A DNA stretch of 63,009 nucleotides from Nemertoderma westbladi. Its lineage: Eukaryota > Animalia > Xenacoelomorpha. Positions 1 to 63,009 of this stretch are shown here, piece by piece. Both the position numbers and the translations under genes were made by a program. The number at the start of each line of letters is the position of its first letter. The stretch's first letter is position 1. Below the pieces are notes generated by a model. It saw nothing but the letters and a program-made list of their open reading frames with translations, did no database searches and was not told the DNA's origin. The stretch lies in NCBI GenBank assembly GCA_032718475.1, contig JAUCBJ010003826.1, positions 1 to 63,009 on the forward strand, in the 5' to 3' direction.

Positions 1-1
1 T

Positions 2-3000
2 GTTTCCTACCAACCAATATAAAACATCATAAGCGTCACACCACATGTAAATGTTACTGAAATGAATGGTTAATGAAGCCGTTGCCGACTGAATAAGCTT
101 AGCTACTAGCAGAGCTCCCATTAGTTCCTTTCTAGGTATAGAAGGTCCATTATCAGATTGTGGACACACCTTTGACTTAGCAATTAAAAAGGATACTGTG
201 GTTGACATATCAGTGTACACTGTCCGAACGTAAAGCACTCCTGCATAAATTGACTTGCTGGCATCTGAAAAACCATGCAATTCAAAATCTTTAATAGTAT
301 TTGTTTTGTTAAACACGCATCTCGGAAATGAAATTTTATTGAGGGATAATAAACTGTCAACCCATCTTTGCCATTTTTCAGTTAAAGCCAACGAAAGTGG
401 TTCATTCCAATTTTTTGTTGTTTTACATAATGTTTGGAATTCGGCTTTCATTTGGCTTGTGAATGGTATCAGAGCGCCCAATGGGTCATATAGGCGTGCT
501 GATAACTGTAACACTGCTCTTTTATTTTTGGGTAACAATTTTACATAGTCGTATACTGACGTTACGTCAAACCCAAATGTGTCGTTTTCCACATGCCAGC
601 ATTGTCCTAAGATTCGTTTCACCTGGGCTGGTTGAACCAGCGGCAGGTACAGAGAAGACTTTGCGTATGTCTGATCTTCCTCCTGAAATTTTGTTATGTC
701 CAAAACTTGGTTACATTTGTTGAGTGTTTCTTTATCAAATTCTGTCTGTAATTGTAATGAGTTAGAAACCCATCTACGTATGTTAAATCCACCTGATTTC
801 ATGATTGAGCAGGCCTCTTTCATGAATTGTACTCCTTCCTCTACGGTATCTACTCCTGTTCCTAAGTCGTCTACATACAACTTCTGTAACTTCTTGATAG
901 TAACCAGTTGAGACTGCGTTACAGTTTTCTTCTTTTCCAATTCTAGATGATGAGATAAAGTTTCTGCAAGTATATTTGGTGAGCATATCAATCCAAACAG
1001 AGCTCGTGTGTACCTGTACCCTTGAATAACTAAATTATCTATATTGATATTATCTAGTGATGGTACCCACAGAAATCGAAGGCAATCCCTGTCAGAATCA
1101 TTAACTTCGCATTGTAAGAATGCCTGTTCAATATCTGCTGTTATAGCTATTCGTTTATCCCTAAAACCTAGTAACACATCTAATAAATGTGGGATGAGAT
1201 TTGGTCCTTTTAAAAGGCATTCATTTAATGACATATCGTTGCAATGTGCGCGTGCTGAGGCATTGAATACCACCCTAAGCTTAGTGGATTCCCGTTCCTC
1301 CCGTACTACACCATGATGGGGAATGTAATGAATTACTGAACCCGTTTGATCACAACTTACTGGTTCAATATACCCCTTTGCTATATGATCCCGGATTACA
1401 CTGTCGTATTTTTCAAGCAAACCAGTTTTTTGTAAACGGCGGATTAAAGAGTATAATTGTTTATAACACAATGAATAATGGTCAGTCAAATTTGTCGGAT
1501 TTAATTTCCAAGGCAAACTTACAGAATAATGTCCGTTACTTTTAAACTTTATGTTTAGAACTGGTTTAAACGTGTCGTCACTTTCCATTTGCTCGTTACC
1601 CAAACTTTCTACTGCCCAAAAGCTTTTGAGTATGTCTTGAAATTTGTCGTTTTCAGCTTCAGTGTCAAGTTTGTCAATCTGGTCTATCTGACAAGTGGAA
1701 CTGATTAGCATACACGTGTTGTCTTGCAAATTGTTGTCATAATTTGAGAACTCGTAACTTTGTTGCACTTTCCCAGAAAGTAGCCAACCAACACCCGAGT
1801 CAAGGGCGACCAAACCTGTACCTGAAATACGGAATGTCTTTCCTGTTACAATGTCCCAATAGAAGTCTGAACCGATTAATAGATTTACACTAAAGTCGTG
1901 TCTTTGGTCCTTGTCTGGGTTAGCCAATGAACAGTCAGAAAGACCGAGTGAGTGAAAACATGAGCCAATACGGTTCTGAAGAGATTCAGCCGAAAACTTA
2001 CTTTGTAATGGTTTACAAATTTCCCCTACAACTAATGCTTGTACAACCAAAATTGTGCTGTTGCGTAGTATTAATGTAATTTGCGCAATATCTAGAGACT
2101 GAATATCTCTCTCTTTACCTTCATGACCTTGGAAACTGTTAATGTTAATGACTTGCTTCCCTACTATAGGTAATTTATATTTCAGTACCGTCTCCCGAAC
2201 AATGAATGATCTTTCACTACCAGGATCAAGAAATGTGTTTACCTGAAATGAAGTTGTTGTATTGTGAACCGGTTGACAGTTGACTACAGCCGTTTGAAGT
2301 ATACCACTAACTGTTATGTCCAAGCTGGCGACTTGAACTGTCAATGTTGTTGAACCTGTTGAATCATTTATATCATTAAACTCTGGATCACCCTTAACGG
2401 TTATCTGATTTGTGCCAACCAACATACTATGACTACTACTACCTTGACCTTTTGGTTGTTGGACACTTGGACCACGTTGTACTCTTGTACAAATTGATTG
2501 ATGGTGACCAGTTCTCTTACAGTTATAGCACGGCTTAATTCGTGTACAATCTCTAGCAAGATGTCCTGAACCAAAGCAATTATAACATAATGCTTTCCTG
2601 TCTAATATTGCTTTCCTTTGTGAAGTATCGTGTATTGTTTGACAATTTACAGAATAATGATGTTGTTTACAGAATATACATCTTACCATTTGCGGTTTCG
2701 GTAGAGACTGTTGAGTTTTATTTTGTTGTGTGTGACGGTATGTATGTTGGGTTGCTATAGGTAGTGAGGCTGCTGTTGGAGTGTGTCTGATTGTTGATTT
2801 TTCTTGATAATTGTAATTTTGTGCTGATTGAGTATTATTCGAAGAACTATTGCCACAAAACACACCCATCGCCTCCTCACTAGCTAAGCGCAACCCTATT
2901 TGGTCCATGAGCCACATAAGGTTATCTATGTTATTGTTTGATTTTTCTAAAAGACGTGTGCCGAAATCGAATGGTAGTGTACTCATAATGTCAGGAATTA

Positions 3001-3793
3001 CGGTGATTTGGTATTGATCTGGTTTCGTATTCAGTGCTTCTAATGCTCGTATGTGTGCTAAGCAAGTATTATAAACCTGTCTTAAATTTAGTGAGTCTCC
3101 TGTGAATGTTTTACTTATGTTTCTAAGTTGTTCTATATGTGCTTGTATAATGCGACTTTGTGACCCGTAACGTGCTTGTAGAAGGTCCATAGCTACAGTA
3201 TAATTTTCACTGGAAACAGAAAGTCCCGCAACCACTGATTTTGCTTCACCAGTTAATGACTGTAATAAATGTTGTAGTTTAAGGACATCAGGCAAACCAG
3301 AGTCATGAATTGCACTTCGAAAAGAATCCCGCCACCCACAAAAATCAAGCACATTACCTGAAAAAACGGGCCTATCCAGCTTTGGGAGCACAGAACGAGC
3401 ATAAGTACTACTAGTAGCGTAAGTTACTGTAGAATCTTGACTATTGAATGTAGGTCTTGGTATAACCGTACTTGAGTTAATGTTATCTGGATTTGATGTG
3501 TTCGAGTCTGTAACAGATAGTGATAACTGTAACCGAGTTATACAATTAGTGAGTCTAACCTTGTAGATAGCAGCTTCTGATGCGTCTTTGTCACATTCTT
3601 TTTCCTCCATTAGTCCCCAGATGTCTTCGTCCATACTGTCTAACTTCTCACTGTAACAGTTCAGGATTGTGATCTTTGAGAGCTTCTCCTCTCTAGTGAG
3701 CTGATCAATGTCGTCGGCGTCGTGAATAGCGATCGTCACTGCCGATCTTTTCCCACCTCTCGAACGTATCAACCGTTTGAGATCATCAGCCAT
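2..3793 (-). CDS. BEL/Pao LTR retrotransposon gag-pol polyprotein, 5' part (runs off the window start)
   Basis: Manual translation from ATG at 3793 (MADDLKRLIRSRGGKRSAV). Motifs in order: gag LPKLDRPVFSGN..LQSLTGEAK..LLQARYG; Cys/His knuckles CIFCKQHH..CYNCFGSGHLARDC..CYNCKRTGHHQSIC; protease LDPGSERSFI; RT YIPHHGVVRE..KLRVVFNAS, ADIEQAF, YVDD; RNase H LHGFSDAS, IPRKELMGA, WCDAYDVLYWL. The start and the window-edge end are in the same frame; it is probably missing from the ORF track because no stop lies in the window. Confidence 0.95.
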   Translation of the reverse strand, partial: MADDLKRLIRSRGGKRSAVTIAIHDADDIDQLTREEKLSKITILNCYSEKLDSMDEDIWGLMEEKECDKDASEAAIYKVRLTNCITRLQLSLSVTDSNTSNPDNINSSTVIPRPTFNSQDSTVTYATSSTYARSVLPKLDRPVFSGNVLDFCGWRDSFRSAIHDSGLPDVLKLQHLLQSLTGEAKSVVAGLSVSSENYTVAMDLLQARYGSQSRIIQAHIEQLRNISKTFTGDSLNLRQVYNTCLAHIRALEALNTKPDQYQITVIPDIMSTLPFDFGTRLLEKSNNNIDNLMWLMDQIGLRLASEEAMGVFCGNSSSNNTQSAQNYNYQEKSTIRHTPTAASLPIATQHTYRHTQQNKTQQSLPKPQMVRCIFCKQHHYSVNCQTIHDTSQRKAILDRKALCYNCFGSGHLARDCTRIKPCYNCKRTGHHQSICTRVQRGPSVQQPKGQGSSSHSMLVGTNQITVKGDPEFNDINDSTGSTTLTVQVASLDITVSGILQTAVVNCQPVHNTTTSFQVNTFLDPGSERSFIVRETVLKYKLPIVGKQVININSFQGHEGKERDIQSLDIAQITLILRNSTILVVQALVVGEICKPLQSKFSAESLQNRIGSCFHSLGLSDCSLANPDKDQRHDFSVNLLIGSDFYWDIVTGKTFRISGTGLVALDSGVGWLLSGKVQQSYEFSNYDNNLQDNTCMLISSTCQIDQIDKLDTEAENDKFQDILKSFWAVESLGNEQMESDDTFKPVLNIKFKSNGHYSVSLPWKLNPTNLTDHYSLCYKQLYSLIRRLQKTGLLEKYDSVIRDHIAKGYIEPVSCDQTGSVIHYIPHHGVVREERESTKLRVVFNASARAHCNDMSLNECLLKGPNLIPHLLDVLLGFRDKRIAITADIEQAFLQCEVNDSDRDCLRFLWVPSLDNINIDNLVIQGYRYTRALFGLICSPNILAETLSHHLELEKKKTVTQSQLVTIKKLQKLYVDDLGTGVDTVEEGVQFMKEACSIMKSGGFNIRRWVSNSLQLQTEFDKETLNKCNQVLDITKFQEEDQTYAKSSLYLPLVQPAQVKRILGQCWHVENDTFGFDVTSVYDYVKLLPKNKRAVLQLSARLYDPLGALIPFTSQMKAEFQTLCKTTKNWNEPLSLALTEKWQRWVDSLLSLNKISFPRCVFNKTNTIKDFELHGFSDASKSIYAGVLYVRTVYTDMSTTVSFLIAKSKVCPQSDNGPSIPRKELMGALLVAKLIQSATASLTIHFSNIYMWCDAYDVLYWLVGN

Positions 3794-3960
3794 GATTAGG
3801 AATGTTGTCACACAAATGTTTCCAATGTATCAAATTGACACAATTAATTGAAAGTGATACTGTGATACTTTTAGAGTTTGATTGAGTTCATAATTGAATA
3901 AGGTACTCCCCCAAGTGGGAGTCCTTTTGAAATAATGTACAATTAAATTAAATTATTTTT

Positions 3961-3971
3961 ATCGGGCGCCA
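3961..3971 (-). promoter_or_regulatory. Primer-binding site (tRNA-Lys-type) of the BEL element
   Basis: Minus strand reads TGGCGCCCGAT immediately after the putative LTR. TGGCGCCCGA is complementary to the 3' end of tRNA-Lys. Confidence 0.8.
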
Positions 3972-4305
3972 TATAATGGATTTTCCCCAACTGGAAGTTC
4001 CAAAATAGAAAATTGTTTTTCTTTAATATAACAACGTAAACTCTATATTCAATATTGTGACAGTGAACTTTACAAAATGGTGCATTACACATTATTTCTA
4101 CTGAGTTCAAACAGATACATGATTTACAACTACAAAGGATACGGAATGTATATTTACTTAGGAACTAATCAAGCAATTTATTATAACCAACTGGATAGGC
4201 CCCAAACAAACGTATATTGGATGTCGGATATATTATTGATAGATGAATGTAGTCTCTAACTAAGTTTAACGCACTCTAATTAATTATATAAATTTATACA
4301 TGACA
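3972..4305 (-). mobile_element. 5' LTR of the BEL/Pao element (~330 bp)
   Basis: Lies between the PBS and the point where the flanking inverted-repeat arm breaks off. Starts TGT at 4305 (alternatively 4300) and ends ...CATTATA. The partner LTR is outside the window. Confidence 0.65.
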
Positions 4306-6805
4306 CTACCCCACCCAAATCACTATCGGAGAATCCGATGGGGCACTTTTTGAATCCCGGTTACCATGACAACTATGAGAAATACATCGTCGAAACTAAT
4401 TGTACAGTAAATTTATGAAATTTTGGAAACGTAACCGTATTGCGTGTTCTCATTGTTGCAAAATTAGGAAACTCTGTAATTATATTGTCCTTAAGCATAA
4501 TTGTTTTTTTCTAGATTCGGCGTTGAAGTGGAATAGTAGTTGGCCTGTAACCTAGGTAATAAGAAAATAATATCACCTATAATGTTTCTTCAGTTTAAAT
4601 ATGGTTACTATCATTTTAAAAAGAAACCAATTCAGGATCAAGTATCTCACATGTTGCTATGTTCACGTTCAGACCATAATTTGCCAGCCAATCATTGTCA
4701 ATAATAATAATATCAATAATTTATTGTTGCCATGGCAACCAAAAATATTATTTAATATGTGAAAATTCCATCAGAATCATTTCATATGTTCTTCAGATGC
4801 AATGCATATCAATATGTTACATAGTCAACATTCATGATCACAAGCGCAGTCATTATTCTGTTGTTACCATAGCAACGGGCATATTTTAGTATTTATGTAG
4901 TTATAGTAACGTATTTGGCATTTTATTGACATTGGAAGTTAATCATATTAAAGATTATGGAAAAAAATTGTGTGGAGTCTGCTACAGTTATCTTATTTAA
5001 CAAAGTCTCGAATTTTGACCATAGCAACGGGAGTTTTGATCCAAATTCGGGAATGACTTGTTAAAATTACTCAAAATTCGGTTTAATGTACATTTCAGTA
5101 TTTAGTAGAATGAGATGCTGTAGAAAATTACAAAATTATATTCGAATGACCTTAATGTAATTAGCAACGAAAGTTTTCCTTAGCAACCGGGGTCTTTTTT
5201 TTTACCTATCATTCCAACAAACGCTATTAGCAGATTGTGACAAATACAACAGCGCTTGGTCAAACAGAGTTAGAGCTTTCATACACGATATGGGTAATCT
5301 TCCTGCCACAGGAGCGGTTTATCACCAGATATGCAGTGTCAATTTTCGTACAGGTAAAAATATACCACAAGTATTTAGTATAAATTCCATATCGGTATCC
5401 CATCTAACCAAAAACTATCTAACCGACAAGCAATATCATATATAAGAGTAATATAATTTATTATATAGCTAGGTACTGGTACAGTAAAATACCAGTATTT
5501 ATTATTTCTGATACCATATAAAATATTTAAAATATTCTGTAAATATATTGCTAAGGAAAACTCGCCATTGATAAGTAAGATTCAACATTGATGTAGAAAA
5601 CTTGGTATTGAAAACTCGTTGCTACCTTGTGAAACTAACCGTTGCTAAGGTAACTCGCTGTTGCTATACACAATTCAACATTGCCAAGGAAAACTTACTA
5701 ATGTTTAAACTTCACAGCTCAATAAAAAACATGTTATCACTATAAAACGCGATGTTGGTAAAAGAAAGACCCCGGTTGCTAAGGAAAACTTTCGTTGCTA
5801 ATTACATTAAGGTCATTCGAATATAATTTTGTAATTTTCTACAGCATCTCATTCTACTAAATACTGAAATGTACATTAAACCAAATTTTGAGTATTTTTA
5901 ACAAGTCACTCCCGAATTAGGATCAAAACTCCCGTTGCTATGGTCAAAATTCAAGACTTTGTTAAATAAAATAACTGTAGCAGACTCCACACAATTTTTT
6001 TCCATAATCTTTAATATGATTAACTTCCAATGTCAATAAAATGCCAAATACGTTACTATAACTACATAAATACTAAAATATGCCCATTGCTATGGTAACA
6101 ACAGAATAATGACTGCGCTTGTGATCATGAATGTTGACTATTTAACATATTGATATGCATTGCATCTGAAGAACATATGAAATGATTCTGATGGAATTTT
6201 CACATATTAAATAATATTTTTCGTTGCCATGGCAACAATAAATTATTGATATTATTATTATTGATATTGACAATGATTGGCTGGCAAATTATGGTCTGAA
6301 CATAGCAACATATGAGGTACTTGATCCTGAATTGGTTTCTTTTTAAAATGATAGTAACCATATTTAAACTGAAGAAACATTATAGGTGATATTATTTTCT
6401 AAATACCTAGGTTACAGGCCAACTACTCTATTCCACTTCAACGCCGAATCTAGAAAAAAACAATTAGGCTTAAGGACAATATTATTACAGAGTTTCCTAA
6501 TTTTGCAACAATGAGAACACGCAACGGATACGTTTCCAAATTTTCATAAATTTACTGTACAATTAATTTCGACGATGTAATCCTCGTAGTTGTCATGGTA
6601 ACCGGGATTCAAAAAGTGCCCCATCGGATTCTCCGATAGTGATTTGGGTGGGGTAGGTCAAGGTTAGAATTCCGTAAGATTATAGGAAATGGGTGATTTA
6701 TGTATGACTTTCTGTTGCCATGGTGAAATGGTCTATTTAACCAAGTTCCAACAACCCGATTTGGGCCGATTTTGGATATGTTGATAAGCATAAAATTTGG
6801 GCCTA
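4306..6805. mobile_element. Non-autonomous long-TIR DNA transposon, Academ-like; left TIR truncated by the BEL insertion
   Basis: 4306-5206 is a near-perfect reverse complement of 5757-6656. The right arm appears to continue to ...tttgggcCTA at 6805 (5'-TAG terminus, as in Academ). The spacer holds a coding remnant. The superfamily call is an inference. Confidence 0.7.
5209..5380 (+). pseudogene. Transposase-like coding remnant in the palindrome spacer
   Basis: Translates SFQQTLLADCDKYNSAWSNRVRAFIHDMGNLPATGAVYHQICSVNFRTGKNIP, matching the DLxAxxAxYHxxC motif I recall from large invertebrate (Academ-type) transposon proteins. Confidence 0.55.
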
Positions 6806-7364
6806 GAAAATATTAAATTTAATTATGTTGCAATTTGTCCGAGGTTGAGCCCTTTTTCGCCTATTTTGACTGGACTATTTAGTACTAATTGTGGTATTCT
6901 GGAATATAGTGTCGTTATTCAGGTACCCCCCCCCCCCCCCCCCAAAAAAAAAAAATTTTTTCTACAAATCGTAATGAGATTGCATGAAATTTGAAACAGA
7001 GTTAGTTTCATCTTCTTCCTCCTTAGTGGGTGATTCAGAATTGTTATATTTGTTTTCAATCTTAGCTACTACTAGCGTTTAGGAAAAAGTGTTGGTTGGG
7101 AAATAGCTGAGATAAGGGCATTTATTAGCCCCTAATAAATAGCATTGTTATCTGTCGGTTTTCATTTATATGGACTGTATATTCTCTGTGCTGTTTTTCA
7201 CCAATATCTGTGCAGTCGAATGTCAATCATGGCCTTAATTGGCTACATTGCCTATTATGATATTAATATACTGATTAAATTATCTTGCCATTTATTCTAT
7301 TTAATAGATACACAATGTGCTAGAACATTTGGCTTATGTAATGTAGGAATATCCATATAATAGT

Positions 7365-9266
7365 ATGATAAGGACGGCCACAAAGGGTGAAGATCTGAGA
7401 TTCACACTTCAAGAACGCAGAAGTAGTAGATATCCGGCAACTACAGTCACAGACACCGAATTCGCGGATGACATCACCCTGCTCTCTAATTCGCTAGCAG
7501 ATGCACAGCTTCTACTAAATAAAGTGAAGAGAGCTGCTAAGGAGGTTGGATTGCATATAAATGCTACCAAGACCGAATTCATGACCTTTAATGTTGATGG
7601 AAACTTGACAACCATTGATAATAATCAATTAAGGAAGGTCGACGACTTCTAGTACCTAGGATCATGGATAGAGAGTAGCAAAAAGGTCATAGAAGTTAGG
7701 AAAGCAAAGGCTTGGGTAGCTCTATCAAAAATGGATACCATCTGGAAATCAGATCTCTCCAGGCACCTGAAGACTAAGTTAGTTCTCAATTTCGCGCTCT
7801 TTCGAGCCACAGTGGAAAGTGTATTTTTATACGGGGGTGAGACCTGGACACTGACTAAATCTCTTGAACAACGAATCGATGGTTGCTACACAAGACTACT
7901 AAGGGCAGCCCTAAACATCAGCTGGAAACAACACATGACAAACGCCGAGCTCTGTGGTACTATACCACCTGTATCAACCACCCTCCGTGAACGCAGATTA
8001 AGATTCAGTGGGCACTGCTGGCGAAGTAAAGACGAGGTCATACCAGATCTACTTTTCTGGCAACCAACACAAGGAAAGCGTACCAGTGGACGACCGGCTA
8101 TAACATATACGCCACTAATTGAATGCCACCCCAAATTAGATGATTTAACACCAAAATAAATTATTCTGCACCAAATATATATTTTTGTAGCACCAATTCA
8201 CATCCCCCAATTTTGAATATCCTTCTCACCAAAAATAATTATTCATCCCCCAAAAACAATTATTCATCCCCCAAAAACAATTATTCATCCACAAAAAAAA
8301 ACAATTATTCATCCCCCAAAAACAATTATTTATCCCCCAAAAACAATTATTCATCCCCCAAAAATAATTACTTGTCAACCAAAAAAAATTATTCTAGCAC
8401 CAAATATTTTATGGAAAATTTATTTTTGAAAAATGTTCATTTATTATATTCATTTCCACTTAATCAAACAAAATGTTTAATCATTAGGGGGTCTACATTT
8501 ATACCAAACTGAGTCTGTAACTGAGTCTGTTTAGGCCTAAACTGTATATTTTGGAGTGACTGAGTTATAAATGCCTTTTTCGCCGTTGTTGGCCTTCCAG
8601 GAAGTGCTAGGCCTATTGCTGCAGTAGTATTTATTTTGGGGGATTATGTATTTATTTTGGACGAAAATGTATTTGTTTTGGGCGAAAATGTATTTGTTTT
8701 GGGCGAAAATGTATTTGTTTTGGGGGAAAATATATTTATTTTGGGCGAAAATGTATTTGTTTTGGGCGAAAATGTATTTGTTTTGGGGGAAAATGTATTT
8801 ATTTTGGGCAATAATGTATTTGTTTTGGAAACATTTGTAATTATTTTGGGGGGAAATGTATTTATTTTGGAGGTTTTGTCATTTATTTTGTTTGAATAAT
8901 TGATTTTGGGGAGCATTTATTTATTTTGGTATTGAATAATTGGTTTTGGTGTTGAATAATTGTTTTTGGTGTTGAAAAATTTATGTTGATGTTTGAATAA
9001 TTTTATCTGGGGTGACTTTATTTTATTTGGTGTTAAATAATATTTGTTTGGGTCACATTATTTAATTTGGTGTAATAATATTTTTTTTGGTGAAATTTTT
9101 ATCAATTTTGGGTTGACTTTAATTGGTAGCCTAACATATATAGACCAGCTTGGAAGGGATGTTGAACTTGAGAGAAACGAAATTGCGACAACTATGGAGA
9201 ATCGGGAAGCCTGGAAGGATCTCATTTCCACTATCCGAGTTCGCTCGACCTAGTAGTAGTAGTAGT
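7365..9266 (+). mobile_element. 5'-truncated RTE-clade LINE (RT C-terminal part), interrupted at 8110-9131
   Basis: EFADDITLL, GLHINATKTEFM, F*YLGS, VESVFLYGGETWTL, RRLRFSGHCWR, RPAITY|IDQL..REAW..RST*, followed by a (TAG)n tail at 9251-9266. Contains an in-frame stop at 7650. Confidence 0.9.
8110..9131. mobile_element. Foldback/MULE-like non-autonomous element with a 9-bp TSD
   Basis: TSD TAACATATA at 8101-8109 and 9132-9140; removing the insert restores the RTE reading frame. Imperfect TIRs, with 21-bp tandem units in opposite orientation in the two arms (~8228-8400 and ~8630-9060). Confidence 0.85.
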
Positions 9267-10439
9267 ATTGTCATCTAGGTATTGCATTGTTGCCAAGCAA
9301 CTTATGAGATAAATATTTTATTAAATATAAGAAATTGCTTGCAGCGGAAGCAAATACATGCAAAATTCGAATGCCCCTATCTCAGCTATTTCCCAACCAA
9401 ATTTAAATATTTTTATGAAACTAACTCAGTTTCAAATTTCATGCAATCTCATTAAGATTTGTAGAAAGGTTTGGGGGGGGGGGGGGGCAGGCACCCCTCC
9501 CCCCCCCCGCCACCGTGGATACTCATACATAAACCAAATGTTCTAGAATGAGAACCCGAATGAAGACACTATATTCCAGGTTCCAGGTCCTGGCTCGATA
9601 TTGGGGAACAGTTACAGTTTTGTATTATTTTGGCTCAAGTACAAATAATTTATATTGTATTGGCTTTCGAGTGGAAGTGAACTGCTTTCTATTAAATTTA
9701 TGGCAGTGATTTTTATGTCCGTTCATTTGACTTTTTTGTCCGCAATTTTTTAGGAATTTTGCATAATACTTTTGTTGTCCACGGAATGACTTTTTATGTA
9801 CGCATTTCTTCAAACTGTGAGACTAATGATTTCTGGACTCTTAGACAGTTGATTTCACCGTGCCTGTGCTAAAACATTCAAAATTGGTTGATTTCTGGAC
9901 TGTCGGATAGTTCAATTTATAATGCTTGTGGCAAAAGATTCAAAATGTGATGATTTCTAGCCTATGAGATAGATTTCCCAATACCTCTGGTAAAAGTCTC
10001 TAAATTTAATACTTTCTGGATGTTGTCGATAGTCGATTTCCACTTGACTGAAGCAAAACACAATTAAGGTAAACGAGCAGGTTACATAGGCGATCTTTTC
10101 TAACCAAAACAATAAACGATATCATTACCAATTGAGGGAAATGAGCAGGTTACAGAGGCGGGCATTTCTAATCAAAACAATAAACAACCGATTGAGTGAA
10201 AGGAGCAGGTTCCAGAGGCGGGTTTTTCTAACCAAAACAATAAACGTTCACTTTAAAAATTAAGATTAATTAAAATAATTATAAATCAGAAGATATCAAA
10301 CCAATATTACAAAGATAAATTTATTCGCTAAAGCACAATATTAACTAATTAATTAATATTAATATTTTTGAAAGCGACTATTTAAATTATTTGTTTTCTA
10401 CATTATTCATACACTTTTAGAACATTGTCTACAAATTTG

Positions 10440-13400
10440 CACAAGTTCGATAATTCAGGTGTACTATACAAAGAGTCCACAAGCTCGATAATTCAGGTGT
10501 ACTATACAAAGAGTCCACAAGTTCGATAATTCAGGTGTACTATACAAAGAGTCCAAAAGTTCGATAATTCAGGTGTACTATACAAAGAGTCCACAAGTTC
10601 GATAATTCAGGTGTACTATACAAAGAGTCCACAAGTTCGATAATTCAGGTGTACTATACAAAGAGTCCACAAGTTCGATAATTTAGATATACTATACAAA
10701 GAGTCCACAAGTTCGATAATTTAGATATACTATACAAAGAGTCCACAAGTTCGATAATTCAGGTGTACTATACAAAGAGTCCACAAGTTCGATAATTTAG
10801 ATATACTATACAAAGAGTCCACAAGTTCGATAATTCAGATGTACTATACAAAGAGTCAACAAGTTCGATAATTCAGGTGTACTATACAAAGAGTCCACAA
10901 GTTCGATAATTCAGGTGTACTATACAAAGTGTCCACAAGTTCGATAATTCAGGTGTACTATACAAAGAGTCCACCAGTTCGATAATTCAGGTGTACTATA
11001 CAAAGAGTCCACAAGTTCGATAATTCAGATGTACTATACAAAGAGTCCACAAGTTCGATAATTCAGATGTACTATACAAAGAGTCCACAAGTTCGATAAT
11101 TCAGATGTACTATACAAAGAGTCCACAAGTTCGATAATTCAGATGTACTATACCAAGAGTCCACAAGTTCGATAATTTAGATATACTATACAAAGAGTCC
11201 ACAAGTTCGATAATTCAGGTGTACTATACAAAGAGTCCACAAGTTCGATAATTCAGGTTTACTATACAAAGAGTCCACAAGTTCGATAATTCAGATGTAC
11301 TATACAAAGAGTCCACAAGTTCGATAATTCAGATGTACTATACAAAGAGTCCACAAGTTCGATAATTCAGATGTACTATACAAAGAGTCCACAAGTTCGA
11401 TAATTTAGATATACTATACAAAGAGTCCACAAGTTCGATAATTCAGGTGTACTATACAAAGAGTCCACAAGTTCGATAATTCAGGTGTACTATACAAAGA
11501 GTCCACAAGTTCGATAATTCAGGTGTACTATACAAAGAGTCCACAAGTTCGATAATTCAGATGTACTATACAAAGAGTCCACAAGTTCGATAATTCAGGT
11601 GTACTATACAAAGAGTCCACAAGTTCGATAATTCAGGTGTACTATACAAAGAGTCAACAAGTTTGATAATTCAGATGTACTATACAAAGAGTCCACAAGT
11701 TCGATAATTCAGGTGTACTATACAAAGAGTCCACAAGTTTGATAATTCAGGTGTACTATACAAAGAGTCAACAAGTTTGATAATTCAGATATACTATACA
11801 AAGAGTCCACAAGTTCGATAATTCAGGTGTACTATACAAAGAGTCCACAAGTTCGATAATTCAGGTGTACTATACAAAGAGTCCACAAGTTCGATAATTC
11901 AGATGTACTATACAAAGAGTCCACAAGTTCGATAATTTAGATATACTATACAAAGAGTCCACAAGTTCGATAATTCAGGTGTACTATACAAAGAGTCCAC
12001 AAGTTCGATAATTCAGGTGTACTATACAAAGAGTCCACAAGTTCGATAATTCAGATGTACTATACAAAGAGTCCACAAGTTCGATAATTCAGGTGTACTA
12101 TACAAAGAGTCCACAAGTTCGATAATTCAGGTGTACTATACAAAGAGTCCACAAGTTCGATAATTCAGATGTACTATACAAAGAGTCCACAAGTTCGATA
12201 ATTCAGGTGTACTATACAAAGAGTCCACAAGTTCGATAATTCAGGTGTACTATACAAAGAGTCAACAAGTTTGATAATTCAGATGTACTATACAAAGAGT
12301 CCACAAGTTCGATAATTCAGGTGTACTATACAAAGAGTCCACAAGTTCGATAATTCAGGTGTACTATACAAAGAGTCAACAAGTTTGATAATTCAGATAT
12401 ACTATACAAAGAGTCCACAAGTTCGATAATTCAGGTGTACTATACAAAGAGTCCACAAGTTCGATAATTCAGGTGTACTATACAAAGAGTCCACAAGTTC
12501 GATAATTCAGATGTACTATACAAAGAGTCCACAAGTTCGATAATTCAGGTGTACTATACAAAGAGTCCACAAGTTCGATAATTCAGGTGTACTATACAAA
12601 GAGTCCACAAGTTTGATAATTCAGATGTACTATACAAAGAGTCCACAAGTTCGATAATTCAGGTGTACTATACAAAGAGTCCACAAGTTCGATAATTCAG
12701 GTGTACTATACAAAGAGTCCACAAGTTTGATAATTCAGATGTACTATACAAAGAGTCCACAAGTTCGATAATTCAGGTGTACTATACAAAGAGTCCACAA
12801 GTTCGATAATTCAGGTGTACTATACAAAGAGTCCACAAGTTCGATAATTCAGGTGTACTATACAAAGAGTCCACAAGTTCGATAATTCAGATGTACTATG
12901 CAAAGAGTCCACAAGTTCGATAATTCAGATGTACTATACAAAGAGTCCACAAGTTCGATAATTCAGGTGTACTATACAAAGAGTCCACAAGTTCGATAAT
13001 TCAGGTGTACTATACAAAGAGCCCACAAGTTCAATAACTCAGGTGTACTATACAAAGAGTCCACAAGTTCAATAACTCAGGTGTACTATACAAAGAGTCC
13101 ACAAGTTCGATAATTCGGATGTACTATACAAAGAGTCCACCAGTTCGATAATTCAGATGTACTATACAAAGAGTCCACCAGTTCGATAATTCAGGTGTAC
13201 TATACAAAGAGTCCACAAGTTTGATAATTCAGGTGTACTATACAAAGAGTCCACAAGTTCGATAATTCAGGTGTACTATACAAAGAGTCCACAAGTTCGA
13301 TAATTCAGATGTACTATACAAAGAGTCCACAAGTTCGATAATTCAGGTGTACTATACAAAGAGTCCACAAGTTTGATAATTCAGATGTACTATACAAAGA

Positions 13401-16400
13401 GTCCACAAGTTCGATAATTCAGGTGTACTATACAAAGAGTCCACAAGTTCGATAATTCAGGTGTACTATACAAAGAGTCCACAAGTTCGATAATTCAGGT
13501 GTACTATACAAAGAGTCCACAAGTTCGATAATTCAGATGTACTATACAAAGAGTCCACAAGTTCGATAATTCAGGTATACTATACAAAGAGTCCACAAAT
13601 TCGATAATTCAGATGTACTATACAAAGAGTCCACAAGTTCGATAATTCAGGTGTACTATACAAAGAGTCCATAAGTTCGATAATTCAGGTGTACTATACA
13701 AAGAGTCAACAAGTTTGATAATTCAGATGTACTATACAAAGAGTCCACAAGTTCGATAATTCAGGTGTACTATACAAAGAGTCCACAAGTTCGATAATTC
13801 AGGTGTACTATACAAAGAGTCAACAAGTTTGATAATTCAGATATACTATACAAAGAATCCACAAGTTCGATAATTCAGATATACTATACAAAGAATCCAC
13901 AAGTTCGATAATTCAGGTGTACTATACAAAGAGTCCACAAGTTCAATAATTCAGGTGTACTATACAAAGAGTCCACAAGTTCGATAATTCAGATGTACTA
14001 TACAAAGAGTCCACAAGTTCGATAATTCAGGTGTACTATACAAAGAGTCCACAAGTTCGATAATTCAGGTGTACTATACAAAGAGTCCACAAGTTCGATA
14101 ATTCAGGTTTACTATACAAAGAGTCCACAAGTTCGATAATTCAGGTGTACTATACAAAGAGTCCACAAGTTCGATAATTCAGATGTACTATACAAAGAGT
14201 CCACAAGTTCGATAATTTAGATATACTATACAAAGAGTCCACAAGTTCGATAATTCAGGTGTACTATACAAAGAGTCCACAAGTTCGATAATTCAGGTGT
14301 ACTATACAAAGAGTCCACAAGTTCGATAATTCAGATGTACTATACAAAGAGTCCACAAGTTCGATAATTCAGGTGTACTATACAAAGAGTCCACAAGTTC
14401 GATAATTCAGGTGTACTATACAAAGAGTCCACAAGTTCGATAATTCAGATGTACTATACAAAGAGTCCACAAGTTCGATAATTCAGGTGTACTATACAAA
14501 GAGTCCACAAGTTCGATAATTCAGGTGTACTATACAAAGAGTCAACAAGTTTGATAATTCAGATGTACTATACAAAGAGTCCACAAGTTCGATAATTCAG
14601 GTGTACTATACAAAGAGTCCACAAGTTCGATAATTCAGGTGTACTATACAAAGAGTCAACAAGTTTGATAATTCAGATATACTATACAAAGAGTCCACAA
14701 GTTCGATAATTCAGGTGTACTATACAAAGAGTCCACAAGTTCGATAATTCAGGTGTACTATACAAAGAGTCCACAAGTTCGATAATTCAGATGTACTATA
14801 CAAAGAGTCCACAAGTTCGATAATTCAGGTGTACTATACAAAGAGTCCACAAGTTCGATAATTCAGGTGTACTATACAAAGAGTCCACAAGTTTGATAAT
14901 TCAGATGTACTATACAAAGAGTCCACAAGTTCGATAATTCAGGTGTACTATACAAAGAGTCCACAAGTTCGATAATTCAGGTGTACTATACAAAGAGTCC
15001 ACAAGTTTGATAATTCAGATGTACTATACAAAGAGTCCACAAGTTCGATAATTCAGGTGTACTATACAAAGAGTCCACAAGTTCGATAATTCAGGTGTAC
15101 TATACAAAGAGTCCACAAGTTCGATAATTCAGGTGTACTATACAAAGAGTCCACAAGTTCGATAATTCAGATGTACTATGCAAAGAGTCCACAAGTTCGA
15201 TAATTCAGATGTACTATACAAAGAGTCCACAAGTTCGATAATTCAGGTGTACTATACAAAGAGTCCACAAGTTCGATAATTCAGGTGTACTATACAAAGA
15301 GCCCACAAGTTCAATAACTCAGGTGTACTATACAAAGAGTCCACAAGTTCAATAACTCAGGTGTACTATACAAAGAGTCCACAAGTTCGATAATTCGGAT
15401 GTACTATACAAAGAGTCCACCAGTTCGATAATTCAGATGTACTATACAAAGAGTCCACCAGTTCGATAATTCAGGTGTACTATACAAAGAGTCCACAAGT
15501 TTGATAATTCAGGTGTACTATACAAAGAGTCCACAAGTTCGATAATTCAGGTGTACTATACAAAGAGTCCACAAGTTCGATAATTCAGATGTACTATACA
15601 AAGAGTCCACAAGTTCGATAATTCAGGTGTACTATACAAAGAGTCCACAAGTTTGATAATTCAGATGTACTATACAAAGAGTCCACAAGTTCGATAATTC
15701 AGGTGTACTATACAAAGAGTCCACAAGTTCGATAATTCAGGTGTACTATACAAAGAGTCCACAAGTTCGATAATTCAGGTGTACTATACAAAGAGTCCAC
15801 AAGTTCGATAATTCAGATGTACTATACAAAGAGTCCACAAGTTCGATAATTCAGGTATACTATACAAAGAGTCCACAAGTTCGATAATTCAGATGTACTA
15901 TACAAAGAGTCCACAAGTTCGATAATTCAGGTGTACTATACAAAGAGTCCATAAGTTCGATAATTCAGGTGTACTATACAAAGAGTCAACAAGTTTGATA
16001 ATTCAGATGTACTATACAAAGAGTCCACAAGTTCGATAATTCAGGTGTACTATACAAAGAGTCCACAAGTTCGATAATTCAGGTGTACTATACAAAGAGT
16101 CAACAAGTTTGATAATTCAGATATACTATACAAAGAATCCACAAGTTCGATAATTCAGATATACTATACAAAGAATCCACAAGTTCGATAATTCAGGTGT
16201 ACTATACAAAGAGTCCACAAGTTCAATAATTCAGGTGTACTATACAAAGAGTCCACAAGTTCGATAATTCAGATGTACTATACAAAGAGTCCACAAGTTC
16301 GATAATTCAGGTGTACTATACAAAGAGTCCACAAGTTCGATAATTCAGGTGTACTATACAAAGAGTCCACAAGTTCGATAATTCAGGTGTACTATACAAA

Positions 16401-19400
16401 GAGTCCACAAGTTCGATAATTCAGGTGTACTATACAAAGAGTCCACAAGTTTGATAATTCAGATGTACTATACAAAGAGTCCACAAGTTTGATAATTCAG
16501 ATGTACTATACAAAGAGTCCACAAGTTCGATAATTCAGGTGTACTATACAAAGAGTCCACAAGTTCGATAATTCAGGTGTACTATACAAAGAGTCCACAA
16601 GTTCGATAATTCAGGTGTACTATACATAGAGTCCACAATTTCGATAATTCAGATGTACTATACAAAGAGTCCATAAGTTCGATAATTCAGGTGTACTATA
16701 CAAAGAGTCAACAAGTTTGATAATTCAGATGTACTATACAAAGAGTCCACAAGTTCGATAATTCAGGTGTACTATACAAAGAGTCCACAAGTTCGATAAT
16801 TCAGGTGTACTATACAAAGAGTCAACAAGTTTGATAATTCAGATATACTATACAAAGAATCCACAAGTTCGATAATTCAGATATACTATACAAAGAATCC
16901 ACAAGTTCGATAATTCAGGTGTACTATACAAAGAGTCCACAAGTTCAATAATTCAGGTGTACTATACAAAGAGTCCACAAGTTCGATAATTCAGATGTAC
17001 TATACAAAGAGTCCACAAGTTCGATAATTCAGGTGTACTATACAAAGAGTCCACAAGTTCAATAATTCAGGTGTACTATACAAAGAGTCCACAAGTTCGA
17101 TAATTCAGATGTACTATACAAAGAGTCCACAAGTTCGATAATTCAGGTGTACTATACAAAGAGTCCACAAGTTCGATAATTCAGGTGTACTATACAAAGA
17201 GTCCACAAGTTCGATAATTCAGGTGTACTATACAAAGAGTCCACAAGTTCGATAATTCAGGTGTACTATACAAAGAGTCCACAAGTTTGATAATTCAGAT
17301 GTACTATACAAAGAGTCCACAAGTTTGATAATTCAGATGTACTATACAAAGAGTCCACAAGTTCGATAATTCAGGTGTACTATACAAAGAGTCCACAAGT
17401 TCGATAATTCAGGTGTACTATACAAAGAGTCCACAAGTTCGATAATTCAGGTGTACTATACATAGAGTCCACAATTTCGATAATTCAGATGTACTATACA
17501 AAGAGTCCATAAGTTCGATAATTCAGGTGTACTATACAAAGAGTCAACAAGTTTGATAATTCAGATGTACTATACAAAGAGTCCACAAGTTCGATAATTC
17601 AGGTGTACTATACAAAGAGTCCACAAGTTCGATAATTCAGGTGTACTATACAAAGAGTCAACAAGTTTGATAATTCAGATATACTATACAAAGAATCCAC
17701 AAGTTCGATAATTCAGATATACTATACAAAGAATCCACAAGTTCGATAATTCAGGTGTACTATACAAAGAGTCCACAAGTTCAATAATTCAGGTGTACTA
17801 TACAAAGAGTCCACAAGTTCGATAATTCAGATGTACTATACAAAGAGTCCACAAGTTCGATAATTCAGGTGTACTATACAAAGAGTCCACAAGTTCGATA
17901 ATTCAGGTGTACTATACAAAGAGTCCACAAGTTCGATAATTCAGGTGTACTATACAAAGAGTCCACAAGTTCGATAATTCAGGTGTACTATACAAAGAGT
18001 CCACAAGTTTGATAATTCAGATGTACTATACAAAGAGTCCACAAGTTTGATAATTCAGATGTACTATACAAAGAGTCCACAAGTTCGATAATTCAGGTGT
18101 ACTATACAAAGAGTCCACAAGTTCGATAATTCAGGTGTACTATACAAAGAGTCCACAAGTTCGATAATTCAGGTGTACTATACATAGAGTCCACAAGTTC
18201 GATAATTCAGATGTACTATACAAAGAGTCCACAAGTTTGATAATTCAGATGTACTATACAAAGAGTCCACAAGTTCGATAATTCAGGTGTACTATACAAA
18301 GAGTCCACAAGTTCGATAATTCAGGTGTACTATACAAAGAGTCCACAAGTTCGATAACTCAGGTGTACTATACAAAGAGTCCACAAGTTCGATAATTTGG
18401 ATGTACTATACAAAGAGTCCACCAGTTCGATAATTCAGATGTACTATACAAAGAGTCCACCAGTTCGATAATTCAGGTGTACTATACAAAGAATCCACAA
18501 GTTTGATAATTCAGGTGTACTATACAAAGAGTCCACAAGTTCGATAATTCAGGTGTACTATACAAAGAGTCCACAAGTTCGATAATTCAGATGTACTATA
18601 CAAAGAGTCCACAAGTTCGATAATTCAGGTGTACTATACAAAGAGTCCACAAGTTCGATAATTCAGGTGTACTATACAAAGAGTCCACAAGTTTGATAAT
18701 TCAGATGTACTATACAAAGAGTCCACAAGTTCGATAATTCAGGTGTACTATACAAAGAGTCCACAAGTTCGATAATTCAGGTGTACTATACAAAGAGTCC
18801 ACAAGTTCGATAATTCAGGTATACTATACAAAGAGTTCACAAGTTCGATAATTCAGGTGTACTATACAAAGAGTCCACAAGTTCGATAATTCAGATGTAC
18901 TATACAAAGAGTCCACAAGTTCGATAATTCAGGTGTACTATACAAAGAGTCCACAAGTTCGATAATTCAGATGTACTATACAAAGAGTCCATAAGTTCGA
19001 TAATTCAGGTGTACTATACAAAGAGTCCACAAGTTCGATAATTCAGATGTACTATACAAAGAGTCCACAAGTTCGATAATTCAGGTGTACTATACAAAGA
19101 GTCCACAAGTTCGATAATTCAGGTGTACTATACAAAGAGTCCACAAGTTCGATAATTCAGGTGTACTATACAAAGAGTCCACAAGTTCGATAATTCAGAT
19201 GTACTATACAAAGAGTCCACAAGTTCGATAATTCAGATATACTATACAAAGAGTCCACAAGTTCGATAATTCAAATGTACTATACAAAGAGTCCACAAGT
19301 TCGATAATTCAGGTGTACTATACAAAGAGTCCACCAGTTCGATAATTCAGGTGTACTATACAAAGAGTCCACAAGTTCGATAATTCAGGTGTACTATACG

Positions 19401-22400
19401 AAGAGTCCACAAGTTCGATAATTCAGGTGTACTATACAAAGAGTCCACAAGTTCGATAATTCAGGTGTACTATACAAAGAGTCCACCAGTTCGATAATTC
19501 AGGTGTACTATACAAAGAGTCCACAAGTTCGATAATTCAGGTGTACTATACAAAGAGTCCACACGTTCGATAATTCAGGTATACTATACAAAGAGTCCAC
19601 AAGTTCGATAATTCAGGTGTACTATACAAAGAGTCCACCAGTTCGATAATTCAGGTGTACTATACAAAGAGTCCACAAGTTCGATAATTCAGGTGTACTA
19701 TACAAAGAGTCCACAGGTTTGATAATTCAGGTGTACTATACAAAGAGTCCACAAGTTCGATAATTCAGATGTACTATACAAAGAGTCCACAAGTTCGATA
19801 ATTCAGGTGTACTATACAAAGAGTCCACAAGTTCGATAATTCAGGTGTACTATACAGAGAGTCCACAAGTTTGATAATTTAGGTGTACTATACAAAGAGT
19901 CCACCAGTTCGATAATTCAGGTGTACTATACAAAGAGTCCACAAGTTCGATAATTCAGGTGTACTATACAAAGAGTCCACAAGTTCGATAATTCAGGTGT
20001 ACTATACAAAGAGTCCACAAGTTTGATAATTCAGGTGTACTATACAAAGAGTCCACAAGTTCGATAATTCAGGTGTACTATACAAAGAGTCCACAAGTTC
20101 GATAATTCAGGTGTACTATACAAAGAGTCCACAAGTTCGATAATTCAGGTGTACTATACAAAGAGTCCACAAGTTTGATAATTCAGGTGTACTATACAAA
20201 GAGTCCACAAGTTCGATAATTCAGATATACTATACAAAGAGTCCACAAGTTCGATAATTCAGATGTACTATACAAAGAGTCCACAAGTTCGATAATTCAG
20301 GTGTACTATACAAAGAGTCCACCAGTTTGATAATTCAGGTGTACTATACAAAGAGTCCACAAGTTCGATAATTCAGGTGTACTATACAAAGAGTCCACAA
20401 GTTCGATAATTCAGGTGTACTATACAAAGAGTCCACAAGTTTGATAATTCAGATGTACTATACAAAGAGTCCACAAGTTCGATAATTCAGGTGTGCTATA
20501 CAAAGAGTCCACAAGTTCGATAATTCAGGTGTACTATACAAAGAGTCCACAAGTTCGATAATTCAGATGTACTATACAAAGAGTCCACAAGTTCGATAAT
20601 TCAGGTGTACTATACAAAGAGTCCACAAGTTTGATAATTCAGATGTACTATACAAAGAGTCCACAAGTTCGATAATTCAGGTGTACTATACAAAGAGTCC
20701 ACAAGTTCGATAATTCAGGTGTACTATACAAAGAGTCCACAAGTTCGATAATTCAGGTGTACTATACAAAGAGTCCACAGGTTCGATAATTCAGATGTAC
20801 TATACAAAGAGTCCACAAGTTCGATAATTCAGATGTACTATACAAAGAGTCCACAAGTTCGATAATTCAGGTGTACTATACAAAGAGTCCACAAGTTCGA
20901 TAATTCAGGTGTACTATACAAAGAGTCCACAAGTTCGATAACTCAGGTGTACAATACAAAGAGTCCACAAGTTCGATAATTCAGATGTACTATACAAAGA
21001 GTCCACCAGTTCGATAATTCAGATGTACTATACAAAGAGTCCACCAGTTCGATAATTCAGGTGTACTATACAAAGAGTCCAAAGTTTGATAATTCAGGTG
21101 TACTATACAAAGAGTCCACAAGTTCGATAATTCAGGTGTACTATACAAAGAGTCCACAAGTTCGATAATTCAGATGTACTATACAAAGAGTTCACAAGTT
21201 CGATAATTCAGATGTACTTTACAAAGAGTCCACAAGTTCGATAATTCAGGTGTACTATACAAAGAGTCCACAAGTTCGATAATTCAGATGTACTATACAA
21301 AGAGTCCACAAGTTCGATAATTCAGGTGTACTATACAAAGAGTCCACAAGTTCGATAATTCAGATGTACTATACAAAGAGTCCACAAGTTCGATAATTCA
21401 GATGTACTATACAAAGAGTCCACAAGTTCGATAATTCAGGTGTACTATACAAAGAGTCCACAAGTTCGATAATTCAGGTGTACTATACAAAGAGTCAACA
21501 AGTTCGATAATTCAGGTGTACTATACAAAGAGTCCACAAGTTCGATAATTCAGATGTACTATACAAAGAGTCCACCAGTTTGATAATTCAGGTGTACTAT
21601 ACAAAGAGTCCACAAGTTCGATAATTCAGGTGTACTATACAAAGAGTCCACAAGTTCGATAATTCAGGTGTACTATACAAAGAGTCCACAAGTTCGATAA
21701 TTCAGGTGTACTATACAAAGAGTCCACAAGTTCGATAATTCAGGTGTACTATACAAAGAGTCCACAAGTTCGATAATTCAGGTGTACTATACAAAGAGTC
21801 CACAAGTTCGATAATTCAGATGTACTATACAAAGAGTCCACAAGTTCGATAATTCAGGTGTACTATACAAAGAGTCCACAGGTTTGATAATTCAGGTGTA
21901 CTATACAAAGAGTCCACAAGTTCGATAATTCAGATGTACTATACAAAGAGTCCACAAGTTCGATAATTCAGGTGTACTATACAAAGAGTCCACAAGTTCG
22001 ATAATTCAGGTGTACTATACAGAGAGTCCACAAGTTTGATAATTTAGGTGTACTATACAAAGAGTCCACCAGTTCGATAATTCAGGTGTACTATACAAAG
22101 AGTCCACAAGTTCGATAATTCAGGTGTACTATACAAAGAGTCCACAAGTTCGATAATTCAGGTGTACTATACAAAGAGTCCACAAGTTTGATAATTCAGG
22201 TGTACTATACAAAGAGTCCACAAGTTCGATAATTCAGGTGTACTATACAAAGAGTCCACAAGTTCGATAATTCAGGTGTACTATACAAAGAGTCCACAAG
22301 TTCGATAATTCAGGTGTACTATACAAAGAGTCCACAAGTTTGATAATTCAGGTGTACTATACAAAGAGTCCACAAGTTCGATAATTCAGATATACTATAC

Positions 22401-24497
22401 AAAGAGTCCACAAGTTCGATAATTCAGATGTACTATACAAAGAGTCCACAAGTTCGATAATTCAGGTGTACTATACAAAGAGTCCACCAGTTTGATAATT
22501 CAGGTGTACTATACAAAGAGTCCACAAGTTCGATAATTCAGGTGTACTATACAAAGAGTCCACAAGTTCGATAATTCAGGTGTACTATACAAAGAGTCCA
22601 CAAGTTTGATAATTCAGATGTACTATACAAAGAGTCCACAAGTTCGATAATTCAGGTGTGCTATACAAAGAGTCCACAAGTTCGATAATTCAGGTGTACT
22701 ATACAAAGAGTCCACAAGTTCGATAATTCAGATGTACTATACAAAGAGTCCACAAGTTCGATAATTCAGGTGTACTATACAAAGAGTCCACAAGTTTGAT
22801 AATTCAGATGTACTATACAAAGAGTCCACAAGTTCGATAATTCAGGTGTACTATACAAAGAGTCCACAAGTTCGATAATTCAGGTGTACTATACAAAGAG
22901 TCCACAAGTTCGATAATTCAGGTGTACTATACAAAGAGTCCACAGGTTCGATAATTCAGATGTACTATACAAAGAGTCCACAAGTTCGATAATTCAGATG
23001 TACTATACAAAGAGTCCACAAGTTCGATAATTCAGGTGTACTATACAAAGAGTCCACAAGTTCGATAATTCAGGTGTACTATACAAAGAGTCCACAAGTT
23101 CGATAACTCAGGTGTACAATACAAAGAGTCCACAAGTTCGATAATTCAGATGTACTATACAAAGAGTCCACCAGTTCGATAATTCAGATGTACTATACAA
23201 AGAGTCCACCAGTTCGATAATTCAGGTCTACTATACAAAGAGTCCACAAGTTTGATAATTCAGGTGTACTATACAAAGAGTCCACAAGTTCGATAATTCA
23301 GGTGTACTATACAAAGAGTCCACAAGTTCGATAATTCAGATGTACTATACAAAGAGTTCACAAGTTCGATAATTCAGATGTACTTTACAAAGAGTCCACA
23401 AGTTCGATAATTCAGGTGTACTATACAAAGAGTCCACAAGTTCGATAATTCAGATGTACTATACAAAGAGTCCACAAGTTCGATAATTCAGGTGTACTAT
23501 ACAAAGAGTCCTCAAGTTCGATAATTCAGATGTACTATACAAAGAGTCCACAAGTTCGATAATTCAGATGTACTATACAAAGAGTCCACAAGTTCGATAA
23601 TTCAGGTGTACTATACAAAGAGTCCACAAGTTCGATAATTCAGGTGTACTATACAAAGAGTCAACAAGTTCGATAATTCAGGTGTACTATACAAAGAGTC
23701 CACAAGTTCGATAATTCAGATGTACTATACAAAGAGTCCACAAGTTCGATAATTCAGGTGTACTATACAAAGAGTCCACAAGTTCGATAATTCAGGTGTA
23801 CTATACAAAGAGTCCACAAGTTCGATAATTCAGGTGTACTATACAAAGAGTCCACAAGTTCGATAATTCAGGTGTACTATACAAAGAGTCCACAAGTTCG
23901 ATAATTCAGGTGTACTATACAAAGAGTCCACAAGTTCGATAATTCAGATGTACTATACAAAGAGTCCACAAGTTCGATAATTCAGGTGTACTATACAAAG
24001 AGTCCACAAGTTCGATAATTCAGATGTACTATACAAAGAGTCCACAAGTTCGATAATTCAGATGTACTATACAAAGAGTCCACAAGTTCGATAATTCAGA
24101 TGTACTATACAAAGAGTCCACAAGTTCGATAATTCAGATGTACTATACAAAGAGTCCACAAGTTCGATAATTCAGATGTACTATACAAAGAGTCCACAAG
24201 TTCGATAATTCAGGTGTACTATACAAAGAGTCCACAAGTTTGATAATTCAGGTGTACTATACAAAGAGTCCACACGTTCGATAATTCAGGTGTACTATAC
24301 AAAGAGTTCACAAGTTCGATAATTCAGGTGTACTATACAAAGAGTCCACAAGTTCGATAATTCAGGTGTACTATACAAAGAGTCCACAAGTTTGATATTT
24401 CAGGTGTACTATACAAAGAGTCCACAAGTTCGATAATTCAGGTGTACTATACAAAGAGTCCACAAGTTCGATAATTCAGGTGTACTATACAAAGAGT
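10440..24497. repeat. 38-bp satellite array, about 370 copies
   Basis: Head-to-tail unit CACAAGTTCGATAATTCAG(G/A)TGTACTATACAAAGAGTC with few variants and no unique spacers. Confidence 0.99.
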
Positions 24498-24995
24498 TTC
24501 CCGCCAACCACTTAAAGTAGAACCATTCGCATTAGCTAGTCAAGATAACTATAAATCAATTGTAATTAAATGAATCCTTTCCGGCTAACTCATATCCGGA
24601 CTATACGGGCCAGACCTATTTTTTTTTATCAATTTCATTAGGGAAAAGGAGCAGGTTTCAGATCTTATTTGCCAGCCAGAATGATATCCCGAATACTCAG
24701 GTCGCAGATTTACATGAGTGATTACAAACACGATTAATCCTGAAACGAAATGTCCGGACACAAGTCATCCATCTAGTTTGATAAACCTATAAAGGTTGCA
24801 GAAAGGTTCCCATCTGAAAGATTTTCTTATATTTACTCCAAACAATAGGCCTGCGTTTTGTAATCCTTCATTTATAATCACTTATCGCATCTTTGTTGTA
24901 ATTGCCGATTCTTGCACTTTTGGGTTGAATTATATTATTACTGCTATTTATTTAGAGCGCCGCGTGTAATGTAAGTTTCCACTACTGGAATACAG

Positions 24996-25106
24996 TTTTG
25001 CTTTGCTTTGCTTTGCTTTGCTTTGCTTTGCTTTGCTTTGCTTTGCTTTGCTTTGCTTTGCTTTGCTTTGCTTTGCTTTGCTTTTTGCTTTTTGCTTTTT
25101 GCTTTG
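24996..25106. repeat. (CTTTG)n pentanucleotide microsatellite just upstream of a splice acceptor
   Basis: Direct reading of the sequence. Confidence 0.97.
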
Positions 25107-25132
25107 TTTAATTATACAATATTTTTTTATAG

Positions 25133-26123
25133 CGATGCTAGATACGATAGACGCGAAGATAGATATCAGTCGGAATACAGAAGAGACGATAGGAGAGATG
25201 ACTACGGAGATAGAAGGTACCATGACGACAGACGAGATACTGGAGACAGGAGGTACCATGAAGAAAGTCGTTATTATGATGATATGCGGGACAGATACAG
25301 AAATGACCCTAATGATGACAGACGTGATTACAGGCCGGATGACAGACGTGATTATAGGCCGGATGACAGACGTGATTACAGGCCGGATGACAGACGTGAT
25401 TACAGGCCGGATGACAGACGTGATTACAGGCCGGATGACAGACGTGATTATAAGCCGGATGACAGACGTGATTACAGGCCGGATGACAGACGTGATTATA
25501 AGCCGGATGACAGACGTGATTACAGGCCGGATGACAGACGTGATTATAAGCCGGATGACAGACGTGATTACAGGCGTGAGACTGAAGGCGATAGACGGCA
25601 CTATGATGACAGAGGTAGAGATATAAGATATGATGACGATAGACGCATGATTGATAGTGAGGAGAGATATCAGGAAGATAGGCGAGACAAATACAGAGAT
25701 ATTAGATACCCCCCAGCTGAAGGCAGCCGTGATGACAGGCGGGATGAGAGACCTGGAGACAGGGCTGATGACAGGCGTGGTTCCGAAGAAAGCAGAAGGT
25801 ACCCCCCAGCTGATATGCGTGATGCTGGAGAGGAGATTAAGCCAAGGTTCCGCGCTAACGGGCAGGACGCTGTAGGAGAGAGAAGATATCAGGATGAGAA
25901 TCGCGATGATGGGAGGAGACTAGGCGATGGAAGACGAGGGGGTGACGGTGAAGACCGTCGTGGAAGGCGGGGAGATGAAAGGCGAGAAAGGAGAGACGAG
26001 GGTCGGGATCGGAGGCCCGATAGAGATTACGACGACAGCGGTTACGAGGAGAAAGGGGATGATACCGGTGATGGTAAACCCGAGAGGAGGGGGAAGACCG
26101 CGCCTGCGTCTCCCAAACCCCCG
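25133..26123 (+). CDS. Internal host-gene exon encoding an Arg/Asp-rich low-complexity region
   Basis: Acceptor tttttttatAG ends at 25132 and donor GTAAGT starts at 26124. The frame is open throughout (DARYDRREDRY...KTAPASPKPP), with a purine-rich composition distinct from the flanks. Confidence 0.8.
25312..25575 (+). repeat. 24-bp coding tandem repeat (RPDDRRDY/KPDDRRDY, about 11 copies)
   Basis: Unit ccggatgacagacgtgatta(c/t)a(gg/ag). Confidence 0.95.
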
Positions 26124-26334
26124 GTAAGTGGAGAGAAGGAATTTATATGAACTAACTATTGGCCGACCGACTATTCTTCTGATCTGGAGTTAGAACCTCT
26201 CAGCAATGTATGATCGCATTGCTTTTCCTTATTTAAAATTTGATCGCAAAGTAAGAGCAAAGGCTCAACTTGTACGAATTTGAAAATTTTATTATTTATT
26301 ATGATGTAATGTAAATGGTTTTGTTCAGAAGTGG

Positions 26335-26437
26335 AAAAAATGAGAAAGCGCGTCACCGGGGGTTGAACCAGCGCTATACGTACGTTTCGGCCTAACAGGC
26401 CTCATCAGTAGCGCTAACCAGCTCAGCCACTAGCCCC
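26335..26437 (-). ncRNA. tRNA-derived Pol III unit (SINE-like head) containing a hammerhead ribozyme
   Basis: Minus strand: GGGGCTAG-TGGCTGAGCTGG (A box)-TT-[hammerhead]-GGTTCAACCCC (B box)-CGGTGACGCGCTTTCTCA-TTTTTT (terminator). Confidence 0.75.
26370..26415 (-). ncRNA. Minimal type I hammerhead ribozyme
   Basis: AGCGCUA-CUGAUGA-GGCCU guu AGGCC-GAAA-CGUACG-UA^-UAGCGCU. Perfect core, 7-bp stem I, 5-bp stem II, palindromic ACGUACGU stem III. Predicted cut between 26377 and 26376. Confidence 0.9.
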
Positions 26438-28209
26438 TGACACTCACACTCCCACCTAATCCACTTCTATTGAACGAATTATTTATTATTATTATAGCGT
26501 GATCATGTGAGGTTACCAGATACGACACCCCAAAATGTATATGGTCCTTTTGTGACCTTAATTCTAATTAACCAAATTTTAAACTCACTATTAAATAATG
26601 TGTTAATGTATGTAGGCCTTCGTAATAATATGTATCAGTCACTATGCAGTCAGACGACAAACCAAATTATTATCCATGACTGAGATTGATTGATCTACTT
26701 AGATGAGTTTGTGTATATCGATTGTTATGAATTATATTTTTCTCGTTGTCTCGTATACTCCCTCCGAAATTATGACCGTGCTGATATTAATAGCTATATA
26801 TTTATATGCTCCGTTCCAGAATTGGAGTGAGAAGAGTCGATTCGCTGTTCTTGGAGAAGAAAATGATTAGATGATACACTTTCGTTGTCATGGTTACTGG
26901 ACAATTACAATATTTCCATGGTGATAAGTTGTGGAGCCCCCTCTGGTAGTCTGTTGTGCCTTGCGCAATGGTTCTATCAGAGGGGGCGAAACCATATTAA
27001 TGTGATTAATTAATATTAGGCCTTGGGATTGAAATGGTTATCTCTACGATGATATATTACGCTATTTACGTAGATTATTAGCTTTCAATTGGTTTTTCGG
27101 TTTGCGAGAATAATGAGAGTTTTTCCACTATTCGAATATGTCGAATTTTAATGATATTATATGAAGAATTTCACTTTTAGCATATTGCGAAAAGATATTC
27201 GATGCCATTATATTGAAAGCAAAGCGGAGAAGTTTAATGACATAATGGGTGGTTTGAATAAAAACAAGTATGTACTCTAAAGTATATACTTCATGGATAA
27301 GTAAAGAGTAAAGTTTTAAGGGGAAGTATTGAGTAAAGTATAGAGTAAAGTTTAGTTGATGGCTTGAATAAAACAATACTTATGCGCATACTCTTTACTC
27401 TATACTTTACTTGTGCTAGCAAACCAATCACAGTTTGCCTATTAAACGTAAAGCTTGTAATTGGCTGATGGCACATTATTGTTGCTGTTGCTATGTAAAC
27501 GCCATAAACAAATATACATAGGCTAAATTTGTTTTCTTTGTAATAACTAATCGCCTGTAAATTTCCTTTCAGTTCTTCAGAATCGGTACCGGTGTGGCGT
27601 GGAATGTACGTACACTCCTAAAGGAAGTATAAAATTGTGTGGTAGCTATAGTTATTAGTGTTAGCTAGTGATATTTATGGTAGCTTGTTTATCTCAAAAA
27701 ATAGCTATATTATTCGTAAATTTTTTTAAAATAAATTTAGTTTCTTTTAACATTTTTTTTACTTTGTGTTTTTTCATGGTAGCTTGTATTTAAATGTTAG
27801 CTTGTACTTTTAAAATAATATGCCAAATAGTGTAATACAAAATGGAATAACAATAGTATAATACATGATGAAATAACAACTAAACTAAAAATTAGTAAAA
27901 TAGCTTTATAATGAAAATTTTTAAAACACTAGCTACCATTAAAAAACACTAGCTACCTTAAAAATACATCGGCTATCAAAGATTTAGTACAAGCCGATCA
28001 TATTCATAAAAAATTTATAAACGTCGCTTACATAACTATGTTAAATGTCCATTAAAATGGTGAAAAACACTCCCCCCCACTAAGCCACATCCCGACCTCT
28101 GCCAACCTATTGAAAATTTGAACTGCTTATTATTCAGTCTTTTCCTGTAAAGTGTGTATACCTTTGCTTCACACCGGTACCACACCTTCAATTCCATAGT
28201 AAAACTCGT

Positions 28210-28518
28210 TATGGCAAACGAAAGAGACGTTTCCCAATTAGTAAAATTTATACAAAAATTCCCGGCGTGTCTCGAAAAGTCGCAAACTCCAACTGCGAAT
28301 GCTCATAAAAAACAAGCATTCAAGTCCATCCTCCATGAGTTTGGATGTATTGGCACCCACTATACTAGTGAGCAATTGGTAAAGAAAGTAAATAATCTAA
28401 AATGTAGGGTGAAGAATAAGAAAGATAAGCGCTATGGACAAACTTTCTTACCCTACGAGAAAGATTTTCTGGATCTGTTGGGGAATGACAATAACCCCAC
28501 ACTTGGGAAAATACCAGG
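28210..28518 (+). CDS. Myb/SANT-like DNA-binding protein of the Harbinger element, first exon
   Basis: MANERDVSQLVKFIQKFPACLEKSQTP..KKQAF..QLVKKVNNLKCRVK..LPYEKDFLDLL..NPTLGKIPG, then a possible donor AG|GTATGA. Confidence 0.7.
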
Positions 28519-28606
28519 TATGATAAATTAAAATTAAGTAACAGTATGATACTGTGCATTATATTATAATATTTTACTGTACTGTACATATGTTATTGTT
28601 ATAAAT

Positions 28607-30638
28607 TCAGCCTTGAATAGGCTTTCCAGGATTCTCATTCCGTTTCTGTTGACCAGCTGCACGCAACGCTGTCTCAGTTAATTCTTCTGCCGGTTCGTAT
28701 TCGTCATTAATCTCGGGTGTTCGCGCTTTTGAAGACCTTTAGCAGTTTAACCTGCCAAAATTTATATGTCTTTTAGTTAATTAAAACACCTTTAGCATAC
28801 GACAATATTTTATGCTAATAAACAAAACATTAACCGAAGCCAGCCCATGCGCGATCATTCACCCGATGGATACACCCGGGAGGCTGAATTCGGCTGCTTA
28901 AATTTTATTATTGCAGTGTAAGGTTGCAGTGTAAACCTACTGTATTATTCGATTGATCGTTAATAATTAATTTCTGACAGATATTATTGGCTTTCGGGAA
29001 ATATTAACAGTTCCTTTAGGACGTGGCGCTCTATCTATTTAAACAGAGCTAGGACTTATACTAAACGCAACGATACTGCTTATGATTAAAGTATAAGGCG
29101 CATTCTTTAGGAAATGCTTTGTTACCAATCACAGTCATGCACACTATTCTGCCGACCGTCAGTAAATTTGATCACACATAAAGAGAGCAGCAATTGACTC
29201 ATGTAGGGTCTGCTAACAATATGATTAGTACAGTTAAATTAAGTGGGTGAGACTAGTTAGCTGGATAACAGTTATACTTTCGATAATTTAAGCAGTTTTA
29301 CTAGAGTTCTTCCCAAAAGCCGGTGGTCTGGCGAAATATGGGAACACAACAACAGAATCATATAAAGAATCATATGACTACATGACTATACGAGGATACC
29401 AACTACCCTTATTCCCCGAAGCTCCCGTCCAACACAGAGGATGAGCATACAGATAGGAAATTCAGTTCAGTAGCTCTGGGATAGGTCAAAATCAACGCCC
29501 ACTCAAATTCTATTGGCCGATACGGACAGCAGGGCTGAGGCAACCTCCCTAAGCTGGTTGGCCGATCGAACAGAACCCAGATACCTTCGTACAGCACATC
29601 AGCCAATAAGCTGGTAGCTTGCACTATTTTAGCTATAGATCCCTTTTAGAGTATTCTAGCGACCGGGGGGGAACTGGCCAGCAAGGCAAACGAATCAGTT
29701 ATCCCACAAAAGCTTTTACACTCGGGAGCATCCTCTTCATCTGGGTTCATCGGAACTACATCTGATAAATAAAGCCCGACATTGTGAAGGATGAAACACG
29801 CCATTATCACTCGCGGAACACTTTCAATCGCAATACGCATGGAATGCTTTAGAATTGTAAAACGACGTTTTATAGCGCCAAACATCCGCTCAACAATGGA
29901 ACGTTCGGACTTGTGCATTTTGTTGAAAGTGTAGTCAGCGTGAGACTCAGGATTTTCGTACGGCGTCATTAGGTATGGAGCAATACCATACCCTTGATCC
30001 GCAAGGAGCAAGCAGTTCCTGTTTCTTAAATATGACGCCAATCCAGAAGTTTTAAAGATGCGCGAATCGTGAACCGATCCCGGCCACTGGGCAACTACAC
30101 TTGTTGCCTCCATAAAACAATTGCAGGTGGCTTGAACATTTATAGAAGGAAACTTTTTTCTATTTAGAAATTCGTTTGGGTAGTATCTATTTGGCGGTTT
30201 TTCTATGGGAATGTGTGTTCCATCTACACAACCGATGCACTGTGGGAAATTGAATTTATATTGCCACTGCCCCCTAGACGTCAGTATGTCCTGGTCGGTG
30301 ACAGGAAACTTTATCCAATGATGTTTCTTTTCCACTATTTTGGCAATAGTGGAATGAAACGTTCTACAAACCGTAGAATGGTTCACACCCATATCCTCAC
30401 CGACACCTAGCTGAAAACCAGGATCAGCCAAATAACGCAATGAGATCTCTACCCGCTGTTTATTTGACAGACAACCACCCCGCGTTTCGCCCTTATCTTC
30501 GCCCAAAAAATGGGTTGCGATCCAATCTACATTATCCTCACGAAATCTAAACAACCGCTTATAATCATGAACATAGGCAACTTGCCGAGCCGCGTACTCC
30601 TTAACTTTCCTGGGTTGAATTACTAAAATATCCGACAT
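28607..30638 (-). pseudogene. HARBI1-like DDE transposase disrupted near its C-terminus by a solo LTR
   Basis: FPQCIGCVDGTHIPI, NRKKFPSINVQATC, WPGSVHDSRIF, LLADQGY, RSIVERMFGAIKRRF, CFILHN. The true C-terminus (PEINDEYEPAEELTETALRAAGQQKRNE...*) resumes in frame at 28717-28607. Confidence 0.92.
28718..29720. mobile_element. Solo LTR (1003 bp) with a 6-bp TSD
   Basis: Begins TGTTCGCG and ends TTTTACA, flanked by CTCGGG at 28712-28717 and 29721-29726. Excision restores the transposase frame. Confidence 0.85.
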
Positions 30639-32331
30639 CTTTCCTCTTAACAGGGCTTATTATTATAATAATAAATAATGTATTTTTTAAATAACTATTT
30701 AAAAAAAAAATTTGATTATTAAATCATAGCAGCGCTTTGCAAGTGTTTAGCTAATTTTTCTTATTTTTTTAAAAATAGTTATTCAAAATATGCAAGTAAA
30801 ATTACAGGCACTATATAGCATGGGTATCAAAATTTTGAATTTTGCTTATACTCTTTTTATATGTGTTTTGGTTGTATATCATAGTGTTCTAGAATATAGT
30901 TGGAACTTCTCCCACGATACTATGGTAGCTAGTAAATATTTTTGTGGTAGATAGTAATTTTTTATGTTAGCTATAAAAAAAAGAAAAGTTTTATTTTATG
31001 TAAATAATTGTTTAATTTTTCTGAAGTTTAGTTTAAGTTTCCTGAATGAGATCCATTACATTACTCTACGAAAATAATTTAGGCTAGTTAACCCAGCAAC
31101 AATAGAGGCTTGTTAACAAACCAAAAACACATACAGTATACATACAAAAATTAAAAAATAATCAGTTTTAAACATAAATACGTACTGTACTATTACTAAG
31201 TAGTAAAAAAATAACTTGCTCCATAAAAACACTAGCTACAGTACTACTGTAACAAATAATTATTTCAAAAATAGGTGTATTACAGTAGGCAGTAAATAAC
31301 ACTAACTACCATAAAAAATACTACCAAAACATATATAACACGAGTATAAATAAAATTCAAAATTTTGGTACCCATGCAGCCATGTGCCATGCTATACTAA
31401 TATCAAATTACATTGGTGCTAATATGACCTGTTTCAAACATAGTGAATGTAGTTTTCCACAATCAAAATAGCGAGAACTAATGGAATGTATGTAGTAAAA
31501 GTATAAACGGAAACATGTTGTATGGCCATATATAGTACCATCGTAGTTCTTTAGTACTTTTTTTAGTTGATAATGTATTTTAAATATTTAAATATTTCAA
31601 ATACACACTGAAAATGGTTGATCCAGGCAATAGTAGCAGCAGGCTGTTCCTAATTACTATACCACTGGTATGCAAGTGTTAATTCGAAAAGCTATAAAAA
31701 TTCTGGAATTCCTGTAACCAGCTACAACCGATTGAATGGATAAATCCAACATGAAGTATTCCTTTCAAGCAACCTCTTGACCTACCTTGCTATTTTTGAA
31801 GTATATACTTCTTTTATTCAAACCAACTCTACTCAATACTTTACTCAATACTTTACTCTAACCTTTACTCGTATACTTTACTCGTATACTTTACTCGTAT
31901 ACTTTTCTTGTATACTTTACTTGTTTTATTCAAACCAATTTAACTTTTTTGGAGTACCTACTTGAGTATAAGTATATACTTGTTTTTATTCAAACAATTA
32001 TGTACATTTAGATTAAATAATAATACATCAAATAAGTAAGCTTACACAAATAATCACTTTTGTAAAACAATAATTTATTTCATTCATCAGTTAATAAACT
32101 GATAAACAACACACCTCAGGTTGTAGTGAATATTAGTATTCCTTTTAAATTAGTAATAATATTAATGTCATTGACCGCAAACACACGTGCGTGCGTTATT
32201 AGCATATTATTAGTTCACTTTACATACCAATAAAATATGAGATGATGCCTGATGTCTGACAGAAGGAGAACCCGCGAATACTGTCGTCATCCCCGGGGGG
32301 ACGTGTCTATCTGTATCCACTTTCAAAGTCG

Positions 32332-32847
32332 TCAATATAAAGGGGTTGTTGTAATTGTTGGCCTGCATACACTGCCGTTAAAGAACGGCTCCCGGATCGC
32401 AACAATGTTGCCGATGGACCCCCACATGTCCAAATCCCGCAAAAGTTTGGAACTGCAGTTGGCAGTTGGCGAGATTATATAGAAGACGATGTCCGAGGCA
32501 ATTTCACCGAACATCAGCAGTGAGTTATAGGCGTCAGCTTTAGCCGTAAACTTACCACTGCTGAACACTTGCATCGATCGACACTTAGCAACCTTCTTGA
32601 CGTTGAGGAGACAACAATATAAGGCGGAGTTTCTGTTACAGAACTTAAATCCTGGCGCCATCACGGTTCCCAGAGGCCAGAGCAACTGTTTGAGTTCGTC
32701 TTGCGGTTGTCCCACAGCGGGTTGCAGCTGTCCGAGAGTGGGTTCTGGTTGGTTGCCCGGCTGCAGGTTGTGGTGGACCGGTATCGGGTTGATGTTGTCC
32801 GGGATGTTCACCAACGAGATGAGAGCGGGTCGATGTTGATTTGCCAT
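32332..32847 (-). CDS. Uncharacterised ORF (171 aa), possibly a truncated TE-associated gene
   Basis: ATG follows an A-rich context in a GC-richer island within AT-rich flanks. P/Q-rich N-terminus, then a globular-looking region ending GNIVAIREP. Confidence 0.4.
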   Translation of the reverse strand: MANQHRPALISLVNIPDNINPIPVHHNLQPGNQPEPTLGQLQPAVGQPQDELKQLLWPLGTVMAPGFKFCNRNSALYCCLLNVKKVAKCRSMQVFSSGKFTAKADAYNSLLMFGEIASDIVFYIISPTANCSSKLLRDLDMWGSIGNIVAIREPFFNGSVCRPTITTTPLY

Positions 32848-34660
32848 ATTTTATTTTATTTCAATATAATCTATAACAATAACGTTAAGAAAATAAATTA
32901 TAATATATTATATATTAATTATAATAAATAATATTTTCCTATTAAACGAAAACTACGATATTGAGCATTGTAAACTATTATCTTTATTAATATGTTTGCT
33001 TATAGCCCAGATGTTTGCCTATATACTGTACTGTATGTTGTTAAAGCCCTTGCGCATTTTAATTATTTTTATTTGAAACTAAGTATGCTTTCCCGTTTTT
33101 TTAATGTCCTACTTTTTTTTTATTTTTTTTTAATATAATTCAATTGTTTTTACTTAATAATTAATATGCACCAACTGTTTATGTATGTACTGTAATTAGT
33201 AATTAACTACAAATTTAATTATTTTACTAATTATACTGTAGTCAGTTATTGTGTGTGTATACCATTACATGTATTTTTATTATAACAGTACGAGGCCATT
33301 CAGGCTTATTAGAGTACTTTGCCAGATATGTTCGTAATTGTCTTTCTACTGTAAGTGCAAAATTCAATATTTTATTGTTATTCTGGTGATATTAACCCTT
33401 TGCTGCTCGAATAATTTTTACTGTTTTAAATTTTTTTTTTAGGTTAGATAAACTGAAAACAGTCTAAAAGAACACAATAAAAATAAAAAAATAAATTTTT
33501 TTATTATTTAAATATTTTTAATGAATGTTGTTCAGGAACAACAATGAGCATTAATGGTAGCAATAATATTTGGTAAAATAGTATCAGTTTCATCTTCCCC
33601 ACTATCAATACTATCTGGTATGACAATTAAATACACCTTCTCTTTGTTCTGATACCAAACTACTACTACTACGAGCTGGAGCTTGGAGCTGCATTTTTAA
33701 TGCTTTGCCGGCTTGTCGACAAAATTTCGCCACCACAACTCCCAATCACCCATGTCATTTGCTAGATCATCCGCATCGTCAAACCCAGTGTCCTTTAAGA
33801 CGCAGTCATAAATTCATGGGCTGTCCACCATGTTTCTTCATTCCAATAGTCTGTCAAAGCACAAGATTATTCACTGGCTGGTCCTCACGGCGAAAGCAAT
33901 GTCCTGCAAAGCGGGGGTGGCTTTCTTCTAGTGAGATGGCTTTGTTCTAGTGTCAAGCTTGGGGGAACCAATGAGAGACACCTCCAATGTTATATAGTAT
34001 CTGGTTGGAGATGTGTGCATTGTACTTTGCATAGTGAACTACTACTACTACGAACGGCATGCTGCATTGCAGCTGCATTATATATATATATTACATATAT
34101 ATTAAGAATGTTCTGCCTGCTTGTCGACAAAATTTCGCCGCCCAACTCCCTATCAGCCGTGACATTTTTGCTAGATCATCCGCATCTTCAAAGCCAAAAC
34201 ACATACTAACCCAAAATCTCGAATGTGATGTGATGTACAGTACTAGGGTAGCTGGTCTAGGTACCAGTACATCGTGCAGCAGTCAAACAGCTGTAGATTA
34301 GGTGGTAAGCCAGGTAGACTTCTGGAGAGGGTCTTGTAGTCTTGGTATGGCAGTATGGTGCATGTCAGTCAGTCACGGAACAAGTGGATTAGATAGGGTA
34401 TACGCCCATCACATTCGACATTTTGTGTTATTATTGTTATTATTTTGCTTTGGTGCTAAACTACCTGTATTATAATAGTAATACAGGGAAGATTGTATGA
34501 CAGAGTAGTAATTTAGAATTTATGTAGTTTTAGTTTGATAGGCCTAACACATTTCTGCATTTTTTGTTGTTTTCGTAATTATGTATTTTCCTTGGAGAAT
34601 TTATATTTGGGTTGAGTGAGTAGGTGTAGGCTGTTTTTAGTTATTTGTTTCATTATTAAA

Positions 34661-34712
34661 CCTGATGAAGGATATGGAATATATTCGAAAATTTGGGAAA
34701 TAAACATCATTT
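34661..34712 (+). ncRNA. Degenerate Penelope-type hammerhead motif plus AATAAA (pseudo-LTR remnant)
   Basis: CTGATGA-A-GGATAT ggaat ATATTC-GAAA-ATTTGGG-AAATAAACATCA. Same layout as the motif at 59240-59299, but stem I is poor. Confidence 0.55.
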
Positions 34713-37302
34713 TTTATCGAGAAGTTTATCCGCAGTGGCGAACTCATTTCAATTATATATATATTCCTTTAGTTGGCCGGGCTGTGCAGCTTGGGCCATT
34801 TTATCGTGCATTCTAATTGATCATAAAAATAATTGCGAATTATTTTTGACCAAAATTGTGTACCCCTCTTAACTAATTTTAAATATTGGAATGTGCAGAC
34901 AGAGTTACAAAACGACTCATATTTGAAATAATAGTTGTAGTAGCTTTGATATAGTACAGTACAGGCCACCAGAAAAAGCAGATTTCTCCCAATGTGATCA
35001 CATGTGAACACATTTGTTCAAGTCATCTGATTGGCAGGTTATGGCGAGTTATCTAGCTAACTTGCTGGGACCGACAAAGGCTTAGTGTGCGGTGCGCCTG
35101 TATGTCTGATATCAGGTAGATGAGAGTGCCCAGCCCACAGGGCGTAACATTGCGGACATGGGCTGTATTGGTAGAGAGAGAACTACATACAAGACCACAT
35201 GGGTTCATGGAGTGTATGGGTGGATGGGTATATGGATGGACGAGCCTAGACCATTGAATAATTAATTTAGTGCAGGGAGATGTCGCGCCATTAGTCTGAC
35301 ACCGAGTGGGCACAGAGAAACACCAGAAGATGCCTTAATATCACTAACTATAGGCCTGCCTACTAGACACTATTAACCGCACACTATAAAGGTAAACAAA
35401 ATCCTTATCGCATTTCCATCGCAGTGAGTGACAGTTCGCGGCAAACTACAGAGAGTTTCCAGATTACTAAGTGTTTCAAAAGTATTCAATTGTATCCTTT
35501 GGCGAAAAAATTTTGGTTGTTGCCAATTCAATTCTGTTCAATTATGTTCAATTGTCCCGTTCAACAACATTACATTACACTGGTACACATTTGATAAAAT
35601 GTGTTCACAATTGTACAAATCTGCGTTTTCTGGTGGCCTGTACTGTAGTACATATAGCAGGTCTATAACGTATACACTACACGCACGCTCTTGTACATCT
35701 ATCACTTACTCACATTGAACACCAACCAAAACACCAATGACAACTACAGGCCTTCCAAAAAAGCAGCCATTATGAGTCCAGATTGCTGCTGTCTAAGCAG
35801 GTAATATAAGGACCATTTGAATTACTGGGAGGAAAACTTGGGATAGGAGTAGCGGCCACACCCCTTCGGGTAGATGAGCCATCAAAAAATCATATTACAG
35901 TACTTTACAGTCCCAATCCCAATAAACATTAAAGGAAAGAGGAGAAAATCGCGTCCCGTTAATTCATTAGATATGATGAAATGAACTATCAACAAGTAGA
36001 CGTTTGCCTCAACCCTGTAGAGTATCCACACATCCACACATAAAAATAAATTGTTATACAAATGGACTACAAAAACACCAGAAAGAAGGCGGCAAACCAC
36101 TGAAAATGTCATCCGTACGAACTACGGACCCAAAACCAACGAAGCAAAAATGGCAACACACCAATTGCAGCATGGAGTTTATATTACGACGAGACAATGC
36201 TGAACGAAATTATGGAAAATACCAACAATAAAATCCGAATAAGAAATTCAAAGAGTCCAGTAACACCGAAAATGAAATCTAATAATCGGGTTGCAGGAAC
36301 TCGAAACGAGATAACACTAGTAGAATTACGAGCATATATTGGTGTCGTATATGCTCGAGGATATTACGGGCGAAATTTAGCCAACACACAGATGTTGTTC
36401 GATAACAAGAGGGGTGAAGCTATCTTTGGGGCAACAATGTCTCGTGAGAGATTTCGATTCCTCAATGCCATGTTGTCTTTTGATAATGTCGAGACTAGGG
36501 CAACGCGATACAAACGGGATAAGTTTACCGCCATCCGTGACGTATTCGAAACATTTAATCAGAATTGTTTGAGACACTGGATTCCAGGTAAATAAATGAC
36601 ATGTGTTACTATTATTAACCTGATCAAATATAATTTATATTATATAACATAAATATATTATAGTATATAACTTATATTAGTTTTAGTAGTGTATTTTTAA
36701 ATTTGTAACCAAGTGAAAATATGCTGCAAAACTTTAAAGGTAATTCTATGTTATGTTGGACAATACCTATATATATTGTTTGATGTATTTGTTATTGTTT
36801 TTATATACTATATGAATAAATAATGCTGTCCGACAATCAATCTATCTATATAAATAATACAAAAATAAATGCTGAATAATGTTTATATATTTTTCTTGTT
36901 ACCAGTAATCTTATTTTGTAGGTGACTTTCTCGCTGTGGACGAAACTCTGTATCCATCAAGACAGGAGGTGTCCCTCAAGAATTACAACCCCAAGAAACC
37001 GGCTAAGTATGGGTTTTTATTTCGTTCAGTGAATGAGGTTCGAACACCGTATGGTATGGTATAGGTATGGTATAATAAGCTATGACGTGTACATGAATTT
37101 CATGTATAGAACTACAAGATGGATATTATTAATAATAATTAGTTTACTACCTACTTACTAATTGTTTGATTCTCAGAAAATAAGCAGTAAAACGACCGCC
37201 ATACTCAAGAAAATTGACAACATTTCCACTTTTCTTCCTGTAGTAATCTATATAATTAATATATTAATTTTATTTATGATAAACAACACAATTGCCATTA
37301 TA

Positions 37303-38047
37303 CTTCACTCCAACCGTCCACCCTACTTTACTTCACTCCAACCGTACACACGACTGTACCTTACTCCAAACGTCCACCCTACTAAACCTCACTCCAACCA
37401 TCCACCCTACTTTACTTCACTCCAACCGTACACACGACTGACTGTACCTCACTCCAACCGTCCACCCGACTTTACTTCACTCTAACCGTCCACCCAACTG
37501 TACCTCACTCCAACCGTCCACCCTACTTTACTTCACTCCAACCGCCCACCCTACTTTACTTCACTCTAACTGTCCACCCAACTGTACCTCACTCCTACCG
37601 TACACACGACTGTACCTCACTCCAACCGTCCACCCGACTTTACTTCACTCCAACCGTACACACGACTGTACCTCACTCCAAACGTCCACCCTACTTTACC
37701 TCACTCCAACCGTCCACCCTACTTTACTTCACTCCAACCGTACACACGACTGTACTTCACTCCAACGGTCCACCCGACTTTATTTCACTCTAACCGTCCA
37801 CCCTACTTTACTTCACTCTAACTGTCCACCCAACTGTACCTCACTCCTACCGTACACACGACTGTACCTCACTCCAACCGTCCACCCAACTTTACTTCAC
37901 TCTAACCGCCCACCCTACTTTACTTCACTCTAACTGTCCACCCAACTGTACCTCACTCCTACCGTACACACGACTGTACCTCACTCCAACCGTCCACCCA
38001 ACTTTACTTCACTCCAACCGTCCACCCGACTTTACTTCACTCCAACC
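37303..38047. repeat. ~28-bp minisatellite within a piggyBac intron
   Basis: Variants of CACTCCAACCGTCCACCCTACTTTACTT. Confidence 0.95.
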
Positions 38048-38931
38048 CAAATTTTTGACACAAGTTAATTTATTTATTTTTTTTTTAGATTGGCGACGAC
38101 TTCTACATCAAAGGGAACGACCGTGTTGTCTTCCACCTTATTGATAAATTAGATTCGGAAATAGAAATAAAGGGTCGAAACGTCAGCACTGACCGCCTGT
38201 ACACATCAATACAGTAGCTTCAGATCTACTCCAGAAAGACATCACACTTATAGGCACAATTAATAACAGTAGAATAGGCATTCCAAAAGAAATAAAGAAC
38301 ACACAAAACCGAGATAACACCAGCACTATTATATTATATCAAAAGGAAAATCCAAAAATATCGTTGTCTTCATATGTTGTGCGAACTAAAAGTAAAGGAA
38401 TGAAGAATGTGTTGTTGCTATCCACCATGCCCCCAATGCTAATGCACACACAAGACGAAAAGAAAAAACCAGGTCACTATAAAGTGTATGACTTCACCAA
38501 AGGCGGCACCGACATCATGGACCAGCGCCAGGGTAGTTTAACTACAAAGTCAAAATCGAGGAAATGGACGATGACAGCCAATTCGTATATGCTTGATACA
38601 AGCCGAGTCAACGCGCAGACTGTGTGGGCATTCAACAACAACGTTCCTGCTAGAAAAGTGAGTAAAATAACAGCATCAGCATAATTATATTATTTTATTG
38701 CTAATGATATATCAAATAATATGTAGTTAAGAAAATAAATATGCAATTGTTAATAAATAATTATTAAAATAACAATCAACTTCACAAACACAGAAGGACA
38801 TAGCTTGTAAATAATTTTAACATTCCAATTTGGTTGTAATATGAACATTGTGAAATGAATATTTACGCATACTTGATGAAGAGGTCAAATCACTTACCCA
38901 ACCAAACTGGAAAGTTATAATTGCATGGCCA

Positions 38932-39038
38932 AGCAAGTTATATATTTGCTTGCCCAAATTGGCAAGTTATATATATTTGCTTGCCCAAATGGGCAAGTTA
39001 TATACATTTGCTTGCCCAAATGGGCAAGTTATATATAT
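38932..39038. repeat. ~30-bp tandem repeat, about 3.5 copies
   Basis: gcaagttatatatatttgcttgcccaaat(g/t)g units. Confidence 0.9.
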
Positions 39039-40639
39039 GAACTTGTCAAACTATAAATTTATATAACAATTTTCATAAAATGATAACTATTATTATGTGT
39101 ATCAGGTCAAGTCAGCCGGATTTCTGTGGAATTTAATAGAATCTTTGGTGATTCCTCACATCCGTGTCAGGGCGTCGGTATCAGGTCTCAACTTATCAAC
39201 CAAACACAAAATATCTATAATACTAGGTGAAGACATACAGACGACAACCCCTCCAACTTCTGGTACTTCAACTACATCTCCAGGGATGCCGCCTCACCTT
39301 ACAAAACCAGCTCGTTGTAAGAAGTGTGTTGCATCCTCAGCCGTAAATATAGGGGGAAGAAGAAGCGCACATTGGAATGTAAAGAAAGTAAAAACCTGCT
39401 GCTCGATATGTGGCAATGCATCATGTCTAAATCACAGCAGACTTATTTGTTCTTCCTGTGACGTCGACCAAGCCTTCGAATAAGCCACAGCCTATTATTA
39501 GACAGTGTGTGCATGTAAAGTGAAACGTTTATTTGTTGTAAAGTTTATTAATTAATTTTATATACACTTGCATAACATTTTTGACTCAAATATTAGGTAG
39601 AAAAGTATAAAGTTAGTTATAACTATTTACATCATTGTGACCCGAGTTTATTTATGTACCGAGCGAGCGCAACGAGGGAGGTTTACATAAATAAACGAGG
39701 GTCTTTAATGCTGAAAAGTAACTTTTGCAAGCAATGATGTATGTAATTTTGTTACATTACATTATGTCAACTTATCAGCGTTCGGTATGTGAAGAAAGGA
39801 TGTATTCGACACAGACACAGTATTAATTATACATTTAAATCAAATTAAAGTTTATTGGAAGTTATCTCCTGCTTGGATGTGATAAATCATTAATCCAGCT
39901 TGACTTTGGTCGACTGAAGCAAACTTAGTCACAGTCTTTGTTCCGTCCTATAGGCCGCAACTATAGGCCGTCATTTACCAGAATGCTCATAAGTTTGACA
40001 TAATGTAACAAAATTAGCAACTTACTTTGCTATAACTTGCCTTCTGATGGCGGGGATGATGGGGGCAGGAATCGGGTTAGTTAGGAAGCCAAGATGTACC
40101 CGGGAGAGGCCTTCATGCCTTACATTGCGAACTGAACTGTAGACTACGTCGCAAACTACGTAGCGAACTGTAGATTGCGAGTTGTGAACTGTGAATTGCT
40201 GACTGCTGATTGTGAATTGTACATTAGGAACTATAATTGGTAAGTATTAATTATTGATTGTTACGCTGATTGGTGTGTTACTAAAGTGTGCCTAATAAAT
40301 CATGAATGCTTAGATAGGCGCCCCTTTTTCCTTTGATTGATTTCTATTTCTTAGTTTACGATAAATAATTACTGATTAGGTCGAAAATAATACAGTATTT
40401 AGGCTGTTACTAGTGCAACCCATTGTGTAATAAATTAGAATTACGCATTCTGGAACACTTAGTAATTAGTACGCTGTTTCATATTTGTGACTGTAATTAA
40501 TTAGTAAAATTAAGAATTTGTACGCAGCATAGCGGAGAGTAGTTAAGTGGTTGGGGTGGTTAGTGTTGGGGGTGATTGGGGAGTAGGGGAAACAGTATAA
40601 TTGTATGTACAATCAACCTGATATACACGTATTCTCACA

Positions 40640-41035
40640 TATTAGAACTAGCATCATAGAGTTCTGTGGAAGCCAAGAACTCCCCTTGAGAGGCCATCGT
40701 GATTGTGGGACTTTAACCGAAGAGCTGATATCACATAATGATGGAGTGTTCTGAGCTGCAATGAGGTTGAAGTTGCAAGCTGCGGATGAGAATACCAAAA
40801 GTCTTATATACAACGCCCCAAAGAATGCTTCATATATGTCTGAAGTTATTCAGAATGAACTGATAGGCCTCATGGGGAATCTAATTCGACCGAACATCAT
40901 TGCTGATGTAAAAAGGGCTAAATATTTTACTGTATTTTAGCTGATGAGTCAACACACATAAGTTGTAAGTCTCAGCTTAGTACTTCACTTAGATAATGCT
41001 ATACGTGAAGACTTTGTTGCATTCATTGATGTAGC
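40640..41035 (+). pseudogene. hAT-superfamily transposase fragment (ZMYM1/DUF4371-like)
   Basis: IIEFCGSQELPLRGHRD..., YMSEVIQNELI...VKRAKYFTV/ADESTHISCKSQLS...IREDFVAFIDV across frameshifts. Confidence 0.8.
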
Positions 41036-41039
41036 AAAG

Positions 41040-41239
41040 ACAATAGGTGCCCCAACTTTCCCATCTTTATATTTGTGAACATGGGTCCAAAGAGTTCCAT
41101 AAGGAATTTTATGGATTTTTGAGGCTTTTTTAAGCGATGTCCCCTTGGAAATGGCTTTAATTGCTGCTTCCATACTCTCCGAAGTATAATTTTGGTAACC
41201 TCGTTTCCCTGGCTTACGACGTGTGTATGTCCGCACCAT
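41040..41239 (-). pseudogene. N-terminal psq-type HTH of a pogo/Tigger (CENP-B-like) transposase, truncated
   Basis: MVRTYTRRK..YTSESMEAAIKAI..SLKKASKIHKIPYGTLW..GAPIVF. Confidence 0.75.
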
Positions 41240-42486
41240 GTTGTACAAAATTAATAAATGATAATAAGCTTATTAGGTATAATACAGTTAAACCTACAGT
41301 ACTACTGCACTGTATGCAATGTAATATAATTATAATGCAATCATAATTACATTATGCTGTTATGAGGCCTACCAGTAAGTATTCAAGTTATTATTTATTA
41401 TTAATATTTATTTATTATTTATTTATTTATTTTATTATTATTATTGTTTAATATTATTATTTATATACCAGCCGACCTGTCCAGGTACCAGTACAGCCTA
41501 AGTGTAACATTAAGGGTTATGCAGGCAAGTCAAAAACAAATGATTTGAAATTTGTCATAACAATGTTACCCAACTCTACCAATGTTACCCTCCCTGGGTT
41601 ATCAATGTTGCCCCAGTTGACGGTAGTAGAACTAACTGTGGTCCACCTCCGTGGGACATCAACACCGACCTCCTCTATGGGTAATTGTGTACTAGTTGAA
41701 CTAACCACCCTGCCCAGGATATCAACTACAGGTCTACTGGTGTCTGGTACTACCGCTAGTAGAAGACATCGCCTCAGGTGAACCTTGCATAGGGAAGTGA
41801 ATGTGTGCTTCTGGTACTCCGATCTTGAGTCGTTCTTGATTCGCTTGTTCTCTATTATTTCATTTAGATACAGGTAATAAATCCATCCCATCATTTTTAT
41901 TAATTATTTTCTGGAGCGAAAAATTAAGTATCACTACTTTCATTAATTAAGTTTTCTATGTCACTTTCACCATTGGAATTAACAATATCTAGGAGTGCAT
42001 ATATATCATCACTAGTTGAGGTTTTACAAAGTTCAAAGTTTTTTTTTCTTTGGGAATCCATTACCACAGGCCTACATTGAAGGTCTATCCATTCCAAATT
42101 AAGAAGTTCGGCCTGTGGTTCATCGGTTCTTTGTGAGTTTCGGAAGCCTTCACCACAACTTTAGATGAGCAGTGCGCAGTAACTGGGAGAAGAGGCATAA
42201 GAAGATATTATTGGTCAGGTACACCAATAGCCATTGTCATACCAGAAATCCAATCTGCAATACCTTTTGGGCAACATTCCGACAATTCAAACTCTGTATT
42301 CCAGCACTTATCCATCGTTTTCTTAAAATATTCTTCCCTGTTCATAAATACACCTCAATTAGACATTTTTCAATTTACTTTAATAATAGTAAATAATATA
42401 ATTTGAAATACTAGTGTATCAACTCGTTTTACTGTGTTTTCCATCAGTACCATGACTATAATTGAGGCTTTGATCTGGTGTCATCG

Positions 42487-42600
42487 CGTTTCGGCAACTG
42501 ATACTAGTGTTATAGCCGCGTTTCGGCAACATGGTAACAAGGTTGCGTTTCGGCAACTAAGTGATTCATTTCGGCAACTCATAGTTGCATTTCGGCAATT
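42487..42600. repeat. Five spaced copies of TTTCGGCAA(C/T), probably a DNA-transposon subterminal repeat
   Basis: Copies at ~42488, 42520, 42547, 42568 and 42589. Confidence 0.6.
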
Positions 42601-42624
42601 GTTAACAGGATGCACTTAGGCAAA

Positions 42625-45600
42625 CTGATATTACGAATTAAAATTGAACTAACTGATAAAATTGAACGAACTGATATCGCGAACTAAAATTAAAGATAAA
42701 ATTAAAAATACTAATTAGATCTAAAAACCAATTTTACAAACATTCACAACAAATAAAAACATCATAATCGTGCAGGTATGTAAATTAGGTTGAGAGGTTG
42801 CAAATAGGCGTATAGATAAATCATAATTAATTAAAACTATACAAATGACTTAAATCTCCATTCTTAAGCAAATGATTGAAAGTGATAACATTCGGCGCAT
42901 TAACAACATCGTGAGGTAAACTGTTCCAAGTATTTACTGTACGTTGGGAAAAACGGTTATTTGAGATTACTAAGCGGCTAGACTGTATGTATAACTTGTA
43001 ATTATGACCACGAAGACCCGGGTGTTGGACATACTCGAAAAAATCGCCAAACTGAATATCTACTTTACCATGACACATGTTATACACCAAACGCAAATCA
43101 AAAATAATACACCTAGCTTGGAGAGGTTGCAAATTAAGAAATGCCAGCCTATTTAGGTAGCTATCATCTAGGTATGAGATATTGCACCTCTTAGAAAGCC
43201 TGCGGGTAAAATAACGTTGTGCACGTTCAACTAGTTTAATATTGAAAAGCTGATGGGGTGACCAGACAAGACAACTGTACTAAATTCTAATAATGGTCGC
43301 ACGTAGGATCTATAAGCAGTTAACAATGATTTCATATTGGAAGAATAAAAACACCGAAATATAATATTTATGACCTTGTATGCCTAAGAACCTGCTCCTT
43401 ACAGTATTTACTAAATTTTAAATCGTTGCACATGGTAATACCTATCTTTACAACTAGTTTTAACTTTGAGACAATTACCATTGAGAACATAATCACTTTG
43501 ATCCAGTTTACGATTCCCAATATGCAAAACATGACATTTAGAAGTAGCAACACTCAATTGCCAAGTATTACACCAAATCGACAATGTATCCAAAGCGCAC
43601 TGAATGTCAACATGTTTACTATGGTCAGCGTAAGTTTTTAGATCATCAGCAAATAGTTTAGTACTAACAGCATGCAAATTATTAGATAGGTCATTAATAA
43701 AAATAATAAATAAAACAGGGCCTACCACACTACCTTGAGGGGTACCCGATATGACGTCAACAAAATCTGAATAATTCCTACCAACAAGCACACGAAATTT
43801 ATGATTTGATAAAAAAGAATGAAACCAAGCTAACAAATTACCGGAAATTCCGTAAGCAGCAAGTTTTAGCAATAGTTTGGCGTGGACGACCTTGTCGAAG
43901 GCCTTCTCGAAGTCAATGTAAACAACATCAACATCTTTCCGTTTGTCCAGAATCTGAAACCAATCATTAGTGCACTCAACTAAATGAGTCGCAGTTGATT
44001 TACGTTTTAAGAATCCGTGCTGCTGCTTAGAGATTAGGCGGTTAGTTAATAGATACGATAGTAACTCCTTATTTATAATCGTTTCCATTACTTTGCACGC
44101 AACACATGTAAGTGAAATAGGTCTGTAATTATATGGGTTAGATGAGTCTCCCTTTTTATACATAGGTATTACAATTGCTGTACACCAAATAGAGGGTAAA
44201 GCGTGCGAAATGAATGACATTTCAAAAATAGCTGACAATGGTGCCGCTAGTTGGCGTGTCAGGTTCTTATACAAATTGCTAGGTATACTATTTACTAGTT
44301 TTACTAGGTAAATTGCGCAACACATTAAAAACAACATTGGGATTAAAATTAACATCGTGCAGTGAAATATTTGGCGGTGCCACATTATCCAAATCTGGTG
44401 TAGACTTGTCCTCGCAGTAATTTTCGGAAAGTACTTTGGAAAATATCTTAGCTTTAGTGGTATCATCAACAATGACTTCGCCAATAAACTTTAGAGGAGC
44501 TATACCGGATTTATAATTTCTTTTGGAGTTTATATAACTAAAAATAGCATTTGGTTTACCAGATTCTAATATTTTATTCTCTTTCAAACATGAATACCTG
44601 AATATTGTTCTAGTGATTTCCTTAGTACAATTTTTGTACTCGTTTTTACCCTGAATGGTATGGCGCCTTCGCAAGAGAAATTTCTTTTTATGTTGTAACT
44701 GTTTAATATGAAGCGGGTATTTCTTTTTGAAATCACTAGATATTTCTTTTTTAGGCACAAATTGATTAATACCATGTTTTAATAAGCAATCAAATCTTAA
44801 GCAATTTATTTTAATAAGCAATCGTCTATAGTAGTACAAGAACTAAAAATATCGTGCCAATTCTGAGAATCTAAATAATTAGAAAAAGATGTATAATCGC
44901 CATCTTTGAAATCAAAATACTGCAATGTGTCACTTTCGAAAAATTGGTAAGGGCCACATAAATTAAAAGTGACTGTGCTGTGGTCGCTACTAGAAAAGGG
45001 GGGATTTACTAGAACACTACTGACACATAGAACTTCTGTAGTGAATACCAAATCAAGGATATTATTGCCTCTAGAGGGCTTGTCTACTAACTCGGTAAAT
45101 CCAGCTTCATTAATACAGTTGAAAAAGCAACTATAAATATCGTTGATAGGAAAATACATTTCTTCCCAGTTAAAATTGTGACGAAATACATTCACATAAT
45201 AGGGTAATATCCTCGATTGAATTTCCAGACTGAGATCGATAAATACAAATTAAACGGGCATTAAACGCGTCCCCTAATATATCGATAGGAACAACTTCAC
45301 AATCAGAAAACTTACTGTTTAAAAATATCTGTGTACATTTCAGGGATTTAAGCACAAATAAAGCCACACCCCCTCCGATTGTATTAATTCGGTCTTTTCT
45401 AAAAACATTATACTGTTTTCCATTTAGTTTCTCAAGCATACCGTCAGTTATAGTATCACGTAACCAAGTCTCAGTGACACCAACAACATGATAATCGCAT
45501 GTTTCTAGAAACAAATTAAGCTCAGGAAGTTTATTACCTAAACTCAGACTGTTCATAAGGTGACAGTTAAGAAATGTGGATGGAATATATTCCTGTAAAG

Positions 45601-45910
45601 TGTCCCCATTTCCAGGAGTTATCGGGCTCGCAGACTCGGTGGTAACATTCCCAGTGGTGGCAGCTTCTCCCCCTAAAGGTTTTCCAAGCCAGATGTGTCT
45701 GATCTTTCTGTAGCGGAACTCCAAACAACTGGAACTGGGTCGGAAGTGGTGGTGCCTGGAGCAACACGGCCAGTAGCAGTAACCATGGCAACTGGGGTCC
45801 CATCACAATCGGTAGCCATGGCGCCTGTAGAGGTAAAGATCTCACTGGAAGTTGGTCTAGAAGAGGGGTCGCTGGTGGACGATCCGGCCGCTTGTGGTGG
45901 TTGTCTCATA
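42625..45910 (-). mobile_element. Degenerate CR1-group LINE (APE + RT, several frameshifts, most of ORF1 missing)
   Basis: SLGNKLPEL..VGVTETWL..GGGVALF; NILDLVF..SSSDH; NYRPISLT, YIDFEKAFDKV, GTPQGSVVGP, FADDLK; LRGHNYKL..WNSLP. Short repeat tail near 42625-42700. Confidence 0.92.
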
Positions 45911-48029
45911 TCATAATATTATAAATGATGAAAAGTTTAAAAGTTAGTTATTGTTTTCGATGGCAGAGTTGTTAACTGTTTGAGTTAGTTAGTTAATTTT
46001 AAATATAACCGCAGCTGAAGTTGTGGATGTGTACGTTTGTAACTGGAGTCTGTCTATGTCTGAAACACAAATCCCGTTTACAATTTCCAAGGGGAGTTTT
46101 TCTAATACAAAGCGAAGTGTACCTCACTGGGCAGGGTTTCTAGCTACAACTTGTATCTGTTACAATTGTATCTGTTATATGCAGTCAATAGCAAACACTG
46201 GCCAGTTCCCAGTCCCCATGATAGTGTACCTGTTCAGAGAGAGGCGCTTTCTTTCCTTTTATTGAATATGGTGCCTTAACCTACCAAATTATATTATAGA
46301 TTATTTATTATAGATATATTATAAATTATATTATTTCTTAAACAAATTAATCATCAGTAATATACCGGCAATAGAAACAAGATCACTATTATTTCTATAT
46401 TACAAATCGTGATGAAATTTATTGTATGCAATAAAGAATAGTATTTCTGTGTTTTTAATTAATTTTTAATTTTATTTATTTATGTTATTCGCTTTTACCG
46501 TCACCATTTTTATAGTTTAATTTTAAAGTGTGAACTAATAATGTAATTTTAATGGGCTCTTTGACATTTTAGACTGAACTGAAGGGACACGATTAATAAT
46601 ATAATTAGACTGTGACTGACATACTAATAATACCGTGTATATTTGTGCTTACTCAAATGTAATTTAGGAACACGTTTTATTGTGCTTTGATTAATGTTTA
46701 TATTGTAATTAAATTTTTCATTTTAATAAAATAATTTTAATCGAGTTCAGGATATTAAATGAAAGTAAATCACTTCCTGTTTACTAATAACTTATGTTAA
46801 CTAATACATTTTTTATGCATAACCGCGCCATATACATGAATTATGGTTTATTAGGAAGCCATGTAAAACATTATACATTGTAAAGGCACAGGTGGAAGTA
46901 AGACAAGAGTAGCTAGCAGCAGTGCACGTAACATAGTTAGCAGTTAGCAGAACCAGAAAGAAAGCGCCCTTGAAGCACAGCCCACCCACCACACACATAT
47001 CAGAGTACCTCCCATTGAATGATTGACATTTCATAACGGTAGTTGGCTAGCTTTGATAAGCGCCGCTGTCCCATAGGGCTAATGTAAAAATACTCTTTCT
47101 AGGAAGACGATTTTCTGAGTAGATACACTTGGAACCAAATGTCCCAATGTGGGTCCAGGGGAATGGATAATTAAATTCGTGGGGGGGGGGGGGGGGGGGG
47201 GGGGGACTTGATGCAAATCCCTACTCAACGATTTAATATCTTGTCTCTGTTAAAACTAACTTCGTTTAAACGTTTGCCCGAAGCGGTTGGAGCATTTGAA
47301 CCAGGGGATTGAGGCAACAGACGCGGAATCTGGCCGCCAACTGGAGGGCATCCAGTTATGGAAGCCAACGAGGCCCAATACTCCCCAACCTCTTTCTTCC
47401 TCAGCTATTCTGCCACCACCTGCATCAACTTCTAAAGAGCAAGAGTCACCTGTAGTGCTGTGTATTCCTGGTTCATTTATTAGTTGTCCATATTATGTAA
47501 GTTTTGTTTTATTAAAAAATTAGAATTGTACAACATTTGGTGGCATTTTGTAGATTTATAGGATATATTATTTTACAGTCTATATAAAAATTTTATTTCC
47601 ATAATATTAAAAATAATTATTTTGCTTTCACAATTAAATAATTTACATTTAAAATTTAATTTTGTACTTTTGGAATGTAGGCCTACCTCCGTTATCCATA
47701 TAAATTATTCTGATTACTGAAATATTTATACTTTCAAGCTTATTAAAATTTAAGTATTATTAATATTTAGAAATCAACAGAATTATGTAAAGATGGAAGA
47801 TATCGCTTTAGGACTGACGTAAGTTCATGTTATACAATACGCTATATGCATCTTATATAATTCATTATTTATGCAGGTGTTTACTGTTTATTGTTCATAA
47901 ATTTATAAATATCCTTTGCTGTATACTGAAATTATGGATGGATTATATGGTTGCTGGAATTATTTCTTCACAGCCACATGTAATAACACATAATATACTC
48001 CAGGAGTTTTGCCAGTGTATAATGCAGTT

Positions 48030-49105
48030 CTGAAGCTCTATGAGCATCTGGAAGGCAGAAAGCTGGCTTTAGCTATGGAGAAATATACTACCCTACTCAC
48101 ACGCCATTGGAATTGTTGCATGGATCACCTTCACCATTAGATTGAACGATGTATTGATAAACCCTTTGGTGATGTGAAGTATTTATGGACATGAATGGAG
48201 GCTCAAGACCAGGGATCCCCTGTAGCAAATATGCTACATATCCATGGTGGAATAACCCTCCACCCCGAGTCTATAGAGGAAACCACAGGGAAAATATGCT
48301 GCGAATCCATTGACTTGCTATCTCCTATGTTTGGGACAGATCGTCCTGAATTGGTTCAACAAGGAATCATTGAGGATGATCAATGGTCTGAGCTACATTG
48401 AGGATGATCAATGGTCTGAGCTATGCTGCCTTGGGCATCTGCAAAATCACAACTGTGACCATGCTGGCAGTTAGTGTCATAAGCGTATTGTTGAGGCTGG
48501 AAATACGTTTTGCCGAATGCCTCGTCACCTAGCAAGTTTGTACAGATATGTATACATTGTATAGTGATGAGGCCCTTGATGATTTTGAATCTATAAACCT
48601 TCTTCAAAGAAATGACGATGGAACTCATAGATTAGATGATCAGGGTAATCGATTGGCACATAGTAATCTTATTGGTGGTCATCATACTTATCCCGCTGGT
48701 GGTCATGAGTTTGCTGTGCCGACAATACCTAGGTATTGGGTTGCTTTGAGATCATCCACCAATGTACAGGCATGTGATACAAGGTTCTGTACCTCGTACT
48801 GTGCCAAGTACTTGGGGGGTTCTGAAGAAAGGAGAGCAGTTAAAATCGATGGCAAAAAGAATATCTCCTCAGTAAAGGTCACCCATACTGAGCAAGAGGG
48901 TATAAAGATTTCAGGTGTTAATTACCTGAAGAAACAGGATGATAAGAAAGATTCCAATAAGAGGCATCAAATCTCGGGAGATAGGTTATCCAGACATTAT
49001 TCATAATCTCCTTGGTTTACCATACATCAGATCAAATGTGGACTTTGTCCATGTTACTATTCTGACTCCTGAGTACCGCCATGGCATTGTGAAACAACAA
49101 AGCAG
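48030..49105 (+). pseudogene. Helitron-type HUH Rep domain remnant
   Basis: PFGDVKYLWT*MEAQDQGSP...HIH (motif 2), TNVQAC..SYCAKYL (YxxKY, motif 3), SREI..LLGLP. Has stops, frameshifts and a 28-bp internal duplication at ~48368-48423. Confidence 0.7.
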
Positions 49106-49344
49106 GTATGTCAATATGGGTGTCCATAACTGAATAAGCAAGTTGACTACTGTATGTACCAATCAGTATCATTTAGAACAATTAGTAACATTTAGAAAGT
49201 AACATAAAAATATTATTTGTAATCTTTTGTAAACGAATAATGTTAATTGTTTTTATATTCCCAAGGTTTTGAACCAACTGACAACTACTGTAGTGGTACA
49301 TTAATTAAATTAGATTAATTAAATTAATTAATCTATATATAGTT

Positions 49345-49559
49345 ACATATATACAATAATTAATGTATTGCATTAATCTTGTTAATAAATTAACTTTGTC
49401 ATTGTTAAATGAAAGCTATGATTATACTGTATATAATTGCAGCAAATCATGACATATATACAATAATTAATGTATTGCATTAATCTTGTTAATAAATTAA
49501 CTTTGTCATTGTTAAATGAAAGCTATGATTATACTGTATATAATTGCAGCAAATCATGA
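49345..49559. repeat. ~107-bp tandem duplication
   Basis: Two near-identical copies of acatatatacaataatt...gcagcaaatcatga. Confidence 0.9.
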
Positions 49560-50534
49560 TACACACAATTAGTCTTCCCTCCCCCATTGTCAATGGGTTA
49601 GCACATTAAGTAGCAATGGAGAAATAATAAGAACAGTCAATCTATTTCCTTGTAAACCTTCCTTGAACTCTAAACATTATAACACATTATTGGATGCGTA
49701 ACATATGAAGTGAAGTATATATAGTAGCATATAACAACGAGCGACCTAAAATGATATGTTACTAAGTATTGACTTCAGTGATATAATTAAATAATTTGCT
49801 TCATACCCTTTAGTGCAGAGATTTTTTTATGCTTTTTATAAATAGGTATCACTAGTGTATAGTATTGCCAAATTAATGAATCTTACATCAACACAGGGCA
49901 TGTGACACGATCATGACATAATCGTTCATAACCTTTTAGTGATGTTACCTTTGTTTCTAGGTCAGGTCAGGTATTCTAGGTCATTGATCAAGAAAACTTG
50001 CCACCTCCATGCAGCATAAAGGAGATGCCACCTGTAGCTGCATAGACCCTCTTACTAAGGCAAATCTGGTCCTGTAACTAGGACCCCCTTCGTTCTGGGA
50101 TAAGGACACCCTTGGTCCTGGATTAAGGACCCATATACTTGGCTGCAGCGGTATATGGCCTGGCCAGGCAGATGGTGATCTACCAATGGCTGGTCAGGAG
50201 TAGAGTGTTCTCATGTCCACTCTGAGTGCACTTCACTGCGACATGTACCTGGCAGCAGGGGTACAGGGCATAACCCAGCAGATGAGCTGCACAGCCAATG
50301 GTGGGTCATGTGCACCAGAGTAGATATGGGTGATGGGCCTCACCCTCATATCTGACTCCACTGCGACACCCACCCTGTGGAATGGCAAACCAGGGTGTGG
50401 TATTTGCCCCAAGAGCTGACTCGGCAAAAAAGCACCCCCCAACCCCCACTATGGATTATATTAGTAATGCGGAGGTCCAGCCACTAGAGGCCAGTGGAAT
50501 GACTGGACACAATCAGCCTCACAGGCGGAATACA

Positions 50535-51020
50535 ATCGGAATAAATTTATGGAAGAAATAAAATCTACAAACTCATGGACTTACACCAATCCTACAATCC
50601 CAACCACTGAAAAATTTGATGTTTTTTATTCAGATTTAAACCTCATCTGCTCTAGTTATGTAACCCAGAAATCCATTCCTCCCCGAAAAATTCCTATTAA
50701 ACCATGGATGACCGTGAACTTATTAAAATGAACTAAAGTTAAAAATAATTATACCGAATTTACATAAATAATCCCAATGAGCGTAATAAACTAAAATTTA
50801 TTCAATACAAGAATAAATTAACCTCGATTTTACGTACAGCGCAAAAATCTTACTATTCAACTCAGTTTTAGGCCAATTCAAAAAACCCCCGAAAGACATG
50901 GCTCATAATTAACACAGCGCTACATAGATCAAATAAACTCAAAACACCAAGGAAATTAGTTCCACGCATAGGAGATAACATTGTAACTATTACAGATCCA
51001 TCTCAAATAGCTTCTACTTT
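50535..51020 (+). pseudogene. L2/CR1-group LINE ORF2 linker fragment
   Basis: KPWMT..LLK.., YKNKLTSILRTAQKSYY, NSKNPRKTWLIIN, with stops. Confidence 0.7.
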
Positions 51021-51139
51021 AACTCTATTAGTACCGGGCTATAAAATGTAGTGTGTATTTGTAGTGTGTGTGTGTAGTGTAGTATGTATTGACACATTCA
51101 ACCCGTTTTTCTAAACTCACACCAAACGCAAACTAATAG

Positions 51140-51548
51140 TCTTTCTTTTTTATCTTGGAATATGGGTGGAATTGCTGAGAAATTTTTATTACCAAATGTA
51201 CTGGATTTATTTAGTAGAATGGATTTCGTATTTATTCAAGAGTTAAAAACGTCATACCCATTCTGTGTCCCTGGTTTTGTTGCCGTACGTAATATAGCTA
51301 CAGAAAAAGGTCACCGAGGTGGTGTTGCCGTACTTGTGAAGAACAGTCTATGGCCACTTTTATACTGCATCGATAAATCGCATGAACAAATATGGTTTCG
51401 CTTAAAAAATATTCTAGATATAATTTTCGGTACGGCGTACTTACCCCCTTCTGACTCACGCTATTTCGATCCCACAATTATAGCAGACATTCAAAGTAAA
51501 GCTCTGGGCATGGCAAGACATGAAAATATTGTATTGATGGGTGATACG
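51140..51548 (+). pseudogene. LINE APE endonuclease fragment
   Basis: SWNMGG, FVFIQELK, GGVAVLVK, AYLPPSDS, VLMGD. Confidence 0.75.
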
Positions 51549-52500
51549 ATAATTGCCTTCAACTCAACGATAGAAACACCAGCTGCTGTTACTCATGTGG
51601 GCCTAGTAAGCTGGCACCAACTTATTTGTTTTCATTTCTTGTGGGACTCTTGTTGTTCGGTACATGTCTACTATGATGGGATAGATGAGCTTTAAACACT
51701 CAGGTATTTTAAAGACCTCAGGGGGAACACCATCTACTCCACTGGCACGATTGGTCTTAATGCTCTTTGCAGCAGCCTTCACTTCTGCAAAGGAGATATC
51801 GCCAATGGGAATATCTGGGAGTACAGACTCAGACACTTTTACTTCTATAAAGTTATCAGGCAATACCCTGTCATTATTGAGGAGCTTTTCAAAGTGGGCT
51901 TTCCAACCATTGAGGCGATCGGCTGGTGATTCAGCCTTAACCTTGGTGGTTGGTTGGCTTTTCCACCCAGTAAGCAGATTGATCGATTTCCATGCCTGGA
52001 TGATTGCCTGCTGTCGTCAGCATCATTGATGGCATCAACCTGTTGGTTTATTAGCTCCTGTAGATTAGCAGAGTACTGCCTGTTCAGGGACCTAGATGCA
52101 GCCTTAACTGCATTCTTGGCCGCTGTAGTCTGTTTGAGTCGGGACTCTTTCTGCACCTTATGAAGGTCATTTTGGCACTTCTGAATTTTGTTGTCAGTCC
52201 AGGGGGCCCTTTTCCTGTTTCCAGGGTTTACAGGAACTGTTTCTGCAGCTGCTAACTTAACTGCTTCTGTAAAGGCAGTATAGCCCTCACAGTGATATGC
52301 CGCCTCAGAGGCAAGAGCCTCATACCTGTTGTTCAGCTGTAGTGTGAAGCTGGATCTCACACTTGGCTGTTGCAACAGAGAGGACCAGTCATGCTGCGGC
52401 AAGGCAGATTTCGTTGTTCTGCTAGCACGCAGACTAAGTCTTACCTTGGCCACAATAAGGCGGTGATCACTGGAGAAGTGTCGAAGTGTAAATGCATTAC
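51549..52500 (-). pseudogene. RTE-clade LINE fragment (end of APE, linker, start of RT)
   Basis: SDHRLIVAKVRLSL, LNNRYEAL, PWTD, RASGVDGVPPEVFK, with a frameshift. Confidence 0.8.
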
Positions 52501-52721
52501 AGTCTCCTGTTTATCCTTGAGGCTACTTATCCTCGCCGATACCGTCTTGCTAAGTCCAGTCGTTGGTTCTTTGGGCGCAGGTATTATCAACTCCCGGTAT
52601 CGCTTTGCAGGTGGTCCCACTGAGTGTCCCTCCTATCCATATATATCATATATTATATATATGAAGACAAATGAAATAAATGCTACTGTTTGTATTTAAG
52701 AAAAGTGATGTTTTTATTCTA

Positions 52722-52764
52722 CAGATGATATTTCGGCTATATTGCATAGCCTTTATCAAATCTA
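52722..52764 (-). ncRNA. Variant Penelope hammerhead motif (copy 1)
   Basis: AGAU-UUGAUAA-A-GGCUAU gcaau AUAGCC-GAAA-UA-UC^-AUCU, followed by AAUAAA. The core deviates from CUGANGA. Confidence 0.6.
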
Positions 52765-52856
52765 TTTTTTATTATTCTTATTTGAATTTGTTTACATAGA
52801 ATATCGTAATTCTTAGTTTGTTGTTAAGGTAACCTAGACTTAATATAATAAAGTTT

Positions 52857-53505
52857 TTATTGTTGAATGTAGTCATGGAAGGAGTTCAAGCCCTTTAGAT
52901 TAGTGAGCACACTGAGCAGCATACCAATCCAAAATTGTTCTGATTTTCTTAGTTTCTTTATTGTTTCTACGTAGTTGTCCCTTCTTGGTAATTGATCGAT
53001 CAAAATAAATTTCAAGTTTTTGGAGGATTTGTTGTGTTTTTCGATGAAATGCACGCCGATATTGCATCTTTTCACACCTTTTTTTATATGAGATTTATAA
53101 TTTCCAAGCCTCTTCTTGAAATTGATTGTTGAGCCAACACCCTGTAAATTGCATTCTATGCAGATAGCTAAATATACTACATTTTCCGAGTAACAGTTTA
53201 GTCGTTTGTTTATTTTAACAGTCTTGCCTGTAGCTACACATTTGAAATGGTTGGTTTCAATTAAGTAATTTTCACAACAGTCACACTTTTTAGCGCTACA
53301 ATTGTAACAACCAGGATTATCAATGCATGATAATTGTTTGTATGGATTGGATGGTGCTAGAAGTTCTTTTAGGTTTGGGTTTCTTTTATATGCAACAATT
53401 ATTTCGTTTTGAGGTAGTATTTTCCTTGCCATTTTGTTTGACTCTAATATACCATAATGTTTACTGATAAGTCTTTTAAAGTTTGGAGCCATTGGGTTAT
53501 ACGTT
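52857..53505 (-). CDS. Penelope-like C-terminal region: Cys linker and GIY-YIG endonuclease
   Basis: VAYKRNPNLKELL, CYNC..CDCC, LNCYSENVVYLAICIECNLQGVGST..FKKRLGNYKS..VHF..EQFWI..L..GLN. Confidence 0.9.
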
Positions 53506-53997
53506 TTTTATTTATTTTATTATTAACACCTCATATATTATAAAATTATTAATAGAGGGAGAAAATCACCAAGGTTAAAAATTAACACTAATAGGTGAAA
53601 GACAACACTAAATATCTACAACTTAATATTAATCCATGCAGCCATGTACAATACCGACAACTAACAATATTGCATGAATAGTCTCAGTCTAAAAAAATAT
53701 ACAGTAAAACATTAGTGTGACATAAAAACATACATTAAGAAATGAATTTGACATAATAAAATTAGCCTACAGTAAGAAAATTTGATTTCCAACGTCTATG
53801 TAGTCCAGTAAAATATATCTAGTAAGACAACATACATTAAAATAAAATCGACTTGGCAGTCTAGTAAAACTTGTCCAGTCTAAAAAATAAAATACATATA
53901 TACAGTATAAAAATAAAGGGTAATTCAATAGCATTGTCTAAAAATATTGATATTAAATTAAATTAAATTAAAATTAAATTAAAATTGAAGTATTAAA

Positions 53998-56808
53998 TTA
54001 TAACAATCGATTAAATTTACAATAGGTTAGTAGATTTGCCTCCTTCAATCTAGACGTACAAATATCTTTGTTGGATGAGTTCACTATGTCATCCGATAAA
54101 TTATTCCAAATAGAAACAACTCGGTTACTAAAACGAAATTTACTAATTTGGAGTCTAGCGCGATATTGAAACAGTTTATAATTATGACCTCTTGTGTTAA
54201 GTGTACTCGCACCAGTGAAAAAGGAATCAAAATCCAAATCAACACAATTGTGAATAATGGAGTATGTCATTTTTAAATCGAAAATTAACCTACGGACTTC
54301 TAGAGGTTGTAAGTCCAAAAACTGCAAACGCTCCATGTAGGTTATATTACCTAGTCGACATCGAGCAAATAACCTACGCGTGAAATAACGCTGGACTCTT
54401 TCGATCAGATCAATGGAGCCCAGTTGGAAAGGGGACCATACGGGAGTACAATATTCTACCAGCGGCCGAACGTACGCTTTATATGCCGTTAATAAAGCTT
54501 TTACATTACTGGTATGGAAGCACCTAAAAATTAAATTTGCGATCTTAATACCTTTAGCAGCTTGAACTTTACAATGTCGATCGAATTTTAAATTATCGCT
54601 AAAAGATACGCCTAAATCTCTACATTCTGTATCAGGCTTAAGTATCATACCGTTAAGAAAATATTGTTTCGGGACATCTATTTGTTTACCACCAAAATGA
54701 ACTACAGTGCACTTGTGAGCCGCTATAGTAAGTTGCCATTCGGCTGTCCACTTCTCCAGACTACGAAGTGCTGCGTGAAGCAAATCGCTATCAGATGAAC
54801 GCGCATGTATTTTTAAGTCATCTGCAAATAGATCACAGGAAACGTTTTATAGTTGTGCAGGAAGATCGTTTACATATAGCAGGAACAATAGCGGCCCCAG
54901 TACACTGCCTTGTACAGTACCAGATATAACCTTTACAAATTCCGAGGTACTATTACCAACAACTACACATTGTCTACGATCACTAAGGAACGCACCAATC
55001 CAAAGTAATAAGTTACCAGTAATTCCGTAACTAGCTAATTTGTTGATCAATTTATTGTGCACAACCGAATCGAATGCTTTGGCTAAGTCAATGTACACCA
55101 CATCAACTTTATGGCGAAAGTCTAATACCTTAAACCATTCGTTTGAACAGGTTAAAAGCTGGGTGCATGTGGATCGACGTTTCATGAAACCGTGTTGCGC
55201 CTTCGTTATAATTTTATTCGTTCGTAAGTAATCAGCTAGTTCGGATTTAACACAGAGTTCCATTAGCTTGCACGCTACACAGGTAAGTGAAACTGGGCGG
55301 TAATTGTATGGGTCAGTGGGGTTGCCCTTCTTAAATATCGGCACAATATTTGCAGTTAACCACACAGTAGGTAAAGCATGAGTGACAAACGAGACATTAA
55401 ATATAACAGACAACGGACTACATAAACAACGAGCTAACTTAGAATACATGAAGCTAGGTAAACCATCTGGAGTATTACTCACTTTCGCATCAAGTTTACG
55501 AATTATAGTATACACGTTTAAGGGAGACAAATTGATTGTTGATTTACTAATATTATTAGGCACTCTATGATTAAAAATAGGTAAAGTGTCATTATCTAAC
55601 GTAAAGTTTTCAGAAAAAACCTGAGATAAAATTTTGGACTTAGTACAATCATCGACAACAGTGTCCCCTTTAAATTTCAAGGGTGAAATACCAGATCGGT
55701 TGTGTCTCTTACTGTTTACAAATTGAAATATTGCATCCGGCTTTCCAGAACTAAGCACATGGTTTTCACGAATGCATTCAGCTCTAAACGCCGCTCTCGC
55801 AGTGGCTTTAGCACAACGTTTGTATTCAGACATTCCATTTATGGTGTGTCTGCGGCGCCATAATGCTTTTTTATTTTTCTGAAGTTTTCTCACATAGGCC
55901 GGTAACAGCTTAGTTCTGGAATTGACCTTGAACATTTTAAATGGTACAAATTTATCAATACCAGATTTTATTGCATTACTAAGAACAGACCAGTACTCAT
56001 TAACAGTATTACAATTACCAAACACATTTCGAAAATTATTACGGTCAATGAACTTTGAAAAATCTGCATAGTTAGCGTGTCTAAAATCATAATAACCTAA
56101 TTTAAGTTCAATTGACTCTGTCTGATTAGGTGACAAAATACTAAAACACACACTAGAGTGGTCGCTAGTGGAAAAGGGCGTTGTGACAAATACATCAGAG
56201 ATAAACAAATCATCTGAAGAAAAAACTAAATCTAATGTGTTGTCAAAGCGTGTGGGTTCATGTTGCAATTGAGTTAACCCATTTTCTAGAGAAAAATTAG
56301 CAAATAAATTATATAACTCGGTATCAGGATGATCATAATTTTTCCAATTCAACGACGGCAAGTTAAAATCGCCAAATATAGCTACGGGATGTTCAGTATC
56401 ACATAGCTCAGTCAGGCAGCGACATAAACTCTCGTCTTTAGCAGAAGACCATGATTCCGATGAAGTCTGGGGTCGGTATACACACACCAACCTAGACGGC
56501 GTTTGTCCCACAAGATCCAAGGCTACAACTTCAAGATGGGTAAAGTCATCTTTATCAAAAACAGACTTTATCTTAACGACTTCTATTCCCTTCCTTACCA
56601 AGATGGCAACCCCTCCTCCTGTAGTACCCGAGCGATCCTGTCGATAGACATTGTAGTTCTCGCCGCCATTTATCATTCGATCTGTGAAGGACTCCGTCAT
56701 CCACGTCTCTGTAATTCCAACTACGTCATATTTACCCTCCTTTAGAAATAAATGCAGTTCCGGCAATTTATTTCCCAAGGACTGCGCATTAAAGACGGTA
56801 CAGTCCAC
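53998..56808 (-). pseudogene. LINE ORF2 (APE endonuclease + reverse transcriptase) with one in-frame stop
   Basis: The two track ORFs (54847-56808, 53998-54783) are in the same frame: ..NDLPAQL*NVSCDLFADDLK.. All APE and RT motifs are present. Confidence 0.93.
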
Positions 56809-56837
56809 GAATGGGCGGACGCGACTTTCTCCCTGTC

Positions 56838-57887
56838 TCAGTTTCCCTGGTTCGGTACGGTGGTATCTCGAGGTGTGGGAGGGACAGAACGAGGTGAATC
56901 CGATCCTGTTCCCATTCCCGATGCTCCGTCAAACTGAGAAGCTGGGGTCGATGTGTCGGTGTGGTTAGGAATGGGGGCGGCGGGGGGCAGCGAATTTAAT
57001 CGAGCTGCGTTTTTAGGGCGGGATTGTCGACGGAGGAACGCCTGTTTGGACTGTAACTTAGTTAGATCATTGTCAATAAATATATGACTGGTGTTGGTTG
57101 ACTTATTCAGTTTTACTTTTTCTTTAAGAACGCGAGACTTGCAGTCTATATTGGTAGCCTGAACAATCATCATTGACAATTTATTCTCGTATTGATGGCG
57201 CCGATATAGAACCTTTTCTACACAACCCTCGATGATCCCCAATTCCGCGCTGATGAATTGGTTGACCACCCTGACGTCCGTCTCCTTATCTTCCGGGAGG
57301 GTCAGCCCCCGAATGACAAAATTCTTCTCCCTTTTCTGTTGTTCCCGGAGTTCAATCCCAACGTCGTCAACCGTAATTAGGTTATCCTGAGGGACAGTTT
57401 TTTTCCCGGTTCTTCCCCTGGTAGCTGGAGGAACCTCCGACCACGGGATTGCCGAATCATCGATTCTAGCCGACAGCTCACTTCTGATGGTCGTTCCGAG
57501 GGAACATATATCATCTTTTAAGGTTGTCTGCATACGCGATAATAATTCCCCCATCGAAGTCGAGGATTCCGATTCAACCGAAAGCTTACCCTTTGATTCG
57601 CATCCCGAGCACACGATTTTACAGTATTTACATTTCGCCAAAACTTTTAATTCAGCGACAGATATATTAAGGCACTCTGCGTGGATCCAGGACCCACAGA
57701 TCTCGCACCCCAAACAGTTATTACCAACTACTGGTTTGCAGCAATGCGGACAGGTGTTGGTTTTGGAGCAACCCATATTATGATCTTCAAAAGCCTTTTT
57801 ATCGACAAACAAGGCCGAACAGGAGTCACAGTTGAAAAGTTTCGACATATCAATCGATCTTGATTTGCGACGATCCGCCATAACCAT
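56838..57887 (-). CDS. LINE ORF1 with a PHD finger, coiled coil and RRM-like C-terminal region
   Basis: CPHCC..CLGCEICGSWIHAECL..CSGC; REKNFVIRGL; IFIDNDLTKLQ. Confidence 0.9.
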   Translation of the reverse strand: MVMADRRKSRSIDMSKLFNCDSCSALFVDKKAFEDHNMGCSKTNTCPHCCKPVVGNNCLGCEICGSWIHAECLNISVAELKVLAKCKYCKIVCSGCESKGKLSVESESSTSMGELLSRMQTTLKDDICSLGTTIRSELSARIDDSAIPWSEVPPATRGRTGKKTVPQDNLITVDDVGIELREQQKREKNFVIRGLTLPEDKETDVRVVNQFISAELGIIEGCVEKVLYRRHQYENKLSMMIVQATNIDCKSRVLKEKVKLNKSTNTSHIFIDNDLTKLQSKQAFLRRQSRPKNAARLNSLPPAAPIPNHTDTSTPASQFDGASGMGTGSDSPRSVPPTPRDTTVPNQGN

Positions 57888-58188
57888 TATATATCAAATA
57901 CCAATACAATTTACAATTCAGTGTTAGGAGTTCGGATAAGTGCGTATGTCAGTATGTAGGCTGCTGGACTAGTAACTAAAGTAACGTTGTTACTAAAACT
58001 GTTGGATTTTTAATACTTTTGTTTTTTCCTTTATAATTTCTTGCTTCCGATCCTTGCATGTTCCTAACTTCTTCAAAGACTGTATTTACATGATCTGCAT
58101 TATGTCCACACTTAATTAGGTGGTTCTTGTACACGTTACCTTGAGTCACGTAGTCTTTATCTTTTGTGTTAATTCTTTTCAACCTTAA

Positions 58189-58790
58189 CCCTATTAAACC
58201 CGGGGGGGGGGGGGGGGGTCAATATGACCCCCTTCCCCGTGGTTTTTTTATTATAATTATGAAACAAACGCAGTTGGGAATCTGAAATTTTATGACTTTT
58301 CCTAAAAATCTATTGTCTTCCTAGTAGTGAAAACCGTTTTCAAAAATATTGGATACTTTTCGAGTTATAGCACCATTTTTTAACCCTACTTTTGGCACTT
58401 TTTTTGAGACGTTTTTTGAAAATTACATATCATTAAATATGAATTGTAACATCTCTATTTTTGATTTACACCGGTTTTTTGGTGTTAGAAAATGGATGGA
58501 ATTCATATAAATTGAGTAAGAAATTTCAAACTTGTTGTTTTCGGTGGGTGCCAAATTTTGGTGCCAGCACCAAATTTTGAAATAAGTCAATTTTGTAAAT
58601 TGATTGTTTGAAACTTGTTTTTTACGCAATTGGGGTTTTTTGGGGTTCTGGATTGGATGAAATATATACGAGTTGCACCAAGCGTATCAAACTTGTATTT
58701 TTCGGTGCTGTGTGCAAATTCTGGTGCTAGCACGAAATTTTGAAAATCCATTCAATAGATAAAATTGCTTGTGACAATTTATTTCAAACC
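58189..58790. mobile_element. Probable piggyBac-type non-autonomous element end
   Basis: TTAA|CCCTATT...GGGGGTCAATATGACCCCC at the point where Penelope homology stops. The opposite end was not found. Confidence 0.5.
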
Positions 58791-59239
58791 AAGTGGTATA
58801 CTTCCACATCGTTGGTGATGTCTTAGGTACTCAATATGGTGTTTATATCGTGCGTACTTCTAATTTACAGGGTGTTGGCTCAACAATCAATTTCAAGAAG
58901 AGGCTTGGAAATTATAAATCTCATATAAAAAAAGGTGTGAAAAGTTGCAATATCGGCGTGCATTTCATCGAAAAAACACAACAAATCCTCCAAAAACTTG
59001 AAATTTATTTTGATCGATCAATTACCAGGAAGGGACAACTGCGTAGAAACAATAAAGAAACTAAGAAAATCAGAACGATTTTGGATTGGTATGCTGCTCA
59101 CTAATCTAAAGGGCTTGAACTCCTTCCATGACTACATTCAACAATAAAAACTTTATTATATTACGTCTAGGTTACCTTAACAACAAACTAAGAATTACGA
59201 TATTCTATGTAAACAAATTCAAATAAGAATAATAAAAAA

Positions 59240-59282
59240 TAGATTTGATAAAGGCTATGCAATATAGCCGAAATATCATCTG
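59240..59282 (+). ncRNA. Variant Penelope hammerhead motif (copy 2)
   Basis: Identical to 52722-52764 in inverted orientation. Confidence 0.6.
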
Positions 59283-59573
59283 TAGAATAAAAACATCACA
59301 ACTATTACGTGATGCTAAGAAAAACCTTAGTGACAGCCGCCCGAAACGAAACAGTAAGTTCAATATCAATTTAACAATTAATAATATGTAACAGTAAATC
59401 CGATTAGTAGTGCAATTACAATTACAATAATGAAATTTTTCGAAAGACCCTATTTTAAAACAATTATAAATTTGTTTAGGCAAAATCTACAAGGGATATG
59501 ATGTAATGATCATACCTTACATCCCCCCCCCCCCCCCCCCTGTGCCGCAAATTTTTTTATGGATGTCCTTTTA

Positions 59574-59889
59574 GGGTCAGAGTAAAACGCAGATCAGGAT
59601 CCGGATTCTATCATTTAACATTGTCCCTATGGAAGTTTTTAGGGTGAAATCTGCGGATCCGTGCACTGCTACATTTACGAAATCCGTAACTGAGTGTAAA
59701 ACGCGGATTGGCCTTTTTTCCGATCCGGAACGGAGTGTAAGGTGCGGATTCATATTTCCGATTGATACATTCCGATAGATCCGCGTTTTACACTCGCAAA
59801 TCCGGGTCCTGATCCGGATCCTGAATCCGGATCCGCGTTTTACACTCGCAAATCCGGGTCCGGATCCGGATCCGCGTTTTACGGCTACC
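59574..59889. mobile_element. MITE-like palindromic element
   Basis: Ends gtaaaacgcagatc / gatccgcgttttac, with internal GGATCC/CCGGAT repeats. Confidence 0.6.
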
Positions 59890-60173
59890 TGTCTTTTTAT
59901 GGATTGTTTCAAAAAATTAAACAAGATTTTGATATCCGTTTAAAGGACTGTAATCATGTAAGTTAGCTCAATAGTTTGGTTATGAAAATCAACGATTCAC
60001 TATTATTGTGAACAACTGGAACAGCTATACACCAAGTAAATTCTCGAGTAGAAAATGTTGCTGTTTCATCAGTCCTCCTATAATAGGCCTCCCCATAATC
60101 CCTGCTTGGTGCAGGACTTGAGTAGACATTGCTGACCCATTCAAGTTTAGTGCCTGTAGCCTCACATAGTTTA

Positions 60174-61883
60174 CTATTTTGTTGATGTAATTACAAACAT
60201 TCCCATCTCTGTACAAATACATCTGCCTGGCCGTAGGTACCGTCGAGTATCATTGGCAGTTTCCTCAAAACTTATCTGGGTTCCAGTTGTAATATCGAAT
60301 GCCTTTCGTTGCAAATAGTGACCAATCGCTTCTTGCAACATTAAGTCAATTCGCTTACTTTTTATTGATCTTTTTATCTGACTCATGAAAGACTCAAATC
60401 TAAAGCAGCTCCAACAATCTAATGGTCCATATTTCCTGTAGAATTGTGTCAAATGAGTTAATATATGCATGTTATATGTGTAAAATGCACAACTGTATAA
60501 TTGTTCTACCTCATTATAAAAGCGATGTATTAAATCTTCCGCGAAACTAATGTATATATCATCTACTCTATTGTTACAACATAAAATACGAAGGGCGACA
60601 TGTAGATCCATCAGGTGATCGAAATATCGAGCAGGCAAAAAATCTTTCATGATGGGACACGCATACAGTATAAATGATCGAAATTCTGTCGCTTTATAGT
60701 TTTTACGTTCTTCAAACGATCTAAGTTTCCTGTTGAACACTGGTGGCATATAGTTCCCAAAATTATTAAGTTTTTCATTAAGTTGAATTTGCAAAGCAGG
60801 GCGGATGTAACATGGCAGAGACTTTTGCTTGTTGCAAATGTATTGCTTGTCAACCCAGGCATATACTAGTTGTCTCACAGATCCTAAGCATACTGCATGC
60901 ATGTATTCAGGAGGGGCTTGACTTGATAGACCGATAACATTACGCAAAGGCGAGAGTTCATGTTGATGATTTATGTCAGTCATTTGTTTGTAGTCTTGGT
61001 CTGTTCTGGAAACGAAACTGGCACCAGTTCCCTTTAGTATAACCTTCTTAAATCGCTGTACTCCTTGTGCATTAATGACATAGAATGGCTCACCATGGAT
61101 GCGACAGTAGGAACATGACGAATATCCCGAATGTGACTTAATCCCCAGCAACATAGCCCGAGCTGGCGAATCACAAGTAAGTAGCTGAATCTCAGAACCA
61201 CTTTTTGAAACATCATCCACAAAATTTTGCAAATAATCACTAATATTATGAGGTTTTGAATCCCCTAGCCATAGTGAAATTATAAACGGTTGACAACTGT
61301 GATTGTGAAACGGTGCCCCTAAGATCGGCCAGAAGTGGATATTCGACGAATTAGACATTTTTAAACCGTCTATGTTTATTGACAGCTGGGTTTTGCAATA
61401 TTCCACGGGTATTCCAAAATATGCCATCCGGCCACCTGCTACAGTTTCTATTGCTCCCATCTCACCATCTATGCCAAATGATGATCTATGTTTTTTGAGT
61501 AGGGTTGAGGCGCATTTCGGTAGTGCTGCATGACCATTATTTGTTAAAATGTTTAAAATAGATGACAGCGCCATATGAGATATTGAATAAGTTGAAGACC
61601 ATTTGGAAAGTTCGCAACACAGTCCATCAATTTCAGAACAACTCTTCGGGACAAAAGGGTCATTATCCTCACTGTCAGATATATCCTTTGAACTGCTACT
61701 GTCATTATCATCAAGTCTATCTATGGAACTCACCGATTCATTGTCCATGTCCACCAAGGAACTGACTGATTCGTTGACATCTGAGTCATCCACATTTTCA
61801 GTAGTGGCGCATGCTTGTCCATTATTAAGTTCATATTCGATGGTGCTTTTTCGCTTTCGATATATGGTCATTCGTGAATACAT
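60174..61883 (-). CDS. CMC/EnSpm (CACTA-like) transposase
   Basis: INIDG..FWPILG, SKP..YLQNFV, CDSPARA..H.GY.SC.YC, EYMHAVCLG, YKATEFR, YNMHIL.HL..GPL..SCFRFES. The C-terminus may be frameshifted. Confidence 0.85.
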   Translation of the reverse strand: MYSRMTIYRKRKSTIEYELNNGQACATTENVDDSDVNESVSSLVDMDNESVSSIDRLDDNDSSSSKDISDSEDNDPFVPKSCSEIDGLCCELSKWSSTYSISHMALSSILNILTNNGHAALPKCASTLLKKHRSSFGIDGEMGAIETVAGGRMAYFGIPVEYCKTQLSINIDGLKMSNSSNIHFWPILGAPFHNHSCQPFIISLWLGDSKPHNISDYLQNFVDDVSKSGSEIQLLTCDSPARAMLLGIKSHSGYSSCSYCRIHGEPFYVINAQGVQRFKKVILKGTGASFVSRTDQDYKQMTDINHQHELSPLRNVIGLSSQAPPEYMHAVCLGSVRQLVYAWVDKQYICNKQKSLPCYIRPALQIQLNEKLNNFGNYMPPVFNRKLRSFEERKNYKATEFRSFILYACPIMKDFLPARYFDHLMDLHVALRILCCNNRVDDIYISFAEDLIHRFYNEVEQLYSCAFYTYNMHILTHLTQFYRKYGPLDCWSCFRFESFMSQIKRSIKSKRIDLMLQEAIGHYLQRKAFDITTGTQISFEETANDTRRYLRPGRCICTEMGMFVITSTK

Positions 61884-62269
61884 ATTGATTCAGAATTAAG
61901 TTAAATATTAATAATTTGTGACGGTAAATACTAAATAGTTTACTTATTTACTTAATGTTATTTTTATTATTTATGTATTTATTTATTTATTTTTAATTAA
62001 ATAAAATATAAATAAAATTGTAACCAGTTTAGTTTATTGTTTTGGTTAAAATTACGTGCTACTGTAACCTGCTCCTTTCCCTAAATTGAGAATTTAATAC
62101 ATTGAGGCGGGATATTAATTCGCCAAGGCGGGTTTTGCGTCCAGTCCCCCCCCCCCCCCCCCCCCCCCCTCTCCCAGTATCTAATTGTTATAACGTAGGT
62201 GCACGATTTTCACGGATTTCACAAACGCCGGGAATTTTTTGTTACCGGTAGGTAAAAATATTGGCACTA

Positions 62270-62820
62270 GTAAAGCAAAAGGGTCCCTACTTCGCCCTGT
62301 CGACACCCCTGCCAATTTTTTCACCATTCCTTTTTACTGTTTTTTAATGCTTTTTTGGTATTGGTGAATGTTCTAGAAAATTCGTAGATATATTTTTTAA
62401 TGGTAGCTAGTAACTGTAAACTTAACTGTAAACTGTTGGTTAACCTGTTGTAGTTTAAACCTGAAATATCAATGTTTTCACATTTTTTTATAAGTTCAAT
62501 AAATACTAGCTTGTAAAAAAACACTAGCTACCATTAAAAAAGAAACATATCTACTAATTTTCTAGAACAGTAATAAAACATGCTAGAATCAATTTATAAG
62601 GTATTTCCAAGTATAAAATTTGCATGAGAAAAAATCTCTTTTTGTGACCCTTTTGCTTGACAAGTGTCAAAATATTGGACACGTCCTTAAGCCAAAGGAT
62701 CCCTACTTCGCCCTGTCGACACCCCTATCCATTACTTTCACCACTCAATTTTTAGTTTTTTTTTAATGCTTCTTTGGTATTGGTGAATGTTCTAGAACAT
62801 TCGTAGATATGTTTTTTATG
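62270..62820. repeat. Diverged direct repeat with ~416-bp spacing
   Basis: ccctacttcgccctgtcgacacccct at 62285 and 62701; ggtattggtgaatgttctagaa at ~62357 and ~62776. Confidence 0.8.
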
Positions 62821-62892
62821 ATATCCTAGTATTTTTTGCTACCGAGTACTATTTAATTTCCTAATTGACTACTACTTCTTTGTCTTATACAG

Positions 62893-62963
62893 GTATAAAC
62901 CCACCCTCAGACCGAAACCCTCCAACTGACCGAAAATCAATGTGCGGCACTTGATGATCTATT
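62893..62963 (+). other. Candidate downstream (possibly terminal) host exon
   Basis: Branch-like ctaat/tgact, pyrimidine tract and acceptor cttctttgtcttatacAG ending at 62892, then a GC-richer stretch. Frame unresolved. Confidence 0.3.
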
Positions 62964-63009
62964 GGCGTCATTAAGCGAATCTCATCAGCCACTCATCAAT
63001 CCGACTGAT

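Follow-up and report, generated by a model that had tools for sequence, protein, structure and literature searches.

A dispersed high-copy repeat of Nemertoderma westbladi in which tRNA-type A and B boxes flank a hammerhead motif

As a rule, SINEs live as parasites of LINEs, and we know of no settled function for the hammerhead ribozymes that occur in animal repeats. Several described systems share features with the repeat reported here. The very abundant short repeat Sm-alpha of schistosomes has, in the accessible descriptions, a tRNA-derived Pol III head and a type I hammerhead, the promoter preceding the ribozyme and the units being arranged in tandems. Non-LTR retrozymes (PMC7229834; PMC7761336; bioRxiv 10.64898/2026.07.22.740005) are non-coding, 170-400 nt long, carry a type I hammerhead whose palindromic stem III is short, are likely mobilised by Penelope-like elements and occur as dispersed monomers; in the available text of these reports they are defined as tandem repeats and described without promoters, and a tRNA head is not reported. 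The features shared by EN+ Penelope-like elements and their pLTR ends are, according to the available parts of PMC4209133, PMC8557442 and PMC11167929, an AT-rich target, an optional 3′ tail, inverted partial copies, a hammerhead upstream of the 3′ end and two tail blocks. tRNA-derived SINEs are short and dispersed and have A and B boxes and target duplications (PMC5786205, in part), and by the argument of the same source, the head of a SINE would be cut off by a ribozyme placed behind it. A promoter and a self-cleaving ribozyme share the same DNA in L1Tc Pr77 as well, where, by the excerpt of PMC3383444 that was available, the ribozyme is of another class (HDV-like), lies at the 5′ end of a LINE and is not tRNA-derived.

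In the 63,009-nt stretch of N. westbladi DNA analysed here (the window), the earlier note had reported an A box, a type I hammerhead, a B box and a T6 run within positions 26335-26437 of the minus strand, and each of these was found there. A sequence pattern placed the Pol III A box, which derives from a tRNA D-arm, at 26429-26418. It is followed on the same strand by the 5′ strand of stem I (26415-26409), the core CUGAUGA (26408-26402), a stem II of 5 bp (26401-26397/26393-26389) with the loop GUU, the GAAA (26388-26385), a short palindromic stem III and the 3′ strand of the 7-bp stem I (26376-26370), and the whole hammerhead with its stems and core covers 26370-26415. The Pol III B box, derived from a T-loop, abuts it at 26369-26359, and the T6 run, a possible Pol III terminator that is partly paired in the predicted rod (see below), lies at 26340-26335. 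CUGANGA, GAAA and UH, together with stems I and II, thus follow the type I order, and the GUA triplet places A17 at 26377, in agreement with the cut predicted earlier between 26377 and 26376. The Rfam model Hammerhead_1 (RF00163) matched 26371-26414 with 23.3 bits (E 0.0009 in a search of 151 nt); its gathering score of 34 was reached by nothing across the whole window, and ARAGORN found no tRNA in the window. Simulated sequence of 5.9 Mb contained no motif of equal quality (stem II of at least 5, stem I of at least 7) and five looser ones. That an A box and a B box should both lie no more than 40 nt away, one on either side, has a joint chance of about 3e-5 at 55% GC, and by the pattern used this is the sole A-box/B-box pair of the window. 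Together the two boxes form a tRNA-like head as in tRNA-derived SINEs.

Besides the extent of the feature (see below), two parts of the first description had to be changed. The hammerhead had been called minimal, which is not quite accurate, since a short palindromic stem III is present and the bulged base after A9 is absent, as in the "canonical" metazoan type I form in the available part of PMC4209133. The ribozyme had also been thought to replace the anticodon arm. Its location between the boxes stands, but it may not be a replacement, as stem II resembles that very arm. Stems I, II and III are all built of repeated short palindromes (26370-26416, minus strand), and a strand swap between two RNAs is possible at any stem. 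Measured against what is accessible on Sm-alpha, where the promoter is followed by the hammerhead in tandem units, the ribozyme of the present repeat lies between the boxes, so that its predicted cut would separate them, with T6 coming afterwards, and the copy in the window is a single one with a target duplication and a Penelope-like tail.

The 103-nt unit turned out to be only the middle of a larger dispersed repeat, for which an extent of 26335-26437 is too small. The copy in the window occupies 26303-26475 (minus strand) and lacks about 21 nt of the family 5′ end and the optional 3′ extension. It is flanked by a 12-bp, AT-rich target-site duplication (minus strand; upstream copy at 26478-26489, with 2 extra bases before the element, downstream copy at 26291-26302), which is known from this single copy; a common 12-mer was present in 15 of 1,161 AT-rich control pairs. 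Other family members were traced in contigs from four public runs of the same organism (X1 to X4, from three studies), one of which is possibly the source of the window. Matching contigs numbered 1,147 in X1, 2,116 in X2 and 1,437 in X3, with 409, 455 and 386 partial fits, respectively. Summed contig depth, which is inflated by graph branching and does not equal copy number, was 20-51 in the flanks and 1e5-5e5 inside the element. The copy number is in the hundreds as a floor and likely in the thousands. A high-copy mobile family, in line with the mobile element suggested earlier, is therefore borne out by 1,147-2,116 contigs per DNA run and by the target duplication; dispersal, shortness and abundance with target duplication are those of a tRNA-derived SINE. 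Loose ends clustered at 26315 (64, 58 and 49 contigs), at 26301 (17 and 18) and at 26475 (21, 27 and 21). About 21 further letters beyond 26475 were common to other copies, and about 25 or more beyond 26301 to some; assembled contig ends were not taken as element ends, and the contig listings of the runs contained no sharp 5′ boundary of the family. A head-to-tail joint was absent from the joints listed, in which short contigs would hide one, and there was no tandem arrangement in the window. With its tRNA head, the repeat differs from the non-LTR retrozymes as far as these are described in the available reports; the window holds a single copy.

Variation between copies was analysed mainly in X3, where 18 positions varied at at least 1% of depth. 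Within 26335-26447, this applied to 2 of 56 constrained positions (ribozyme or boxes) versus 15 of 57 free ones (p=0.001), with classes that were set after the variants were seen and a depth weighting that favours large subfamilies. The difference to the free positions persisted for the ribozyme alone (1 of 40, p=0.002) and was not significant for the boxes alone (1 of 16, p=0.17); at CpG positions, variation was seen in 1 of 10 that are constrained, compared with 5 of 6 that are free. The varying sites of the ribozyme region were N7, loop II, loop III and C11.1, and the free N7 was the only varying core position. A U at the usually conserved C11.1 (26389, minus strand) made up 27-37% of depth in X1-X3 and about 13% in X4, and this roughly one third of the depth may represent a slower ribozyme. 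No variant of the B box reached 1% in X3, and T6 was intact, without a common variant. Two common A-box changes keep the consensus, and a common variant at 26422 turns a G·U pair into A-U. The ribozyme is under selection across the family and is a candidate for self-cleavage. The conservation of the boxes could be structural in cause.

The 173-nt copy is predicted to fold into a single rod of -64.2 kcal/mol (z -3.9; none of 200 shuffles reached this stability), which carries the ribozyme at its tip and is closed by an upstream arm (26437-26475, minus strand) paired with 26355-26323. The opposite (plus) strand gave -44.0, and the 107-nt unit alone folded no better than its shuffles (z 0.5). In the predicted rod, positions 26425-26420 of the A box are paired to the B box, by which stem I continues past a 4-nt bulge, with a pair probability of 0.56-0.75. 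A check for covariation in the rod gave no support for it, as 8 of 13 variants at paired positions kept the pair, against 59% expected for transitions. The predicted pairing probability of stem III in a single molecule is about 0.02, and a lone RNA is therefore predicted to stay mostly uncut. Between two RNAs the stem III palindrome is predicted to form an 8-bp duplex of -9.8 kcal/mol, and motifs with such a short stem III need dimers according to the accessible sections of PMC4209133 and PMC7229834. Cleavage is thus predicted mainly for two copies that pair through their palindromic stem III. Some cleavage by a lone RNA is possible, as the active monomer fold lies close to the minimum (1.8 kcal/mol above it). 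Dimer gating would explain a ribozyme inside its own promoter, and by this model the repeat appears to avoid the loss of the SINE head.

A Pol III transcript of about 100 nt had been proposed as a self-splitting mobile unit. This idea was not supported in view of the low pairing of stem III, of the fact that most family depth runs on past the intact T6, and of the start of copy 26303-26475 about 39 nt upstream of the tRNA-like start; the latter two observations together with the intact T6 argue against a plain Pol III transcript as the template of this copy. It is likely the longer rod RNA that is mobile. The upstream arm is included in about one fifth of the X3 depth, which drops about fourfold between 26415 and 26450, close to where Pol III would be expected to start, summed contig depth being a weak measure. 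A step in X3 depth at the cut site (513k to 405k to 335k) was not used, because graph branching inflates depth and no loose-end cluster is listed there.

The copy lies in antisense orientation in a GT..AG intron of a host gene (26124-26819, plus strand), as follows from an X4 contig that joins 26123 to the letters of 26820-26849 and from the absence of X4 depth from the intron flanks. The same two observations indicate that X4, although labelled "DNA?", behaves like RNA. The host exon (24975-26123, plus strand), which is spliced to 26820, is rich in Arg, Asp and Tyr and includes a 24-bp coding tandem repeat. The predicted cut is bridged, with at least 31 letters on each side, by seven of the eight X4 family contigs listed; taken for either strand, these contigs show just that uncut, rejoined or antisense RNA exists.

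The window also contains a 5′-truncated Penelope-like element (52670-53507, minus strand) with a GIY-YIG frame, a minimal U3-A8 hammerhead (52759-52727), a 3′ end and a tail, and a second, inverted copy without tail (58862-59299, plus strand), whose hammerhead lies at 59245-59277 and which ends at 59299. The two copies are 96.6% identical over 447 nt, and the bulged minimal U3-A8 type of both hammerheads is described in the part of PMC4209133 that was available; the hammerhead of the repeat is of a different type. Longer relatives of the GIY-YIG element carry RT motifs. Pfam detected the GIY-YIG domain in the Penelope relative and no RT family, so that the RT assignment rests on motifs read by eye; a search for a solved structure of this relative found none. 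This inverted pair of truncated copies (52670-59299) encloses a LINE with endonuclease and RT frames (53998-57893). Elsewhere the window holds a 14-kb satellite (10440-24497; 370 copies of a 38-bp unit, 96% matches), a long inverted repeat with arms about 1.4 kb apart at 4796 (minus strand) and 6166 (plus strand), possibly the ends of a DNA transposon, and a DDE_Tnp_4 transposase frame (29646-30656, minus strand).

The AC-rich 3′ end of the repeat (26303-26329, minus strand) resembles, within the window, the 3′ end of this Penelope-like element, and not a LINE end as in the tRNA-derived SINEs that PMC5786205 covers in its accessible part. The word at 26326-26315 agrees in 10 of 12 letters with both Penelope ends (52719 and 59285). 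A second tail word, with 10 of 11 letters in common, occurs 30 nt on both in the element, as read by eye from loose ends, and in the Penelope tail; of 71 places in the window that share 9 or more of the 12 letters of the first word, solely the Penelope end 52719 has the second at this distance. By eye, 8 of the 18 letters between the two words agree. The 3′ ends of element and Penelope are not at the same offset, and the exact partner was not found. Among the X3 joints listed, 6 of 10 are on opposite strands, as in the Penelope inversions of PMC8557442 (partial text), and the available part of PMC11167929 gives as marks of Penelope a tail that is optional, a target rich in AT and an RT start rich in AC; optional tail, inverted partial copies and AT-rich target are all found in the repeat, as in a Penelope derivative. 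It differs from the EN+ Penelope-like elements, as partially described, by lacking an RT or endonuclease frame, by a ribozyme that is not of the minimal bulged type and by its tRNA head. Two shared tail blocks, inverted joints and the AT-rich target agree with the earlier suggestion of Penelope as the likely helper, without naming the exact one; the Penelope-like element of the window would be a relative of this likely helper.

We give an even chance to the reading in which this repeat, which is non-coding and of high copy number and has its hammerhead motif flanked by the tRNA-type A and B boxes, is a SINE-like retroposon that a Penelope-type RT copies from a rod RNA of about 200-230 nt, the ribozyme of which would cut mainly as a dimer. 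The boxes would recruit Pol III, and templates reaching the tail would arise by read-through of T6 or would start in a unit that lies upstream in a partial tandem, a route proposed for Sm-alpha. The RNA would take on the predicted rod fold, in which the hammerhead forms the tip and stem I is prolonged by pairing of the A box with the B box. A lone RNA would remain mostly whole, so that its cDNA would keep both boxes; uncut RNA is the main template in the accessible part of PMC11167929. Paired copies would be cut at 26377/26376, separating the A box from the B box, by which multimers would be trimmed and linear pieces without a full promoter formed. The Penelope RT would start in the AC-rich tail, and the endonuclease would insert at AT-rich sites. 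As source of the template, Pol III with read-through or tandem source loci again has about an even chance in our estimate, ahead of the promoterless and circular routes that follow.

A Penelope-borne retrozyme without promoter, in which the boxes are tRNA relics kept as the outer stem of the ribozyme and templates are supplied by Pol II reading through host genes or loci in tandem, is the strongest competitor, though an unlikely one. It would suit the intact T6 inside the unit and an upstream arm outside any Pol III transcript, the pairing of the boxes and their conservation at p=0.17, and the family sequence crossing T6 in the spliced-looking run X4; retrozymes are also said to lack promoters in the available text of PMC7761336. 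However, both boxes and the T run that follows the B box at a distance of about 19 nt match the layout of a tRNA gene, the two common changes of the A-box region that fall inside the box keep the consensus (26422), and the fourfold fall in depth near the Pol III start, weak a measure as it is, speaks for a promoter. Rather improbable is a circular retrozyme transcribed by Pol III, for which multimers from tandem loci would be cut to unit length, with the B box first and the A box last, and ligated; only the circle would rejoin the promoter, and RT running round it would yield the upstream sequence. This would account for copies whose first letters lie upstream of where Pol III starts, the rod fold and the dimer-type stem III agree with it, and RtcB circularises animal retrozyme monomers according to the accessible part of PMC7229834. 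But Pol III would stop at T6, the window holds no tandem and the joints listed include none of head-to-tail type, and one 5′ end about 21 nt beyond 26475, followed by unlike flanks, is apparently common to many copies.

We consider it quite improbable that the hammerhead is a mere passenger of a LINE-mobilised tRNA SINE or of a fold-back DNA element. Target duplication and 5′ truncation are generic, several LINE frames are present in the window, and an 8-nt inverted word was seen by eye at the two family ends. The repeat, however, has no poly(A) or simple-repeat tail, its tail words match the Penelope end alone in the window, the ribozyme positions are selectively invariant, and a clean duplication flanks a copy from which both termini are missing, which a cut-and-paste element would not show. 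Least probable of all is a host small-RNA gene of about 105 nt with a vault-like layout that cuts itself as a monomer. The A box-B box pairing and the early T run recall vault RNA, but high copy number and target duplication are at odds with such a gene, as is a 107-nt unit no more stable than shuffled sequence (z 0.5). Vault RNA itself (RF00006) was rejected, as Rfam Vault gave no match at E up to 10 and the family is high-copy, not a low-copy gene.

Stem II, loop II (GUU) and GAAA (26385-26401, minus strand) resemble the anticodon arm of tRNA-Asn and the bases following it, a likeness that was put to the test. Three words of the element, chosen with the tRNA-Asn lead in mind, occurred in order at 17 sites of viral contigs, mostly from giant viruses, and all 17 were tRNA-Asn(GUU). 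In a panel of 106 arms (4 of them Asn) fetched without anticodon words, the score of stem II plus GAAAC was 26 for Asn and 16 for the isotype that came next, the best arm being phage-borne. Hammerhead stems drawn at random did as well in 6-7 of 3,000 trials; with eukaryote-type arms 43-73 of 3,000 did so, and 141-178 of 3,000 without GAAAC, so that p ranges post hoc from 0.002 to 0.06. When the whole element was aligned to 148 tRNAs, Asn did not stand out (scores of 41.5 for Asp and 40 each for Ile and Asn), this panel being viral and bacterial, uneven by isotype and partly picked with words of the element itself. The D-arm word is common to Ile, Met and Asp in the arm panel, and GAU in loop II takes up 40-52% of depth in X1-X3. 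Derivation of stem II and its loop from tRNA-Asn is slightly favoured; the likeness of stem III to the Rfam consensus suits borrowing from an existing hammerhead. Much more tentative, and unlikely as a whole, is a hammerhead built on a tRNA-Asn scaffold, in which the D-arm strand would have become stem I, the anticodon arm stem II, the anticodon loop II, the next bases GAAA and the A and B boxes the outer stem, within a Penelope-dependent SINE that transcribes itself and splits its own promoter by the cut, so that only uncut or re-ligated (circular) RNA would be fertile.

With respect to novelty, the earlier note knew of no description of this architecture. Its nested order was not met in the literature searched, but with Sm-alpha a SINE-like Pol III element that carries a hammerhead has been described, so that novelty is partial. 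In the accessible parts of the articles cited above and of PMC6765202, PMC2770079, PMC10886601, PMC8490949, PMC3088659, PMC6155905 and PMC4758252, there was neither a hammerhead between A and B boxes nor a tRNA-headed Penelope-dependent SINE; the supplements of PMC4209133, PMC7229834 and the 2026 preprint may list one. The architecture pattern had no match in metagenome contigs. Looser patterns gave 28 loci in viral contigs, none a hammerhead by stem check, and 95 in metagenomes, which were mostly bacterial tRNAs or chance and included no eukaryote relative. About four of the latter (L050, L093, L120, L069) are bacterial-looking type I hammerheads with a B-box-like word at the end of the 3′ strand of stem I, which shows that such a word can follow a hammerhead without a tRNA. 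Others (among them L032, L045 and L031) were rejected as bacterial tRNAs whose long variable arms match CUGANGA..GAAA. A blastn comparison with phages gave one match, due to chance.

The repeat is thus real and abundant and of the same kind as hammerhead SINEs and retrozymes, and the nesting of the ribozyme between the boxes appears to be a new order. A ribozyme whose cut would separate its own promoter boxes must be gated or repaired, and the repeat therefore lets the function of the cut be asked directly. If the link through the tail holds, it would be a Penelope-dependent SINE, and if the tRNA-Asn reading holds, it would be a case in which the assembly of a ribozyme out of a tRNA can be traced.
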